Positions 1-56,376 of a DNA stretch of 56,376 bases are shown piece after piece. This stretch comes from a virus (Duplodnaviria; Caudoviricetes). The DNA lies in IMG/VR virus record IMGVR_UViG_3300036715_000633, positions 1 to 56,376 of that record; one strand, given 5' to 3'. How positions within the stretch are numbered: position 1 is the first letter of the stretch; every line of letters begins with the position of its first letter. The notes beneath the pieces are model-generated. The model saw nothing but the letters and a program-made list of their open reading frames with translations. It ran no database searches and was not told where the DNA came from. Made by a program: the position numbers and the translations under genes.

Positions 1-127
1 AAGCCTCGCATTGCCACCAACGAAACGCAACACTAAGGAGAACGTCTTGGTCCAACTCGCCATCAACACCCTAGCCGCAATCGACGCTCAAATGGCGAGC
101 GATCAAGGCGCCTCTTACCGCACGTTC
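1..127. repeat. Terminal direct repeat, copy 1 (127 bp; circular contig overlap)
   Basis: 1-127 (aagcctcgca...cgcacgttc) is identical to 56250-56376. The length matches a common assembler k-mer (127). Confidence 0.95.
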
Positions 128-952
128 CTCGGTGTCGTAATGCCACACATGGCGGACGCGTATCGAGGCGCGGACGAGGGTTACCGTAGCCACATGGGAG
201 CGTCCCTGATCGGTTCAGAGTGCGCACGCAAAATCTGGTACGGCTTCCGCTGGACTAGCAAAGGTGCATTCAGTGCGCGGATCCTGCGTCTGTTCAATCG
301 CGGACACCTCGAGGAGGCACGCTTTATTTCGATGCTGCTGGCGATCGGCTGCGAAGTCTACCAGCATGACGAGAACGGCAAACAATTCCGCATCAGCGAT
401 GTTGGCGGACACTTCGGTGGTAGCGGCGATGGCGTCGCAATGAAGGTGCCTGATGTACCGGAAGGGTACGCATGTCTGCTGGAGTTTAAAACCCACAACG
501 CCAATTCATTTAAAAAATTAGTGACTGAAGGGGTTCGCTCTGCGAAGTTTGAACACTTTGTCCAAATGCAAGTTTACCTGCGTAAGATGGGAATTCATTA
601 CGCACTGTATATGGCAGTTAATAAAAACGACGACGACATATATGGCGAAATCATCACGGTGGATCCCCTCGTTGGAGATCAATTCGTGGACCGTGCGCGT
701 ACTATAATATTCATGCACGAGGCTCCTAAGCGCATCAGCAACAGCGCGGGATACTTTGAGTGCAAATGGTGCGACTACCACCCAATCTGCCACATGAAAA
801 AAATGCCTGATACGACCTGCCGTACCTGTAACCACATTATGCCTGTTGGCGATGGCACATGGTTCTGCAATCAAAAGAACGCCGACCGCAGCAAAGAGGA
901 CCAGCTGGTTGGTTGCAGTGAATGGGCTCCTAACATCACGTTTGGCAAATGA
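47..952 (+). CDS. PD-(D/E)XK / Cas4-like phage exonuclease
   Basis: Motifs CARKIWY, GSGDG..LLEFKT, QMQVY and C-terminal Cys clusters (CKWCDYHPIC, CRTC). Likely TTG start at 47 behind AAGGAG, just after the MazG stop across the contig join. Confidence 0.8.
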   Translation: MVQLAINTLAAIDAQMASDQGASYRTFLGVVMPHMADAYRGADEGYRSHMGASLIGSECARKIWYGFRWTSKGAFSARILRLFNRGHLEEARFISMLLAIGCEVYQHDENGKQFRISDVGGHFGGSGDGVAMKVPDVPEGYACLLEFKTHNANSFKKLVTEGVRSAKFEHFVQMQVYLRKMGIHYALYMAVNKNDDDIYGEIITVDPLVGDQFVDRARTIIFMHEAPKRISNSAGYFECKWCDYHPICHMKKMPDTTCRTCNHIMPVGDGTWFCNQKNADRSKEDQLVGCSEWAPNITFGK

Positions 953-2634
953 AGGCCCGTTATTATCAAACCGAAGCGGTTGCAGCCGTCTGGGATTACT
1001 TTGAATCGAAACGCGGTTCCAAGGACGACTGCAACCCGCTGGTACTTATGCCAACGGCCACAGGTAAAAGTGTGGTCATTGCGCTGCTAATCAAATCCAT
1101 CTTTGATTCGTATTTCAACCAGAAGGTCCTCGTGCTTACGCACGTTAAGGAACTGGTCGGGCAGAATTACGAACGCCTCAAACAAGTCTGGCCCGGAGCC
1201 CCTGCTGGAATTAACAGCGAAGGGCTTAAACAGCGTGACTACCACTCCTCAATTATTTTTGCAGGTATCGGTTCCGTAAAGGGCAAGCCTGAACTATTCG
1301 GCAAAGTTGATTTGGTCCTCGTTGATGAATGCGACCTAATCAGCCCTAGCGAAAATACCACGTATATGAAATTCCTGTCGGCGCTGCGCAAGACCAATCC
1401 TTATCTGCGGGTGATCGGTTTCACTGCGACAGCATGGCGAACAGGTCAAGGTCATCTGGTCAATGGCGGTATATTCACGGATGTCTGTTACGACATAACG
1501 TCCTTCGAGGCTTTCAATAGACTGTTGGACGAAGGGTACCTTTGCAACCTGATCCCACCTAAAACCAAACTACTGCTGGACGTTAGCGGTGTTGGTTTAG
1601 TCGGCGGTGAATTCAACCAGGGGAAGTTGGCTGAGGCTGTCGATAAGGACGACGTAACATGGGCAGCATTGCAAGAGACGGCGCAATGGGCGCAGGATCG
1701 AAAGCATTGGCTAATATTCGCGCAGGGTGTCCATCACGCACTAAAGATAGGCGAAATGCTGACCTACATGGGAATCTCGAATGTGGTCATACATAGCGAC
1801 CTGAGCGACAAAGACCGGGACGAGGGTATCGCAGGATATAAGGCAGGTAAATATCAGGTTGCGGTCAACAACAACGTTTTAACGACAGGGTTTGATTTCC
1901 CTGCCATCGATTTGATTGTGGTGTTACGTCCCACGATGTCGTCCCGCCTGTGGGTGCAAATGCTTGGCCGTGGAATTCGGCCACTATACGCGCAAGGGTA
2001 CGACTTGACGACGACCGAAGGGCGACTGGAGGCCATCGCATCAAGCGATAAACCGTACTGCATGGTTCTGGACTTCGCAGGTAATACGCGCAGGCTAGGT
2101 CCTATCAACGATCCCGTGATCCCAAAAGGTCGCGGCAAAGGACCTCCTGGAACTGCCCCTATTAAAGAATGCCCGAATTGCGGGACGTTAAATCACGCCA
2201 AGGCTACGCATTGCATTTTCTGCCGATACAAGTTTGATTTCGCCGTCAAGATCAAGGACGAGGCCTCGTCGGTCGATGTCATTAAAAAGACCGTGGAGCC
2301 GATTATCGAGGAATTCGCCATCGACCACGTGAGTTACGCGAAAGTGCAGCGTTTGCCGAATCCGCCCGCAATGCAAGCGACGTATTTTTCTGGCCTGCGA
2401 CGGTTTAAAGAAATCGTTTGTTTCGAGCATGAAGGTTACCCGGGTCGCGCTGCGGGCAACTGGTGGAAGGCACGAACGTCCGAGCCGATGCCTGTTAGTA
2501 CGGACTGGGGGCTTGCTGTAGCTGATAAGCTACCCGTTCCGACATTCCTGCGTGTGTGGACCAACAACAAGCCTTACCCGCAGATTGTCGCGTCAACATT
2601 CGACCCTAACGGATTCAAAGGTACGGAATTGTAG
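949..2634 (+). CDS. Superfamily 2 DNA helicase (RadD/YejH-like) with C-terminal Zn ribbon
   Basis: Walker A PTATGKS, DECD, TAT, LTTGFDFP, QMLGRGIR, CPNC..CIFC. Confidence 0.9.
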   Translation: MKARYYQTEAVAAVWDYFESKRGSKDDCNPLVLMPTATGKSVVIALLIKSIFDSYFNQKVLVLTHVKELVGQNYERLKQVWPGAPAGINSEGLKQRDYHSSIIFAGIGSVKGKPELFGKVDLVLVDECDLISPSENTTYMKFLSALRKTNPYLRVIGFTATAWRTGQGHLVNGGIFTDVCYDITSFEAFNRLLDEGYLCNLIPPKTKLLLDVSGVGLVGGEFNQGKLAEAVDKDDVTWAALQETAQWAQDRKHWLIFAQGVHHALKIGEMLTYMGISNVVIHSDLSDKDRDEGIAGYKAGKYQVAVNNNVLTTGFDFPAIDLIVVLRPTMSSRLWVQMLGRGIRPLYAQGYDLTTTEGRLEAIASSDKPYCMVLDFAGNTRRLGPINDPVIPKGRGKGPPGTAPIKECPNCGTLNHAKATHCIFCRYKFDFAVKIKDEASSVDVIKKTVEPIIEEFAIDHVSYAKVQRLPNPPAMQATYFSGLRRFKEIVCFEHEGYPGRAAGNWWKARTSEPMPVSTDWGLAVADKLPVPTFLRVWTNNKPYPQIVASTFDPNGFKGTEL

Positions 2635-2671
2635 CTTTTTGAATTATTTTCGTTATTTTCGCAAATAGTGG

Positions 2672-2700
2672 TTTACAACTGCAAACGTCGCCGCTATGAT
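2672..2700 (+). promoter_or_regulatory. sigma70-like promoter
   Basis: TTTACA-17 bp-TATGAT upstream of the ORF starting at 2753 (GAGGA RBS). Confidence 0.6.
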
Positions 2701-2752
2701 GTGTACATGGATGCAACAAATGTCCACAACCGAAAATCACGAGGAAATCAAA

Positions 2753-3319
2753 ATGGAACTGAAATTCTATAGCGCCAAATCGAAAGCGACCCGCGCCCTG
2801 TCCGAAACCTTCGGCGTAACTGATCCAGCACAGCAGCAAATTTTGCTGTTCAAAGGTGAGGATGGTCGCTGGGGCTTCTCGGTCGAGGCTGCGCAAACTC
2901 TGAACGTCGAAACCGTTGCGCGGGAAGATGCTGCCGTGGCTGCGTTAGGTAACAATTTCAGCGACACCGAAAAGCTGCCAGCCGAGCAAGTAAAATCCGA
3001 GCCTGTTGTCCTCGGCGCTGTTTTCGATAAGCCTGCCGACAAAGTGATGTCCTCGATTGTTGAAACCAACAAAGCGAACGCCGCTCCTGCTGCGCCAGTT
3101 AAAAAACTGTCCGCTAAAAATCACATCCGCAAAATGTTTACCGAATTCGCTCCAGGCGGCGCCTTCACCATGTCGCAACTGTGCGGGACTTCCTACAGCG
3201 AAGCGAACATCAAAACCGCGTTGTCCGATCTGAAAAATAAACTGTACGCCGATGGTGATGTGTTGATCGTCAAACGCACTCGCAGCGCAACCGACGGGCT
3301 CGACTACTACAGCATCTAA
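2753..3319 (+). CDS. Hypothetical protein with putative C-terminal winged-helix domain (paralog of 3371..4060)
   Basis: ATG at 2753 behind GAGGA. Ala/Pro/Lys linker followed by KNHIRKMF...IKTALSDLKN...DGLDYY. Confidence 0.65.
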   Translation: MELKFYSAKSKATRALSETFGVTDPAQQQILLFKGEDGRWGFSVEAAQTLNVETVAREDAAVAALGNNFSDTEKLPAEQVKSEPVVLGAVFDKPADKVMSSIVETNKANAAPAAPVKKLSAKNHIRKMFTEFAPGGAFTMSQLCGTSYSEANIKTALSDLKNKLYADGDVLIVKRTRSATDGLDYYSI

Positions 3320-3326
3320 TACAGAA

Positions 3327-3351
3327 GGCGGGCTAACCACCCGCCCATTTT
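3327..3351 (+). terminator. Probable intrinsic terminator
   Basis: GGCGGG-7 nt-CCCGCC followed by CATTTT. Confidence 0.5.
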
Positions 3352-3370
3352 AAACGTTGGAGATTGCCGA

Positions 3371-4060
3371 ATGAATATTTTGATCGACCGCACCCGCATG
3401 GGATTTTGTTACCGTCATCCTGACATGCGCACCGTTTTTAACCTCGCGCATGTCGAACTTCCAAACAGTCACGTTATCGCCTTTTGCGAGGAGGACGACG
3501 CTGAGGTTGGCCACAGTGCGTTCGAGACCTTGTCGGACCTCGAGGTTAAATTGTTGTATCGGAATACGACGGGCGAGACGGACCTCGGTTTAACCAGCCG
3601 TCAGACGGTTGTATCCGCGCTGTACGCGGCGATTGCGAAACTCCCGATAACTGACGCCGACCCGTGCGAGGCGAGCCGTCAAGCCACGTTTGTGCTTGAT
3701 CGTGAAATGGACGTCTATAAATACGTCAAGGGCTCCGATAAACCACGCGTGATGCCTGACGAGTGGGCACCCGAACTGCTACGGTCCACGGATAAAGTTG
3801 TCAACGTTCCAGCCCGCGAAGTTCCAATTGCCAAGGCTACACCTAAGGCGTCAACGGGCGGCGTCAAGCAACATATCCGCGCCATGTTCGAGAAGGCCGA
3901 ACAATACACGATGGAGGCACTGACGTCCGACGGTCGCTTTTCTGTCGCGTCGATCAAAACGGCGTTGTCAGATTTGAAAAATGAAAAATATGCCGGCGGT
4001 GAAATTCTTGTCACCACCCGCATGAAAATTGATGGCGCGGACTATTACGTTAAAGGATGA
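3371..4060 (+). CDS. Hypothetical protein with the same putative C-terminal DNA-binding domain
   Basis: GGAG RBS. C-terminus KQHIRAMF...IKTALSDLKN...DGADYY aligns with the upstream ORF. Confidence 0.7.
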   Translation: MNILIDRTRMGFCYRHPDMRTVFNLAHVELPNSHVIAFCEEDDAEVGHSAFETLSDLEVKLLYRNTTGETDLGLTSRQTVVSALYAAIAKLPITDADPCEASRQATFVLDREMDVYKYVKGSDKPRVMPDEWAPELLRSTDKVVNVPAREVPIAKATPKASTGGVKQHIRAMFEKAEQYTMEALTSDGRFSVASIKTALSDLKNEKYAGGEILVTTRMKIDGADYYVKG

Positions 4061-4090
4061 TTTACAAAATAAATCCCACGATGTTATAGT
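4061..4090 (+). promoter_or_regulatory. sigma70-like promoter
   Basis: TTTACA-18 bp-TATAGT with an extended -10 TG. Confidence 0.5.
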
Positions 4091-4147
4091 TAGACATCGC
4101 AGCAGAAATTTAAACCGGTAACAAAACTCACCTTAGGAGATTCAAAA

Positions 4148-4546
4148 ATGAGCACCCAAACCCTCGAAGAAATCATGGCCCAGGCAAAAATCGACCGCGA
4201 AGCTGAAAAGGCACGCGCCGATCAAGAAAAAGCTGCCAAGGCTGAACAGTCGGCACAGCGCAAAGCGGAACAGGAGGCCAAGAAGGCTGAACGCGAAAAG
4301 CTGAAGGCTGAACGCGAAGCCAAGAAAACCGAAAAACAACCAGAACAGAATGGCGTCCGTCGTCCACGTCCTGACTCCCTGTGCGGCGCCGCCTGGGCTG
4401 TGATGGATGAGGTCACCCTGACCAACGGTCGTATGTGCACCATCGCCGAAGTGATCGAACGCGCCCAGCAACTGAACCCGTCGGTTAATATCAACAACCT
4501 GCGCGGCGAATTCGTTCGCTGGAAACGTTTCAACGGCGTAATCTAA
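4148..4546 (+). CDS. Hypothetical protein: charged coiled coil plus small putative DNA-binding domain
   Basis: AGGAG RBS. K/E/A-rich N-terminal half; C-terminal NGVRRP...CGAAWAVMD...RWKRFNG. Confidence 0.7.
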   Translation: MSTQTLEEIMAQAKIDREAEKARADQEKAAKAEQSAQRKAEQEAKKAEREKLKAEREAKKTEKQPEQNGVRRPRPDSLCGAAWAVMDEVTLTNGRMCTIAEVIERAQQLNPSVNINNLRGEFVRWKRFNGVI

Positions 4547-4703
4547 TCCGGCCGGCCCGCTTCCCACCTTGACGCTGGGCCACTGGTAATAGTTGCTTTG
4601 TGCTATGATTGCTAATCGCAATTGAAAACAAGCCTGCCCTGTGAAATGCGGGGCAATTCCCATAGCCCGAAACCAGCCACGCGCTGTTAAAACCGAGGTC
4701 CTC

Positions 4704-5402
4704 GTGATTAATATTCAACCCATCGACAAGAAAACCGTTTCCGACGGAACCTTCCTCGATCTGCATTCCATCTTTTATACCATCCAAGGCGAAGGTCCTT
4801 TCGCCGGTCACCCTGCCGTATTTGTTCGCCTTGCGGGCTGTAATCTTCGTTGCCCTAGCTGCGACACTGATTATACCGAAGGTCGTCGCATCGTCCACCA
4901 CAAGGACATTGTAGATGGCGTGCTGTCGTTATTCCCTACTCGCGGTCGCCTGCATAAACTTGTGGTCATCACGGGCGGCGAACCCTTCCGCCAGAACCTG
5001 ACGAAATTGGCCTATGCGCTGAATGATGCAGGTTGCCACATTCAAGTGGAAACGAATGGCTCCCTGGCGGCACAAGGCGAGTTCCCGTTCCATGATAACG
5101 CCACGATTGTGTGCAGTCCCAAATCGGGCAAAATTGCCATTCAGCATGTGGACGTCTACAAATACGTGATTGACCGTAACAGCGTCGATCCTGTGGACGG
5201 TTTGCCAATCGAGGTGCTGGGTCATTCTGCCAGCCCTCACGTTGCACGCCCGCCTGCCGATTTCGATGGTCCAATCTATGTGCAGCCGATGGACACAAAG
5301 ACGGACGCGACGAAATTAAACATCGAAGCCGCCCGCCGTATCAGCATGGACCACGGCTACATCCTGCAACTGCAAATTCACAAAATCATAGGAGTGGAAT
5401 AA
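4704..5402 (+). CDS. queE: 7-carboxy-7-deazaguanine synthase (radical SAM)
   Basis: IFYTIQGEG, FVRLAGCNLRCPSCDT (CxxxCxxC), VITGGEP, ETNG, SPK, QIHK. Probable GTG start at 4704. Confidence 0.95.
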   Translation: MINIQPIDKKTVSDGTFLDLHSIFYTIQGEGPFAGHPAVFVRLAGCNLRCPSCDTDYTEGRRIVHHKDIVDGVLSLFPTRGRLHKLVVITGGEPFRQNLTKLAYALNDAGCHIQVETNGSLAAQGEFPFHDNATIVCSPKSGKIAIQHVDVYKYVIDRNSVDPVDGLPIEVLGHSASPHVARPPADFDGPIYVQPMDTKTDATKLNIEAARRISMDHGYILQLQIHKIIGVE

Positions 5403-6152
5403 ATGAAAGCCTTGGTTATCTTATCCGGTGGTCAAGATTCGACCACCTGCCTGTTTTGGGCAAAGCATTTTTACGAAGAGGTCCACGCGATTACGTTCGA
5501 CTACGGCCAGCGTCACTCCCTCGAAATCGAAGCGGCCCGTAAAGTTGCCAAGATGGCGGGCGTGGCTTCGCACGAAGTTATCGCACTGCCGAACTGCCTC
5601 GTATCGACCAGCCCGCTGACCTCAAACGAGGAACTGGAGCAATACTCCGACCATCGTCAAATGGAAACCGCCATCGGGGATCGTGTCGAAAAAACGTTCG
5701 TTCCTATGCGCAACATGCTGTTTTTCACCGTTGCAATGAATCGCGCCGTGGCGCTGGGCTGCACGCGTTTGGTAACGGGCATCTGTCAGGAAGATAACGC
5801 CAACTACCCCGACTGCACAGAAGATTTTCGCCAGCTGTTTGAGGAGACCGCAAACCAATCGCTAGGCCGAGATTCCGACCAGTTCCGAATCATCGCACCA
5901 TTAATGGATCGGTCGAAGGCTGACACCTGCAAGCTGGCGTGGTCGCTGCCCGGTTGCTGGATGGCGCTTGCGCATAGCCACACCAGCTACGACGGCAAGT
6001 ATCCGCCAACCGACATGAACCACGCCAACGTGCTGCGTGCAAAAGGCTTTGAAGATGCTGGCCTGCCCGATCCGCTGGTTGTGCGTGCATGGATGGAAGG
6101 TCTGATGCCGCTGCCGCGCACCACAAATTATAACGACGTACCGGGGGCGTAA
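5403..6152 (+). CDS. queC: 7-cyano-7-deazaguanine (preQ0) synthase
   Basis: PP-loop SGGQDSTT, FDYGQRH, TFVPMRN, YPDC. No N-terminal glutamine amidotransferase domain, so it is not Gat-QueC. Confidence 0.95.
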   Translation: MKALVILSGGQDSTTCLFWAKHFYEEVHAITFDYGQRHSLEIEAARKVAKMAGVASHEVIALPNCLVSTSPLTSNEELEQYSDHRQMETAIGDRVEKTFVPMRNMLFFTVAMNRAVALGCTRLVTGICQEDNANYPDCTEDFRQLFEETANQSLGRDSDQFRIIAPLMDRSKADTCKLAWSLPGCWMALAHSHTSYDGKYPPTDMNHANVLRAKGFEDAGLPDPLVVRAWMEGLMPLPRTTNYNDVPGA

Positions 6153-6619
6153 TGTATTACAGCACAAAGACCTATGGCCATGAAATTGGCTTATCCGCTG
6201 CATTTCGTCAATGGCGCGCCGAATCGCATTGCCGTCTGATCCACGGCTATTCGTTGGCGATTAAATTCGTTTTCGAGTCCGAGGACCTCGACGTTCGCAA
6301 CTGGGTTGTGGACTTCGGCAGTTTGAAGTCCCTCAAGGGTTGGCTGGAATCGACCTTTGACCACACGTTGCTGGTCGCCGAAGATGATCCCGAGAAGGAC
6401 CTTTTCGTTGCGCTCGACAACGCAGGTGTGGCGCGGATCGTTGTCGTACCCGCGACCGGCTGCGAAGCGTTTGCGGAATTAATTCACGAATGCACAACCG
6501 TGTGGTTAAAGGATAATGGCTATTCGCCGCGGGTGCGTTTGACCTCGGTAGAAGTTAAGGAACACGGTGCGAATAGTGCAATTTTTACTGGAGACAATAA
6601 ATGTCCAAACCTGTTTTGA
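6152..6619 (+). CDS. queD: 6-carboxy-5,6,7,8-tetrahydropterin synthase
   Basis: CRLIHGY, VVDFG, FDHTLL, E...VKE T-fold motifs. Confidence 0.92.
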   Translation: MYYSTKTYGHEIGLSAAFRQWRAESHCRLIHGYSLAIKFVFESEDLDVRNWVVDFGSLKSLKGWLESTFDHTLLVAEDDPEKDLFVALDNAGVARIVVVPATGCEAFAELIHECTTVWLKDNGYSPRVRLTSVEVKEHGANSAIFTGDNKCPNLF

Positions 6620-7182
6620 ATCTCGACCAATTCCACGAGGAAGATTTGATGCGCTTATTTTTGCAGCGCATCGCAGGCGTCAGTCCACACCGCGAAGGTC
6701 TGCAGGAAACACCTAAACGAGTAATCAAAGCGTGGCGTAAGTGGACCGAAGGTTACGAAATGAACGCCGCCGAAATCCTCAAGGTGTTTGAAGATGGCGC
6801 GGAGAATTACGACCAGATGGTGATGGTCAAAGATATTCCGATCTACAGCAAATGCGAACACCATCTGGCTGATATCTTCGGCACCTGCACGATTGCCTAC
6901 ATTCCGAATGGTAAAATTGTGGGCCTGTCGAAACTGTCGCGCCTCGCCGATATGTTTGCGCGTCGGTTGCAGGTCCAAGAACGTTTAACGCAGCAAATCG
7001 CGGACGCGTTGCAGGAACATTTGCAACCTATCGGCGTGGGCGTTATCGTTAAGGCGCGCCATATGTGCATGGAATCGCGTGGTATCTGTCAGCAAGGGCA
7101 CCACACCATTACAACAGCACTGCATGGCGCAATGAAGGACGATGCGCAAACGCGCAACGAATTTTTATCCATGGCCAAATAG
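6601..7182 (+). CDS. folE: GTP cyclohydrolase I
   Basis: ETPKRV, CEHH, GLSKLSR, RRLQVQERLT, HMCMESRG. Confidence 0.97.
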   Translation: MSKPVLNLDQFHEEDLMRLFLQRIAGVSPHREGLQETPKRVIKAWRKWTEGYEMNAAEILKVFEDGAENYDQMVMVKDIPIYSKCEHHLADIFGTCTIAYIPNGKIVGLSKLSRLADMFARRLQVQERLTQQIADALQEHLQPIGVGVIVKARHMCMESRGICQQGHHTITTALHGAMKDDAQTRNEFLSMAK

Positions 7183-7190
7183 GAGCAATC

Positions 7191-7835
7191 ATGGCGCAAA
7201 ATGATTCATTGGACAAAGTTATTCCGACGTACTTTGGCGCCTTTGCCACTGTGCCTTTTGTCTGGAAAAACAAGGAATATCGCCCGCGGACGCTTCGCGT
7301 GTCGCCGCATCTGGCTAGAGGGCTTTCGTGTCCTCCGATGTGCGGTGGCTGCTGTCCTAAATTCTCGTTGGATTATTTGCCATTTGAGGATAAACCATAC
7401 GACCTCGTGGAGCGCGAAGTTACCATTTTGGGTAAAACGTTTTCGGTGTTTTCGGATACGCAAAAAGGTAATTATACCAGCCGTTGCAAAAACGTCCGAC
7501 TTGATGACGGTCGGTGCTCCATTCACGGCAAACAGCCCTTTTCGTGCGATTTTGAGATAATCAGGGTTAAACATTTCAACGACCTGACTATGCCAAATCA
7601 AGTTTTGACAGCGCCATATGGACGCGGTTGGCAGTTGTTCCGCGTTGATAATAAAATGGGCGCACTGTGCGGCATCGAGGATGCTACGCAAGAAAATGCC
7701 AACGAGGCTGCGCGAAAATTGCGACGACTCAAAGGGTGGATGGAATACTTTGAAATTCCCCACAAATGTGACCGCGCCATCGCCTATCTGGAAAATGGCG
7801 AATGGAAAAACAATCAACCTATTTTCATCAACTGA
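7191..7835 (+). CDS. Cys-rich putative metalloprotein (CxxxCxxCC, YkgJ/FliB/DUF3109-like) inside the 7-deazaguanine operon; candidate base-tailoring enzyme
   Basis: ATG at 7191 behind AGGAG. CPPMCGGCC...RCKNV...GRCSIHGKQPFSC. Lies between folE and queF. Confidence 0.6.
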   Translation: MAQNDSLDKVIPTYFGAFATVPFVWKNKEYRPRTLRVSPHLARGLSCPPMCGGCCPKFSLDYLPFEDKPYDLVEREVTILGKTFSVFSDTQKGNYTSRCKNVRLDDGRCSIHGKQPFSCDFEIIRVKHFNDLTMPNQVLTAPYGRGWQLFRVDNKMGALCGIEDATQENANEAARKLRRLKGWMEYFEIPHKCDRAIAYLENGEWKNNQPIFIN

Positions 7836-7841
7836 CCTAAC

Positions 7842-8351
7842 ATGAACTCCTCCAAACACTTATCCGAAAACCTGCAAGCGCTGGGCAGCGAAAAGACCGC
7901 GTATTCTTACGACGCGCCGCGTAGCGCGTTGCTCGAAACGTTCCCTAGCCCAACAGCCGACAACGCGCTGAACCCGCACAGCGCCGCGCAAACGCTGCAA
8001 ATTCGCTGCCCTGAATTTACCAGCCTTTGCCCTAAAACGGGCCAGCCTGATTTCGCCACCATCGTTATCGAATACGAAGCCGACAAGGTTTGCGTGGAAT
8101 CTAAGTCGCTTAAACTGTACCTGGGTTCGTTCCGTATGTCCGGCGAGTTTCACGAGGCTTGTGTTAATCGCATCTGTAACGACCTCGTGACCCTGCTGGA
8201 TCCGAAATGGATCATGGTTCGCGGTGAATTCACTCCACGCGGCGGGATCCCGTTCTGGCCGACTAGCACCTGGCATCGTCGCCATGAAGGCTTTGGCGCA
8301 ATTGGTCACGACCTGCAAGCCCCTGGCTTGAATATGGCTTACGAAGGTTAA
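7842..8351 (+). CDS. queF: NADPH-dependent preQ0 reductase, unimodular type
   Basis: EFTSLCPKTGQPDFA (catalytic Cys and Asp), QueF motif ESKSLKLY, FHE, PRGGI. Confidence 0.95.
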   Translation: MNSSKHLSENLQALGSEKTAYSYDAPRSALLETFPSPTADNALNPHSAAQTLQIRCPEFTSLCPKTGQPDFATIVIEYEADKVCVESKSLKLYLGSFRMSGEFHEACVNRICNDLVTLLDPKWIMVRGEFTPRGGIPFWPTSTWHRRHEGFGAIGHDLQAPGLNMAYEG

Positions 8352-8355
8352 ACGA

Positions 8356-9285
8356 ATGCGCCTATTCTTTTCAGGATTTGGCGCGCACGATATCGACTTG
8401 GACCCGCGTATTCCGCGTGGTCCTCGTTATCGTCTGCTGTCATGCCACGAGGAATATTTGCGCGTGGCTCACGAATTTTCCACTGACCTCTGCACGTCCA
8501 TGGAGGACCCTTTTGAACTGATGTACGACTCGGGCGCATTTACTGCCTGGAGCAAAGGGAAGGAAGTGGTGCTGGATGATCTAATCCGCGTGTATGACGA
8601 AATGATGGGCTTGTATTCTCACCGTGCAGCTAACGTGTGGTTAATTTCGCTTGATAAGATTCCCGGGTCGCCAGGGCGTACGGCAGGGCCTGCGGAGATT
8701 GAAGATTGCTGCCGCATATCAGACGAGAATTACAGTATTCTGGAGAAACGTTATGGGCAGCGTGTTTTACCTGTATTCCACCAGAATGAATCAACCGCCC
8801 GCTTGCACGAAGTCGCGGCGATGGCGCCTTATATTTGCGTATCCCCTCGAAACGATTTGCACGAAACCGCACGCGTGCGTTGGTCCGCCGAGGTTCACGC
8901 ACAAATCCCAGGCAAGGATACGCACGGACTTGCTGCCACAGGTTATACCATGATGACCACAATACCATGGGGTAGCGTCGATTCCGCGTCCTGGATTTTC
9001 TGCGCAACCAACGGTGGCGTTATTCGAGACCACCACCTGCGCGTATTGCAAATGTCGGACAAATCATCCGCGCTGAAAAACACGGATCAACACTTCAAAA
9101 CATTACCCATACCACTACAGGAAACCTTCCGCGCATTTGTTGAGGCTCGCGGTTTTACAGTTGAAGGATTGGCTGAAAGTTTCCGCGAACGGCTGGTGTG
9201 GAACCGTGTTATGATTACTGAATTGTATCAATCTATTCCACAAAAACCTGACATCCCAATGGAAGTTGGTTTGTTCGATCTGTAA
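8356..9285 (+). CDS. dpdA: DNA 7-deazaguanine transglycosylase (TGT-like fold)
   Basis: TGT/DpdA-type motifs DSGAFT, LDKIP, PVFH, HGLA, SVDSASW. Last gene of the que cluster. Confidence 0.8.
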   Translation: MRLFFSGFGAHDIDLDPRIPRGPRYRLLSCHEEYLRVAHEFSTDLCTSMEDPFELMYDSGAFTAWSKGKEVVLDDLIRVYDEMMGLYSHRAANVWLISLDKIPGSPGRTAGPAEIEDCCRISDENYSILEKRYGQRVLPVFHQNESTARLHEVAAMAPYICVSPRNDLHETARVRWSAEVHAQIPGKDTHGLAATGYTMMTTIPWGSVDSASWIFCATNGGVIRDHHLRVLQMSDKSSALKNTDQHFKTLPIPLQETFRAFVEARGFTVEGLAESFRERLVWNRVMITELYQSIPQKPDIPMEVGLFDL

Positions 9286-9293
9286 GGTCTAAT

Positions 9294-10253
9294 ATGCTGG
9301 ACGTCCTTAAACTGGTGCGCGGTGCGGTGTCGAAAAAGGACATGCTGCCCGTGCTGACGCATTTCTATATCTACAATGGGCGCATACAAGGATCTAACGG
9401 GCGTCTATGCATCGATTCCGAATGCACGGGGCTCAACATCCCAAACCTCGTTGTCCCTGCTGATAAGTTCCTACGCGCCGTTGACGCGTGCGATGGCGAT
9501 CCGACGCTGATTATTAAGGACGAAAAACTGACCGTTAAAAAAGGCAAGTTTCGCGTATCGATAGCAACCCTGCCTGAATCGTCGTACCCTGTGGTATCCG
9601 AGTTTGATGGCAAAGCTGCGGAGATCAATGGTCCTATAATCCCAATGCTGAAAAAGCTGGCGCCGTTCATTTCGACCGACGCATCGCGCCCTTGGTCTAA
9701 TACGGTATTGATTTGGGAAGGTCACGCATACGCGACGAATAACGTTATCCTGCTGCGCGGTGAAATCCCTGTCAGTTCGATTCTAGTCCTACCTGTGTAT
9801 CTCGTGGATGAAATGGTGCGCATCGGTGAGGAACCGCTATCCATCAAATCGAACGGACACGGCGTTACGGTTGAATACGCAACCTTCAAACTCAAAGGTC
9901 AAAGGATCATGGACGAGTGGCCTTCAGCGCTTGTTAGCCTGCGCCAGAAAATGCTGCGCGACGATCTGCCCGAAGCCCTGCCGAACCTGTACGAGAATGT
10001 GGTCAAGTTGAAACCGTTTTTCCCTGACGAGAAATTGCCCGTGGTAGTATTCTCGGAAGAAGGTATCGGCACGCGTGATGGCGTGCAATCCGCATTGCTC
10101 GAAATCGAAGGACTACCCGCAGGCCTGTATCGCTTTGAATCGCTTGTTGCCACGCTGGAGATTGCGACCCACATTGACTTTACTATGTACCCGCAATCGA
10201 TACCGTTCCGAGGCGCCGGCATTGAAGGCCTCTTAACCTGCATGAGGTCCTGA
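9294..10253 (+). CDS. DNA polymerase sliding clamp (beta subunit-like)
   Basis: N-terminus GAVSKKDMLPVLTHF resembles DnaN; 319 aa; ATN motif; adjacent to the polymerase gene. Confidence 0.75.
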   Translation: MLDVLKLVRGAVSKKDMLPVLTHFYIYNGRIQGSNGRLCIDSECTGLNIPNLVVPADKFLRAVDACDGDPTLIIKDEKLTVKKGKFRVSIATLPESSYPVVSEFDGKAAEINGPIIPMLKKLAPFISTDASRPWSNTVLIWEGHAYATNNVILLRGEIPVSSILVLPVYLVDEMVRIGEEPLSIKSNGHGVTVEYATFKLKGQRIMDEWPSALVSLRQKMLRDDLPEALPNLYENVVKLKPFFPDEKLPVVVFSEEGIGTRDGVQSALLEIEGLPAGLYRFESLVATLEIATHIDFTMYPQSIPFRGAGIEGLLTCMRS

Positions 10254-12280
10254 TGGCGCGGGCTGACGATATTGGTTTATTCTGGGAAGATTTACCCCCA
10301 GTTAAGCCGCCTAAAAAAGAAAAGCCTAAACGCACGCCTCCCGAACGCACATGGGAGCATCCCGATTACTTGCCAGGGCTGGACGAGGCCTTGTCGTTTA
10401 AGTTTGACCTATTGACTGACGAGGAACTGGCGTTATATCGTGGCGACGAAATGGTGTGGGATACGGAGTGTTACCCTAACTATTGGCTATCGGCGTTCCG
10501 GCACATCAAGACCGGCAAAATCATTTATTTTGAAATGTACGAAGGTTGCCCACTTTGGATTTCAAAGATGGAGTGGGTCCTTCGTAATTTTTGCATCGTC
10601 ACATTTAATGGTCTGCATTACGATGAACCGATAACCACATTGGCTCTGGCGGGTAAGACTAACGCGGTCCTGCACTTTGCGACGTATCAAATCATTGAGG
10701 AGGGCTTGCGTCCTGGCGATGTGCTGCGCACCATGAAGGTCAAGCGACTGAAAGACATTAACCAGATCGACCTTATCGAGGTCGCCAAGGGTGATTGTAG
10801 TTTGAAGATATACGGCGGACGTATTCACTGCCCGCGAATGCAAGACCTTCCATTCAAACCCGGTACCGAGCTATCTGCCAATCAGATGGCGATTGTCCGC
10901 TGGTATTGCGTCAACGACTTAATAAACACCCAGTTGCTTCGTGAAACGCTGCACGAACAAATCGCTCTGCGCGTCACCCTGAGCCGTGAATACAAAATGG
11001 ACGTTCGATCCAAGTCCGATGCGCAGATCGCCGAGGCTTTGATTAGCCAGACCGTCGCACAGTTAAACGGCCGACGCCCTCAGGTGCCTAAGATTGCACC
11101 AGGGACGAAATATCGCTACACCGCGCCCGCGTGCATTCGATACCAATCACAGTTGCTCAACTGGGTCCTGCATATTGTGACCACAAGTGAGTTTGAGATT
11201 GGCGACAACGGGAGCCCTATTTTGCCAAAGCCGATCAAGGATTTGAATCTCGAAATCGCAGGACGACATTACCAGATGGGCTTCGGCGGTCTGCATAGCC
11301 AAGAGGAATGTATCTCGCATTTCGCGGATGACACTTACGAAATTTGCGACAATGATGTGGCGTCCTTCTACCCTCAAAACATCCTGAATAATCAGTGGTT
11401 CCCGCTGCACCTCGGACCTAACTTCCTCGTGGCGTATCAGGCATTCGTTACACGGCGATTGGCTGCAAAAGCTGCTGGAAACAAACCTGTTGCTGAAAGT
11501 CTAAAGATTGTTATTAACGGTGGATTCGGTAAGCTGGGCAGCATGTATTCCATTCTGTATTCTCCTGACCTTATGATTCAAGTCACGCTGACAGGTCAAC
11601 TGCTGCTGTTGATGATGATTGAGCGGCTGGAGTTAATCGGCATCCCTGTCGTGTCGGCAAACACCGACGGTATTGTGGTCAAATGCCCGCGAACGCGTAA
11701 GCACGAATTACAGGCTATCGTTAAACAATGGGAGTGCGAAACAAAGCTGGTAATGGAGGAAACGCAGTACAAATCTATTCATAGCGCAAATGTTAATAAT
11801 TATTTTGCCGTTAAACTTGATGGTACCACTAAGACTAAGGGCTGGTACGCAAACCCTTGGAACGACAAGAAAAACATTGCCACTCGACTTGAAAAGAATC
11901 CGACGGCAACAATCTGCACCGAAGCGGTAACGGAAATGATGATTTCAGGGACGCCGGTTGAAAAGACTATTCGTATGTGCGACGACGTTCGCAAGTTCGT
12001 TTCCATCCGAACAGTCAAAGGTGGGGCAGTTAAGGACGGGGTGTATTTGGGCAAGGCGATTCGCTGGTACTACTCGACCAAGGCGAGTGGTGAAATTATA
12101 TACGCACTGACCGGGAACAAGGTTTCCAACAGCGATGGCGCATTGCCGCTAATGAACCTGCCCGACGCGCTACCCGTGGACGTTGACTATGATTGGTATA
12201 TTCGGAAGGCCGAATCGATACTTGTGGATATCGGGTTGCAACAGGTAAATACTACCCCTGTTGCAGAAATACCCAAATAA
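10253..12280 (+). CDS. Family B DNA polymerase with 3'-5' exonuclease domain
   Basis: Exo motifs DTE, FNGLHYD, YCVND; polymerase motifs DVASFYP, KIVINGGFGK, NTDG. Confidence 0.9.
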   Translation: MARADDIGLFWEDLPPVKPPKKEKPKRTPPERTWEHPDYLPGLDEALSFKFDLLTDEELALYRGDEMVWDTECYPNYWLSAFRHIKTGKIIYFEMYEGCPLWISKMEWVLRNFCIVTFNGLHYDEPITTLALAGKTNAVLHFATYQIIEEGLRPGDVLRTMKVKRLKDINQIDLIEVAKGDCSLKIYGGRIHCPRMQDLPFKPGTELSANQMAIVRWYCVNDLINTQLLRETLHEQIALRVTLSREYKMDVRSKSDAQIAEALISQTVAQLNGRRPQVPKIAPGTKYRYTAPACIRYQSQLLNWVLHIVTTSEFEIGDNGSPILPKPIKDLNLEIAGRHYQMGFGGLHSQEECISHFADDTYEICDNDVASFYPQNILNNQWFPLHLGPNFLVAYQAFVTRRLAAKAAGNKPVAESLKIVINGGFGKLGSMYSILYSPDLMIQVTLTGQLLLLMMIERLELIGIPVVSANTDGIVVKCPRTRKHELQAIVKQWECETKLVMEETQYKSIHSANVNNYFAVKLDGTTKTKGWYANPWNDKKNIATRLEKNPTATICTEAVTEMMISGTPVEKTIRMCDDVRKFVSIRTVKGGAVKDGVYLGKAIRWYYSTKASGEIIYALTGNKVSNSDGALPLMNLPDALPVDVDYDWYIRKAESILVDIGLQQVNTTPVAEIPK

Positions 12281-12365
12281 ACAACATTTTTTGCAAAAAC
12301 CGTTTGCGCTTGGGATTTATTGGTGTAATAATCACTACATCGAATCAATCACCAGGAGAAACAAA

Positions 12366-12647
12366 ATGGCCTACCGTCAAATGCACTTAAACAAATCGGG
12401 TTCCGGAATGGCAGCAAAAACCGCTTGCGGTCGCAACATTCTGCGCACTCCGCTGTCGGTCAACTGGGAAGATTTCAAAAACGAACTGCCAGAACATCAA
12501 TGCGCCAAATGCGCGGCGTCGAAACAGGCCGAACTTAACAAACGGAACGACGCGAAAAACGAAACCTGGGTGCCAGTTGGCGAACAGGAAGCCGAGGAAA
12601 TCATGCAAGCTGAACTGGCAATGGTTCGCGCAGCAAAATCCAAATAA
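12366..12647 (+). CDS. Small hypothetical early-type protein (possible Zn binder)
   Basis: AGGAG RBS and ATG at 12366. H...CG...CxxC pattern. Upstream TTGCGC-17-AATAAT promoter-like sequence. Confidence 0.65.
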   Translation: MAYRQMHLNKSGSGMAAKTACGRNILRTPLSVNWEDFKNELPEHQCAKCAASKQAELNKRNDAKNETWVPVGEQEAEEIMQAELAMVRAAKSK

Positions 12648-12654
12648 AACAAAT

Positions 12655-12672
12655 GCGCCCTTCGGGGCGCTT
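12655..12672 (+). terminator. GC hairpin with cUUCGg tetraloop (terminator or stabiliser)
   Basis: GCGCCC-TTCG-GGGCGC with a weak U tract. Confidence 0.55.
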
Positions 12673-12683
12673 CATGGACTAAA

Positions 12684-12943
12684 ATGAAAACCTTCAACAA
12701 CATGAAAATAGCCGTAGCTAATCCGACCGAACTGCGTCAGGTTGTCCACAAGTTAGTTTCGCTGGGTATGGGATCGGGAGCACCCGCGAGGCGCGCCCAC
12801 GCGATTACAGCGGTATAGCTGTAATCGCGCACGCCGATGGGATGATTTTGTTTGGACGGGATTCCGCTCAGTTGTTCCAAACAGGTACTGCGTTTGACCG
12901 TTGCAAATATCCCGCCGTTGCAGTCGAGGATCTTTTAGCCTAA
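12684..12943 (+). pseudogene. Small gene apparently split by a 1-nt frameshift
   Basis: Frame 0 reads MKTFNNMKIAVANPTELRQVVHKLVSLG and stops at 12818. The -1 frame YGIGSTREARPRDYSGIAVIAHADGMILFG...VEDLLA runs to TAA 12943, just before the next RBS. Confidence 0.4.
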
Positions 12944-12952
12944 GGAGCTACC

Positions 12953-13045
12953 ATGTTTTACTACGCGTTGATACTGTATGCCGTCGCAGCCATCGTTTTC
13001 TCCGTAGTTATTTTGGAGGCGGAGAAGTGGCCTGTGGAGGATTAG
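12953..13045 (+). CDS. 30-aa single-pass membrane peptide (not in ORF track)
   Basis: TAAGGAG RBS; MFYYALILYAVAAIVFSVVILEAEKWPVED. Confidence 0.5.
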   Translation: MFYYALILYAVAAIVFSVVILEAEKWPVED

Positions 13046-13511
13046 GCCACGCATCGCTCAAGGTTTTAGCATCGCTTGCGTGTCGGTCAGCGATTCCTGC
13101 CATTTCAACGTAACGCCCTTGGCAGTCTGTGAATACGTCTGTAAGAGCTGTGGTTGTTTTACGGAGGGTTTCGATGGTGGCGGTGGGCACGCTGTCACGG
13201 ATTGCGTTGGCAGTGTCTCGCAGGCTGTTACTAGCACGAGTGTTGGCAACAATAAGCCCAGATATAACTTGTTCACGGGAATCTCCTTGTTTAGATGCGT
13301 CCGCGGCTTTCGCGTCCCATTGTTCCTTTTGCAACTTCGCAGCAGCTTCCGCCTTAGCCTCAGCTTTCGCCCATTCTACCCGAACCTCGATTCGACCAGC
13401 CTCGCGGTCAGATTCGCGGAACTCGTGGACCTTGTTCGCGGCAAACGCAAACGCCACAATACCGATGCCGATTTCAATCAGGAGCTTGTATGGTTCGAGG
13501 AATTTAAACAC
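13008..13511 (-). CDS. i-spanin (Rz-like)
   Basis: N-terminal TM helix, then an Ala-rich coiled coil; located in the lysis cassette. Confidence 0.8.
   Translation of the reverse strand: MFKFLEPYKLLIEIGIGIVAFAFAANKVHEFRESDREAGRIEVRVEWAKAEAKAEAAAKLQKEQWDAKAADASKQGDSREQVISGLIVANTRASNSLRDTANAIRDSVPTATIETLRKTTTALTDVFTDCQGRYVEMAGIADRHASDAKTLSDAWPNPPQATSPPPK
13058..13276 (-). CDS. o-spanin lipoprotein (Rz1-like), fully embedded in Rz
   Basis: GTG start with GGAG RBS, signal peptide with lipobox LVTA-C, Pro-rich mature region, nested in a different frame. Confidence 0.8.
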   Translation of the reverse strand: MNKLYLGLLLPTLVLVTACETLPTQSVTACPPPPSKPSVKQPQLLQTYSQTAKGVTLKWQESLTDTQAMLKP

Positions 13512-13513
13512 GA

Positions 13514-13759
13514 TTACTCCTTGGCGACATCAGGCGAAGGCTCGGTTGATTTCATGCCGTACAGTGCGGCACTGTGACTTGTGGCCACAGTGGCAAAGGC
13601 ACCAGCTGCCGCCATCAGATCGACTTCGAATCCGTGCCATGCGCGATACAGCATGACCGCGACAATTGCGAACATCGAACCCGCCCATGAAAACTTCGCC
13701 ATGTGGAAAGTTTTATTGTCGGCGCCCGTGAAAATGTGCAGCAATACGGTCCGCATCAT
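13514..13759 (-). CDS. Putative holin (about 2 TM helices)
   Basis: 81 aa from ATG 13759, which overlaps the endolysin stop. Hydrophobic segments and a charged C-terminal tail. Confidence 0.55.
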   Translation of the reverse strand: MMRTVLLHIFTGADNKTFHMAKFSWAGSMFAIVAVMLYRAWHGFEVDLMAAAGAFATVATSHSAALYGMKSTEPSPDVAKE

Positions 13760-14172
13760 TTCACCTGTTTGCCGGCTTTGAGGTCGTCTAACGTCAATCC
13801 GCCAGTGTACTGGCAATGGGCGAGTTCTTTAAACGATACCCAGCGGCCAGCCCATTTAAGGCCTACCGATTCGGCAATCTCACCGCAGCGGGTGAATGTT
13901 TCGGCGTGTTCCCAGTCAGGTTTACCGTTGACAAGCGGCACGAAGTCAAACGCGCAGCGGTACTGGTGGAACGATTCGCCGCCACGTGCGTTTGTAACGA
14001 TCTTACCCGGAGTCGTTCGGCCCTGCGCATACAACGCATTCTGTGACTCGACATCGCGGAAGGTCGAGGTGATTAGTACGTCAATGCCGACGGCGCGGCA
14101 CGCGGCTAGGAAGTTGTCGGCCTTTGCAGCGACAACAGGAAGCAGGTCGGAAAGGCTTCGGCTATTTACCAT
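13756..14172 (-). CDS. Endolysin, M15-family L-Ala-D-Glu peptidase
   Basis: FRDVESQNALYAQGRT, SFHQYRCAFD, WAGRW, ELAHCQ. Confidence 0.9.
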   Translation of the reverse strand: MVNSRSLSDLLPVVAAKADNFLAACRAVGIDVLITSTFRDVESQNALYAQGRTTPGKIVTNARGGESFHQYRCAFDFVPLVNGKPDWEHAETFTRCGEIAESVGLKWAGRWVSFKELAHCQYTGGLTLDDLKAGKQVK

Positions 14173-14623
14173 TTTTATGCTCCAGTTGTTCGACGCGATA
14201 AGCAATCACCCGATTCATGGAATCGGCTTCGTTCACGTGGCTAAAGGTCCATGACACTGCGAACGTAATCATGGCCTGGGATATTGTGAACAGCAGCCCG
14301 CCGACGTACAGCGCCCCGCGCCCTTTGTTCACAACAGCATCTAGCTTTTCGTCCACGCGGTCGATTAGCTCAATGATTCGCGCCTCGTCGCGCAGGCTTT
14401 GCGCCTCGTGGCGAGACATCCAATCACGGACCTCCTCGGAGCGATTTTGCAGGCCCGATAAGGTCTCTTTCGTTTGTGTGGAATAAACAGCCAATTCCGC
14501 GATGGTTTTATCCAACGTGATTATCTGTTTAACCGAGGTTTGAATATCCTCAACATTCTTGGCGACCATATCGACCTGTGCCCGTATTTGTGCCATTTCA
14601 ACTGCGATGGATTCGTCGTGCAT
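14162..14623 (-). CDS. Coiled-coil membrane protein upstream of the endolysin (holin/antiholin-like)
   Basis: Long heptad region and one C-terminal TM helix; first gene of the lysis cassette. Confidence 0.5.
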   Translation of the reverse strand: MHDESIAVEMAQIRAQVDMVAKNVEDIQTSVKQIITLDKTIAELAVYSTQTKETLSGLQNRSEEVRDWMSRHEAQSLRDEARIIELIDRVDEKLDAVVNKGRGALYVGGLLFTISQAMITFAVSWTFSHVNEADSMNRVIAYRVEQLEHKNGK

Positions 14624-14726
14624 TCAGGCCTCGGAGCGGTTATTGGTTTCGATGTTGCATTTTATCACGATACTAAATTGCGCAACTAGTTACAAGAAAC
14701 GCAATAGCCAATTCCGAGGTCCTGAT

Positions 14727-17700
14727 TTAGCCCTTATTCTTAAGGATTTGGAGGTCGGCGTCAATCTCTTGAATGGCACGGACGATCGGAGCTATCAATT
14801 CTTGATAATTTAAAAACTGTGCAGAGTCGGGGTCATTCTTATCTGCCAGCACCCACATACCCGCATTGTCTGTGCCAAGCGCCTCCCGTAATTCTTGCGT
14901 GATAAATCCGTGATGGTCGCGCACGCCGGGGCGTGTTGTTACGATCTGCTGTTGCGGAATAGGTAACCCGTCAATACCCGGGCCAGCCTGTTCAGGTTCG
15001 AGCTTTACATCAGTTGCGCCGACCCTCATTTTATAAACCCGCGAACGAAGTTTATTGATGAAGGCGCGACCGAGGTCGGAATCGCGTACATCGTATTTAA
15101 TGCGAATGTCCGAACCATTAAATACCCCGCCTTGAACCCAGCACGATGACCACACATTGCCCGATGCGCCAAGTTGGTAGGTATTATTAGCATTTGGAAC
15201 CACGCTGTTGAAGTTAGCTGTACCGCTGCCTGCGGTATGAACAATCGCCCCGTTTATTTGCAAGGCCTGGAAGCCTGAGCAATACAGACCTGCACCGCTC
15301 GGCGCAGTAAAATAGCCGCCGTAACTGGTACCTGATCCATTGACCGCCGTGGTACCCGAACTAGTCAAACCACCTGCCGATACCGTGAGGCCTCCGCTGG
15401 AGACCGAAATGCCACCGCTTGTGACCGACAGGCTACCGTTGGAGGTTACCCCTGCGGATGTCGAACGACCCGACATCGTAATAGGTCCTGTCGCAGTGAT
15501 TGCATCACCAGCCCCCGCAATAGCTTTAATCGCAGGCTGGGACGAAAGGTTAATGCTTTTTGCCGAAATCGCCGGCTGGGTAGGGTTTGGCGTGTTATCA
15601 CCGACGATATTCGACGTGGTCAGATCGTATATCGTGACACTGCCTGTGGATCCATTTACTTGGAAATTACCACCGCCAATATTAATCGCTGCGCCCGTCA
15701 ACGTGAACGTGGAACCATCCCACGTTAGCGCCTTGCCCGACCCATTACCGATACTGAATTTATATACGCCACCGGAATAGCCCAGGAAGAAGCCAGCACC
15801 TGAATTGTAACCGCTTTGCCCGCCTTGAATGTACCCCGCAGTGTCAACAGTCAGCGTGCCAGTATTGACGGTCAGCGCTGACAAGCTGCCAACTTTTAAT
15901 GCGGCCAAATACGGAAGATTCCAAACCGTTTGCGCCGCAGTCGAATTGTACAAACCATTGGACATAAACACCGATTGATTCGCGGCGGGAACAGGTACGC
16001 TTGATTGCCATGTCTCACCCTGGCCCCACGAATTGTAGGCTGGCAACCCCGTACCTGCCACAGTAACGCTTGCCGGCGCTGAAATCGTCGGATTGCCTGT
16101 TACCAGCGCATAGGCAACAGTCGCCGATACTCCGTTGCTACCGGATCCGCCGTTGCTGCCTGTGTAGCCAATACCTTGAATCGTCGCACTTGTCCAATTA
16201 ATGCTGGAAGTGGTTGCGCCTGTTGTGTCTACCAGCGCATAGCTTGCCTGATACAGCGTATAACCTTGCCCTGGCGATGCAGGGATGGATATGGACCATG
16301 ACGTTGACGGCGGTGTGTTGTATGAGGCCGTCGCCCAGGTCCATGTCGCCGTACCTGTTGCCGTCGGGGCGCCCGTTGCAGACCATTTGTAAGCTGTCGC
16401 TGTTGCGCTTTTTGCACCAGGAGCTCCATTTTGAGACCAGCCAGCAACGTTAGCTGTTGAGTAGCTAACTGTCGAGGTCGCCGTGCCGATTGCAGCACTG
16501 ATCGGCTTTGTAGCAACGAACAGCGTTAGTCCGGGCGCGCCTGAGTTTGCGGGAATCGAGGTGCCCCAACCATCCGATCCACTGTACGCCGAATTAGCAC
16601 CTGTTGCCCACGTAAAGGTACTGGTACCTGTCGGAGCCGACGGTGTTACTGTTGACCACATATACAGATACGCCGTTGCCGCCTGGTTGCCTGTTGCGCC
16701 GGAATTGGTCGTCACAGGTCCTATTGCTCCAATCGTCAAACTGTTTTTATCAAAACTATCGTAACCCGCGAATTTAACGTAATAATCCGTACCGCTTGCA
16801 ATCGGCGATCCTCCAGGCATGGAGCTAATCGTGTAATTGGTTGCAGGGCCATCGAAAACGATATCACCTGTGGTTGGCGTAAAGCCTGCCGTTGTCGATA
16901 TCCAAATGCGAATACCTGCGAAATCAGGATCACCGGGTTTCGCGCAATTGAATTGCAAATAAGACGCCCCGCCGATAACTTGCGTACCCGTCAACGCACC
17001 GACCTGCGGGTTGCTAACGGCAAGCGTTGCGAAAGGTCCCGCGGCACCATTCTTGTTGATGCCCTGAACCTTAATCGTCAGATTGCGCCACGGGCCGCCA
17101 TCAGTCGTCGCGTCAGCGAAGGAATAATCGTACCGCAGCGCATTGCCGACGTTCACCTGTCGAACCATCGCAAGTGTCGAACCTGCCCAGATTTGCACAT
17201 TGTACGAAACGGCGTTGGCGATTCGATCCCATTTGAACTTTGCAGTATTGATGGTGAACGCGCCTTCGAGTGCCAATCCTGTAGGTGCGATCGGAGGATT
17301 GTTCGCCTGAATACCCGTGATGGTGTAGGTGTAGTCAGCGACAGCCGACAGGTCCTGCAACGCACCACCATAGATGTTGTATGCGCGAAGTTTTACATGG
17401 ATGGTTTTGCCGATGTAATCGGCAGTCAGCGGGAATTTAGCAATCCCTGCATCGCAGCGAACAAACGCCGAACCCGAAGCCTGCGAACTGCTGCCCGACA
17501 AATACCCGCCGCGATTCAGCGAAGGTCCCAGTGTATATGCGCCGACACCCGTTAGCGTTGCGCCCTCATACGACAAGAATTCGCCACCGATATAGCATAA
17601 TGTGGTCAGGCTGTTCATGTCAGCGGTGGTGCCTGCAATGATCTGCCCGCCCGAGGTAAGATGCACGCCTACCGTTTCCGAATAAACACCTGATGCCGAA

Positions 17701-19538
17701 TGCGCAGCCAGCGTGGTCGTCGTCACGCCGAAACGAGAACTACCATTCAAAGCGGCGACCCGTTCATAGTTCGCACCCGTCAAGCTGGTCCAAATCTCAC
17801 AGCCGCCGTACATCGGACCGCCGCCTGTTGCCAGCCAGATATCAAGTCCGTCGGTGCTTTGCGCAAGCGATACAGGCGCCTCGAATATAACAGGCGCGGC
17901 AGCGTTGCCAGGGTCGGCATTATAGTTGTGCGCAAATCCATTTCCGCTGCCCGAAGGATACATCGTCGCCGATGCGCTACCTTTAGGGAATTCCTCGGCG
18001 ACAATCGCCAATTCGCCGCTTTCGCTTTCATCAATCGAAATGATGCGGACCGGCTGTTGCGCCAATCCGAGCCCGTCGTCGGTCAACGTAACGAGGTCCA
18101 TTGGTTCAAGTGCAACCTTATTCCAGCCGACCTTGAAATCGTAGGTGTTGCGGATAAACATCGACCGCTGGAGGATCAACTGCGCAACAATGCGCGCCAC
18201 CCGCACATCACAAATCCAGTGGGCTGAAATTGTGGACATGACACGAAGGCCCGATTCTTGAATATCAGCCTGATCCTTCGCTTCGGCGATGGCAATATTG
18301 TAGAAATTACCTCGGTCGAGGAATTCGATTTTTACGCAGTTGAATGTATCAGTCTGGGCGCTGCGACTGACCTTGATTGGATCTTCGCCAGGGCTCGAAA
18401 TGAAATCATCGTCCGTCAGGTCGTAAATTGGCGTCGTGTTCGGAGTAAATCCCACGTAGTAGGGCGAATGCGCAGCAATCGCGGTATCCGTGTAGGGAAT
18501 GAACTTGAGGACACCTTCTGACCACACCATGCCGACGTTCGTTAGCTGCGCCATTTGGGCCAAAAAGTCGATGGCAGGTGCTTGTTGCGTCAGTGCAGGG
18601 CTGACAAAAATACCTTGCGCGATACATGCGTTTTTATAGTCGGTCAGTCCACCGATTTTGTCGGAACCGAACGTGGCGCCGTATTGTGGATTGCTCAGGA
18701 AATCGAAAACAACATCGGACGGTATCGCGTCCCCGACATCGCTAAACTGTGCGGGCGCATCAACCTCGAACGAGTGATTATCTACCTCAGCGCTACCCGT
18801 GAGGCTATATTCGGCGCCCATCACATAGGCAACGCTCGAATAGCCAACAGCTTCCAATGGGAAGTTGGTAGTTAAATACGACCACGGAGCCTGCGCAGGT
18901 GTCCCCATGGTCAGATCAAGCCCTAACGCACCCAGCGCCGTCTCGCCCGGCGTCATTGAGGAGTACGTGTAGGTGATTTGAACGTCACGCCCTGCCATGC
19001 TGATAGTACCTGCTGGCGTCATCACTGTGGCGTTAATCGTATAAACCCCACTTGTTGCGCTGTAATCAACGCCACGCAGCAACGATACCCAAACCTCGTT
19101 GCCAAACAACCCTGGCGCCGAAACCTGCACGGATACATCGGCCCACGCTGTCGTATTAGCTACCGTAATATGCGCCGCGTAAGTGTGAATTTCCGAGGTC
19201 TTTTGCATCTGGTTAGATGTCGGAATGCCCGAATAAAAACTTTTACCTCGCCACGCATTGCGAATGCCCGTGATAGGACCTTCCGCAAGCGCCATCATTA
19301 CAGCGGCGCTGTACGTGTAGGTTGTGGTACTTTGCTTGATGCCGCCCGCGCCACCCTTGCCGCCCGATTGGGTCGTTTCAGTGTGAGGGCTTGCCTTAAA
19401 GTCACCGTACCAGATAAGATTGCCGGTAATGCGCGTGCGACCCCATACGATCGGCAGGACGAGTCCGTAGCTGGATTGCTGAATGTTTACCGCACCTACC
19501 GCAGGCGTGATATTGCTAATCGTTTTTGATCCGCTCAT
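14727..19538 (-). CDS. Tail tip / host-specificity protein (GTA/J-like hub, FN3-like domains, fibre) with C-terminal peptidase S74 chaperone
   Basis: N-terminal YGLVLPIVWGRTRITGNLIW; FN3-like PPIAPTGL; Gly/Ser/Thr-rich shaft; SDIRIK...HHGFITQE...NYQELIAPIVRAIQE. Confidence 0.88.
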   Translation of the reverse strand: MSGSKTISNITPAVGAVNIQQSSYGLVLPIVWGRTRITGNLIWYGDFKASPHTETTQSGGKGGAGGIKQSTTTYTYSAAVMMALAEGPITGIRNAWRGKSFYSGIPTSNQMQKTSEIHTYAAHITVANTTAWADVSVQVSAPGLFGNEVWVSLLRGVDYSATSGVYTINATVMTPAGTISMAGRDVQITYTYSSMTPGETALGALGLDLTMGTPAQAPWSYLTTNFPLEAVGYSSVAYVMGAEYSLTGSAEVDNHSFEVDAPAQFSDVGDAIPSDVVFDFLSNPQYGATFGSDKIGGLTDYKNACIAQGIFVSPALTQQAPAIDFLAQMAQLTNVGMVWSEGVLKFIPYTDTAIAAHSPYYVGFTPNTTPIYDLTDDDFISSPGEDPIKVSRSAQTDTFNCVKIEFLDRGNFYNIAIAEAKDQADIQESGLRVMSTISAHWICDVRVARIVAQLILQRSMFIRNTYDFKVGWNKVALEPMDLVTLTDDGLGLAQQPVRIISIDESESGELAIVAEEFPKGSASATMYPSGSGNGFAHNYNADPGNAAAPVIFEAPVSLAQSTDGLDIWLATGGGPMYGGCEIWTSLTGANYERVAALNGSSRFGVTTTTLAAHSASGVYSETVGVHLTSGGQIIAGTTADMNSLTTLCYIGGEFLSYEGATLTGVGAYTLGPSLNRGGYLSGSSSQASGSAFVRCDAGIAKFPLTADYIGKTIHVKLRAYNIYGGALQDLSAVADYTYTITGIQANNPPIAPTGLALEGAFTINTAKFKWDRIANAVSYNVQIWAGSTLAMVRQVNVGNALRYDYSFADATTDGGPWRNLTIKVQGINKNGAAGPFATLAVSNPQVGALTGTQVIGGASYLQFNCAKPGDPDFAGIRIWISTTAGFTPTTGDIVFDGPATNYTISSMPGGSPIASGTDYYVKFAGYDSFDKNSLTIGAIGPVTTNSGATGNQAATAYLYMWSTVTPSAPTGTSTFTWATGANSAYSGSDGWGTSIPANSGAPGLTLFVATKPISAAIGTATSTVSYSTANVAGWSQNGAPGAKSATATAYKWSATGAPTATGTATWTWATASYNTPPSTSWSISIPASPGQGYTLYQASYALVDTTGATTSSINWTSATIQGIGYTGSNGGSGSNGVSATVAYALVTGNPTISAPASVTVAGTGLPAYNSWGQGETWQSSVPVPAANQSVFMSNGLYNSTAAQTVWNLPYLAALKVGSLSALTVNTGTLTVDTAGYIQGGQSGYNSGAGFFLGYSGGVYKFSIGNGSGKALTWDGSTFTLTGAAINIGGGNFQVNGSTGSVTIYDLTTSNIVGDNTPNPTQPAISAKSINLSSQPAIKAIAGAGDAITATGPITMSGRSTSAGVTSNGSLSVTSGGISVSSGGLTVSAGGLTSSGTTAVNGSGTSYGGYFTAPSGAGLYCSGFQALQINGAIVHTAGSGTANFNSVVPNANNTYQLGASGNVWSSCWVQGGVFNGSDIRIKYDVRDSDLGRAFINKLRSRVYKMRVGATDVKLEPEQAGPGIDGLPIPQQQIVTTRPGVRDHHGFITQELREALGTDNAGMWVLADKNDPDSAQFLNYQELIAPIVRAIQEIDADLQILKNKG

Positions 19539-19539
19539 T

Positions 19540-19953
19540 TTATTTCCAAAGGGTGAAATATTTAACTGCGCGACCCCTGAACACTTCGGCGTCTATTTTT
19601 TCGTACCGAACGCCTTGCCCGATATAGGAATGAATTATTAGCCCATTCCCAATGTAAATTGCCCCATGCGAGAAGCAACGACCAAATTTCCATACAACCA
19701 CATCGCCTATTTCGGGTGTTTCAATTTCTTTGCCGTACTGCTGAACCCATCCCAGATACCGCTCGGAATCGCGGTGCATGTGCCAATCGGGGGGATATGG
19801 TGTCGGATCGATGTGCGGGACGAGGCCGACGGCTTCGTACACTTCGCACAGCAGGGTGGCGCAATCGACGCCAGCGCCCTTAACGCGACCTTGATGGTGG
19901 TAAGGTGTGCCTAGCCACTCTTTCGCCGCTTGTACCACGTTTTCGCGCATCAT
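19540..19953 (-). CDS. NlpC/P60 tail-tip peptidase (lambda K-like)
   Basis: WLGTPYHHQG, GVDC, HGAIY. Confidence 0.9.
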   Translation of the reverse strand: MMRENVVQAAKEWLGTPYHHQGRVKGAGVDCATLLCEVYEAVGLVPHIDPTPYPPDWHMHRDSERYLGWVQQYGKEIETPEIGDVVVWKFGRCFSHGAIYIGNGLIIHSYIGQGVRYEKIDAEVFRGRAVKYFTLWK

Positions 19954-20804
19954 GCGGCGGTCTCCGGTACGGGGATATATTCAAAACCTTTAAAGTTAAT
20001 CACGTTATTGTATTTATTCGCACAGTCGCCATTCCGTAGTTTATCGCAACCAGGGGTCAGGATGAAACTGTCGGAGGCCTGAACATCGAACGGGAAAGGA
20101 TTCGTGGCGTAGATAACGCCAGACAGGTACGATTTGACGGTGCGCGTAAGGCCCTCGTTCGCGCCCGATGTGAATTTAACAGCACCCATCTGGAAGTAAC
20201 CGTCAACGAAACTACCCGTCCCGCCAAATATCGCGTTGCTTGTAACTGTGGTTACGGTGCCGGAATACATATAGGTATTTACGTTAACCGCGCACCCAAT
20301 GTCATACAGCGTATGCAGGCACGCAGACTGGTACAGGTTTTGCGGCATTTGCATATTTAATTTGTCGAGGTCTGATTTAATCGTCAGATGCAAGACCGTC
20401 CGCTGGATTACAGGTTTTGCCACGTTACCCGTAAATAGCAAAATAGAATCAACCGGCGTGTTCCAGTCGCTCATATACAGACGCGACAAGGTCACCTTTG
20501 CATTGTCGAACATGCCGAGAACTGCCGCACGAAGCATAGGGATGCTGTTGACCACAATCGACTCATCCGCGGGAAACGATACGTCCAGCGTGTCAACCTC
20601 AACACCTGTCACCCATCGAACTTTTGACCGCGTCAGCCCTGCCGGTGCAGGCAACCAATTGAACCCGCCAAAGTTGATAATGGTGCCCGCCGTCGAATAG
20701 CGCAACGTTACGCCATTTTTTAATACGAAAGTAAAAAGATCCACCATAATGAATTCGGTGGATGTGTTCAAAAATGCGATTAGTGCCGGCGATACGGTGC
20801 GCAT
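19950..20804 (-). CDS. Tail hub protein (DUF2163/BR0599 family, GTA-like)
   Basis: CLHTLYDIGC and GCDK...C..KYNNVINFKGFEYIP. ATG at 20804 overlaps the upstream stop. Confidence 0.85.
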   Translation of the reverse strand: MRTVSPALIAFLNTSTEFIMVDLFTFVLKNGVTLRYSTAGTIINFGGFNWLPAPAGLTRSKVRWVTGVEVDTLDVSFPADESIVVNSIPMLRAAVLGMFDNAKVTLSRLYMSDWNTPVDSILLFTGNVAKPVIQRTVLHLTIKSDLDKLNMQMPQNLYQSACLHTLYDIGCAVNVNTYMYSGTVTTVTSNAIFGGTGSFVDGYFQMGAVKFTSGANEGLTRTVKSYLSGVIYATNPFPFDVQASDSFILTPGCDKLRNGDCANKYNNVINFKGFEYIPVPETAA

Positions 20805-21394
20805 CAAATAACCCCTGTAAGTTCGACCTTTTTTGAGGTCCAAAAGTCTTTCATAAACTGTTCAAACTCGTTGGAATCCTTAGCGAACCGGACGCGGTAA
20901 TAATAGAAACCCGACCACGTAATAGCGACTCCTGCCGCAGGTGCGGTTGCGAACGTAACACCCGTACCATCAGGGGTGAACATAACGCCGGTCATTACTT
21001 GCGCGCCGTTTGCGTAGATAATTGCCTGATTTGAATAACCGATAGGTTCAGTAAATGCCCCGATGGTGTGTAGTAATGGGAAGGTAACTGTGTGACCGTC
21101 ACCGATGCCGATAGGTTGTGCAGTCACATAATTATTATCAGGGTCCTTATACAGGAACGACTCAAACGACCCCATGCGCAGATTAAAAAATGAAACCAGC
21201 GACTGATACTCCGCATGGGCGGCGTCGGCGCGTAGAACTTCATACGACAGTTGGAATTTCCAAATAGGTCGTGAGTAGTAGGCCGCACGCAGTTCCTTGC
21301 CGCTAGTCGCGGATTGCACGCGCGTGGACCATGTCGGGATTTTTGTTACGCCCCATGACAGGCCAGGGAATTCAGGGAATATTGCATTACTCAT
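20804..21394 (-). CDS. Distal tail protein (DUF2460 family, GTA-like)
   Basis: SGKELR, FFNLRMGSFESFLYKDP, IGIGDG..VTFPL, YYRVRF. Confidence 0.85.
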   Translation of the reverse strand: MSNAIFPEFPGLSWGVTKIPTWSTRVQSATSGKELRAAYYSRPIWKFQLSYEVLRADAAHAEYQSLVSFFNLRMGSFESFLYKDPDNNYVTAQPIGIGDGHTVTFPLLHTIGAFTEPIGYSNQAIIYANGAQVMTGVMFTPDGTGVTFATAPAAGVAITWSGFYYYRVRFAKDSNEFEQFMKDFWTSKKVELTGVI

Positions 21395-24198
21395 TGGGCA
21401 AATTTCCGAAGTTGATCTTTTAAGGCATCGGCGAGGGCGCGTCCGTTATTTTTGAACAGACGGGCAACACTTTCGGCGTCCGTTGCGTGTACATGCAATT
21501 CTACACTTTTGCCGATACCACCGCCCTCTGCCATTTCCCGAACAGGCTGCGCGATGTTAGCTGGAAGTACCATTTCCTTTTCGTGCAACTGGGTCAACGG
21601 GTTGACACCGGCCGGAATGTCGAAACCTTTCGCCGCCGCTGGAATCGCTGCACCGAATGCCATTGCCGATGTGAACGCAGCAAGACCTGCAGCAGGAGCA
21701 ATTTCCCAACCGATAAGCGGGATGGCTGCGGCTGACGCTGTTGCGGCAGCACCTGCTACCGCGGCATTTCCCGCGACCCCGCTAATGGCGGCGGTTTTAC
21801 CCATCACCATCTCCAGAACTTTTTGGGTCGCCCACGCTGCCGCCATGTTCGCAAGGATACCTATCACGGCATCAACCATCCCCATCATAAAGGATTTCAT
21901 TGCCCCGCCTATCGACGCCGTACCGTTGGCGACAGACTTGATAGCACCCGCCATACCTGTTTGGAATGCGCTCATTCCCTGCATGACGTTTTTACTTTGC
22001 TCCACAGTCGCGGCAGTGCGAATCGTGCGCAGTTTCGCCTGATGGCCAACCTCTAACGATTCGATTTCACCATTGATTTTGGCAATCTCGACAATGTTTT
22101 TATCTGGATCACTTTTCGCAAGCAACAGGGCGTCCTGCAGCGCCTTAGCCTTAATAGCGTACCGGCGGTCCTCGAACGACTGTTCCTCGGCAAGTGTGGT
22201 CAAATTGTCTTGCACGCCCAACGCTTGTCGCAGCTTGGACATTTCCTCTTCGGCTGCAATAATGTCGGCGTCATGGTCCTGCTGGGTTTTTACGCGCAAA
22301 TTATCGATTTGTTTAAGCTGTTCGACAGCCTGCCGTTTGATATCAACGATGGCCTTTTGAGCCTCGAGATATTGCGTGCTTTCCTTACCGTACGCGGTCG
22401 TAACCTTCGCCAGATATTCGTTGGCAAATTCGAGCTTTTTATCGGTGTCGTTTTTGAACGCGTCTTGGGAGTTTTTAATACCCGCCAGTTCGACATCAAA
22501 AGCCTGTTTGGCGATAGCAATACGATCCTTGGCGATATTCATTTCGATGGCTTTATAATCCGCCGAACCTTTTTCTACCAATTTTAATTTGCTTTGCCAA
22601 AACTCCATTTCTTGCTGTTTGGTAAATTCGACGTAATGCCCAGCCAAGCCTTGTTTCGTTTCGTAATCAGCCTTACGCATCGCCAACTCGGATGCGAATT
22701 CTTTTACCAGGTTTTCTTTTTTCTGTTTGCCAAAATCAAGTTCTGGATCTTCGTGCTCCTGCTCCTGCCGCTTCTCTTTCGCGGGAGGTTTCAGCCCTGA
22801 CCACACGGCTTTGATTTCATCCCGTCCCTTTGTCGTGATGTCTACCAAGCGATTCATGCTGGCGGTCATTTCCTTGGCGAGGTCGCTTGTACCTTTTGCC
22901 GCCGCAGCCTTAACACCCGCCCAGTCAAATCGAATCGCCTTGCCCGCGACTTCCGCGAACGTAACAAACCCGATTTTCAAAGTATTAACCGCAACCTTCA
23001 GCGCCTCAAAGATGACCAACATGCCGACCTTAAAGCTGATAAAGAACGTTTTAAATCCATTCATCACGCTAGCCATGTAATCAATGTCTTTCGGGACCTG
23101 ATCGCCGAATACTGCATGTGCGACTGCGCCGAATACATCCGCGATCAATGTCGCCGCAACTTTGAGCCATTCAGCAAAGCCTTCAAAGATCGGCACGATT
23201 TGGTCGAACGCAGCACCGATTAACTCAAACGCAGGTTTGAGCGACGAAACCACGTAGGTCGTAATGGTCGAAAGCGAGGTGGACAGTTTCGAGAACGTCG
23301 GCAGCACAGCTTGACCCAGGTTGATAGCAATGGCTTTTGTGGCCAGATCAACCTCCTTCATGCTGTCCTTGTACGCTTTCGAGGCGGCAGCTTGTTCCGG
23401 CGATACTTCGAGATTCAGCGCCTTAACTTTGGCTTTCGCCTCGTCCATAGCTGCGCCGGTTAATTTCATCAGCGGTTTAATGTCCGACCATGATTTGCCG
23501 AACGCAGCCAAGCCAGCTTGCGTTTGCAGAATAGGGTTGTGGATTTGTTTAATCTTTTCGACAGCATCGCCGATAAGGTCCATTGCAGGTCGGAATTGAC
23601 CCGATGCAGTTTTAGTTTCAATGCCCAGCGTTTTGAAACCCGTGCCACCTTTCATCAACTGCATGGAGATTTTTTGAACAGCCGTGCCGAGCGTGTCAGT
23701 TTCAACGCCCAGCTTTTGCATGGCGACCATGTAGACCGAAGCCTGCTGGGTTGAAATTCCCAATTGCTTGGAAAGTTTCATCGCCTCGCCGTTCCACGAG
23801 TTCGTTGCGGAAATCGCCTCTTTGAACATCGCCCCGCCGGCCATAATACCCGTCAGGAGGCCTAAGTTGCTTTTGACTAGATCGAACGCGCCCGAAATAC
23901 CGCCTAGCGACGACTTGACGCCCGCAGCAGCACCTTTCAAGCCCCCTTGCAGTGCTTCACCGGTCGCAGTTGTCGAAGCGGCTACAGACGCTGTAGAACC
24001 CGCGATATGCGACGCCATTTTCGCAAAAGCTGACGCAATTCCGTTCGTGGAGGATTGCGTTTGCTCCTCCATCTTTTTAACGCCAGCAGCCATCGCAGCC
24101 GTGTTGGCTTCGACGGTTTTCGTTGCCGCAGCCATATCGGCGGGCAGCTTAGTGGAGTCTGCCGAAATTACATATTTTAGGTCCAGATCAGTCGCCAT
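21391..24198 (-). CDS. Tape measure protein
   Basis: 935 aa, Ala-rich and helical, downstream of the tail chaperones. C-terminal AAKGFDIPAGVNPLTQLHEKEMVLPA. Confidence 0.92.
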   Translation of the reverse strand: MATDLDLKYVISADSTKLPADMAAATKTVEANTAAMAAGVKKMEEQTQSSTNGIASAFAKMASHIAGSTASVAASTTATGEALQGGLKGAAAGVKSSLGGISGAFDLVKSNLGLLTGIMAGGAMFKEAISATNSWNGEAMKLSKQLGISTQQASVYMVAMQKLGVETDTLGTAVQKISMQLMKGGTGFKTLGIETKTASGQFRPAMDLIGDAVEKIKQIHNPILQTQAGLAAFGKSWSDIKPLMKLTGAAMDEAKAKVKALNLEVSPEQAAASKAYKDSMKEVDLATKAIAINLGQAVLPTFSKLSTSLSTITTYVVSSLKPAFELIGAAFDQIVPIFEGFAEWLKVAATLIADVFGAVAHAVFGDQVPKDIDYMASVMNGFKTFFISFKVGMLVIFEALKVAVNTLKIGFVTFAEVAGKAIRFDWAGVKAAAAKGTSDLAKEMTASMNRLVDITTKGRDEIKAVWSGLKPPAKEKRQEQEHEDPELDFGKQKKENLVKEFASELAMRKADYETKQGLAGHYVEFTKQQEMEFWQSKLKLVEKGSADYKAIEMNIAKDRIAIAKQAFDVELAGIKNSQDAFKNDTDKKLEFANEYLAKVTTAYGKESTQYLEAQKAIVDIKRQAVEQLKQIDNLRVKTQQDHDADIIAAEEEMSKLRQALGVQDNLTTLAEEQSFEDRRYAIKAKALQDALLLAKSDPDKNIVEIAKINGEIESLEVGHQAKLRTIRTAATVEQSKNVMQGMSAFQTGMAGAIKSVANGTASIGGAMKSFMMGMVDAVIGILANMAAAWATQKVLEMVMGKTAAISGVAGNAAVAGAAATASAAAIPLIGWEIAPAAGLAAFTSAMAFGAAIPAAAKGFDIPAGVNPLTQLHEKEMVLPANIAQPVREMAEGGGIGKSVELHVHATDAESVARLFKNNGRALADALKDQLRKFAQ

Positions 24199-24490
24199 GG
24201 TGTGTTATCGCCGGTGGAGTGAATACATATTTGGGAGCGTTTGCGATAATGTTGGCAAGCGCCTGATTTTCTTCCGCAGATGGTGCGATGGGCTTTAGAT
24301 CGGGAGCTTTAAATCCTACATGCGCAGCCAGCAGGATGTGCATCGGGGGATGCTTCGCCCAATACGAGGTTAGAGTTTTAAGGGTAGGCAAGTCGATATT
24401 ATTGCCCACGTATTCCAGCGTCCAACCTGCGCTGATAGCTACGTGGACAATAAGTTCATCCCAGTCTATTGACTCGCCGACGCTTCCCCC
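24188..24490 (-). CDS. Tail assembly chaperone GT extension, reached by -1 frameshift
   Basis: The -1 frame from GGGGGAA reads GSVGESIDWDELIVHVAISAGWTLEYVGNNIDLP and continues into ORF 24188..24409. Confidence 0.75.
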   Translation of the reverse strand, partial: GGSVGESIDWDELIVHVAISAGWTLEYVGNNIDLPTLKTLTSYWAKHPPMHILLAAHVGFKAPDLKPIAPSAEENQALANIIANAPKYVFTPPAITHHGD

Positions 24491-24789
24491 GTCGATGCGA
24501 CCTGTTCAGTAACAACGAAGCCGTTGGCAGCGGTGAACGCCTTAACCACATCGCCGTAATTGAGCATGTCCACGGAGTCCTCGACCTCTTCCACTTTGAG
24601 TTCGGGATAGTTGCGCAACAGGCTCCAGTAAACGGCTTGGATCAGAGTGTCCACGTAACCGTCGGACGCAATGGTGCCAGTCATCAGCGGGGATGCCTCT
24701 TTGAGGCGTTTCAGCGGCAGCGCGGGCAAGATATATTCCTGCCTGCCCAGTTTCAGGGGTACGCCTTGATATTTCAGATCGTTGGTCAT
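24466..24789 (-). CDS. Tail assembly chaperone G
   Basis: Located between the major tail and tape measure genes; slippery GGGGGAA near the 3' end. Confidence 0.8.
   Translation of the reverse strand: MTNDLKYQGVPLKLGRQEYILPALPLKRLKEASPLMTGTIASDGYVDTLIQAVYWSLLRNYPELKVEEVEDSVDMLNYGDVVKAFTAANGFVVTEQVASTGEASASQ
24484..24490 (-). other. Programmed -1 ribosomal frameshift site GGGGGAA
   Basis: ACG GGG GAA GCG on the - strand joins the two chaperone frames. Confidence 0.7.
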
Positions 24790-24797
24790 GTTTAGCC

Positions 24798-25562
24798 TTA
24801 TTCAGTCGTTGCCCAGTACATCGCATTGCCCGCTGCATCAGCGAAGCCCGAGAAATCGAACTCAGGGATCACGAAGTCATCCTGTTTCGTCGCAATGGTG
24901 AACTTGGACGAAATGCAGTTCGGAATCGTGACGATCAGCGATTTGCCGCCGTATGGCAGGTACAGGTCACCTTTGAAGGTTGGAGCCTGGCCCATCAGTA
25001 CGTTTTTAACCGTCGATTTCTGCGCAGTCGTGCTGGTCGCGGTGTATTGGTAGCTGATAAATACGGTTTTGGCGACATCGGCAGCGGCGAACAGATAAGC
25101 ACCCGTCGCAACGTTGACCGAGTATTGACCTGCGGCAGGTGCAGACGCCACACGAGTCATCGGCAGACCGTTCGCGTCACGGACACCCAGATCGTAGGAG
25201 AAGGTGCCCGAGCTTGGAGGTACAATCGTGATGGTAAACGGCGTGGACGGAATCGCTGCGCCTGCAACGTCGTAATAATTCGACACGATACCGTCGGTGA
25301 CAGTTTGACCGAATACCAAGCTATTCAGTGCTGCACCGCTGACCTGGGCGAATTTGGCTTTGCCGGCCATTTTGCCTTTACCGCGACCGACAGCCACAGG
25401 GAATTGCGCTTGACCGTACAGTTCCTTGGTGTCGAAACTGATATCGATGGAAATTTCCTGCATCACGCCCAGCTGGACGGGAGTAGGGTTGGCAATTGCG
25501 TTGCCAGCGGCGTCCTGCAATGGGGTGCCCCAAAAAACACCAGAACCGAATAAAAATTGCAT
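24798..25562 (-). CDS. Major tail tube protein
   Basis: Synteny; FGSG..., KELYGQAQFPVAVGRGK, KQDDFVIPEFDF. Confidence 0.8.
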   Translation of the reverse strand: MQFLFGSGVFWGTPLQDAAGNAIANPTPVQLGVMQEISIDISFDTKELYGQAQFPVAVGRGKGKMAGKAKFAQVSGAALNSLVFGQTVTDGIVSNYYDVAGAAIPSTPFTITIVPPSSGTFSYDLGVRDANGLPMTRVASAPAAGQYSVNVATGAYLFAAADVAKTVFISYQYTATSTTAQKSTVKNVLMGQAPTFKGDLYLPYGGKSLIVTIPNCISSKFTIATKQDDFVIPEFDFSGFADAAGNAMYWATTE

Positions 25563-25573
25563 GATAACTCCTT

Positions 25574-26017
25574 TTAGGTTACTAGGATTTTGACGGGGAC
25601 AATGGCGACAGCTTCGGCACCTAAATCCCCTTCAAAGATTTGTGTCTGACCTTCGATCCAGCAATGGTGTACTAATCCGCCAAGCGTCTGCGTATAGTTA
25701 CCATCGTTGGACGGGGTCAGAGATTTTTCAATTCCGTCCAACAAAGGATTAATGATAGGGCCGACTTCGCCCTCGTTCGTTTGCAAATACAGCCACAAAT
25801 TAATTTCCAAAACATTCTTGGTTGGCTGACGGCTTGCGGGTACCGCTTGCTCTCCAGTCTGTTCCATATACAGCGCCGGTTGATCTTCGGGACCGACATC
25901 AGCCCAATGTTTCAATCGACGGGTGAACGTTTTAACGAGGCCCGACATTGACGGAGCCTGTTGAATGTGGTTAAACAGAGCCAAGTAGGCTTGTTCGCGG
26001 GAAGTGATGGTAATCAT
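25574..26017 (-). CDS. Tail terminator / completion protein
   Basis: QPALY...TLGGLVHHCWI; position just before the tail tube gene. Confidence 0.7.
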   Translation of the reverse strand: MITITSREQAYLALFNHIQQAPSMSGLVKTFTRRLKHWADVGPEDQPALYMEQTGEQAVPASRQPTKNVLEINLWLYLQTNEGEVGPIINPLLDGIEKSLTPSNDGNYTQTLGGLVHHCWIEGQTQIFEGDLGAEAVAIVPVKILVT

Positions 26018-26529
26018 TTAAGCGCCTCCGCCATTGCTCCACGCATTTCTTTTTGGATCATTGGCATATTTTCCTCAACCGATGGCGCAAGGAACGGCCG
26101 TTTCGGAATGTTCATTTTCATGGCGTGAGCCTTGACCACATGGGCGCGAACATCAACTATCCGCGGCTCCTTCATGGGCTGGCCAAACGCCATTGTTTGC
26201 ATACGACTAAACGCCTTGACCGTGTGTTCCTTTACCGTCACCTCGCCCTGGAAACCTTCTTCGTGTGCGCGTGCGTACTTGACGTTGGTACCCACGATGC
26301 CTCGAAAGTTTGAATCCTCGCCATCAAATTGCGCAGTAATCGACCGACGAAGGCGACCCGTGCGAACGCGCAAAACCTGATCCGTCAACTTTTCGGATTT
26401 GATGTACCCGACCAGCGATAAGGCGATGCGTTTGATGGCTGCAACGAGGCGAGACCTGGCGTTGGTCGCAACCGCATCGGTCACGCCCTTTGCCTTCTTC
26501 TCGCCTAGCAGTTGCATCCTTATGGTCAT
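26014..26529 (-). CDS. Virion morphogenesis / neck protein (HK97 gp10-like)
   Basis: RTGRLRRSI, VGTNVKYARAHEEG, IPKRPFL. Confidence 0.8.
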   Translation of the reverse strand: MTIRMQLLGEKKAKGVTDAVATNARSRLVAAIKRIALSLVGYIKSEKLTDQVLRVRTGRLRRSITAQFDGEDSNFRGIVGTNVKYARAHEEGFQGEVTVKEHTVKAFSRMQTMAFGQPMKEPRIVDVRAHVVKAHAMKMNIPKRPFLAPSVEENMPMIQKEMRGAMAEALK

Positions 26530-27149
26530 TGTCCCGATTCCGGAATAGTGTTCAAATAATTTTCAAGAATATCCTTGGCTGCGGACGGAATACCCTTGCT
26601 GCCCGAGGATGTGCCCGAAGGTCCATCTGTGAAGGTAACCGATTCGCTGGCAAGCGATTTGCTGCCAATCCCTAAGCGACTTCGCTCATTCGCTCGGGTT
26701 ATTATATACATATTGAGGGCCATTTGCAGATCGTCAGGCCATGGGATTATGTCGGTCCCGCCAGGCCCTGACGCATCGCCGTAACCCGCAGATAATTGGA
26801 TCGCCACATTTCGCAGTCCTTGCGCGAATTTGTAGCCTCGCAGCATCAAGGCTCGACCATTGGGCGGAAACCAGTACCCGGGCGAGACACCATCCGACGC
26901 TGGAATTTTGATACCGTCAATCGTCAGACTTGCGATGGACAATATCGGATAATTGGCTAGCATCATTCGTGCCGAGCCATTACCATCGCGGTATTCGACG
27001 CGGTCGGAACTTGCAAAATCACGGTTGCAAAATGCACCAATACCCTTCAAGGAGCTAGGTATCAGGCTTGCGTACAGTGCATCCTTGTTGGCGTCAGTAA
27101 TGCCCGCGTATAGCTTAATATCGGCTACGGTCGTTGCTGCTGTTGTCAT
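26526..27149 (-). CDS. Head-tail connector/adaptor
   Basis: FCNRDF, YPILSIASLTIDG, AGY...PDDLQMA; follows the capsid gene. Confidence 0.75.
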   Translation of the reverse strand: MTTAATTVADIKLYAGITDANKDALYASLIPSSLKGIGAFCNRDFASSDRVEYRDGNGSARMMLANYPILSIASLTIDGIKIPASDGVSPGYWFPPNGRALMLRGYKFAQGLRNVAIQLSAGYGDASGPGGTDIIPWPDDLQMALNMYIITRANERSRLGIGSKSLASESVTFTDGPSGTSSGSKGIPSAAKDILENYLNTIPESGQ

Positions 27150-27160
27150 ATCTACTCCTG

Positions 27161-27192
27161 AAAAAATAGGCGGAATAAATCCGCCTATTTTT
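27161..27192. terminator. Bidirectional intrinsic terminator after the major capsid gene
   Basis: AAAAAATAGGCGGA-ATAAA-TCCGCCTATTTTT. Confidence 0.85.
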
Positions 27193-27206
27193 AACCGATC
27201 ACCGAA

Positions 27207-28685
27207 TTACGCGTTGGTGATGTTGGTGATGATACCCAAGGCGAAGGTGCAGTACACGGCCAGAACTTGCTCGGCGTAGACGCCGGTTTCGTATTGGCGA
27301 GTACGCACTGGCCAATCCAGCTGGTAGTAATCGGCACGGGTTTTTACCTCGGCAACGTTTTGAACTTCGTTGTTTTGGTAGTACATCGGCAGATTTTCGC
27401 ACCAGCCGATAACGGTACCAGGTGGAACCTTCGGGTGGATCTTGATAGGGATGATGGCGCCGCCTTCAGGCATGAACGGGTTGAAATAGCTGGAAACGAT
27501 ACCGCCCGCTACGATTGCGTAAGGATCGTTACCCTTGCCGTCCACGTTGTAACGTACCATCGCGCCGCCGGTCGTGGAAATCACCTTGTTGGTGATGTTT
27601 TTGATTTCCTGCGAGTTGCAGTAGATCACCGATGGCGACAGCTGGTAGTTATCCCACATCGCCTGCAGCATGGTATCGATTTCCGTTACCGAACCGCGAC
27701 CGCTCGAAGTCAGACCCGAATTGCCGGTTGCCAGAGTTGCAACGTAAGCCTGATTGGCTGGGTTCAACGCTGTGGTCATCAGACCGTCAAACGCCAAGCC
27801 CGGATTGGACGAGTTGTCTGCGGTGATGGCAGTTGCAGCTTGCTGGCTACCGCCGATCAGCGCGGCAGAGAACACTGCCTGATTAGTCGTGGTGATTTTT
27901 TCCAGCTTTTCCGAACCCGCTGCACCGGTGAACCACGCATAAGCGATGGCGCCGCGAATCGGGGTTACACTTGCGGTCAGCGATTGACCCAGCGTAACAG
28001 CCTGCGTTGCTGCCGCGGACTTGTTCGACGAACCACCCTTGATGGTGTAGGTTGCGCCGTCTGCGCCGGTAACAGTTTTCGACAGTGCGACACCGCTGGT
28101 CAGCGAACTGTTGTAATAACCTTCCTGGGTCAGCGCAACAACGATCACCGAGTAGGTCAGTGCTGGCAGAGTTGCACCAGTGCCGCCGGCCGACAGGGTG
28201 GGGGTAGCAGGTACGCCCAGGTTCAGCGTTGCGTTACCGCCCAACAGCGCGTTTTCTTCCTTAAGCATCAGTTTTTGCAGCAGGCGCACGGCCATCGTGG
28301 CACGGACGTCCTCGAAGGTTTTACCTGCGTTGACCGCCTCGAAGGTGACCGAGTCCTCTTCGCCGATGGTGACGTAGTTGGCTGCAACAGGTGCGGTTGC
28401 ATACGACATGCGACCCGAACGCTGACCTTCTGGGATCCACGCTTGATTGTCGAAGCCGGAGCCGACGATGGACGAAACGGTGCGCCAGTTGGTTGCAACA
28501 CCTATGCCGCCCGCAACGCGGGGGATGCGGTTACGCAGTGGGGTGAAAACAGGGTACAGGTTTTTGGCAGGGCTTTGCAGATCGTAAGCCACCAGACCGT
28601 TTGCGGTCGTGATGGATTTGGAAATGTCAGCATCGCCCGACAGTGCGGCCTTCATCAAAGCCAGGGTATCATTGGTAGGATTCAT
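27207..28685 (-). CDS. Major capsid protein with inserted beta-rich domain
   Basis: Follows the prohead protease, GGAG RBS, ends at a strong terminator; 492 aa. Confidence 0.85.
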   Translation of the reverse strand: MNPTNDTLALMKAALSGDADISKSITTANGLVAYDLQSPAKNLYPVFTPLRNRIPRVAGGIGVATNWRTVSSIVGSGFDNQAWIPEGQRSGRMSYATAPVAANYVTIGEEDSVTFEAVNAGKTFEDVRATMAVRLLQKLMLKEENALLGGNATLNLGVPATPTLSAGGTGATLPALTYSVIVVALTQEGYYNSSLTSGVALSKTVTGADGATYTIKGGSSNKSAAATQAVTLGQSLTASVTPIRGAIAYAWFTGAAGSEKLEKITTTNQAVFSAALIGGSQQAATAITADNSSNPGLAFDGLMTTALNPANQAYVATLATGNSGLTSSGRGSVTEIDTMLQAMWDNYQLSPSVIYCNSQEIKNITNKVISTTGGAMVRYNVDGKGNDPYAIVAGGIVSSYFNPFMPEGGAIIPIKIHPKVPPGTVIGWCENLPMYYQNNEVQNVAEVKTRADYYQLDWPVRTRQYETGVYAEQVLAVYCTFALGIITNITNA

Positions 28686-28742
28686 TGTTGCTCCATGGTT
28701 GTTAAAAATGGACAGCGGTTTGCCGATTGTCCGGTTGTTTGG

Positions 28743-30167
28743 CTATCGACCGAAAGCCCGGCCGCCAGCTGCGTGAACCTTTTTCATTTCGGTGGCAACA
28801 TCGTCCACCGAGCCGTCCTGCTTACGCACCGGGTCAACAGTCGGCGTTGCATCAACCACTGGATTTGCGTCGGCGACTTTTTCGATGGTCAATACTGCAC
28901 CCTTCGGAGTTGCTGGCGATTTTTCCCAGGATTTTTTCATCGCTTCGTGTGTTGCTGACAGCGTATCATAAGCCTTCCGCAAAGTCGCGTTTTCGCCAGC
29001 CACCTTTTCGAGGTCGCCAGCCATTTTCGTGACATCGTGCGCGTGGTCGTGTTTATCGACTGCGCAATCCGCGCCCAATTCGCTAATGAGGTCGTGGGCT
29101 TTTTGGATACGTTCCTTGTCGCTGGCAGAATTGCGTGCGCCAGCCTTGACCACATCAACGATGTCCTGGGTCTTTTTCAGGTCGGCCGCGTATGCCGACA
29201 TTGCGATGGCGTCGGTCAGGATCGTAACTGCTGGCGTACCGTCGGGCGCCTTCATTGCTGCGATCAGTTCGCCAATTTCTTCCTGCGCCATTTGCAGCAG
29301 CACATTGCCTGCCTGTTGCACGAGGTCGGCGAGTTGCTGTGGCAAGCTGGAGCCGTCGTTTTCACGCGCAGCCTCGTAGGACGCGCATTCCTGCAGATAT
29401 GCCATGCTGCACAAGACATCGGCGAAACGCGAAATGTCATATACACCCTTGGCGATATCTTCGCCCTCGGTTACCAGCAGCGCCTTGAACGCCTTACGCA
29501 GGTCGGATGGTTCGTCGCTAACGACTGGCGCATCTTCAACCTTGGCGGTTGCGGCATCGGCGACAGCTTTCGCAATCATTTCACCGATCAGACTTTTTGC
29601 CAGATCACTGCCCAGCACCGATTTAATCAGCGTTTCGTCGGTCAGATCGAAGGCAGGTGCATCAACCTTTTCGACCGCTGGAGCCGGTTCGGCTTCGGGT
29701 TCATCGGCGATCAGGTCAGGGTCGTCGCCGAGATTGTAACCGTCAGCCTTGAAAACTTCGATCAGCGCATCCGGGTTTGCAGGACGATCCACGAGGCTGA
29801 TTTCGGTCAGTTTCATACCGGTGATGGTTTTCGTCACCTTGTCGAAACCGTCTTTCAGCTTTTTGCCACCGATGCTGAAACCTTTATAAACCTTCTTGAC
29901 GACCTTAGCCCATGCTTGGTCATCAACAATTTCCGCGCCGATGAATACACCTTTATCATCGAAAGAGTATTCCTTAACAACGCCCGCAGCGCTGTTGCCG
30001 TGCATTTCGCGCACGTTTCCGAATTGCATGTATTCGTCCCATGCAGCTTTGATAGCGTCCTTGGTGACGGTCTCGCCTTGGGCGTCGATGGTCTCCGTGG
30101 ACGCATAGCCATACACCATGCGTTTTTCCTCGTCAACCTTGGTAATTTCGTAATATTGGCGCATCAT
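28743..30167 (-). CDS. Prohead serine protease fused to scaffold region
   Basis: VYGYAST, REMH, YKGFSIGG, EISLVDRPANP, then an acidic/helical C-terminus. Confidence 0.85.
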   Translation of the reverse strand: MMRQYYEITKVDEEKRMVYGYASTETIDAQGETVTKDAIKAAWDEYMQFGNVREMHGNSAAGVVKEYSFDDKGVFIGAEIVDDQAWAKVVKKVYKGFSIGGKKLKDGFDKVTKTITGMKLTEISLVDRPANPDALIEVFKADGYNLGDDPDLIADEPEAEPAPAVEKVDAPAFDLTDETLIKSVLGSDLAKSLIGEMIAKAVADAATAKVEDAPVVSDEPSDLRKAFKALLVTEGEDIAKGVYDISRFADVLCSMAYLQECASYEAARENDGSSLPQQLADLVQQAGNVLLQMAQEEIGELIAAMKAPDGTPAVTILTDAIAMSAYAADLKKTQDIVDVVKAGARNSASDKERIQKAHDLISELGADCAVDKHDHAHDVTKMAGDLEKVAGENATLRKAYDTLSATHEAMKKSWEKSPATPKGAVLTIEKVADANPVVDATPTVDPVRKQDGSVDDVATEMKKVHAAGGRAFGR

Positions 30168-32446
30168 TGCTCCTCTGTTGGTGGTTCGGTGGATTCACTT
30201 AATCCGGGGATAAAATCGCATCGGCAGTTAGGATGCGCTGGCGGGCAATCAAGTTCCTCACCATCAGGTCCGATGAATTTTTCATCAAGCCCGACGATTT
30301 GCCCGTCAATTTCGGCACAGTCAGGGCAACATTCCGCACCGACAATCCATTCTTTTGTGTCTACTACGCCGCTTGCCGAATAAAGTTCCATGTTCCCATT
30401 GGTGTCGGCAAATGCGGTTTCAGTTCGTGCGATTGTCATCGCACGGTCACTACTAAAGGCATAATTATCTTCCAGCGCTGCGGCAAGGTCGTCGTCCGAC
30501 CACCCTTCCTCCATCGCTGTGGTTATATCAGACCTTATGAGTTCCCGCGTGGCGTCATCGACACTATATTCGGAGTTAGGGTTATCAACAATGTCGCCAT
30601 CATCGTTGATGCGCTTGCCGACGAGTTCAGCCGCCCGTGATTTTGCGTAGTCAATCGCACCCGTGTTCGCAAGTTCCAGCGCCTCGGGATTGTCGATATC
30701 AATTTGCGCATACGCCATATTGGCACCCGATTTTGCGGTCAGGGACAGCGAACGGCCAAACAGGTCGTTAAATTCCTCCCAGCCCTCCCAATCAATCCCT
30801 TTTAACGGGTCATCGTTGAGATTGATATCCTTCTGGATCTTCTCCAGCTTGGACGTTATCTTGGCAAGCTGCGATTGGAAAATAGCATGAACACCATTAG
30901 CCAGATGCTTACGCGCCAGCCGAATCGCTTTTCGATTTCGGTCGATTGTCGGAACCTTCTTTGTCTTTCGCTTCTCCAACTTTCCCACCGGCTTTTCCGT
31001 CTCCTTTGCTGCTGGCACGGCGGCTGGTTCGTTGACCACAGGTTGCCCTGGCATAGGTTGCGCCGGGTTCGCTGCATTCATCAATGGTGGAGGAACTTCC
31101 TCAGGTTCGGGCGCGATGAACGGGACGTAACCTGTTGCAGTCAAGACCATTGGTTCGTCGCCGCCTTCGATAGGTTCATCACCGCGACGGGCGCGCAATT
31201 CGTTCATAATCAACGAACCGTTTTTCAGGTTCATGTCATCCATCTTGGCTTGATCCATCGCGGAAGTCGAATCCTCTTCCTGCCAGCCGAATTCTAAATC
31301 TTTGTAGCCGAAGTATTTCCAGATCAAAATGTCCATCAGACTTTTAATCCAGATCATAATTGGCTGCAAACCTTCCTGCAACGCCATTTCCTGTGCCGTC
31401 TCGGCAGTGGATCGGTTCATTTGCTTGTTGAACGCTTGGGCGCTGACACTGAATGCGTAGCAGATAATCCGTGCCAGCCATTCGTCGTATTCGTCCTTCA
31501 ATACGCCCTCTTTCGTGTTCAGTGGCGCAACGCCAGCTGGTACGAATTGGGCCTTGCGGCGTGCGCCCGTGTTGCCCGACAGCGCATCGGTCCACCAGTC
31601 GTTGAATTCTTTAATCTGGGTCATGTTCCATTCAGGAGGGCATTGGAACAGCAGGTCAGGCGTCGAACCGTCGGTGTAATATTGCAGTTGGTGCAGAGAC
31701 CGACGCATAGCGATGTTTACGGTCATAATGATCTGTTCCACAGGGCTGTAGCCGTAGACCTTATAAACCCGCTTATTCCGCGGCATATACACCAATTCAT
31801 CGATAGTGTAATTAACCATCGGCATACCCTTGAGGACTTGTTGGTATGCGGGCTCAGGAGGTGCTGGCGTGCGACCTCGCGGATCAATGTTGCGTTTAAT
31901 CGTCGCACCGTCCACGAGTTCAAAGCGGTAAGGCGTCCCGTCGTTGTTGAGCCATGGATAAATCGTCGTCGCGTCCGTGACAAACAATTCTTCCAGAATC
32001 TGCCGCACCCAAACGTGCCAAGTATGTTCGCCATCTGGGCACTTTAAAAAGTCCGCGACCTCTTTGCAGCGGTCATCAACTTTCGCCTTGTCGTCGGTCG
32101 GTTTTATTGAGAATTTCATCTTCTCAATTTGATCCTTCCGCGTTTCGATTACAAGCCGCAGAATGTCGCACGAGTCCGCAAGGGCTCGCATTTGAGCGAA
32201 TGATACCGCCTCCTCAGTTCGAGGGCGTGTGCGCAGGTTGTAGCCCGGCGTATAGTCGAATTGACGCCCGATCAGCGATTCAAGCTGCCCTGGCGCTGTC
32301 GCAGTCGGCGCAATCGGGTTTTGCGGACCCATCCAGCTTTTGCGGTCATCGATAACAGCGGGACCGAATAGCGTGTTTTTGATAGCCGACGCCATGCGCG
32401 TCACGATCCCGGGATCCAGAAATTGCTTGGCTGGTTTATTGTCCAT
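30164..32446 (-). CDS. Portal protein fused to MuF / SPP1 gp7-like head morphogenesis domain
   Basis: Portal motifs YGYSPVE and NELRARRG; Pro-rich linker; RAMTIARTE...CCPDC...PPAHPNCRC. Confidence 0.88.
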   Translation of the reverse strand: MDNKPAKQFLDPGIVTRMASAIKNTLFGPAVIDDRKSWMGPQNPIAPTATAPGQLESLIGRQFDYTPGYNLRTRPRTEEAVSFAQMRALADSCDILRLVIETRKDQIEKMKFSIKPTDDKAKVDDRCKEVADFLKCPDGEHTWHVWVRQILEELFVTDATTIYPWLNNDGTPYRFELVDGATIKRNIDPRGRTPAPPEPAYQQVLKGMPMVNYTIDELVYMPRNKRVYKVYGYSPVEQIIMTVNIAMRRSLHQLQYYTDGSTPDLLFQCPPEWNMTQIKEFNDWWTDALSGNTGARRKAQFVPAGVAPLNTKEGVLKDEYDEWLARIICYAFSVSAQAFNKQMNRSTAETAQEMALQEGLQPIMIWIKSLMDILIWKYFGYKDLEFGWQEEDSTSAMDQAKMDDMNLKNGSLIMNELRARRGDEPIEGGDEPMVLTATGYVPFIAPEPEEVPPPLMNAANPAQPMPGQPVVNEPAAVPAAKETEKPVGKLEKRKTKKVPTIDRNRKAIRLARKHLANGVHAIFQSQLAKITSKLEKIQKDINLNDDPLKGIDWEGWEEFNDLFGRSLSLTAKSGANMAYAQIDIDNPEALELANTGAIDYAKSRAAELVGKRINDDGDIVDNPNSEYSVDDATRELIRSDITTAMEEGWSDDDLAAALEDNYAFSSDRAMTIARTETAFADTNGNMELYSASGVVDTKEWIVGAECCPDCAEIDGQIVGLDEKFIGPDGEELDCPPAHPNCRCDFIPGLSESTEPPTEEQ

Positions 32447-32455
32447 TTAAAACCT

Positions 32456-33964
32456 CTAAGAATTTTTATAAAAATCCATCAAGCCACCACCCGAAGGTTT
32501 CGCTGCCTGTTCAACTGTGGCAGCTTTCATCTCCTCCGCTTGTTGCCGGTAGTAGTCTAATAAGCCTTGTTCGTTTTCCGTCAGCATAGCATAGGCGCCG
32601 GAGCTTGCGTCCACATCGTCATCGTGAGCCATCGATGGGAAAGCCTCCAATGTGGTAAAGTAATCCTCATTCCATGAACCGCGAAGGACATAAACGTTAC
32701 CCGCCTGACACTGCGCACTGAACGCACCGAACCGCATGATTTTATCACCCGATTCCCGACGCGCCCGAACGTTAAATTTACCCATTGACCGAATGATGTC
32801 TTGCGCCTCAGATTTACCTGCTTGCCCTGGATCTTGAGGGATACCGATTCGGACGTTTGGCGTGTCAGCCTCAGCCGTATTGGAGATCATGGTACGAACA
32901 TTAAATGGACTCGCACGATCCTTGGCGCGACCCATAACGTATATGCGCCCATTATTCCGATCTTTGCCCATCTTAACGCCGACGGTCCAATCGGGGTCGT
33001 TGGAGTCTGTTTTTTCTGTTGCGGCCAAGTCCCAATATCTGACCACATCAAGTTCGACGGGCAGGGCGTCCACAACTTTTACCCATTCGCGTTTGAAGTA
33101 CAGACCAGCAGCCGCACGAATTTTCCAGTTACCGCCCAATAGTCGCGCCTGTTCGACAAGCGGCAGCGATTTCAGATTGGCGAGATAGCCGGGGTCGGCT
33201 TTCATCAGCGCTTGGTTATCACTCAATTTCCCCGGCACGAACGTGAGGGATTTTGGCATAACCTGTAGCGGATCATCGTCAGGCAGGCCCGGGATTCCGT
33301 ATTTTTCGATCAGTTCGCGCTTGCTGTCGCCCCACATAAGGGCATCGTTTAAGCGAATGAACCAGCGAACAACGCCCGAACGTTCAGGGATAGGGAAGCC
33401 GGTCTTTTGATCGATCCACCATTCAAGTAATCGGGCAACCCATGAATCCGCATCGGGGTTACACGTTGCGCGAATGTATGGGCGAACGCCGCACATGGAG
33501 CGATTACGCGATACCATGTAAAAGAATTGCGATTCGGTAAAGTGGGTCAATTCGTCAAACCCGATCAACGGGATTTGGGAACCCTGCCAGTCCAGCTTTG
33601 TGGACTCGTGGTCAAGGTGCGCGAATTTCAGCTTGCCGCCTTCCGGCCAGTTCCATTCTGAAATACTCGAAACGGGAACGCCTCCGCATAGCGGATACAG
33701 TTTCATCGATTCGTCCCACAGACCGCCCGGGTTTTTAATCTGCGGCATGTTGCGCCGGAAGATCACGCACGCGAATTCGGGATTATTTGTTACGTGTCGC
33801 AGAGGCTCCAGCAGCGTTGCCCACGTTTTACCCGCACCAGCAGCCCCGCCATAGATAGCAATATCTGCATCCGACGAAAGATATTTTTCCTGCTGCCCAG
33901 GTTGTGGGCCGATACGGATGATCGGCTGAACGCCTCCGTATATTTGTTCGGCCGATTCAGTCAC
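32456..33964 (-). CDS. terL: Terminase large subunit
   Basis: GGAAGAGKT, FDELTHF, ATCNP, WDLA, HDDDVDA. Start uncertain (GTG 33964 or 34003). Confidence 0.93.
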   Translation of the reverse strand: MTESAEQIYGGVQPIIRIGPQPGQQEKYLSSDADIAIYGGAAGAGKTWATLLEPLRHVTNNPEFACVIFRRNMPQIKNPGGLWDESMKLYPLCGGVPVSSISEWNWPEGGKLKFAHLDHESTKLDWQGSQIPLIGFDELTHFTESQFFYMVSRNRSMCGVRPYIRATCNPDADSWVARLLEWWIDQKTGFPIPERSGVVRWFIRLNDALMWGDSKRELIEKYGIPGLPDDDPLQVMPKSLTFVPGKLSDNQALMKADPGYLANLKSLPLVEQARLLGGNWKIRAAAGLYFKREWVKVVDALPVELDVVRYWDLAATEKTDSNDPDWTVGVKMGKDRNNGRIYVMGRAKDRASPFNVRTMISNTAEADTPNVRIGIPQDPGQAGKSEAQDIIRSMGKFNVRARRESGDKIMRFGAFSAQCQAGNVYVLRGSWNEDYFTTLEAFPSMAHDDDVDASSGAYAMLTENEQGLLDYYRQQAEEMKAATVEQAAKPSGGGLMDFYKNS

Positions 33965-34274
33965 CGGAACCCCATGCCGCGATAGGTACGGTCTGGTTGG
34001 CAAGTTCGTGCGTGCAATCGCCCAGATACTGGATCATGCCGTCCGTGATGAAAGAATGGCAGATTTCATCGCTAGATTTAAATCGCCAAGACACCAATAA
34101 GGACGGCTGAAAGGTCGGCGCGTCAATCGACCCATTCCACGTCCAACGAACACCTTCACCGGGGCCGACATGAATGCCGTGGATGTGTTTGCAACCAGGG
34201 CATTCAAACCAGAGGTAATGTGGATCATCTTCCGTGCAGGCAAGTATCGGGGAAATTTGTTTAAACGCAGCCAT
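33957..34274 (-). CDS. Small Cys/His protein (DUF6527-like) between terS and terL
   Basis: CPGC..H, WTWNG...PTFQPSLL, CHSFITDG.IQYL.DCTH. Confidence 0.6.
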   Translation of the reverse strand: MAAFKQISPILACTEDDPHYLWFECPGCKHIHGIHVGPGEGVRWTWNGSIDAPTFQPSLLVSWRFKSSDEICHSFITDGMIQYLGDCTHELANQTVPIAAWGSGD

Positions 34275-34276
34275 GA

Positions 34277-34738
34277 TTATCGGTTATTCTCGGGCAGGTA
34301 GAATTGTACCGCTTGGGTGTTGGTCGTTGTGACTTTGGATTCAATTTTGGTCGCTGCATCCATGCCGTATAGCGCGGTCAGTTTAGCCAGTGCGGATACG
34401 CGTGCAGCGTGCGAACTGCCGACACCATGGTAGTTCGCCTCCTTGAACAGCGCCGCCATGATGCGACGTTTATTGGATTCGCCCGCGTTGTCGTTTTCGG
34501 CATCGATTTCCGCCTGTTTAATCAACTGACGGACAAATGACTCCTCCATGAATTTCTTGGCGTAGTCAGTTGCAAACCCAGCGTTAAAACCCAAACGCAA
34601 GCAAGCGAGGTAGGAATTATAATCAAACAAGTATTCCGTAACAAATCGGACGCGCAATTCCTTCTCGGCGTCAGTATAGGATATTGGCGGCATTACTAAC
34701 TTGCCCCATCCTTCCGATTGTACGTCTATTGGTAACAA
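34277..34738 (-). CDS. terS: Terminase small subunit
   Basis: FVTEYLFDYN...ACLRLGF, ARVSALAKL; upstream of terL. Start uncertain (34738 or 34693). Confidence 0.75.
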   Translation of the reverse strand: MLPIDVQSEGWGKLVMPPISYTDAEKELRVRFVTEYLFDYNSYLACLRLGFNAGFATDYAKKFMEESFVRQLIKQAEIDAENDNAGESNKRRIMAALFKEANYHGVGSSHAARVSALAKLTALYGMDAATKIESKVTTTNTQAVQFYLPENNR

Positions 34739-34973
34739 AGCCTTCCCCTAAGTGTTGCGTACAGTATAAGGGGCAAGGCTTTGGCGAATCAAGTTTTTCG
34801 TGGACAGTTTTCCCAGAATGCCAGCGCATGGCCGCAACGACGTACCGACCACAAACGCGGCCAGTACGGGTTTCAAACTCCAGCACATTTGTGGCCAACG
34901 TATCTAGTTGCAAACGACCCCCATTCCAAGGGCCGCCTGTCAATTCGTAAGTTATCAAAATGGAATCTCCCAT
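34671..34973 (-). CDS. Hypothetical protein
   Basis: Tightly packed in the operon; LTGGPWNG motif typical of small phage proteins. Confidence 0.5.
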   Translation of the reverse strand: MGDSILITYELTGGPWNGGRLQLDTLATNVLEFETRTGRVCGRYVVAAMRWHSGKTVHEKLDSPKPCPLYCTQHLGEGFVTNRRTIGRMGQVSNAANILY

Positions 34974-35158
34974 TCGTATTCAGTGCATCCCACAGCAATG
35001 ACATGAGCAGGGGGACGAGCCTTATAGACCGTGCAAAGCTCCTCCTGCTTTTTAAAGTGCTCGCAGTTCATGCAGGACTGCCACACATGTGCACGCAGCG
35101 CCTCACGTTGAAACTCCAGACGGCGTGCAACGTACTCCTTGGAATCACGCACGATCAA
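34955..35158 (-). CDS. Small putative Zn-finger protein
   Basis: CMNCEHF...C...PPA...GC...EIPF. Confidence 0.6.
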   Translation of the reverse strand: MIVRDSKEYVARRLEFQREALRAHVWQSCMNCEHFKKQEELCTVYKARPPAHVIAVGCTEYEWEIPF

Positions 35159-35603
35159 TCTCCCCGTTTTGGATTTTAAGAATTGCCAATTTCTTAAACC
35201 AAATCAAGAAATCTTCCAATTCAATTTCAACGCGTGCGAAACTTGCCCCGCCCGAACCCACGGGCAGAAAACCGTCCATGATGATTTTCCAAGCCTTGCG
35301 ATTCTGCCGGTAAATCAATACAGGGATGTCCTGATTTCGCGCCGCTGATTTGACAGCTTGCGCCCACCACGCAGGTATGCACAGAGTTTCCTGCCGTTTA
35401 ACTTCAATCGCCAGACCGAACAACGAAATATCGGAACCGCCTACTGCCGATTGGTTCTGGTTGCGCTGCACAACGCCTTGCAACGCATCGACCGTCTCCT
35501 GCGGAAATTCGTTTTCGCGGATGATATTGCCCAGCACTGCCACGAGCATTTGCACCACTTCGCGCTCACCGTTTTTCCCTTTGTTGACCACATGAATCGC
35601 CAT
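35145..35603 (-). CDS. Holliday junction resolvase-like PD-(D/E)XK nuclease
   Basis: ATG at 35603; KGKNGEREV, GSDI, AIEVKRQE, WWAQA, PVLIYRQNR. Confidence 0.8.
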   Translation of the reverse strand: MAIHVVNKGKNGEREVVQMLVAVLGNIIRENEFPQETVDALQGVVQRNQNQSAVGGSDISLFGLAIEVKRQETLCIPAWWAQAVKSAARNQDIPVLIYRQNRKAWKIIMDGFLPVGSGGASFARVEIELEDFLIWFKKLAILKIQNGEIDRA

Positions 35604-35722
35604 CAGATAAGCCTCCAGCCAAACGATACCGCGACATACGCAACCTTGGCGATCAGACCAGCGGCAATAAACGCCGCGGCCCAGCACGCTACCAAGACCA
35701 ACATTCCACCTAATGCTTTCAT
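35603..35722 (-). CDS. 39-aa membrane peptide (not in ORF track)
   Basis: GGAGG RBS; MKALGGMLVLVACWAAAFIAAGLIAKVAYVAVSFGWRLI. Its TGA overlaps the resolvase ATG. Confidence 0.6.
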   Translation of the reverse strand: MKALGGMLVLVACWAAAFIAAGLIAKVAYVAVSFGWRLI

Positions 35723-35779
35723 ACATCCTCCCGTTAAAGGGTTAGTATAACAGGAGGATGTGTGTCCAACCTAAATACC

Positions 35780-38257
35780 TTAAGGGGTTATTTGCTGAAC
35801 CACGGTTGTGGTCGTTGCGCCAAAAGGTAACGCCCAGTTCGCGCCTACTGTAATACCTGAGGCCTTCGTTGTTCCAATGTCGCCCAGCTTACCTTGTCCA
35901 ATCGTTGCAGGGTTTGCCAAAATCAACTCATTAAAACTGGACGCGGGACCGTAGACTTTAATATCCGCCAGATTTAAATGGTGGGTCGCTGTACCTGTGT
36001 CAGTAAAACCGGAGCAAGCACCAGCCACGGCGTCCACAACGATTTTTGCCTGAAGGCACGACCAGCTATTTCCAGCCCCATCGTTGGAAGCTGTATTTTG
36101 CCGGAATCGAATCGCATTGGACCCACTTGGCTGATTGGCGTGGTAGGCTTCCAGCTGGAAGTCGTTACCTTCGCTAGTGGTATAGTTTTCCTGTGCGCCG
36201 AGGGTGGTGGTTGCCACAGGAGCGACGGTCCATGTGGCATTGGAAAAATCCAGTGTCGGCGCCGTGGCATACGACCCACCGCGGTCGATCTGAATACTGG
36301 CATCATCTAGTACGCCGTTTTCCACGCAGAATGTACCTACGGCGTTTACCGTAGGAGTACCGCCAGTGAATTTTAGTGCGTATTGCGTTCGGATCGAGGC
36401 ACCACCACTGCCCAACGCGGCCACAGTTGCGCCAATGACAGCCCCTGTAGTGGCGGCTGGAAACGCCACGTTATTGGCCGCGTTGGAGGATAAAATCAAG
36501 TAAATTCCGTTACCTGCTCCGCGCCATTCACGAGCCTTTAGCGACCCCTTGCAACGGCGCATAACGCCTTGCCACGAGATACCATTAAAACCACCCTTGG
36601 TGCGCACATTAACCTCGCAATCCAAATGTGGCCCGCCCGCGTCAGTGGCACTGCGAGTCGATACTGCCCATGTACTGGTTAAAGGGGTGGGAGATTCGTC
36701 CACGCTTATCAGATCAAAGCGGGTCCTTTCACTAACCCCGATTTCCACCAAGCTAATCAAAGTGCCACCCAGTTGCAGATTAGCAGAGTCACCCATAGAG
36801 CTTGCATTAATGACTCCGCTAAAATTGCTGGTACGACCTGCCGCCAAATTAGTCGCCGTTAATGTTGCGCTGTCACTGTGGTAACTTCGGATCGTAATAT
36901 CACTATCCTTAACCCCGCTTACTTGCACTAGCGAGTTAATGAAATCGGCCTCGATGTGCAACCGACGGGCGCGGGACACTGACGCACTACCTGTGGTGTC
37001 CATACCTATGTAACTTGTACCCGAATTTCTCACACGGCAATCTGTGATAGTGATATCGGAAGCCGGGCCGGTAACATTACCGTATAGCCCGATTGCAGGA
37101 CCCCAGCAATTTTCGATCCGCACATTATCAACCTCCAACATGGCGTTATCTGGAGAATCGATAGAGGCCAGCCCGCCATTGCGGGAGTTTTTAACCGTTA
37201 GACCTTTGATTTTGTTGCGGTAGCAGTTATTTGACAGAATAAATCCACCATTGGTATGCGCCACGGTATAATCAAAATTACTACCATCGATGTAAATATC
37301 CGTAAAGAAATTATCGTTGGACCAGCCATTCAAGTGGACCCCGTTACCCTGCGAATTCAACACATTGATATCACGGAAACGGGAGTAGCTCGAATTAGTT
37401 ACAACACCTTCCCCTGGCGCATTTGTGATGGTGATGTTATAAAAGAATGCCGCAGTATTGGCCGTGCGCAGTTCAGAGGTGCATTCCCAACGGCGATTAA
37501 GCAGGTTATTGGAGGCATTACCATCAATCGTGCCATTGTAGACGTAAACAGGCTGACCCGATGCGCGGCTGCATGTGTCCAAGGTCGGACCCATCGTTGC
37601 AATAGTTGCACCTGCTGCAAGGGTATCGATTACACCATTGCCTGAGATTAGAGCCAAGCCGTATGTGACACCTTCAAAAGTAAAGGTCCCCGTGGTACCT
37701 GGGCCGGGTGTGATTGTCTGAATAGCCAGGGCTTGATTGTTGTTGGTTTGAAGATATACCATTAAGCTGGTCGTCGCGTCACCTTGCCGGAGCCCTTTAA
37801 TATTGCAGGACATACCTACTTGCCAACCCGTGATGTCCGCAACCGCCACAGAAAACGCGCCAGCGCTTAGGGTCGCAGTAGTCGTGGTTGTAAGTTGTGG
37901 CGCACGTTTCAAAGTGGCTCCATTCATATCCAGCACCTGCCCCGCCTTCAGGCGCACGGCTCCGGAATAAATATTGTAAGTCGCACCTTGCGCCAGCGTT
38001 ATTTTTGCGCCAGCAGGTTGGTTATTAATGAAATCGCGCAGCAACGCAAAATCCGTTGCAGGGATGCCTGTCGGTGTTGGCGCCAAACTAGCAAGAGCCT
38101 GATATATTGCCCAACCGTTAGACAACAAGACCAAAGCATCCGCCAGTGGAACTTTAACCGGCACGCCCTGCGTTGACGAATAAACCGTACCGTTTGCATT
38201 TAACGAAGTGACGCGACCATCGGACGAGTCTGGTGGAACGAGGAGAATGGTTTGCAT
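35780..38257 (-). CDS. Tailspike/depolymerase-like right-handed beta-helix protein
   Basis: Pectin-lyase-like repeats (GTIDGN, ITNAPGEGV, NSQGNGVHL, IENCWGPAI). N-terminal ~50 aa shared with the next gene. Confidence 0.75.
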   Translation of the reverse strand: MQTILLVPPDSSDGRVTSLNANGTVYSSTQGVPVKVPLADALVLLSNGWAIYQALASLAPTPTGIPATDFALLRDFINNQPAGAKITLAQGATYNIYSGAVRLKAGQVLDMNGATLKRAPQLTTTTTATLSAGAFSVAVADITGWQVGMSCNIKGLRQGDATTSLMVYLQTNNNQALAIQTITPGPGTTGTFTFEGVTYGLALISGNGVIDTLAAGATIATMGPTLDTCSRASGQPVYVYNGTIDGNASNNLLNRRWECTSELRTANTAAFFYNITITNAPGEGVVTNSSYSRFRDINVLNSQGNGVHLNGWSNDNFFTDIYIDGSNFDYTVAHTNGGFILSNNCYRNKIKGLTVKNSRNGGLASIDSPDNAMLEVDNVRIENCWGPAIGLYGNVTGPASDITITDCRVRNSGTSYIGMDTTGSASVSRARRLHIEADFINSLVQVSGVKDSDITIRSYHSDSATLTATNLAAGRTSNFSGVINASSMGDSANLQLGGTLISLVEIGVSERTRFDLISVDESPTPLTSTWAVSTRSATDAGGPHLDCEVNVRTKGGFNGISWQGVMRRCKGSLKAREWRGAGNGIYLILSSNAANNVAFPAATTGAVIGATVAALGSGGASIRTQYALKFTGGTPTVNAVGTFCVENGVLDDASIQIDRGGSYATAPTLDFSNATWTVAPVATTTLGAQENYTTSEGNDFQLEAYHANQPSGSNAIRFRQNTASNDGAGNSWSCLQAKIVVDAVAGACSGFTDTGTATHHLNLADIKVYGPASSFNELILANPATIGQGKLGDIGTTKASGITVGANWALPFGATTTTVVQQITP

Positions 38258-38290
38258 TTTTGGATTCCTTATTGATTAAGTTAATGCGCG

Positions 38291-40396
38291 CTAGTCGTAG
38301 GTGTTTACTGCGGGCGGGTTAGCGGTTCGCACGGCTTGCATAACAACGCATGACCCGGAATGTGCGGTGCCCGATATAAAGTCCATACCTTCCGCGTAGG
38401 ACGCCGCTCCTATCAAATTACCAGCCTTGTCTTGCCAGAAATTACGAATGGACGAAGTTTGCCCGGTGTTGTAATTGCGAGTTCGCGCCGCGTAGGCCCA
38501 GTCCGATCCATTAGGTGAGGTCCAGAAATGATGATAGGGCTCATTCACTGTTGCGGTACCTTGGGTACGCAGCGACCCATACACGAATCCACCTTTGGCG
38601 CCCTTGTCGATAACTATGCCAACATTCCCGGACCCTGCATCAGCCATCACAATATCAGGACCGGTAGGAGTTGCGCGAAGCGTGCCCGTGTCAACACCCG
38701 TGGAAATAAAATAGTAGGGCGTGTTGGCTTGCAGCGGTGACGGAATCGCCCCTGAGGAGGTGACATACACCTGCTGTTTAGACAGCAACCGATGGGACCA
38801 GCAAGTAATCGTCGCACTTGCTGCCGTAGCTTTAATATTTCGCCGCGACTCTTTTCGCAGTGTGACTCCGATCAAAGGTGGGATATCATCCTGCCGTTCC
38901 AAACGGTTGCCCGCGCTAAGCCACGCCAATTTTTTGTCCATCGTGATCGAACTATAGGCGTCGTTCCATCCGATAGTTTTTTCGTTGTCGCAGTCAAGCA
39001 AGCCAAACACAAATTGCTCACCGAACACGAGGTCGCCGCAGCGGTTTAACTCACTGCCGTAAATGCAATTCCAGCCAGGTGTTGCTGCAATTTGCGCAAA
39101 TGTGGAATTTGCTACAGGCGCAGCACTCACCCCGTCCCATACGATAATCGCATTCTGCGAAGTGGTTTCCGTGGGCGCGTCATTGTCCCCTGTCAGGATA
39201 TAAATAAGGCCTGAGCTTGGGTCTTGGATTACGGCGTGCATGTGGTTAATGAGGTGCGTGCCGTTTGTGTTAAAGGTCAACAGCGCCGACCAGGTCAAAC
39301 CGTCATCCAGCGACTGCCACAAACGAACGGCGTCATTGGCACCACCCGGAGTGCGTGATCCGTTAACGTTGTATTCGGCAACAAGAACCTTGTAAACATA
39401 AGGCGACCCTTTTGGGTCTTGGACCTTGGCCTCACATACGGAGCGTTGATGCAGAATCCGAACGTTTTGCACCATCGTGTTACTGAGCCCGTCCGACGCG
39501 CCCAAGTTCAATACTGCGCGACCGTTCGTACCATTTAAATCATTACCCAGCGCGTATTTTGTCGCCGAGGTTGGCGATGCGCGCCAAAACATAAGGTTGG
39601 AAGAGTAGTTACCCGCGGCACCGCCCGCGACAAGAGTTGCCGCCGTTGCACCACCCGAACCCACAAGAATGGCTCCCGAATTTAAAACCTTGGCAATGCG
39701 AATAGTCGTACCGCTCCCGCCCATGTTGATCGTACCATCCGCTGATTTAGGGCAATTAACACCATTCGATATGGAAAAATTCCAGGTGTTAATTGCGGTT
39801 ATAGTCCCGCCGGCAGGGGCTTGCGTGATGTCACCATCGTAGGCATAGAGCTTGCGAACGAAATCACCGTTAGGACCATCCGAACACAAATAGGTCCCGT
39901 CTGGCAAATGCCCGAACGGCAAAACGGGAACCGACGCCAGACGATTCAGGGCGAGATAATTACCGGGCACGCTGGGCGCCATTTGCGAATCGCCGCTTTG
40001 CACGACAATGGAAATATTACCCGCCGTGGAGGTGACCACATAGGTCTGAATACCTTGCACCGCTGCGATTGTGATCGGCCCGCCTTGCGAGATTGCCCAC
40101 ACTGATCCATCACCTACGCGCAGAATTGAACCTGTGGAATTTACGTCACCTTGTACCGTGACGGCAAACCCGTCAAAAACCTGAAACGTTTTAGGGTTGC
40201 CCGGCGAGGCAATAAACGGAGTGTTACTACATACACCTTGGAAGTATTGCCAACCGTTAGCCAACAAAACCGACGCGTCAGCAGCACCCGCAGAAACGGG
40301 AACACCCTGCGTGGAGGAGTAGGTCGTACCATTTGCGACCAATGTGGTAACGCGCCCGTCGGTCGAATCAGGCGGAATCAATAACGTCGTGGACAT
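38291..40396 (-). CDS. Virion fibre/spike with Asp-box (BNR) beta-propeller, sialidase/glycosidase-like
   Basis: WQSLDDGLTW, HMHAVIQDP..G.IYILTGD, WTSPNGSDW. Same N-terminal module as 35780..38257. Confidence 0.65.
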   Translation of the reverse strand: MSTTLLIPPDSTDGRVTTLVANGTTYSSTQGVPVSAGAADASVLLANGWQYFQGVCSNTPFIASPGNPKTFQVFDGFAVTVQGDVNSTGSILRVGDGSVWAISQGGPITIAAVQGIQTYVVTSTAGNISIVVQSGDSQMAPSVPGNYLALNRLASVPVLPFGHLPDGTYLCSDGPNGDFVRKLYAYDGDITQAPAGGTITAINTWNFSISNGVNCPKSADGTINMGGSGTTIRIAKVLNSGAILVGSGGATAATLVAGGAAGNYSSNLMFWRASPTSATKYALGNDLNGTNGRAVLNLGASDGLSNTMVQNVRILHQRSVCEAKVQDPKGSPYVYKVLVAEYNVNGSRTPGGANDAVRLWQSLDDGLTWSALLTFNTNGTHLINHMHAVIQDPSSGLIYILTGDNDAPTETTSQNAIIVWDGVSAAPVANSTFAQIAATPGWNCIYGSELNRCGDLVFGEQFVFGLLDCDNEKTIGWNDAYSSITMDKKLAWLSAGNRLERQDDIPPLIGVTLRKESRRNIKATAASATITCWSHRLLSKQQVYVTSSGAIPSPLQANTPYYFISTGVDTGTLRATPTGPDIVMADAGSGNVGIVIDKGAKGGFVYGSLRTQGTATVNEPYHHFWTSPNGSDWAYAARTRNYNTGQTSSIRNFWQDKAGNLIGAASYAEGMDFISGTAHSGSCVVMQAVRTANPPAVNTYD

Positions 40397-40685
40397 TTAA
40401 ATTTCCTTCGGAGTTGGCAGCGGAGTCCTCGTCGTCTGGAATTGGAGTCGCCCAGGCCTTCGCTTGCTGAATTAGCATTTTGGCAAAAGAGATATCAGCC
40501 AGTTTGGAATCCTCGAGCGAATCACCGCGGCGTATTTTGCAGCTTGGCGCCAAATACAGGTTGAGCGATTCAGGTGCCACAAATGTGCGATACACCACGC
40601 CACCCATACGCCCCGACGATTGCTCCGTGGCTCCCAAGGTGCCCAAATATTCCGCAACCAATTCGGCATCAGTTTTACGACCCAT
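40368..40685 (-). CDS. Hypothetical protein
   Basis: GGAG RBS; overlaps the start of the fibre gene. Confidence 0.55.
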   Translation of the reverse strand: MGRKTDAELVAEYLGTLGATEQSSGRMGGVVYRTFVAPESLNLYLAPSCKIRRGDSLEDSKLADISFAKMLIQQAKAWATPIPDDEDSAANSEGNLNVHDVIDSA

Positions 40686-40718
40686 TATTTTAAATCTCCA
40701 GTTGGGCGAGGATGCTGC

Positions 40719-40747
40719 ATATTAGCACCCTCGCAGGTTGAAAACAA
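40719..40747 (-). promoter_or_regulatory. sigma70-like promoter heading the fibre/virion genes, embedded in an inverted repeat
   Basis: TTGTTT-17-TAATAT with an extended TG; 11-bp stem at 40706-40734. Confidence 0.5.
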
Positions 40748-40748
40748 T

Positions 40749-42200
40749 TTACGCCTTTTTACCGTCCTCAATCAGGACCAGGGTATGTTTGGCGCGGGTC
40801 GCGGCGACGTAACAGAGGTTAATCTCTTGACCCTTTTGCCATTCCTGCTTCGCCCACTTTGCAGGGCAGAGGGGGCTATTAAGCCAGAACACCCGCGAAG
40901 CCTCGAGCCCTTTGGCTTTGTGAATCGTTGCGAGTTTCAAGCGGCGACCGCCATCCGTGAATAACGAATCGATGACAGCTAGCAGCGCCTCGATAGTGCG
41001 GGTTTCCTCGTCCATGCTATGCAGCAGGCACAGAATAGCATCGCACTTGTCTTGGACCGCGTCAGCCTTGCTGTCCAGCTGTTTAGCGATGGCCTTATCG
41101 ACTTCGCGCATGGCCCAGGCTTCCAGTTTTAGCTCGAGGTCATCGACGCCGTTGGCTTTCATGCGATTAATGAGGACCTTCAACCCTTGCCCGATTTCGC
41201 GGCCCATTACGCTAACAGGCACGCGTGCTTTCAGCAGACGATAGGCAAGCTGGATCAGTGGCTTGGTGTTGCGACATACCACGAGGTCGTCAATACCGAA
41301 TGCAGTGTGATCCCATTTATACCCCAGGTCCAATACTTCGCCTTCTGGTGCATCGTCGCACGGCTCAATGTGCGAAACCCACTTGCGTGCGTGATTAACG
41401 ACAGACTTCGCGCAGCGATACGACACGGTCAGCGGGAACCGCGTGCAGTTAAATTCCTCGGCGATCAGGTTAAGGCTGTTGCTATCGGCACCGCGGAAAC
41501 CATAGATAGCCTGCGCAGGGTCACCCACCGCAATGATACGCGTGTGCGCGTGCATGATCTTGCGCAGAATCGCACGCTGGATGGCATTCGTGTCCTGAGC
41601 CTCGTCCACGAAAATAAAGTCAAACTTCGGCAGCACGATTCCATCCTTAACGGCAAAATACAGCATGTCATCGAAGTCCACGAGGTTCGATGCGTTTGAC
41701 CACATCAACAACTTACGGGCAATCTCAACAGCCCGCGGCATTTCTGCCCTTTCGTTTTCCAGTTCCAGATCGTGATGCTGGATGATGTCATACCACGCCG
41801 ACTCGTCGTCCGCTTCGAGGCAACCGATGCCGACTTGGCGTGCGAGGCCTACGAGTCGCGCAGCGAATTGGCCATAAATCCAATCATCGTCCTGGGACAG
41901 GTTTTGTTTCGTCAGGTGACGGAGCTTGTTGGTCTCCACGCTGTTAGTCATACGCGCACGCGTGACAGGCGAGTAGGTCAAGCTGTGGAACGTGCGTGCG
42001 TTGACGCCTCGCGTTTTCAACTCCTCGGCAATCGACTTGTTAAAGGCGAGGAAAATCGAGGATCCTTGGATGCGGTTGATTGCTTCCACGATGGTCGTGG
42101 TCTTGCCGGAGCCTGCGACAGCCTCCACGATTGCGTTACCTTGCCCGTGCTGGGCGAAGTCAAAGATGGCGTTTTGATAGTTGGACCAAGTTGCAGACAT
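40749..42200 (-). CDS. UvrD/Rep-family SF1 helicase
   Basis: AVAGSGKTT, DEAQD, VGDPAQAIYGFRGA, SYRC, TIHKAKGLE, YVAATRAK. Confidence 0.93.
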   Translation of the reverse strand: MSATWSNYQNAIFDFAQHGQGNAIVEAVAGSGKTTTIVEAINRIQGSSIFLAFNKSIAEELKTRGVNARTFHSLTYSPVTRARMTNSVETNKLRHLTKQNLSQDDDWIYGQFAARLVGLARQVGIGCLEADDESAWYDIIQHHDLELENERAEMPRAVEIARKLLMWSNASNLVDFDDMLYFAVKDGIVLPKFDFIFVDEAQDTNAIQRAILRKIMHAHTRIIAVGDPAQAIYGFRGADSNSLNLIAEEFNCTRFPLTVSYRCAKSVVNHARKWVSHIEPCDDAPEGEVLDLGYKWDHTAFGIDDLVVCRNTKPLIQLAYRLLKARVPVSVMGREIGQGLKVLINRMKANGVDDLELKLEAWAMREVDKAIAKQLDSKADAVQDKCDAILCLLHSMDEETRTIEALLAVIDSLFTDGGRRLKLATIHKAKGLEASRVFWLNSPLCPAKWAKQEWQKGQEINLCYVAATRAKHTLVLIEDGKKA

Positions 42201-42239
42201 GATGTGTTTCCTTTTCGCGTGATGTTCGAGTAGTGGGTG

Positions 42240-42464
42240 TTAATGTGTTGCAGGTGCGAACGCGTTGTGTGGCAACTCGTTCAGCAGGTGGGACGTTTTC
42301 ATTTCGGCGTGAATCGCTGCACAGTCGATGGTCTGTTTAAATTTGCGATACAGATTGGCGCGCACAACATCAACGGAGATTACTTGCGCACCTTTGCGGA
42401 AAATACGATCTTCGAGGACTTCGATGATGGCGGTTTCGATCTGAGCGGCGGTCGGTTTAAACAT
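42240..42464 (-). CDS. Hypothetical early protein
   Basis: GGAG RBS with a promoter directly upstream. Confidence 0.6.
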   Translation of the reverse strand: MFKPTAAQIETAIIEVLEDRIFRKGAQVISVDVVRANLYRKFKQTIDCAAIHAEMKTSHLLNELPHNAFAPATH

Positions 42465-42495
42465 TTTTTTCTCCGGTGAGTGATTCGATATAAAG

Positions 42496-42524
42496 ATTAT
42501 ACACCCACCGGATTGACCCGTAAA
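42496..42524 (-). promoter_or_regulatory. Strong sigma70-like promoter
   Basis: TTTACG-17-TATAAT. Confidence 0.7.
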
Positions 42525-42526
42525 GT

Positions 42527-43249
42527 TTAATTTAGCGCAAGTGTTGCCTTTTTAGTGGAACCCACCTGAGGTGCCAGATTGATCTTGGATCCAAACTGTT
42601 TACCAGCGCCGAAGGCTTCGCCGTTCGTAATTCCTTTGCCGGCTTTGCCCTTTTTCAGTTCACCGTGTCGAGCCAAGATTAACGCGCTGTTAGCGTTTGC
42701 CTCGCTTTCGTGTAGGTTCGTCAGCACCAGCGCGTTTGCGGGCGCTGTAGTCGATTCTGATGCGGATGCAGCGGCTTTTATCTCGCGGACTCGTTCGCGC
42801 AGCTTTGCGACGACACCCAACGCGAACGAACGTGCGGCAGGGCACGAATCATCCTTATACAGCTTGCGGGCCTCCTTGAGGATCGAGGTGATTACATACT
42901 CGGTCAGAACCATGGCCGTCGTTGCATTCGACTCCTTGCCGACAAATACGTGGTACCCTTTCCAGGAGTTGACTTTGCCCATGCTGTAGTATTTGCAGAA
43001 AAACAGATTAGCGATGATGTTGGCGCAATTCTTGGACCAGATCGTGCTGACCATGATGGCTTGGAATTCGTCGCGTCGCTCCTGAGGCACTGCGTTTTCG
43101 ACATCAACCATAGACAAATTGTACTTTGCCAGCAGGTTGTAAGACATGCGCAGCGCGTTGTCACGTTCACCTTCGGACGCGGCGGCGTCGTTTGCCAACG
43201 CCATCATTTTGCGGATGCGTGCGAGGATCTTGTTTTCTTGGGTTTCCAT
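42527..43249 (-). CDS. DUF2786-domain protein
   Basis: KILARIRKMMALA...EGERDNA...LLAKYNL. Confidence 0.75.
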   Translation of the reverse strand: METQENKILARIRKMMALANDAAASEGERDNALRMSYNLLAKYNLSMVDVENAVPQERRDEFQAIMVSTIWSKNCANIIANLFFCKYYSMGKVNSWKGYHVFVGKESNATTAMVLTEYVITSILKEARKLYKDDSCPAARSFALGVVAKLRERVREIKAAASASESTTAPANALVLTNLHESEANANSALILARHGELKKGKAGKGITNGEAFGAGKQFGSKINLAPQVGSTKKATLALN

Positions 43250-43259
43250 GTCGATCTCC

Positions 43260-43496
43260 TTAGGCCAGAAGTTTGTGCAAAGCTGCGACGGTCACGCGCT
43301 GCCCGTTGAGTTTGTACGTCAGGCGTGCGAAGTTTGCACCAGTGCCGAAACGGCTGGTGTTATTTACTACCATCTTTGCGCAAATCTCAACAAGACCTTC
43401 GGAGGTTTGTACTTCGCTGGAAACACCCATCCATGCGCTTTCCTTCACGCACTTGGCGGAAAGGCTATTCGCGGCAGCAATCACTAACTTTTTCAT
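43260..43496 (-). CDS. Hypothetical protein
   Basis: AGGAG RBS, tight packing. Confidence 0.55.
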   Translation of the reverse strand: MKKLVIAAANSLSAKCVKESAWMGVSSEVQTSEGLVEICAKMVVNNTSRFGTGANFARLTYKLNGQRVTVAALHKLLA

Positions 43497-43529
43497 TTTC
43501 TACTCCTACGTGTGTTTTCGAGGATTTGA

Positions 43530-43910
43530 TTATCTCGCCGCACGCGTAGGACCGTCAACCGTTATTTTGATTTTTCGCAAATCTGCGACATTCCCCCTGG
43601 CACGCGGATGCGGCGCGACAATAGCGGGAATGTTGAAGGCTTCGCGCAGTTCCCGAATTGGAATGCCGGATAATTCGTGCATCCGCATAATCCAATGCTC
43701 AGGCAATGAGGCCTTATCGTGACGGCAGCGACTAAGCCCTGCGTCCGATATCTGTAGCATTTCCTTGACCACATGAATCGATGGCGCACCGATCTCCAGT
43801 CGCACGTACTCCAGCAAGCCGTCGATTACGCTGATAGCTGTCAGGCTTGCGCCGAGAATTGTGTCAGGCCGACGGAATGTGATGACCTTCCCTGTATCGT
43901 GGCATGGCAT
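43530..43910 (-). CDS. Putative HTH DNA-binding protein
   Basis: VKEMLQISDAGLSRCRH...IMRMHELSGIPIRELR, XRE-like. Confidence 0.55.
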   Translation of the reverse strand: MPCHDTGKVITFRRPDTILGASLTAISVIDGLLEYVRLEIGAPSIHVVKEMLQISDAGLSRCRHDKASLPEHWIMRMHELSGIPIRELREAFNIPAIVAPHPRARGNVADLRKIKITVDGPTRAAR

Positions 43911-43912
43911 GA

Positions 43913-44242
43913 TTAAGCCTCCCGCCGACGTTTAGCAACTTCGTCCGCAATCGCATCACGCGAAAACACCTGACCGCGAAACATCACTTTAATCATGCCG
44001 GGATCGTTGTCGAGTAGGGTTGCCAATCGAACAAGGTCCATCGTTGGAATGCCAATCACTTCGTTGACCGTGGCGCTTGGAGGAGGTGCGGCCTCCACTT
44101 CCGCCAGCTTGCCCAGTAACGTCACTGCGGCGCTGTTTAATTGATGAATCAAAGCCAGGGCATCCTCATGCTCCTTCGCTTTCGCCAGATGCTTCTCCAT
44201 CCAGCCACGATGGTAGTTTTCAAGTTCGGCAGGTGTTTTCAT
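43913..44242 (-). CDS. Hypothetical protein
   Basis: ATG at 44242 (MKTPAEL) overlaps the upstream stop. Confidence 0.5.
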   Translation of the reverse strand: MKTPAELENYHRGWMEKHLAKAKEHEDALALIHQLNSAAVTLLGKLAEVEAAPPPSATVNEVIGIPTMDLVRLATLLDNDPGMIKVMFRGQVFSRDAIADEVAKRRREA

Positions 44243-44511
44243 TTCTTCACCCCGCACAAACGCGAACGGACCGCGGTTAAATCGCTCGAACCCGTCCACC
44301 ACGCTGTACAGGCTTCGGTCATATCTTCGCCAACCTTTTGCAACGGGATGGCGTTGACGGGAACCTTGACGACGATCGGCGCGACGACGGAAACAAGCGC
44401 CAGTGTGGTCAACGCACCCACGATGATGCCGCACGCGAACGCCGCGAGGCAAGGCGCAAATAATTTGTCCATCGGATGCTTTCCTTCAACGGAATAAAAT
44501 GAGGTGTTCAT
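44239..44511 (-). CDS. Hypothetical membrane protein
   Basis: One TM segment; C-terminal CTAWW...LC. Confidence 0.5.
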   Translation of the reverse strand: MNTSFYSVEGKHPMDKLFAPCLAAFACGIIVGALTTLALVSVVAPIVVKVPVNAIPLQKVGEDMTEACTAWWTGSSDLTAVRSRLCGVKK

Positions 44512-44525
44512 AATTCGCCCTTTAA

Positions 44526-44732
44526 TCATTGGCCTACAAGTTCCAGAATATCAGCCCATACGTCTGCACGCACGCGACCAGAACCCATTACAGGAGCCTT
44601 TGTGTATTCCGTAACCAAATGCTGGAGTTGCACGGTGTCGATAACCTTGTACGTGTAGATATTCGACCACGCGGCATTACTGGACCCCTGACAAATCGTG
44701 CCAGGGAGCAAATTTGAGATTTCGAGGCTCAT
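44526..44732 (-). CDS. Hypothetical protein
   Basis: ATGA-coupled to the upstream ORF. Confidence 0.45.
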   Translation of the reverse strand: MSLEISNLLPGTICQGSSNAAWSNIYTYKVIDTVQLQHLVTEYTKAPVMGSGRVRADVWADILELVGQ

Positions 44733-45016
44733 AATTGAATCCCGACATTGTGGATTGGCAAATGATTCCCCACCAGTTCAATACTGAACACAGGATGGGT
44801 TTCTGCGTAGTTCACCATGTCCAGACGGAAGCCCGACAGACCCTCAGGAATCGGCACGTAAGCGCTGAGGCTTTCGATCAGGTGTGCAAGTTCCGGAAGT
44901 GAATGGACGGGCGTCACAGTGTCGCTAATGCGGCCAGCGATGACGTTCGCCGCGGTGTAGCTGTGCAGGTTAAACAGGACGGGCTGTTGATGCTGAAAGT
45001 GGCAAGTTTGGCGCAT
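44729..45016 (-). CDS. Hypothetical protein
   Basis: GGAG RBS and ATG at 45016. Confidence 0.5.
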   Translation of the reverse strand: MRQTCHFQHQQPVLFNLHSYTAANVIAGRISDTVTPVHSLPELAHLIESLSAYVPIPEGLSGFRLDMVNYAETHPVFSIELVGNHLPIHNVGIQL

Positions 45017-45053
45017 GATGTTCTCCAGTAAGTAAATGCACATTTTACAACGG

Positions 45054-45084
45054 AAAGCGGGCACCATTTAGATGCCCGCTTTTT
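45054..45084. terminator. Intrinsic terminator (bidirectional-looking)
   Basis: AAAGCGGGCA-loop-TGCCCGCTTTTT. Confidence 0.65.
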
Positions 45085-45085
45085 A

Positions 45086-45355
45086 TTAAATCAGTTTGTT
45101 GATGTCGAGGTTAAGGTCGTGGCAGCAGGCGCAAAGCACCTCGGTGCGGCGATTCATCTCCTTGGAGATCATTTCCAGAACGTCGTCAGACGCAGCGTGG
45201 AACACAAACCCCTCGAACGCAATTTCCACGCTTGCATCGTCAGCGGCGAGAATTGCAGTGTAACGCGCATTCAGATCCTTGATGTAATCAGCGATGGATT
45301 TTACTTCCTCGATTGCGTCGGCCAGCTGGCTCAACGTCATTGGTGGTTTTTTCAT
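45086..45355 (-). CDS. Hypothetical protein
   Basis: AAGGA RBS; upstream TTGCAC-16-TATAAT. Confidence 0.55.
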   Translation of the reverse strand: MKKPPMTLSQLADAIEEVKSIADYIKDLNARYTAILAADDASVEIAFEGFVFHAASDDVLEMISKEMNRRTEVLCACCHDLNLDINKLI

Positions 45356-45458
45356 TTCTCGTTTCCTTTCGTCACTGGGCGGTACTTAGATTTCGCGCCC
45401 CAGTGACTACATTATAACAGCGTTTTCCAACTGTGCAAGGATCTGCGCGAAATGTTGT

Positions 45459-45659
45459 TTAAACGTCGGATTCGTCAACATGCGCGATGGCGACAACGAT
45501 CCCCGCGATGTCGCGCAATGTCGCCTCGTGATCGCCGGTTACCAGCGGGCGAAACGTCACGCCTAGTTTGGGTTCGCGGTTCGGGTTTGCGCGGCACGCG
45601 TTGAAAATCGCTTCTATTGCGATGCCGACTGGGATTCCTTGGGTTTCGAGGTTGGTCAT
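45459..45659 (-). CDS. Hypothetical protein
   Basis: AAGGAG RBS. Confidence 0.55.
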   Translation of the reverse strand: MTNLETQGIPVGIAIEAIFNACRANPNREPKLGVTFRPLVTGDHEATLRDIAGIVVAIAHVDESDV

Positions 45660-45670
45660 TTTGCGGCTCC

Positions 45671-45868
45671 TTAATTACAACCCAGTGCATCACACATTGC
45701 CTCAAACTTCTCCCGGGTCAGTGGTATGGTTTTAACACCCATTGGGCAGTCGGCGCGCTTTCCAGTGCGTGCGTCGATCAGGCCAACGCCGCGCAGCACG
45801 TACGCTGGGAATTCCTCGCCGGTGAAGGCGTCGATTGCTTTGTATCCGGTGGTGGCAGTTACGTTCAT
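45671..45868 (-). CDS. Hypothetical early protein
   Basis: AGGAG RBS; upstream TGG-CATAAT extended -10. Confidence 0.6.
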   Translation of the reverse strand: MNVTATTGYKAIDAFTGEEFPAYVLRGVGLIDARTGKRADCPMGVKTIPLTREKFEAMCDALGCN

Positions 45869-45997
45869 TTTATTTCTCCTGGTTAATGTGTGTCGATGTA
45901 GTTACATTATGCCAATAAAAAAGGAAACGCAAGCATTTCCTTTTAATTACACATCAACGCACTAATGTGTGGCATTTATACATGACCACATTAATCG

Positions 45998-46207
45998 TCA
46001 CTGCTGGAACAACGCAATCCGCATATTTAGGATCCGGCGATATCCCTGCATGTGTACCAGCTGCACGCTCAATAGGCGCTGTTCATCCCCTGGCAAGGTT
46101 TTGTAAATATTGCCGTAAATGAATGTGGACAATTTCGCTATCTTGGAATCCAGGTCGTTGAATTCGTCCACGACCCGTTGCTGGTGCGGCTGTAGATCAG
46201 AACTCAT
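45998..46207 (-). CDS. crAss001_48-like helical-hairpin protein (possible anti-defence sponge)
   Basis: GGAGG RBS; HQQRVVDEFNDLDSKIAKLSTFI...EQRLL..QL..M..Y..IL..RI..F. Confidence 0.65.
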   Translation of the reverse strand: MSSDLQPHQQRVVDEFNDLDSKIAKLSTFIYGNIYKTLPGDEQRLLSVQLVHMQGYRRILNMRIALFQQ

Positions 46208-46470
46208 ACCCGCGATCCTCCATGAATACGTGCAGCACATAATTACCACCTTCGAGCAAAGTCGTGCCCACAAAGTCCCAGTTACCTTCGGGCACATCTT
46301 CGCCCGTCAACAGCGCGACAATGCGAACAGGGTCCAGCGGAGCGTCGGGGGTCACACTTCGCCCACATCATTGGCATACCGAACTGCACGGCTAGGGATA
46401 AAACTTTTGCACCGCGAGGCAGCAAAATAACGCATTCCCGCAACTTGACTGGATATTTAAAAACTTTCAT
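46197..46470 (-). pseudogene. Conserved-looking small phage gene interrupted by a +1 frameshift in a C5 run
   Basis: MKVFKYP...LPRGAKVLSLAVQFGMPMMWAKCDP, then the +1 frame DAPLDPVRIVALLTGEDVP...FVGT...GNYVLHVF. Confidence 0.55.
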
Positions 46471-46487
46471 GGCACCCCCTTTTATCC

Positions 46488-46700
46488 CTACACAATAGCA
46501 GCGCGCACGCGTGCCGACAAATAATCTTGAGCAATGGAAGGAACCTTCTCCAGCCCAATGACGGCGTGAAACTGCATACCGGAGAAATCGTGCCACCAGT
46601 ATGAACGACTGCGGTCCACGCGTGCGTAATACACATCGATACCTGGGACTGTTACTGCCTGGACCTTATCGCATGGCTCGACAATAATTAGTATTTTCAT
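46488..46700 (-). CDS. Hypothetical protein
   Basis: ATGA-coupled to the upstream ORF. Confidence 0.45.
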   Translation of the reverse strand: MKILIIVEPCDKVQAVTVPGIDVYYARVDRSRSYWWHDFSGMQFHAVIGLEKVPSIAQDYLSARVRAAIV

Positions 46701-46894
46701 TGCGGCACCTTTTTGCAGTACCGACGAATCGCCATGTTATATGCGTAAAAAGGATCGGTGCCCAGGCTTTTGTGTTCCCACAAAACATCGTCACGCACGC
46801 GCACAGTTTCCTCGGGTGAGCAAATGTAACTCCCGCGCAGGTCCTCGGTGCAACCCATCAGCAGCAGGGCGCCGATAATAAGGCCCGCTTTCAT
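46697..46894 (-). CDS. Small putative lipoprotein
   Basis: MKAGLIIGALLLMG-C, lipobox-like signal. Confidence 0.5.
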   Translation of the reverse strand: MKAGLIIGALLLMGCTEDLRGSYICSPEETVRVRDDVLWEHKSLGTDPFYAYNMAIRRYCKKVPQ

Positions 46895-47925
46895 TGCACC
46901 ACCTTCGCTTCCTCTTCGCGCATTTCCTTCCAGCGCTCCATCGTGTCGATTACGTCCTGCACATCATGCGCGGCATCTTTCGCACCACGACCGCCCAGCA
47001 CCATTAGCTTTTTAAGCGCATGGAACACGTTAGGATCCTTGATGTCATATACGACACCCAGGCGATAAGGGTCGATGCTGTCGAACGGGAATGGGCGATA
47101 ATAGTGGTTGTGCTTGCGTGGCGGTTTAGTGACCACATGAGGCTCAGGGTACATCGCTGCTGGCGTAGGCAGCATTTGCGCAGGCGCTCCCATGCGAACT
47201 TTCGCCAGTTCGTTAATCGCCGCAACTGCTGCACCGCCATACGTCGCGCTTTCGTGCTGTTCCCAACCTGGCACGATATTATCCAGCGCTGCTGCGACGG
47301 CTCGAAACGCTTCCGATTCGGAGCGGGTTATGTGAGGTGAACTGCGAACAAACGCCAACTGCGCCTCGAGGTCACGGATCTTTTCTTCCAGCGGTTGCTT
47401 GTTGGTTTGTTCGAGGTGTAAGGCAACTTCGGTTTTTTCAAGATCCACACCCCAGCCACGTAGCATGTTTGACAACGGGGTGTCGGTATGTGCCGACAAC
47501 AGTTCCGCGGTTCCATTTTGGCGCACTAAGTTGCGGCCGCTTTGGTATGTGGCGCGCATGTTGTCGCGGTCCTCTTGGCTTGTTGCCATAAATTCTTTAG
47601 TAATCACTTTTTTAATTTCCTCGGTGGTACGTTTAGGTGGGAACTGGCATTTGCACAATTCGTCAATTTTCACAAGCGCGTCACAACGCTGGCAAAGGAA
47701 ATGATTCTGCGCAGGGCGCCATTGTGCAACGTGGGTGGAGCCCTTACGCCATGCAAGGGTATTTGCGAAAACGCCATCCTTGCGGCCATTGTCTTTGAAA
47801 ATAACATCGATCACGCGAGGCAGCTTTGCAAGCGTACATTCGTGCGCATCGTATGGCCTGAATTCGTTATCCATATTTAACCTTTCGTTGGTTGGAATTG
47901 GGCTGACATCCTCGCGGTTAATCAC
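46891..47925 (-). CDS. Mosaic hypothetical protein with conserved C-terminal phage domain (DUF3310-related)
   Basis: C-terminal HNHYY...IDPYRL...HALKKL...GGRGAKD...D. Confidence 0.55.
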   Translation of the reverse strand: MINREDVSPIPTNERLNMDNEFRPYDAHECTLAKLPRVIDVIFKDNGRKDGVFANTLAWRKGSTHVAQWRPAQNHFLCQRCDALVKIDELCKCQFPPKRTTEEIKKVITKEFMATSQEDRDNMRATYQSGRNLVRQNGTAELLSAHTDTPLSNMLRGWGVDLEKTEVALHLEQTNKQPLEEKIRDLEAQLAFVRSSPHITRSESEAFRAVAAALDNIVPGWEQHESATYGGAAVAAINELAKVRMGAPAQMLPTPAAMYPEPHVVTKPPRKHNHYYRPFPFDSIDPYRLGVVYDIKDPNVFHALKKLMVLGGRGAKDAAHDVQDVIDTMERWKEMREEEAKVVQ

Positions 47926-48329
47926 CCCTCCTCGTTAATCAAGTTACGCGGCATCCTTCCCAGGGTATCGCGTAGTGCCAAGGAACGAATCCCTAACCAA
48001 GTCGTCAATCTGCACATTGACGGCTGCGCATTCGTGCAGTACGCAGGCTTTATATTTAGTCGCCTCGTTTGAGTGGCAGGCGCGCCCGATAGTCCCAACA
48101 ATTCAGATTGCTACCATAGCCCTTGGGCGGGCGTATCCTGCTTCCGATACTTTGCAGTTACGGAACAGGCGTCAAGGTGCAGGTTCGCGTTTCAATGGTC
48201 CCCATCAGCACGAACAAATAATATCATGCTAGGCACGCCAATTGTTGTGCCAATGTGCAGAGCCGATGGATTGATATGGTGACCACATGGAACCGCACAT
48301 AAATACCGCCAAATCCGCGGGAAACCTGT

Positions 48330-48690
48330 TAATGATAAAGCAACCCACTAAAAAATAACGCTTTATAATCAAGGACTTAGGTATAGTTATCCCGAACTTA
48401 TTCACAAAGTTACCCACAGAAACGGACTTTTGCGATCACCAAGAATAAACCTATTCTCATAGGAGAATATAAAAAAAATTATCTTGGTTATTACTTTAGA
48501 GGGGGGTGTACCCCCTAAAAAAACTTTTTTTTCTACGAAAAAATAAAGTTTCACGGGTACTCTAAAGAATAAACGCTAATTTTACTAAAGTTGTATTACA
48601 AGCTGTAATGCATACTACGAACCCTTGCTAACGCTTGTATTATTTTTCCTGCGCGATAAAATAGTTATCCACAGCCTAACCTTACTACTG
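48330..48690. promoter_or_regulatory. AT-rich divergent intergenic region with DnaA boxes; candidate replication origin / control region
   Basis: TTATTCACA 48398-48406, TTACCCACA 48410-48418, TTATCCACA 48665-48673; A/T runs; gene orientation switches here. Confidence 0.6.
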
Positions 48691-48698
48691 GAGGAAAT

Positions 48699-49331
48699 AT
48701 GACGACAGACCTTGCCAACTTACGCGATAAATACAAATCCCCTGAGCTACTTGCCAGCTATATTGCATCGGCCAATTGGAAGCCAGAAGCCGTTAAGGAC
48801 CTCACTCCCGACGAAACCGAGTGGCTTATATATCACTTGCAACGACGCGAACGGTTCAACAAGTACAACGCAGGCGATATGTCCTGCATCAACGAAGTGT
48901 CCAAGATGATGGGCACAATCATGCCCCCTGTTGAATGTACCGAAATGCTTACGATGATTGCCAAGTGTGTCGCAATCGACAAACTCGCCGACCGTCCTGA
49001 TATGCGTTATATCAACAGGGCAGCGCTTGAAGACATCATGTGGTCACGGTATGCACAAACGGGCGAGGGTGGTTCCGACGATGCGATACAACGCCCCGTG
49101 AACGAAGAAACACCGATCGACCCTGAACCCAAAAAGCCATCCGTTGCGTCCGAAGAAATCGAACAAGCGAATACACTGTGGCGCGAAGCCATCAGAAACC
49201 GCGCACAAGCCCGAACGGACTGGACGACCTACATTGAGACCATTCAAGCACAGAAACGCGACAGCTTGCGGCAATGGGATGAATATGTGGAAACGCGGCG
49301 CAAGCAATACGCGAGGCTGCGTAGCCAGTAG
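48699..49331 (+). CDS. Hypothetical protein, first gene of the replication arm
   Basis: GGAGG RBS; C-terminal coiled coil. Confidence 0.65.
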   Translation: MTTDLANLRDKYKSPELLASYIASANWKPEAVKDLTPDETEWLIYHLQRRERFNKYNAGDMSCINEVSKMMGTIMPPVECTEMLTMIAKCVAIDKLADRPDMRYINRAALEDIMWSRYAQTGEGGSDDAIQRPVNEETPIDPEPKKPSVASEEIEQANTLWREAIRNRAQARTDWTTYIETIQAQKRDSLRQWDEYVETRRKQYARLRSQ

Positions 49332-49386
49332 GTTGTTGGCAGTTTAAGGTTGTAATATAGTGCATGTCTTGAATAAGGAATCTGAT

Positions 49387-49608
49387 ATGACAGCGCAAGA
49401 ACGATTTAACGCGACATACATTTCCTCCACGGAAATCATGCGCGACCTGGGGATTAGCCGCACGGCGCTATCTGCCGCACGCCGCTCGGGTCGCCTCAAA
49501 GATCCCATTATCTTGATGAATGGTTTGGCAGTGTTCTATGAACGCGAACAAGTTGCCGAGCATGTCAAACTGTGGAAGAAAACTATTGAGGCGCGGCGCA
49601 ATGTCTGA
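49387..49608 (+). CDS. Small HTH DNA-binding protein (AlpA/excisionase-like)
   Basis: YISSTEIMRDLGISRTALSAARRSGRL..P. Confidence 0.65.
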   Translation: MTAQERFNATYISSTEIMRDLGISRTALSAARRSGRLKDPIILMNGLAVFYEREQVAEHVKLWKKTIEARRNV

Positions 49609-51943
49609 ACTCTGGGAAAACATACCAACAGAATTGATTTGGACACCTCAATGGTGTTTAGCAGGGCCTAACGAACTGGGACAAATGAAAGTCCCGATGA
49701 CTGTTCATGGCACGAAAGCGAAATCAAACGATCCGACAACATGGACGACGTTCCAGAATGCCTGCGATGCTGCGATTGCACGGGGCTGGGGTATCGGCTT
49801 TGTTCTAAGTGCCAATGATCCTTATAGCGTCATTGACTTGGACGTTAAGGATGCTGATAACCTTCCCGATAAACCTGAGAAGTGGACGACGCCTGAACAG
49901 TTGGCGCGATATGCTTCGATTGTCGAATCGTTCAGTAGTTACACCGAGGTATCGACTTCGGGTAAAGGTGTCCACATTTGGCTGCTGGCGAATATCGGCA
50001 TGGGTCGCAAGCGCGAAGGGATTGAGGTTTATAGTCAGGAGCGGTTTATTGTCTGCACGGGTAACGTGTATGTGCAAAGCGATATCCTCGACCGGCAGGA
50101 CATGCTTTCCAATATGGTTTCCCAGATGGAGACTTTGGACGCGCACGCTGACGCCGACGACTGGGTGGACGGTGAGCAAAGCAAAGAGGATATGGAACTG
50201 GTCGAACAGTTATCCTCGCAAGAGAATGGCGCGAAGTTTTCGGAACTGTACGCAGGCAACTGGAGCCAGTTCGGGTACCCGTCGCAGTCTGAGGCTGATT
50301 TTGCGTTGATGTCCATGTTTGCGTTTGTGACGGATAACGATGCGCAGTGCTTGCGACTGTTCCGCAGTAGTGGGTTGGGTAAGCGCGACAAGGCGACTAA
50401 GAATGATGCGTACCTGACGAAACGATGCTTGGCGCCTATTCGCCGTCGTCAGATGGACGAACGGGCTGCGATTGCGCACGGGCAGGCTATGGCTGCTGCG
50501 ATGATGTCGGGCTCCCAGGCTTTGATTGCTTCGATCAATGCGGGTGAGACTAACTTAATTAATCCGCCTGAGGTGAGCGCTGCTGACGATTACGTGGTAC
50601 CTGAGGTGGGTAACGCTGAAACGACTTTGCCATGGCCTCCTGGGAATGCGGGCAATCTCGCTTATGTGCTGTACCAGAATCTGCGGCGCCCTGTTCCCGA
50701 GGTCGCTATTATTTCCGTCCTGGGTCTGCTGGCGGGTATTGCGGGTAAGGCGTATAAGACGGAATCCGATTCGGGTTTAAATAATTACTTTGTTTTGATT
50801 GCCCGATCTGGCGTAGGTAAGGAAGGGATGCACGATAGTATTAATTATGTACTCCATTCCATGATGTCGGGCGGGTATAACGCTTCGATTGCGAAATACG
50901 TGGATATGAGTGAGTACGCATCGGGGCAGGCTTTGATGAAGGCGGTTACCGAAAAGAATTGCTTCCTCAACGTTACAGGGGAATTCGGGCGTAAGCTGAA
51001 ATTGTTGGCGCTCGACAACGCGCCGGCACCGACGCAAATGATCCGCACCGCAATGACGAATTACTATTCCAAGTCGTCCACAAATTCAGTTGTTGGCGGG
51101 TTAGGGTACAGCGACAAGGAAAAGAATACCGCTTCGGTTACAGGCGTTGCATACAGCATGGTTGGCGAGACTACGCCCGACACGTTCAACGAATCGCTGA
51201 CCACTTCCATGATGCAAGATGGTTTCCTTTCGCGGTTCGTTATGATCTCCTACGAAGGTCTGCGCCCTCCTCTGAACCTGAATCCCAAGCTGCCGATACC
51301 GCCGCACCTATTAACTGCATTGTCTTGGCTTGTTGCGGGTGCAGATGGCGCGGGCCCTTACTTCGTAAAATGCACGGAAGAGGCACGGGCGTATCTGCGC
51401 AAATTCTCCCAACACTGCGACGACCTCATAAACGGGCCATTGCGGGATGATGATTCGCAGATTCAAATGTGGAGCCGTGCAGAGTTGAAGGCTTGGCGTA
51501 TGGGTTCGTCGCTTGCCACATTCGACAATCCCCAGGACCCCGTAATGACGCTTGACCACATCGAATGGGCTTTGATGGTCGTACAGCGCGACATCGACAA
51601 CATGACCCGCAAACTCAAAAACGGCGACGTTGGTACGGGTGACACTCAACGCGAAGAAAAGCTGGTACAAATCTGCATTGACTACTGCAAGGCGGCAAGC
51701 ATCCCGCCGGGGTATTCTGTCCCCAAGGACATGCACAAACGTGGCGTGGTGTCGCGCACGTACTTACAGCGCAAGGTCCAGCGCGTGAATTCGTTCACCA
51801 GCCACAAGCTAGGCTTTAATAACGCATTCGATGGTGCCATCCGTAATCTTTGCACCAATGGGCAATTGAAGGAAATCCCGTCTGCCGTTGCGTTGAAGGA
51901 TTACGGTTTTAGTGGTAAGTGTTTCGCCATCACGATTCGGTAA
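49601..51943 (+). CDS. Primase-polymerase (NrS-1-like AEP) fused to helicase-like ATPase (DUF3987-type)
   Basis: GIGFVL..IDLD, YTEVSTSGKGVH, IEVY, SQSEADFAL, Walker A ARSGVGKE, GFLSRF. Confidence 0.85.
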   Translation: MSELWENIPTELIWTPQWCLAGPNELGQMKVPMTVHGTKAKSNDPTTWTTFQNACDAAIARGWGIGFVLSANDPYSVIDLDVKDADNLPDKPEKWTTPEQLARYASIVESFSSYTEVSTSGKGVHIWLLANIGMGRKREGIEVYSQERFIVCTGNVYVQSDILDRQDMLSNMVSQMETLDAHADADDWVDGEQSKEDMELVEQLSSQENGAKFSELYAGNWSQFGYPSQSEADFALMSMFAFVTDNDAQCLRLFRSSGLGKRDKATKNDAYLTKRCLAPIRRRQMDERAAIAHGQAMAAAMMSGSQALIASINAGETNLINPPEVSAADDYVVPEVGNAETTLPWPPGNAGNLAYVLYQNLRRPVPEVAIISVLGLLAGIAGKAYKTESDSGLNNYFVLIARSGVGKEGMHDSINYVLHSMMSGGYNASIAKYVDMSEYASGQALMKAVTEKNCFLNVTGEFGRKLKLLALDNAPAPTQMIRTAMTNYYSKSSTNSVVGGLGYSDKEKNTASVTGVAYSMVGETTPDTFNESLTTSMMQDGFLSRFVMISYEGLRPPLNLNPKLPIPPHLLTALSWLVAGADGAGPYFVKCTEEARAYLRKFSQHCDDLINGPLRDDDSQIQMWSRAELKAWRMGSSLATFDNPQDPVMTLDHIEWALMVVQRDIDNMTRKLKNGDVGTGDTQREEKLVQICIDYCKAASIPPGYSVPKDMHKRGVVSRTYLQRKVQRVNSFTSHKLGFNNAFDGAIRNLCTNGQLKEIPSAVALKDYGFSGKCFAITIR

Positions 51944-51999
51944 GTTTGATGGTTTACGCTTGCAATGCTAACATTGCATTTATTAACAAGGAGAACGAC

Positions 52000-52494
52000 A
52001 TGGCAGAAATTATTAAACCTGAACCGAGCCTCGAGGAACTGTTGGAATGGGACAAACTCAAACGACAGATTGCCGATTTTAAACCGACCATCGATCTGGA
52101 AATGGCTATGCGGAAACGTATCGCCAAATCCTTCTTCCATGAGCCGAAAGAGGGCGCGAACAAATACCCGCTCCACGAAGGCTGGGTCCTCGAATTCACC
52201 AACAACATCGACCGCAAGTTCGACCTGCCCGCGTTGACTGCTGGTAAGGCAATGCTGCTGGAAAACAAAATACCTGTGGATGCGTTGATCGAATGGGAAC
52301 CTAAACTGGTAACGAAAGCATACCGCGAACTGACCGAGGAACAGCGCCAATTGTTCGATTCAGTGTTGATCGTGAAACCTGCATCACCGACGCTGAAAAT
52401 TGTATTGCCCGCAAAAGCTGCTGCCGCGCAAGCAATGAAAAAGGCGCAGGAAGCCCTCGCCCCAACTGACACCGCAACCGAAAATCCGCAATGA
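52000..52494 (+). CDS. Conserved-looking phage hypothetical protein in the replication cluster
   Basis: AAGGAG RBS with ATG 52000; upstream TTGATG-17-TAACAT. Confidence 0.7.
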   Translation: MAEIIKPEPSLEELLEWDKLKRQIADFKPTIDLEMAMRKRIAKSFFHEPKEGANKYPLHEGWVLEFTNNIDRKFDLPALTAGKAMLLENKIPVDALIEWEPKLVTKAYRELTEEQRQLFDSVLIVKPASPTLKIVLPAKAAAAQAMKKAQEALAPTDTATENPQ

Positions 52495-52558
52495 CATACG
52501 ATCCATCTATCCACGAAGTTCGACGCAAACCCGACCCACAACCTGAAAGCGATCCAAA

Positions 52559-52714
52559 ATGAAAACCGTAACTAAAGTTGCCTACCCTAAGCGTTTGCAC
52601 ATCGTCGCACTGTTGGCAAATAACATTCGTCCAATGCCTGCGCTGGTGATTGTATCTAGCCGTGCCGGTGTTGTGGATACCTACCCTATCTACCCGCAAA
52701 TGGCAGGGCGCTAA
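52559..52714 (+). CDS. Possible 51-aa hypothetical protein
   Basis: MKTVTKVAYP...QMAGR fills the gap and ends just before the ligase ATG. Confidence 0.35.
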   Translation: MKTVTKVAYPKRLHIVALLANNIRPMPALVIVSSRAGVVDTYPIYPQMAGR

Positions 52715-52715
52715 C

Positions 52716-53636
52716 ATGGCGACCCGAATCCTGCCCATGCTGGCGTCAGACTGCGACGAAAAGAAACGCCGGTATCCGTGCCTCGTGCAGCCTAAGGTTG
52801 ACGGTGTGCGCGGTTTGTTCATTGATCCCGACAAAGGTATGGTCGGGCGCAGCCTAAAGCCTCACGCGAACGAATACACGACCAAGCGGTTCAGTGCTCC
52901 CGAGTTTTACGGTATCGATGGTGAATTGATTGCCGAGGCACAAAACCATCCCGACCTCTGCCGTTTGACCACAAGTGCCGTCAGCACGATCAAAGGTGAG
53001 CCTGCGGTTAGCTGGGTCGTATTTGACCTTATCAACGATTACACGATTGGCCTGCCCTACGAACAGCGTCTAGAACAATTGACGCTCAAAGTAGACGCGA
53101 TGCACAGCCAAGGGCGCTGGCCCGATGTGCAGGTCATTCAGTCGTTTGTGGTCAACGACTTGGAAAGCTATAACAAGCTGAAGGACTGGATTCTTGGCTC
53201 TAATTACGAAGGCACGATTATTCGAGACATCCAGGGCGCCTACAAGAGTGGTAGGTCCACTGTCAAGGAAGGCGGTTTGTTGCGGGATAAAGGCTTCACA
53301 GAGGGCGAGTTTTACGTGACCGGTATCCGTGAGGGTATGCGCAACGAAAACGAGGCTACTGAGGATCCTCGCGGTTATACTGAACGTTCCAGCCATGCCG
53401 AAAACATGATCCCTAACGGGATGGTTGGCGCGTTGGAAGGTACTGACGCAATCACTGGGCAGGCTATTGTGGTTTCGGCAGGTTGCATGACTCACGCCGA
53501 ACGCTTACAATACTTTCAACAGCCCGCACTAATCATCGGCAAACTGGCGAAATATAAATACTTTGCCAAGGGCGTGAAAGACCTGCCGCGATTCCCAACA
53601 TTCCAAAGCCTTCGGGCTGAAAGCGATTACAAATGA
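52716..53636 (+). CDS. ATP-dependent DNA ligase
   Basis: PMLA, KVDGVR (KxDG), DGEL, FD, YEGTIIR, RFPTF. Confidence 0.92.
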   Translation: MATRILPMLASDCDEKKRRYPCLVQPKVDGVRGLFIDPDKGMVGRSLKPHANEYTTKRFSAPEFYGIDGELIAEAQNHPDLCRLTTSAVSTIKGEPAVSWVVFDLINDYTIGLPYEQRLEQLTLKVDAMHSQGRWPDVQVIQSFVVNDLESYNKLKDWILGSNYEGTIIRDIQGAYKSGRSTVKEGGLLRDKGFTEGEFYVTGIREGMRNENEATEDPRGYTERSSHAENMIPNGMVGALEGTDAITGQAIVVSAGCMTHAERLQYFQQPALIIGKLAKYKYFAKGVKDLPRFPTFQSLRAESDYK

Positions 53637-54460
53637 CCAGCATCCTTGCAGGGATTACAAATTCATCACAAAGCACAACTGGTATCCGTGCCGTTGTTGC
53701 TGGTGTTGAAAAGATCGGCAAAACGACGTTTGCGACGAGTGCGCCGCGTGCGTTGTTGATTCCTCTTGAAACAGGTTATGGCGGTGTAGTCGTTCAGAAA
53801 ACGGAAATGCTGACGACGTTTGCGCAAGTCATGGACCTGCTGGGCGAGATTGCCAACACTCCTAGTTTCCCATACAAGTCGTTGGTGTGGGATAGCGCGA
53901 CAGCGCTGGAGCGTTTGATCCACAACGCAGTTCTGGCACGCGATCCTAACTGGTCGCCGGGCAATAAAAAGACCGTCACTATGGATAGCGCGTTAGGTGG
54001 TTACGGAAAAGGCTATCAGTTCGCCAACGAACTTTTCGCCAAGTTCCTCGAAGCGTGCGACTGGTTGGCGATTAACCGTGGCATCAATATTATTTTGACC
54101 TGCCACGTGTTTGCGGGCAAACTGATCGACCCGACAGTTGGTGAATACGATACCTGGGACTTGCTGCTCCATTCGCCGAAGAACCAGAAGGCTTACGGGA
54201 AGCGCGAAATGCTAACCCAATGGGCTGATTTAATCGGTTTCCTCCACGATCCGATCTATATCACGAAAGGCGATTCGGTAACGCAAGGTATGAGTGCAAA
54301 CAAAGGCCGCGTTATGGGTATGAGCCGGACACCGGGGTACGTTGCGGGCAACCGTTACGGTATCACTGGCGAGATTCAAATCCCTGTAGATAAGGGATGG
54401 AACCAAATAGCGGGTGCAATTCATCAAAGCCGAGGGCTTGATTTTTTCAACCGCGACTGA
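53633..54460 (+). CDS. Sak4-like / AAA_24 recombination ATPase
   Basis: GVEKIGKTT, VWDS, GGYGKGY, WADLIGF; next to the SSB gene. Confidence 0.85.
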   Translation: MTSILAGITNSSQSTTGIRAVVAGVEKIGKTTFATSAPRALLIPLETGYGGVVVQKTEMLTTFAQVMDLLGEIANTPSFPYKSLVWDSATALERLIHNAVLARDPNWSPGNKKTVTMDSALGGYGKGYQFANELFAKFLEACDWLAINRGINIILTCHVFAGKLIDPTVGEYDTWDLLLHSPKNQKAYGKREMLTQWADLIGFLHDPIYITKGDSVTQGMSANKGRVMGMSRTPGYVAGNRYGITGEIQIPVDKGWNQIAGAIHQSRGLDFFNRD

Positions 54461-54517
54461 GCAATATGGTGTTTTCGACAGCCTTTTTTAAAATGTTGAA
54501 ACTTTAGGAGATTTAGA

Positions 54518-55282
54518 ATGGCCCAACTTAATTTTGATGCCCGCCAAGTAAAACCCGACGAAGGTCGCGTAGGCCCGATTCCTGCCGGCTGGTACCTGAT
54601 GGCGATCACCGAATCCGAAAACAAACCTGTCAACAATTCGCAAACCGGCGCCATGTATCTGGCTACCACGTTCACCGTGCTGGAAGGTCAGTACGCCGGT
54701 CGCAAAGTGTTTTTCAATTTCAACCTGCGCAACGACAATCCGAAAACCCAGGAAATCGCTTACGGTCAACTGTCGGCCGTCTGCCACGCCACGGGTCGTC
54801 TGACCGTTGGCGACTCGGTCGAACTGCACAACCTGCCGATGAAGGTTCGCGTGAAAATTCGCCCTGAACAGAAGGACGACAGCGGCAATGTGAAATACGA
54901 AGCATCCAACGATCTGTCGGCATTCAAGCAAGCCAACGACCCTTCGGCAGTTGACGCTCCAAGCGCTGCACCTAAAGGCCCGTCCGCAGGCCCTGCGCAG
55001 CCAGCGTTTGCTCCGCCGCCTGCCCCACAAGCTGCCCCAGCATGGCAACCGCCAGCAGCACAACAGGCACCACAACAGGCACCAGCACCTGCATGGCAAC
55101 CTCCTGCCCAACAGCAGTTCCAGCAGCCACAACAAGCGCCACAGCAAGCTGCACCGGCCCCAGCATGGCAACCACCGGCGCAGCAGCAGTTCCAGGCCCC
55201 TCAGCAGCAAGCACCGCAGCAGTTCCAAGCCCCTCAAGGTGCGCCGGCTCCAGCCGCTCCACCAGCCTGGGCGGGTCAGTAA
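54518..55282 (+). CDS. Single-stranded DNA-binding protein (DUF669-like) with P/Q/A-rich tail
   Basis: PIPAGWY, LEGQYAGRKVF.N.NL, QLSAVCHATG; repeated PAWQPPA units. Confidence 0.8.
   Translation: MAQLNFDARQVKPDEGRVGPIPAGWYLMAITESENKPVNNSQTGAMYLATTFTVLEGQYAGRKVFFNFNLRNDNPKTQEIAYGQLSAVCHATGRLTVGDSVELHNLPMKVRVKIRPEQKDDSGNVKYEASNDLSAFKQANDPSAVDAPSAAPKGPSAGPAQPAFAPPPAPQAAPAWQPPAAQQAPQQAPAPAWQPPAQQQFQQPQQAPQQAAPAPAWQPPAQQQFQAPQQQAPQQFQAPQGAPAPAAPPAWAGQ
55020..55275 (+). repeat. Imperfect tandem coding repeats (PAWQPPAQQQ)
   Basis: GCATGGCAACC recurs three times within CAG/CCA-rich units. Confidence 0.7.
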
Positions 55283-55291
55283 TATTACGGC

Positions 55292-55319
55292 GTGGCGTTA
55301 ATTATTAGCGCCACTTTTT
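55292..55319 (+). terminator. Intrinsic terminator after ssb
   Basis: GTGGCGTTAA-TTA-TTAGCGCCAC-TTTTT. Confidence 0.7.
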
Positions 55320-55342
55320 GTTTCACCCACTAGGAGTAAGAA

Positions 55343-55645
55343 ATGGACAATTTGGAAAACGAAGAAGGTATCTCGGCAGGTGAAGGCGCAAGCGTTGCCA
55401 GCGAAGCCCTTGCGGGTACTGTTGTTGGCGATACCCCGACGGGTGCCATCCTCGCTGTTGCAGGTATCGGCGTAACCGGTTCGACTGGTCAGCAGGGTGC
55501 GGTCGATGCCATCGCCGGCGTCGCCGAACCTCATCCTGCACTGGCGGCGCTCGACCGTCTGCATGAAAAGCTGAACACCCTGGGCAGCTTTGTTGTCGCT
55601 GAAACCGATGCCTTGATTGCTGAAATCCGCAATCGTCTGGTGTAA
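55343..55645 (+). CDS. Hypothetical acidic Gly/Ala-rich protein
   Basis: AGGAG RBS; followed by a UUCG hairpin. Confidence 0.6.
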   Translation: MDNLENEEGISAGEGASVASEALAGTVVGDTPTGAILAVAGIGVTGSTGQQGAVDAIAGVAEPHPALAALDRLHEKLNTLGSFVVAETDALIAEIRNRLV

Positions 55646-55651
55646 TCAAAC

Positions 55652-55673
55652 AATGCGCCTTCGGGCGCATTTC
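55652..55673 (+). terminator. UUCG-loop hairpin / terminator
   Basis: AATGCGCC-TTCG-GGCGCATTT. Confidence 0.6.
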
Positions 55674-55685
55674 TCGGAGTATAAA

Positions 55686-56285
55686 ATGGAACTCAAAGAA
55701 TATCCTGGCTTTGCCATGCGCACGGCTAAAAAATTCCCCGACCTGCAATGGAACCTGTTGCACGCGTTGATGGGTATTAATTCCGAAGTCGGCGAACTAC
55801 AGGAAACCATTGCACGCGCATGGATGCAACTGCCCTTCGATCCTGTCAACATCAGCGAAGAAGGTGGCGACATTTCGTGGTACGTTGCGCTGTTGGCGAC
55901 TACGCTGGACTGGGATTTCGACACCCTGTTCCTGCAACCCGACGCACTGAGCGAACACGAAGCCATGGCTATCGCTGTTATCAATCGCAACCCGCCAGCC
56001 ATGTCGCTGGTACTGGGCGGTATCGCTGGTGACATCGGCACGATTATCAAGGCGCACCTGATCTACGGCAAGCCTTTCGACGCCGACGCGCTGAAACTGC
56101 GCACCTCGTACCTTATCAGCCTCGTGTCGCTGTTGATGGACGTTCACGGTATCGACTATCTGAATAGCTGCCTGCCTGAAAACATTGCCAAGCTGAAAAA
56201 GCGCTACCCTGAACAGTACAGCGATGTGGCTGCGATGGAACGCGCTGACAAGCCTCGCATTGCCACCAACGAAACGCAACACTAA
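55686..56285 (+). CDS. MazG-like nucleotide pyrophosphohydrolase (tandem helical repeats)
   Basis: GINSEVGEL, EEGGDISWY, ENIAKLKKRYP. Confidence 0.8.
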   Translation: MELKEYPGFAMRTAKKFPDLQWNLLHALMGINSEVGELQETIARAWMQLPFDPVNISEEGGDISWYVALLATTLDWDFDTLFLQPDALSEHEAMAIAVINRNPPAMSLVLGGIAGDIGTIIKAHLIYGKPFDADALKLRTSYLISLVSLLMDVHGIDYLNSCLPENIAKLKKRYPEQYSDVAAMERADKPRIATNETQH

Positions 56286-56376
56286 GGAGAACGTCTTGGT
56301 CCAACTCGCCATCAACACCCTAGCCGCAATCGACGCTCAAATGGCGAGCGATCAAGGCGCCTCTTACCGCACGTTC
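56250..56376. repeat. Terminal direct repeat, copy 2
   Basis: Identical to 1-127. Confidence 0.95.

Follow-up and report, generated by a model that had tools for sequence, protein, structure and literature searches.

What does a 214-aa, cysteine-rich protein do when its gene stands between folE and queF, in the middle of a viral pathway to preQ1? The window analyzed here (the whole stretch of DNA, 56,376 nt) is a complete IMG/VR virus record of about 56 kb with direct terminal repeats, which represents an uncultivated genome. Its structural genes (tape measure, portal, large terminase, tail protein) are of siphovirus type, its replication genes code for primase, helicases, ligase, SSB, an annealing protein like Sak4 and an exonuclease like Cas4, and its DNA shows weak likeness to Sphingomonas phage MMDA13 and to PaMx25-, BL5- and DoCa3-type phages (68-71% identity, 13-25% of a 7.7-kb query). 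An earlier note on this DNA had left two options for the protein, either a divergent form of the phage preQ1 methyltransferase DpdM or an enzyme whose product would be an undescribed adduct, and had regarded the gene as the strongest candidate in the window for a new system, possibly with a new DNA base.

The gene within the preQ1 block

The ORF is on the plus strand, its translation of 214 aa is free of stops, and its ATG follows the folE stop by 8 nt, behind an AGGAG ribosome-binding site (Table 1). The ATG start is supported because the N-terminus of the protein aligns from residue 1 with phiSM CEPG_00054, Pan1 gp55 and others. The cysteine layout is C47xxxC51xxC54C55, C99, C109-x-I-H, P116-x-x-C119 and C160, in which the CxxxCxxCC motif reads C47-P-P-M-C51-G-G-C54-C55, and one further cysteine, C193, is not conserved. 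This confirmed the earlier description of an ORF inside the pathway with a ribosome-binding site, CxxxCxxCC and distal cysteines, to which C160 is now added.

At E<=1e-3 we found 142 database homologs of the protein, the best non-self match having 66% identity (E 2.4e-92), and the ORF is a real gene, far beyond a chance ORF. On the minus strand, too, the window has a nearly full-length open frame, of 209 stop-free codons, which would allow the view that the true gene is the 217-aa opposite-strand ORF (7206-7859), or that there is no gene at this place. We give this view practically no chance: the opposite-strand ORF has no PHROG match, its frame is not maintained in the homologous loci (median longest antisense stop-free stretch 120 aa, n=45 loci), and it is the plus-strand product that has the homologs just described.

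Table 1. Features of the preQ1 block and the adjoining replication genes, with positions in the window.
Feature	Position	Strand	Remarks
queE (radical SAM CDG synthase)	4641..5402	+	Pfam PF04055; phrog_2076, E 1.6e-54
queC (preQ0 synthase)	5403..6152	+	Pfam PF06508, E 3.1e-52
queD (6-carboxytetrahydropterin synthase)	6152..6619	+	Pfam PF01242; phrog_2389, E 2.7e-43
folE (GTP cyclohydrolase I)	6601..7182	+	Pfam PF01227, E 6.5e-68
AGGAG ribosome-binding site of dpdM homolog	7181..7185	+	sequence reading; 5 nt upstream of ATG, overlaps folE stop codon
dpdM homolog	7191..7835	+	214 aa; CxxxCxxCC at C47-C55, plus C99, C109, C119, C160
queF (unimodular preQ0 reductase, giving preQ1)	7842..8351	+	PF14489, E 3.9e-31; TIGR03139, 136.7 bits
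dpdA (DNA guanine transglycosylase family)	8356..9285	+	phrog_887, E 1.6e-39
sliding clamp	9294-10253	+	
DNA polymerase	10253-12280	+	

All of queE, queC, queD, folE and queF were identified, the QueF score passing the TIGR03139 equivalog cut-off of 86.9 bits, and therefore the preQ1 route is complete without the 214-aa protein, just as had been claimed. The dpdM homolog is followed after 6 nt by queF and then by dpdA, and the entire block queE-queC-queD-folE-dpdM homolog-queF-dpdA-clamp-polymerase is so tight that neighbouring genes overlap or stand no more than 8 nt apart. By tblastn, the DpdA of the window matched 173 phage records, some of which are annotated as DpdA or as a 7-deazaguanosine-inserting enzyme. 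A scan of positions 2500-13500 for promoters and terminators gave counts not above those of shuffled sequences (10 vs 10.7 +/- 4.0; 13 vs 14.7 +/- 4.4), and the scan is therefore uninformative on the operon structure.

Sequence, cysteine and fold relation to DpdM

DpdM was described in 2023 as a dPreQ1 N-methyltransferase, a name given to CEPG_00054 of Cellulophaga phage phiSM (PMC10516641). According to the text of that paper, DNA from phiSM, phi38:2, phi47:1, phi-Grn1 and phi-ST2 contains mdPreQ1, and when dpdM and dpdA2 of Vibrio phage VH7D are expressed together in E. coli, mdPreQ1 is formed in the plasmid DNA. When the 214-aa protein was compared by tblastn with 50,697 phage records, 27 records were matched, 26 of them at a query coverage of at least 80%. 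[quoted passage not shown] The VH7D match is a 304-aa ORF, which we equate with VH7D DpdM by homology and the 304-aa length only.

In BLASTP comparisons, the 214-aa protein showed 33% identity to phiSM DpdM (E 1e-32) and 32% identity to the VH7D ORF (E 8e-34), and phiSM DpdM and the VH7D ORF showed 25% identity to one another (E 1e-10). Thus, judged by these E values, the 214-aa protein is closer to each characterized DpdM than the two are to each other. We further built an unrooted maximum-likelihood tree of 46 rows, consisting of the window protein, four named phages and 41 IMG/VR loci (the locus L043 was left out because it is the same genome as VH7D). At the deepest split with support (SH-aLRT 99), phiSM and the loci L044 and L045 part from the remaining 43 rows, which hold both the window protein and the VH7D protein, the latter on a long branch (2.11) that makes its placement unsure. 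The window protein itself groups with L005 and L006 with a support of 100. Since VH7D nests with the window protein, apart from phiSM, the window protein would descend from the common ancestor of both characterized DpdMs, unless the root lies on the branch of the window protein. Its clade is large and mostly uncultivated, and also holds gp55 of cyanophage Pan1 (46%) and gp4 of mycobacteriophage Knocker (40%), neither of which carries a DpdM annotation; in these two phages the proteins are still called hypothetical or "YkgJ family".

The eight metal-site cysteines named in PMC10516641 are all invariant in a five-sequence alignment and in 73 relatives, with CxxxCxxCC kept in 5/5 and 73/73 aligned sequences, and C92, C102, C112 and C150 of phiSM align with C99, C109, C119 and C160 of the 214-aa protein, the phiSM numbering agreeing with the pairwise alignments. 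The AlphaFold2 model of the protein, made from the 73-sequence alignment, is of high confidence (pLDDT 95.5, pTM 0.90). In BFVD, exactly three models matched it at E<=1e-3, with TM scores of 0.93 (214 aa), 0.83 (304 aa) and 0.79 (217 aa), and these lengths are those of Knocker gp4, the VH7D-type protein and phiSM DpdM, respectively, the models being equated with these proteins by length only; on this footing, the predicted fold resembles the characterized DpdMs of phiSM and VH7D at TM 0.79-0.83. Among solved structures, Foldseek gave no PDB match at E<=1e-3, a wide VIA-align search of 48,161 chains had a best Z of 2.7 with no functional lead, and a search of PDB chains by sequence returned a single match at chance level, a 14-3-3 protein (E 0.32). 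The finding of no PDB relative agrees with the statement in PMC10516641 that the DpdM fold is unique and unseen before in nucleic acid methylases.

The likeness to DpdM of phiSM, VH7D, phi-Grn1 and phi-ST2 consists of full-length homology, CxxxCxxCC with four further cysteines, and association with queF and DpdA. However, identity to the characterized members is only about one third, the 304-aa form of the Vibrio phages has insertions that the 214-aa protein does not have, and the gene order is folE-dpdM-queF-dpdA in the window and queF-dpdM-dpdA in phiSM. We conclude that the ORF almost certainly belongs to the DpdM family, and the gene should be annotated as dpdM. Of the two options offered earlier, the divergent DpdM is borne out by the tblastn matches to all four of these phages, by the eight cysteines and by the matching fold, whereas the new system falls away, as a 2023 paper had already described this gene family together with its genomic setting and product (PMC10516641).

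Co-occurrence with queF and dpdA, family size and domain matches

A degenerate-pattern scan of IMG/VR yielded 42 loci with homologs of the 214-aa protein, and up to 8 kb of flanking DNA was searched with iterative profiles that started from proteins of the window, phiSM, Pan1 and Knocker. In 37/42 loci the flank had one or more of folE, queD, queE, queC, queF and dpdA. queF was within 8 kb in 32/42 and elsewhere on the record in L010, L026 and L027; the same holds for L043, which is VH7D. Overall, queF accompanies the homolog in 36/42 loci, and the remaining six (L024, L025, L029, L032, L037, L039) are fragments, that is, short or cut contigs. A phrog_887-type DpdA was present in the flank of 23/42 loci and elsewhere on the record in L019 and L026, and in L022, L030 and L040 its place is taken by a DUF6610 protein, a family equated with DpdA4 in PMC10516641. 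In L014-L017, L021, L036 and L044, which are fragments estimated to be 7-28% complete, no transglycosylase was found. The earlier note would have been contradicted by homologs mostly from phages without queF and dpdA, but the homologs are found together with queF and a DNA transglycosylase.

Among phage records, queF was present in 83 and dpdM homologs in 27, and therefore DpdM is an optional extra of the preQ1 branch. A single-pattern scan of 185,579 species genomes gave six loci only. Four of these have a phrog_887-type DpdA nearby, two of the four with queF as well, and in the other two, both bacterial MAGs, a DUF6610 (DpdA4-like) gene adjoins the homolog, which in one of them also has a Vut_1/YhhQ-type transporter gene next to it. 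The family profile, run against 1.84 billion representatives of clusters at 50% identity, matched 537 at E<=1e-3, 394 at 1e-10 and 226 at 1e-30, so that the family is narrow, far below the size of a generic metal-binding domain family. It is nevertheless much larger, with 27 phage records, 42 IMG/VR loci and 537 clusters, and more widely spread than the text of PMC10516641 states, which speaks of "seven other phages"; the supplementary lists of that paper may already include some of these relatives.

The match of the 214-aa protein to Pfam PF03692 (CxxCxxCC) scored 22.7 bits (E 1.7e-4) at a gathering cut-off of 23, and PF03692 matched 70/73 relatives at E<=1, the best at 2.3e-8. NCBIfam had no family for the protein at E<=0.1, and PHROGs had two, both of unknown function. 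The statement in the earlier note that DpdM is a Cys-rich protein of DUF3109 or YkgJ type agrees with the text of PMC10516641, where phiSM DpdM was assigned to DUF3109 by HHpred; by hmmscan and HMMER, DUF3109 was matched neither by the 214-aa protein (E<=0.01) nor by any of the 73 relatives (E<=1). In ten long or fused relatives (P0127, P0133, P0151, P0152, P0162, P0182, P0219, P0225, P0265 and P0160), a Pfam search of the extra parts gave nothing informative, with one match to DUF3102 and, in five of the ten, PF03692 alone.

Such domain matches bear on the view that the protein is a generic YkgJ-like metal-binding accessory without catalysis, which might serve QueE or QueF as a carrier of Fe-S or electrons. 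The weak PF03692 match would fit it, and so would an hhalign alignment with E. coli YkgJ, which covers the Cys-cluster core only (residues 49-119, 69 columns, probability 35%, E 4e-4). E. coli YkgJ, however, is a protein of 109 aa that consists of this core alone, whereas the 214-aa protein is twice as long and has 46 N-terminal and 95 C-terminal residues that are specific to the DpdM group and conserved within it. Its family is narrow, unlike the broad YkgJ set, the excess of queF over dpdM homologs among phage records means that QueF is independent of the homolog, and the VH7D homolog was needed for mdPreQ1 in E. coli (PMC10516641). We thus consider an accessory role very improbable. Among the papers listed in our literature search on YkgJ itself, none was a functional study.

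Predicted reaction and the fate of preQ1

We propose that the 214-aa protein is likely a phage (d)PreQ1 N-methyltransferase of the DpdM type, giving mdPreQ1 DNA. This reading draws on homology, cysteine conservation, predicted fold and genomic context, with the mdPreQ1 product taken from the literature on homologs. DpdA would swap guanine in the phage DNA for a 7-deazaguanine base, and DpdM would then methylate the exocyclic 7-aminomethyl nitrogen to give 7-(methylamino)methyl-7-deazaguanine (mdPreQ1) in DNA, a base that may help to shield the phage genome from host nucleases. Accepting this, dPreQ1 or mdPreQ1 DNA becomes predictable for phages that carry dpdM, queF and dpdA together.

Catalysis is predicted to involve two Cys4 metal sites, C47/C51/C54 with C160, and C55/C99/C109/C119, a grouping that comes from the phiSM model of PMC10516641 and was transferred by alignment; in phiSM, the sites proposed are the first three cysteines of CxxxCxxCC with C150, and C42, C92, C102 and C112. 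The three-cysteine spacing CxxxCxxC, which in radical SAM enzymes lies within a partial TIM-barrel core, is present in the 214-aa protein, which has no PF04055 match and no radical SAM structure among its fold matches, although membership in that superfamily can exist without a fold match. In PMC10516641 it was argued that a cluster of the radical SAM type would be disrupted by the fourth cysteine, which is C150 in phiSM and C160 here, and another metal and methyl donor were suggested.

The other N-methylase studied with a motif of this type is FliB, the flagellin lysine N-methyltransferase of Salmonella, which is described as SAM-dependent, with an O2-sensitive [4Fe-4S] cluster on CX4CX3CC and eight conserved cysteines (PMC8598068). 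By its published description, FliB shares with the 214-aa protein a Cys-rich motif of PF03692 type (N-terminal in FliB) and the number of conserved cysteines, and according to the same paper it N-methylates a primary amine and has no Rossmann fold. The motif spacing differs (CX4CX3CC in FliB and CX3CX2CC here), and FliB acts on a protein substrate as a membrane-associated oligomer, unlike the role proposed for the 214-aa protein. By analogy with FliB, at least one of the Cys4 sites probably holds an oxygen-sensitive [4Fe-4S] cluster, with SAM as the methyl donor.

The quantities published for DpdM need attention here. In phiSM DNA, mdPreQ1 amounts to about 5% of dPreQ1 (212 vs 3790 per 10^6 nt, PMC10516641 Table 1). 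In E. coli, DpdA2 alone gave 2765 or 3666 dPreQ1 per 10^6 nt, and with DpdM 0 or 97 were left, while only 9 or 40 mdPreQ1 per 10^6 nt were formed (PMC10516641 Table 2). From these values in Table 2 we infer that about 97-100% of the dPreQ1 was lost and about 0.3-1% recovered as mdPreQ1, so that most of it is unaccounted for. In a delta-queF background, co-expression of DpdM caused no drop in dPreQ0 insertion (630 vs 696; 616 vs 672, the same Table 2), which means that the loss is specific to preQ1 and that DpdA2 has not become less active in general. Given the weak yield of mdPreQ1, methylation may perhaps not be the main reaction.

Two readings follow from this imbalance. In one, DpdM-type proteins, this one included, convert free or DNA-borne preQ1 mainly into a derivative outside the scope of the targeted MS, with mdPreQ1 as a minor product or intermediate. 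Such a reading gains from the removal of 2765 or 3569 dPreQ1 per 10^6 nt for so little mdPreQ1, from the preQ1-specific nature of the loss, and from a fold without a solved relative. However, mdPreQ1 is the sole DpdM-linked product seen in the five phages and in the heterologous test of PMC10516641, dPreQ1 would also be lost if the free base were methylated first and DpdA2 then inserted methyl-preQ1 poorly, and an Fe-S enzyme damaged by oxygen in aerobic E. coli is a further possible cause. We therefore hold another main product to be improbable, and the idea of an undescribed base, at the same low likelihood, concerns the whole DpdM family and not this gene in particular. If it were true, a new fold, dependent on Fe-S or another metal, could be making an unknown DNA base in the large uncultivated clade.

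The other reading is a variant of the methyltransferase proposal in which only the order of steps differs: the enzyme would act on free preQ1 before insertion, and DpdA would insert methyl-preQ1. The imbalance in Table 2 of PMC10516641 fits a depleted pool of free preQ1, the gene lies between folE and queF, amid base-synthesis genes and upstream of dpdA, and in the two bacterial MAG loci the homolog adjoins the DpdA4-like gene, in one case together with the transporter gene. Against it, action on DNA was proposed in PMC10516641 because the phiSM model has a positively charged groove, and gene order is weak evidence. We regard this order of steps as a possibility, though clearly the less likely one, and retain methylation after insertion in the scheme given above for the DpdM-type methyltransferase.

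A tailoring enzyme of another kind is also known from a phage with queF and dpdA, namely the fdPreQ1 enzyme of PMC10516641, which likewise modifies the aminomethyl group of preQ1. According to that paper it is a different protein, discovered separately, whose product is fdPreQ1 (+28 Da), and it is set apart from the 214-aa protein by description only.

Among the papers listed in our searches of the available library, we found no later work on the mechanism of DpdM, which has been described in a single paper, with low activity there (PMC10516641). The window offers a compact and confidently modelled member of the family, from a complete genome with the pathway in one tight block, and this member could suit biochemistry.

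DpdM homologs in cultured phages

Homologs of the window's DpdM were present in two cultured phages, namely gp55 of Pseudanabaena phage Pan1 (46% identity to the window protein) and gp4 of Mycobacterium phage Knocker (40% identity), and in both genomes queF and dpdA lie beside the gene. The current annotations are 'YkgJ family cysteine cluster protein' for Pan1 gp55 and 'hypothetical protein' for Knocker gp4, and neither phage is named in the main text of PMC10516641. Pan1 and Knocker would be accessible systems for mdPreQ1 testing.

DUF6610 proteins beside DpdM homologs

We observed that the DpdM homolog adjoins a DUF6610 (PF20314) protein in two bacterial MAG contigs, L050 from Alphaproteobacteria and L049 from Acidobacteriota (E = 6.5e-52 and 2.3e-47, respectively). 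According to PMC10516641, DUF6610 corresponds to DpdA4 and is specific to archaeal viruses. We searched both genomes for DpdA of phrog_887, the family of the window's transglycosylase, and found none in either. In L050, a Vut_1/YhhQ-type transporter gene also adjoins the DpdM homolog. These two loci look like a minimal bacterial salvage-insert-methylate module. Transposase genes were located close by, of the DDE_3 type in L050 and the IS110 type in L049.

DUF6610 was also found in viral records with DpdM homologs. In L040, a viral record with an estimated completeness of 100% from which phrog_887 DpdA is absent, a 482-aa fusion of a ParB-like part and DUF6610 neighbours both queF and the DpdM homolog, and the records of viral loci L022 and L030 likewise carry DUF6610. 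In the unrooted 46-row tree, L040 DpdM forms a pair with Knocker gp4.

Loci of apparently large phages and split or long family members

Another group of DpdM loci, represented by L016 and including the similar L014, L015, L017, L021, L036, and L044, came from fragments of apparently large phages. The QueF of this group is bimodular and 305 aa long, with a full-length phrog_5949 match as checked in L016, and neither phrog_887 DpdA nor DUF6610 was found in these seven fragments. A 461-aa protein of phrog_10773 (function unknown) is located between folE and queF in L016 and may be the transglycosylase of the group.

In the Smithella MAG contig L054, the DpdM homolog is divided into two overlapping ORFs inside a queC-folE-dpdM-queF-dpdA block, and this split may represent a frameshift or a sequencing error. 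Five cluster representatives matched by the family profile (P0133, P0162, P0182, P0219, and P0225) reached far greater lengths (479-1064 aa) and carried the DpdM domain at one terminus, and their extra parts had no Pfam name except for a DUF3102 match in P0133. These long members could be fusions or gene-calling artefacts.

Other open reading frames of the window

Positions of the loci and open reading frames described
Feature	Source	Positions	Strand	Remarks
Pan1 gp55	L003	8001-8651
Knocker gp4	L004	2544-3188
DpdM-DUF6610 locus	L050	6898-9199
DpdM-DUF6610 locus	L049	1198-3548
ParB-like-DUF6610 fusion	L040	5104-6552
DpdM locus of apparently large phage	L016	9331-11630
Split DpdM homolog	L054	1830-2463
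207-aa ORF	window	2696-3319	+	just upstream of queE; no PHROG or Pfam match
229-aa ORF	window	3371-4060	+	just upstream of queE; phrog_7864 (unknown function), E = 7.3e-21
825-aa ORF	window	35780-38257	-	between terminase region and helicase; no PHROG match at E<=1e-3
701-aa ORF	window	38291-40396	-	between terminase region and helicase; no PHROG match at E<=1e-3
217-aa ORF	window	7206-7859	-	antisense to dpdM, nearly co-extensive

The antisense 217-aa ORF, which had no PHROG match and whose open frame is not kept in relatives, is probably a chance mirror frame.

Follow-up and report, generated by a model that had tools for sequence, protein, structure and literature searches.

Terminal peptides of clamp-binding type on a phage DpdA homolog and the neighboring DNA polymerase suggest a tie between DNA modification and replication

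In the available text of PMC10516641, the 7-deazaguanine modification of phage DNA is described as a post-replication event that is catalyzed by DpdA. In bacteria, a homologous transglycosylase has a partner that acts on DNA: bacterial DpdA needs DpdB, a ParB-like ATPase whose modeled dimer encircles a tunnel of 20 Angstrom, which is wide enough for double-stranded DNA (PMC10164549). When the DpdA of phage 9g and Gat-QueC were expressed from plasmids in E. coli, with no phage clamp, up to 18% of the plasmid's G was replaced (Hutinet 2019, PMC6884629). We found no mention of a link between DpdA and a sliding clamp, either in the titles and abstracts that full-text searches brought up or in the main texts of the DpdA papers: PMC6884629, PMC10484667, and PMC10516641 contain neither "clamp" nor "processivity" in their main text, and "clamp" is absent from PMC10164549. 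Also, in the main texts that we searched, we found nothing on how DpdA reaches a quarter or more of the guanines in time.

Bacterial beta clamps bind several clients through short peptides. The motif is Q-phi-x-[LM]-[FL] or Q-phi-x-[LM]-x-[FL], and LF alone can bind the clamp (PMC11139829). According to the same source, the motif is at the C-terminus in Pol II, Pol IV, and Pol III alpha and at the N-terminus in Hda; these end peptides have L-F or L-x-L, often with Gln before it, and lie on a flexible stretch. In phage Mu, N- and C-terminal clamp-binding motifs in MuC link a late function to replication, but the clamp in question is the host's, and MuC acts as a transcription activator that does not modify DNA (available text of PMC12867686). 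The precedent is phage T4, whose alpha-glucosyltransferase binds the phage's own clamp, gp45, so that a hypermodification enzyme sits on a phage clamp and modification is proposed to be concomitant with replication (Sommer 2004, cited and re-tested in PMC13216743). However, the available text of PMC13216743 names no terminal consensus motif in this enzyme, and that 2026 study reports expression level, not gp45 binding, as the main determinant of the share of modification. The chemistry differs as well: T4 glucosylates 5-hmC, while DpdA exchanges the base. gp45 is a PCNA-like trimer, and this type of clamp differs from the beta-type clamp discussed here. In eukaryotes, DNMT1 and UNG2 bind PCNA via PIP boxes. 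They may be compared, by analogy only, as DNA-modifying or base-excising enzymes that are tethered by a peptide to a replication clamp; their clamp family, motif, and chemistry are different.

We analyzed a window of 56,376 nucleotides, which is the whole of the stretch taken from the Caudoviricetes record IMGVR_UViG_3300036715_000633. In this window, dpdA is placed after a complete preQ pathway module, and a clamp gene lies between dpdA and a DNA polymerase gene (Table 1). Because QueF is present, the modification in this phage is probably of the preQ1 type. The stop codon of the clamp gene overlaps the ATG of the polymerase gene (TGATG), and the order dpdA-clamp-polymerase is conserved. We did not find a clamp loader in the window.

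Table 1. Features of the dpdA-clamp-polymerase region (positions in the window)
Feature	Positions	Strand	Basis or remark
7-deazaguanine precursor module (QueE-QueC-QueD-FolE-CxxCxxCC ORF-QueF)	4641..8351	+	
QueE	4641-5402	+	PHROGs match
QueC	5403-6152	+	PHROGs match
QueD	6152-6619	+	PHROGs match
FolE	6601-7182	+	PHROGs match
CxxCxxCC-domain ORF	7191-7835	+	PF03692, 22.7 bits, just below the cutoff of 23
QueF	7842-8351	+	Pfam PF14489, 3.9e-31; NCBIfam TIGR03139 (preQ1 synthase), 136.7 bits, above the cutoff of 86.9
DpdA, DNA-guanine transglycosylase homolog, 309 aa	8356..9285	+	phrog_887, 1.6e-39
DpdA variable Pro-rich linker, residues 292-302 (QSIPQKPDIPM)	9229..9261	+	
DpdA C-terminal motif EVGLFDL, residues 303-309	9262..9282	+	stop codon at 9283-9285
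Phage beta-type sliding clamp homolog, 319 aa	9294..10253	+	phrog_947, 2e-34
DNA polymerase, family-B-like, 675 aa	10253..12280	+	phrog_1252 ("DNA polymerase"), 2.9e-205
Polymerase N-terminal motif DDIGLFWED, residues 5-13	10265..10291	+	
Polymerase Pro/Lys-rich linker, residues 14-31	10292..10345	+	read directly from the sequence

The DpdA of the window has no family match in Pfam or NCBIfam. Nevertheless, tblastn finds homologs among the annotated phage DpdA or queuine tRNA-ribosyltransferase genes of 173 records, and at ~25-29% identity the protein is homologous to the DpdA of 9g, to that of the iggy-like phage PBPA162, and to other annotated DpdA genes, which include characterized ones. 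An alignment of 70 sequences (A1) has invariant Asp, His, and Ser columns. The polymerase has no Pfam match either; it has weak phmmer matches to family-B entries in the PDB (1s5j at 3.7e-5 and E. coli Pol II, 1q8i, at 5.8e-5) over ~80-125 residues.

The clamp scores below the curated cutoffs for DnaN (17.5 vs. 24.4 bits for PF00712 in Pfam and 24.8 vs. 137.65 for TIGR00663 in NCBIfam). However, a profile of its family (A2) matches the bacterial beta clamps in the PDB over profile positions 3-282, with 7rzm as the best hit (1.7e-14) and E. coli beta, 1mmi, at 2.6e-13. Despite the sub-cutoff scores, homology to beta clamps is clear from these profile matches. The length of the clamp (~320 aa, which is shorter than DnaN) and the span of the alignment are compatible with three domains. 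The peptide-binding pocket is partly conserved. Among the 25 most conserved columns of the family, 11 are at most one residue from a pocket residue of E. coli beta, as compared to 36 of 303 columns overall (hypergeometric p = 2e-5). In 39 sequences, the pocket residues T172 (39/39), R152 (32/39), and P242 (35/39) are kept, V360 is hydrophobic, and R365 is R or K in 26/39. In this low-identity alignment, nothing lines up with H175 and R176, while two residues from the part of the pocket that receives Gln, N320 and Y323, are changed.

The first-pass annotation of this DNA had described the tail of DpdA, the start of the polymerase, and the clamp homolog between them much as we find them. DpdA ends in ...SIPQKPDIPMEVGLFDL-stop, and the polymerase begins with MARADDIGLFWED (10253-10291), followed by LPPVKPPKKEKPKRTPPE. 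The tail of DpdA is conserved: 106 of 120 metagenomic relatives (42-86% identity) have LFx[LIVAF] at the C-terminus, and the family consensus is Q-x-[GS]-L-F-[DGE]-L-COOH. Among these 120, Leu is found at -4 in 110, Phe at -3 in 111, and Leu at -1 in 105. In alignment A1, every sequence has F307, and conservation is at least 90% at L306 and at L309. The linker that precedes the tail is unalignable: positions -8 to -10 are unconserved, and at -8 the most frequent residue is shared by 19/120 relatives. The tail is presumably flexible, judging from this Pro-rich, unalignable linker only. Among more distant DpdA proteins (the best 150 representatives from a library of 1.84 billion proteins), 86 have the tail, and it becomes rarer with rank (40/50, then 37/50, then 9/50). 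As the first-pass annotation noted, the motifs in the window lack the canonical Gln, but many homologs do carry it: 55 of the 120 relatives have Gln at -7, which is the canonical spacing. The EVGLF of the window has the L-F pair and lacks both Gln and an aliphatic residue at position 2. That position is rarely aliphatic in the 120 relatives, which sets the phage motif apart from the bacterial one.

The peptide of the polymerase has the family consensus D-x-x-G-[LMF]-F-W-x-[DE] and is followed by a linker that varies in length and sequence among relatives. Unlike the bacterial motif, it lacks Gln, and its Phe is followed by a conserved Trp (IGLFW in the window). Of the polymerases that are encoded after a clamp gene, 15/15 family-B-like ones have G[LMF][FY]W, as do, under strict matching, 34 of family A (PF00476); most of the others have variants of it. 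The peptide is absent from all five family-A polymerases in clamp-less loci. Thus two non-homologous polymerase families have one N-terminal peptide in common. Together, these comparisons support the view that the peptides at both termini belong to the clamp-binding type of short linear motif and are conserved. The first-pass annotation had named a lack of conservation in homologs as grounds for rejecting its idea, and this is not what we see.

Could the resemblance be due to chance? The first-pass annotation had allowed for this, as both motifs in the window are short and lack Gln. Its caveat does not survive the comparison with the 120 relatives, in which the L, F, and L are nearly invariant next to a linker that cannot be aligned; the retention of the tail in 86/150 distant representatives also argues against chance. 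The background rate is low: [LIM][FW] occurs within the last 6 residues of 107/3,266 other stop-to-stop segments. Across the six frames of the window, 4 of 278 ORFs of at least 60 aa have a terminal pattern of the [GSPT]LF type; two of these are DpdA and the polymerase, and the other two are antisense inside other genes. In 84 loci with 1,356 called ORFs, the C-terminal pattern is found in 56 ORFs, 42 of which are DpdA (counted by reading the list), and the N-terminal pattern is found in 55 ORFs, 48 of which are the replicase after the clamp. The terminal peptides on DpdA and the polymerase are real and far beyond chance. A functionless, accidental resemblance is extremely improbable, and the conservation among relatives has already refuted it.

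Both termini are tied to the clamp gene, as emerged when phages that encode a clamp were compared with phages that lack one, a check that the first-pass annotation had proposed. Among 78 distinct DpdA proteins from 91 loci (set 1), 51 have both the clamp and the motif, 12 have the clamp without the motif, 12 have neither, and none has the motif without the clamp. (Of the remainder, one has the motif at the end of a contig, and two are incomplete.) In set 1, then, the tail is confined to loci with a clamp gene. Searches of whole records confirmed the absence of the clamp from four complete clamp-less genomes, and all four DpdA proteins lack the motif. Clamp and tail are both present in 9g, JG054, PBPA162, SLUR25, R7M, S0112, VpKK5, RHEph06, BcepGomr, and the ytsc phage; Rinkes and Mufasa8 have neither. 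The association is confounded by descent, and a test on independent pairs had no power (1-2 usable pairs).

A second clamp-linked clade of DpdA (set 2) has the clamp in 76/80 loci. Here, replicases start with M.GFF, and the tails of DpdA are often GF.L, GFF, or SFF. With a permissive pattern, under which a few "L-type" assignments are doubtful, set 2 has 29 F-type tails, 26 L-type tails, and 18 without a tail; set 1 has 44 L-type tails and one F-type tail. The single F-type locus in set 1 (L064) has a replicase that starts with PGFF. Because the type of tail and the start of the replicase co-vary between the clades, a shared phage-encoded partner is favored.

We consider it somewhat probable, from these sequence patterns, that the tail of DpdA and the peptide of the polymerase dock on the phage clamp and that DpdA is thereby tethered to replicated DNA. 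The patterns suggest that DNA modification in this phage is tied to the replication machinery. The G-L-F cores of both peptides would fit the peptide pocket that is conserved in the phage clamp. The polymerase would gain processivity, and clamps on phage DNA that has been replicated would serve DpdA as a sliding tether. The exchange of guanine for 7-deazaguanine would then occur close behind the fork, along the whole genome, and before host nucleases encounter unmodified DNA. Of this proposal, we infer the physical binding, the choice of the phage's rather than the host's clamp, and the benefits for timing and processivity.

The tail might instead dock on the host's beta clamp (DnaN), with the phage clamp serving the polymerase only. 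The consensus Q-x-[GS]-L-F has the Gln at the canonical spacing of bacterial clamp-binding motifs. Furthermore, the DpdA of 9g is highly active in E. coli in the plasmid system described above, where DnaN is present. Phage proteins can make use of motifs for the host clamp: the MuC of phage Mu carries two clamp-binding motifs and needs DnaN (available text of PMC12867686). We nevertheless think that docking on DnaN is unlikely. In set 1, the tail is limited to loci with their own clamp; the two apparent clamp-less exceptions in set 2 are a record with the clamp elsewhere, as found by a whole-record search (L151), and a record that ends 322 bases past the gene (L161). The tails of phages that infect E. 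coli lack Gln at position 1 (LQDLFDE in 9g and VMELF in SLUR25). Also, the type of tail shifts with the N-terminal peptide of the replicase, which is expected of a phage partner but not of unrelated hosts.

It is also rather unlikely, in our judgment, that the tail is a conserved peptide with a different partner (candidates are the polymerase or a further protein of the phage, an oligomer interface of DpdA, and a protease or chaperone) and only happens to look like a clamp-binding motif. Short hydrophobic termini have many functions, the case for clamp binding comes from comparing sequences, and some lineages that encode a clamp have no recognizable tail (12/63 in set 1 and 18/73 in set 2). 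On the other hand, the same G-L-F core is found at the terminus of the replicase in the same genomes, across two non-homologous polymerase families; the tail accompanies the clamp gene; and the region of the pocket is the most conserved part of the clamp.

The idea that docking on the phage clamp confines modification to phage DNA is not supported. The first-pass annotation had proposed both terminal peptides of clamp type and that docking could explain how the phage distinguishes its own DNA from the host's; the former idea is supported, as is a tie to the clamp gene, and the latter is not. Because the DpdA of 9g modifies plasmid DNA without a phage clamp (PMC6884629), catalysis does not depend on the tether, and phage DNA is not the only DNA that the enzyme modifies.

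If the tail does dock on the clamp, then DpdA would have a concrete mechanism: it would be tethered to clamps on new DNA and would scan by sliding, so that nascent DNA is shielded from restriction. A base-exchange enzyme would join the clients of sliding clamps; no DNA base-exchange transglycosylase is named among the partners in the available text of PMC11139829. The docking would further give the motif for a large family of beta-like clamps from phages, one that serves polymerases of family A as well as family B. For mutagenesis in tractable coliphages (9g and CAjan, for example), the tail offers a small target, and it is a simple marker for sorting metagenomic DpdA sequences.

Finally, in tail-bearing loci, the beta clamp and the tail peptide appear in the place of DpdB. 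Neither the window nor any locus with the tail has a DpdB/ParB-like gene. This raises the possibility, which we put forward only tentatively, that DpdA-type enzymes generally need a partner that encircles DNA and that two such partners are interchangeable: DpdB (in bacteria and in clamp-less phages) or a clamp that is captured by the tail. In phages with a clamp, 7-deazaguanine would then be inserted by replisome-coupled sliding instead of freely after replication. Such a dichotomy of clamp or ParB would connect the phage enzymes to the unexplained requirement for DpdB in the bacterial system. Many of the motif-less phage dpdA genes adjoin a ParB-like gene, which has the fold of bacterial DpdB, and in clamp-less phages, a ParB_N gene abuts the tail-less dpdA.

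At 56,376 bases, the window makes up a complete virus record, and its layout is siphophage-like: the replication module is on the plus strand, and the structural and lysis genes are on the minus strand. A megablast search with positions 8356-12280 against phage records found no near-identical phage. The QueF-like gene of the plus-strand module scores 136.7 bits on the NCBIfam equivalog TIGR03139 (preQ1 synthase; cutoff 86.9), and, from this gene content, the phage DNA is likely to contain dPreQ1 or one of its derivatives instead of dPreQ0 or dG+. The CxxCxxCC-domain ORF is a candidate for an extra enzyme of the modification pathway. It matches the zinc/iron-chelating domain PF03692 slightly below the cutoff (22.7 bits; cutoff 23), as well as PHROGs families 16018 and 21666, whose functions are unknown.

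Genes of the plus-strand module, in order
Gene	Coordinates	Strand	Remark
QueE	4641-5402	+	gene 1 in order
QueC	5403-6152	+	
QueD	6152-6619	+	
FolE	6601-7182	+	
CxxCxxCC-domain ORF	7191-7835	+	between FolE and QueF
QueF	7842-8351	+	
DpdA	8356-9285	+	
Clamp homolog	9294-10253	+	
Polymerase	10253-12280	+	

DpdA ends with ...QSIPQKPDIPMEVGLFDL-stop, and the polymerase begins with MARADDIGLFWED, then LPPVKPPKKEKPKRTPPE; the first-pass annotation had read both termini exactly. The stop codon of the gene between them overlaps the start codon of the polymerase. Profile comparison identifies this gene as a beta-clamp homolog. By itself, the sequence scores below the cutoffs of both PF00712 (17.5 bits; cutoff 24.4) and TIGR00663 (24.8 bits; cutoff 137.65). 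A profile of 39 phage relatives (alignment A2) matches bacterial beta clamps in PDB over almost the full length of the profile (best match 7rzm, 1.7e-14; E. coli 1mmi, 2.6e-13). No clamp-loader gene (AAA+ delta/gamma-type) turned up in the window when 49 ORFs were scanned against PHROGs and 18 against Pfam, so the phage clamp would be loaded via host factors or in another way.

To map the peptide-binding pocket, we aligned E. coli DnaN (from L177) with the 39 phage clamps, taking the pocket positions from PMC11139829. In the window's clamp, the predicted pocket is lined by R132, W134, T148, N150, P210, L313, and M317-R318. In this low-identity alignment, T172 is invariant, R152 and P242 are kept in 32/39 and 35/39 phage clamps, V360 stays hydrophobic, and 26/39 have R or K at R365; H175 and R176 lack any counterpart, and N320 and Y323 differ. 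An HMM alignment concurs for R152, Y154, T172, and P242. Of all 303 clamp columns, 36 lie at most one residue from a pocket position; of the 25 most conserved, 11 do (p = 2e-5). By this measure, the pocket region appears to be the most conserved part of the clamp. With its changed Gln subsite, the pocket would suit motifs that can do without Gln.

The first-pass annotation proposed that the tail of DpdA is a clamp-binding peptide, and the motif proved to be conserved in homologs. Of 1062 metagenomic candidates, 283 were hits, and 106 of the best 120 relatives (42-86% identity) have the ending LFx[LIVAF]; the background rate of such an ending is 107/3266 unrelated segments. The key residues are L at position -4 (110/120), F at -3 (111/120), and L at -1 (105/120). 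Gln is found at -7, the canonical spacing, in 55/120, and position -8 is variable (the commonest residue occurs in just 19/120). In a 70-sequence alignment, F307 of DpdA is invariant. Searched with a profile, a library of 1.84 billion representatives yielded 4609 hits; when the best 150 are taken by rank in groups of 50, the tail occurs in 40/50, 37/50, and 9/50. In an unbiased scan of 1356 ORFs from 84 loci, the C-terminal pattern occurs in 56 ORFs, 42 of which are DpdA, and the N-terminal pattern of the polymerase occurs in 55, 48 of which are replicases (both read off the list). The DpdA tail largely fits the published clamp-binding motif, apart from its rarely aliphatic position 2 and, in the window's copy, the missing Gln. 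According to PMC11139829, L-F alone can bind the clamp, and motifs are known from C-termini (Pol II and Pol IV) and from the N-terminus of Hda.

The polymerase peptide is a module shared by different types of polymerase. In the window and its nearest named relatives, the clamp is followed by a family-B-like polymerase gene (the window's type has weak PDB matches to Pol II and to one further family-B enzyme); many other loci have a family-A polymerase at this position (PF00476, 1e-49 to 1e-70). The start M-R-x-D-x-x-G-[LMF]-F-W-x-[DE] is found in all 15 of the family-B-like polymerases and in 34 family-A polymerases. The other 18 family-A post-clamp polymerases mostly have variants, such as GFAW, GVFW, GLAW, GIFW, or NLFW. 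None of five family-A polymerases from clamp-less loci has the peptide. Because the peptide keeps its N-terminal place while the catalytic body switches family, it is best explained as a handle for the conserved upstream clamp.

Other replicase architectures also occur. The clamp-linked replicase of L066 (9042-12533), like those of L116, L153, and L165, is a Pol III alpha of the DnaE type with PHP, alpha, and finger domains, and the one in L066 has a uracil-DNA-glycosylase (UDG) domain at its C-terminus. In L064, L067, L070, L075, and most of L097-L176, the post-clamp gene is a fusion of UDG with a 3'-5' exonuclease (or a family-A polymerase), which starts with M-x-G-F-F followed by a CxxCGL element.

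To compare tails with clamp genes, we used the DpdA-alignment loci from IMG/VR (80 kept of 204 confirmed), named phage records, and the window: 91 loci with 78 distinct DpdAs. (The single clamp sequence as a query found no relative, so loci were retrieved with DpdA alignments instead.) Clamp and tail are both present for 51 distinct DpdAs and both absent for 12; another 12 have a clamp and no tail, and none has a tail and no clamp. The remainder are one tailed gene at a contig end and two incomplete cases. Four of the 12 tail-less DpdAs with a clamp have variants that are Q..LLG.L-like or displaced. Searches of entire records revealed no clamp in four complete clamp-less genomes, none of which has the tail, and located one 10 kb away in a later apparent exception, L151. 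All ten named phages with the gene order dpdA-clamp-pol have the tail (9g, JG054, PBPA162, SLUR25, R7M, S0112, VpKK5, RHEph06, BcepGomr, and the ytsc phage). Rinkes and Mufasa8 have neither clamp nor tail, and phiSM has no tail and a bacterial-like 360-aa clamp 2.5 kb away. The motif occurs in two clamp-linked clades of the DpdA tree. The association is confounded by descent, and a phylogenetically controlled test had just 1-2 usable independent pairs, with which significance is unreachable. The two-by-two comparison is thus support and not proof, and the case rests on conservation instead.

Between dpdA and the clamp gene, locus L006 encodes (at 7957-8550) a 197-aa phrog_15826 protein (1e-34; unknown function) that ends with SPGLFY. 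It could be another clamp client. We considered whether it might be a second DpdA-like enzyme and dropped this idea (hhalign probability versus DpdA of 0.5%).

The tail might instead bind the host's DnaN. More distant DpdAs (alignment A3; 80 loci kept of 544 confirmed) bear on this question. The clamp is present in 76 of these 80 loci. Their replicases are UDG-exonuclease/family-A fusions or DnaE-type and start with M-x-G-F-F, and their DpdA tails frequently end with GF.L, GFF, or SFF. Under a permissive pattern that leaves a few L-type assignments doubtful, the clamp-containing loci of this second clade have 29 F-type tails, 26 L-type tails, and 18 without a motif, as compared to 1, 44, and 14 in the first set. 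The sole F-type locus of the first set, L064, has a replicase that starts with PGFF. Because the tail type shifts with the replicase's own peptide between clades, these sequences favor a shared partner that the phage itself encodes, rather than the host clamp. This holds for the clade-level difference alone: within the first clade, we saw no fine-scale co-variation of the polymerase peptide with the DpdA tail, and GFFW polymerases are still paired with L-F tails. Many of the second-clade DpdAs (L097-L176) also have a conserved W-P-W-[AP]-F-K, which precedes the terminal hydrophobic motif by about 6-10 residues.

DpdAs without the tail may have a different partner. Bacterial DpdA requires DpdB, a ParB-like ATPase, and a modeled dimer surrounds a 20 Angstrom tunnel (PMC10164549). 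A ParB_N-like gene adjoins dpdA in the tail-less loci L071, L074, L076, L078, L079, L080, L083, Rinkes, phiSM, and Mufasa8 (by handle, the list includes L089, L090, and L091 in place of the phage names) and in the tail-less L154 of the second set. The ParB_N assignments rest on Pfam for three loci and on iterated searches for the others, with weak NCBIfam ParB matches; jackhmmer with two actinophage proteins returned the seeds alone, and Pfam-confirmed ParB_N neighbors as seeds succeeded. The same searches found no ParB_N-like gene in any tail-bearing locus. These genes may be phage counterparts of DpdB, and their neighborhood suggests that DpdA has two alternative DNA-riding partners, a clamp or a ParB-like protein.

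The first-pass annotation also proposed that clamp docking lets the phage distinguish its own DNA from the host's. This is not supported. DpdA from phage 9g, with Gat-QueC, is reported to replace up to 18% of the guanines of a plasmid in E. coli, where the phage clamp is absent (PMC6884629). So, catalysis is possible without the tether, and the enzyme is not confined to phage DNA. A dpdA deletion of phage CAjan was used in the same paper. A role of the predicted tether in kinetics or processivity is more plausible.

There is a precedent for the concept: T4 alpha-glucosyltransferase binds gp45, and a 2026 study reports that expression level, rather than this binding, mainly determines the share of modification (PMC13216743). 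Full-text literature searches for DpdA with clamp, judged by titles and abstracts, found no report of a DpdA-clamp link, and pairing clamp-binding motifs with phage DNA modification retrieved no paper. The main texts of key DpdA papers do not mention a clamp. Overall, the comparative support for predicted docking of DpdA on the clamp is strong.

The clamp-polymerase pair is kept in some phages that lack dpdA: FtMidnight (L094:3828-6959), DLP_2 (L095:3757-6962), and Lucius (L096:3797-6929). Their family-B-like polymerases start with M.NEQGFI or MFFDD and end with LFF, SFF, or MFA. Two of their clamps have a D(K/D)DIPF ending and basic N-terminal extensions.

Elsewhere in the window, 35780-40396 on the minus strand contains two big ORFs (825 and 701 aa) with no PHROGs match. 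The 825-aa ORF has a weak match to a right-handed beta-helix (PF13229, 9.4e-6), which suggests a tailspike-like protein.
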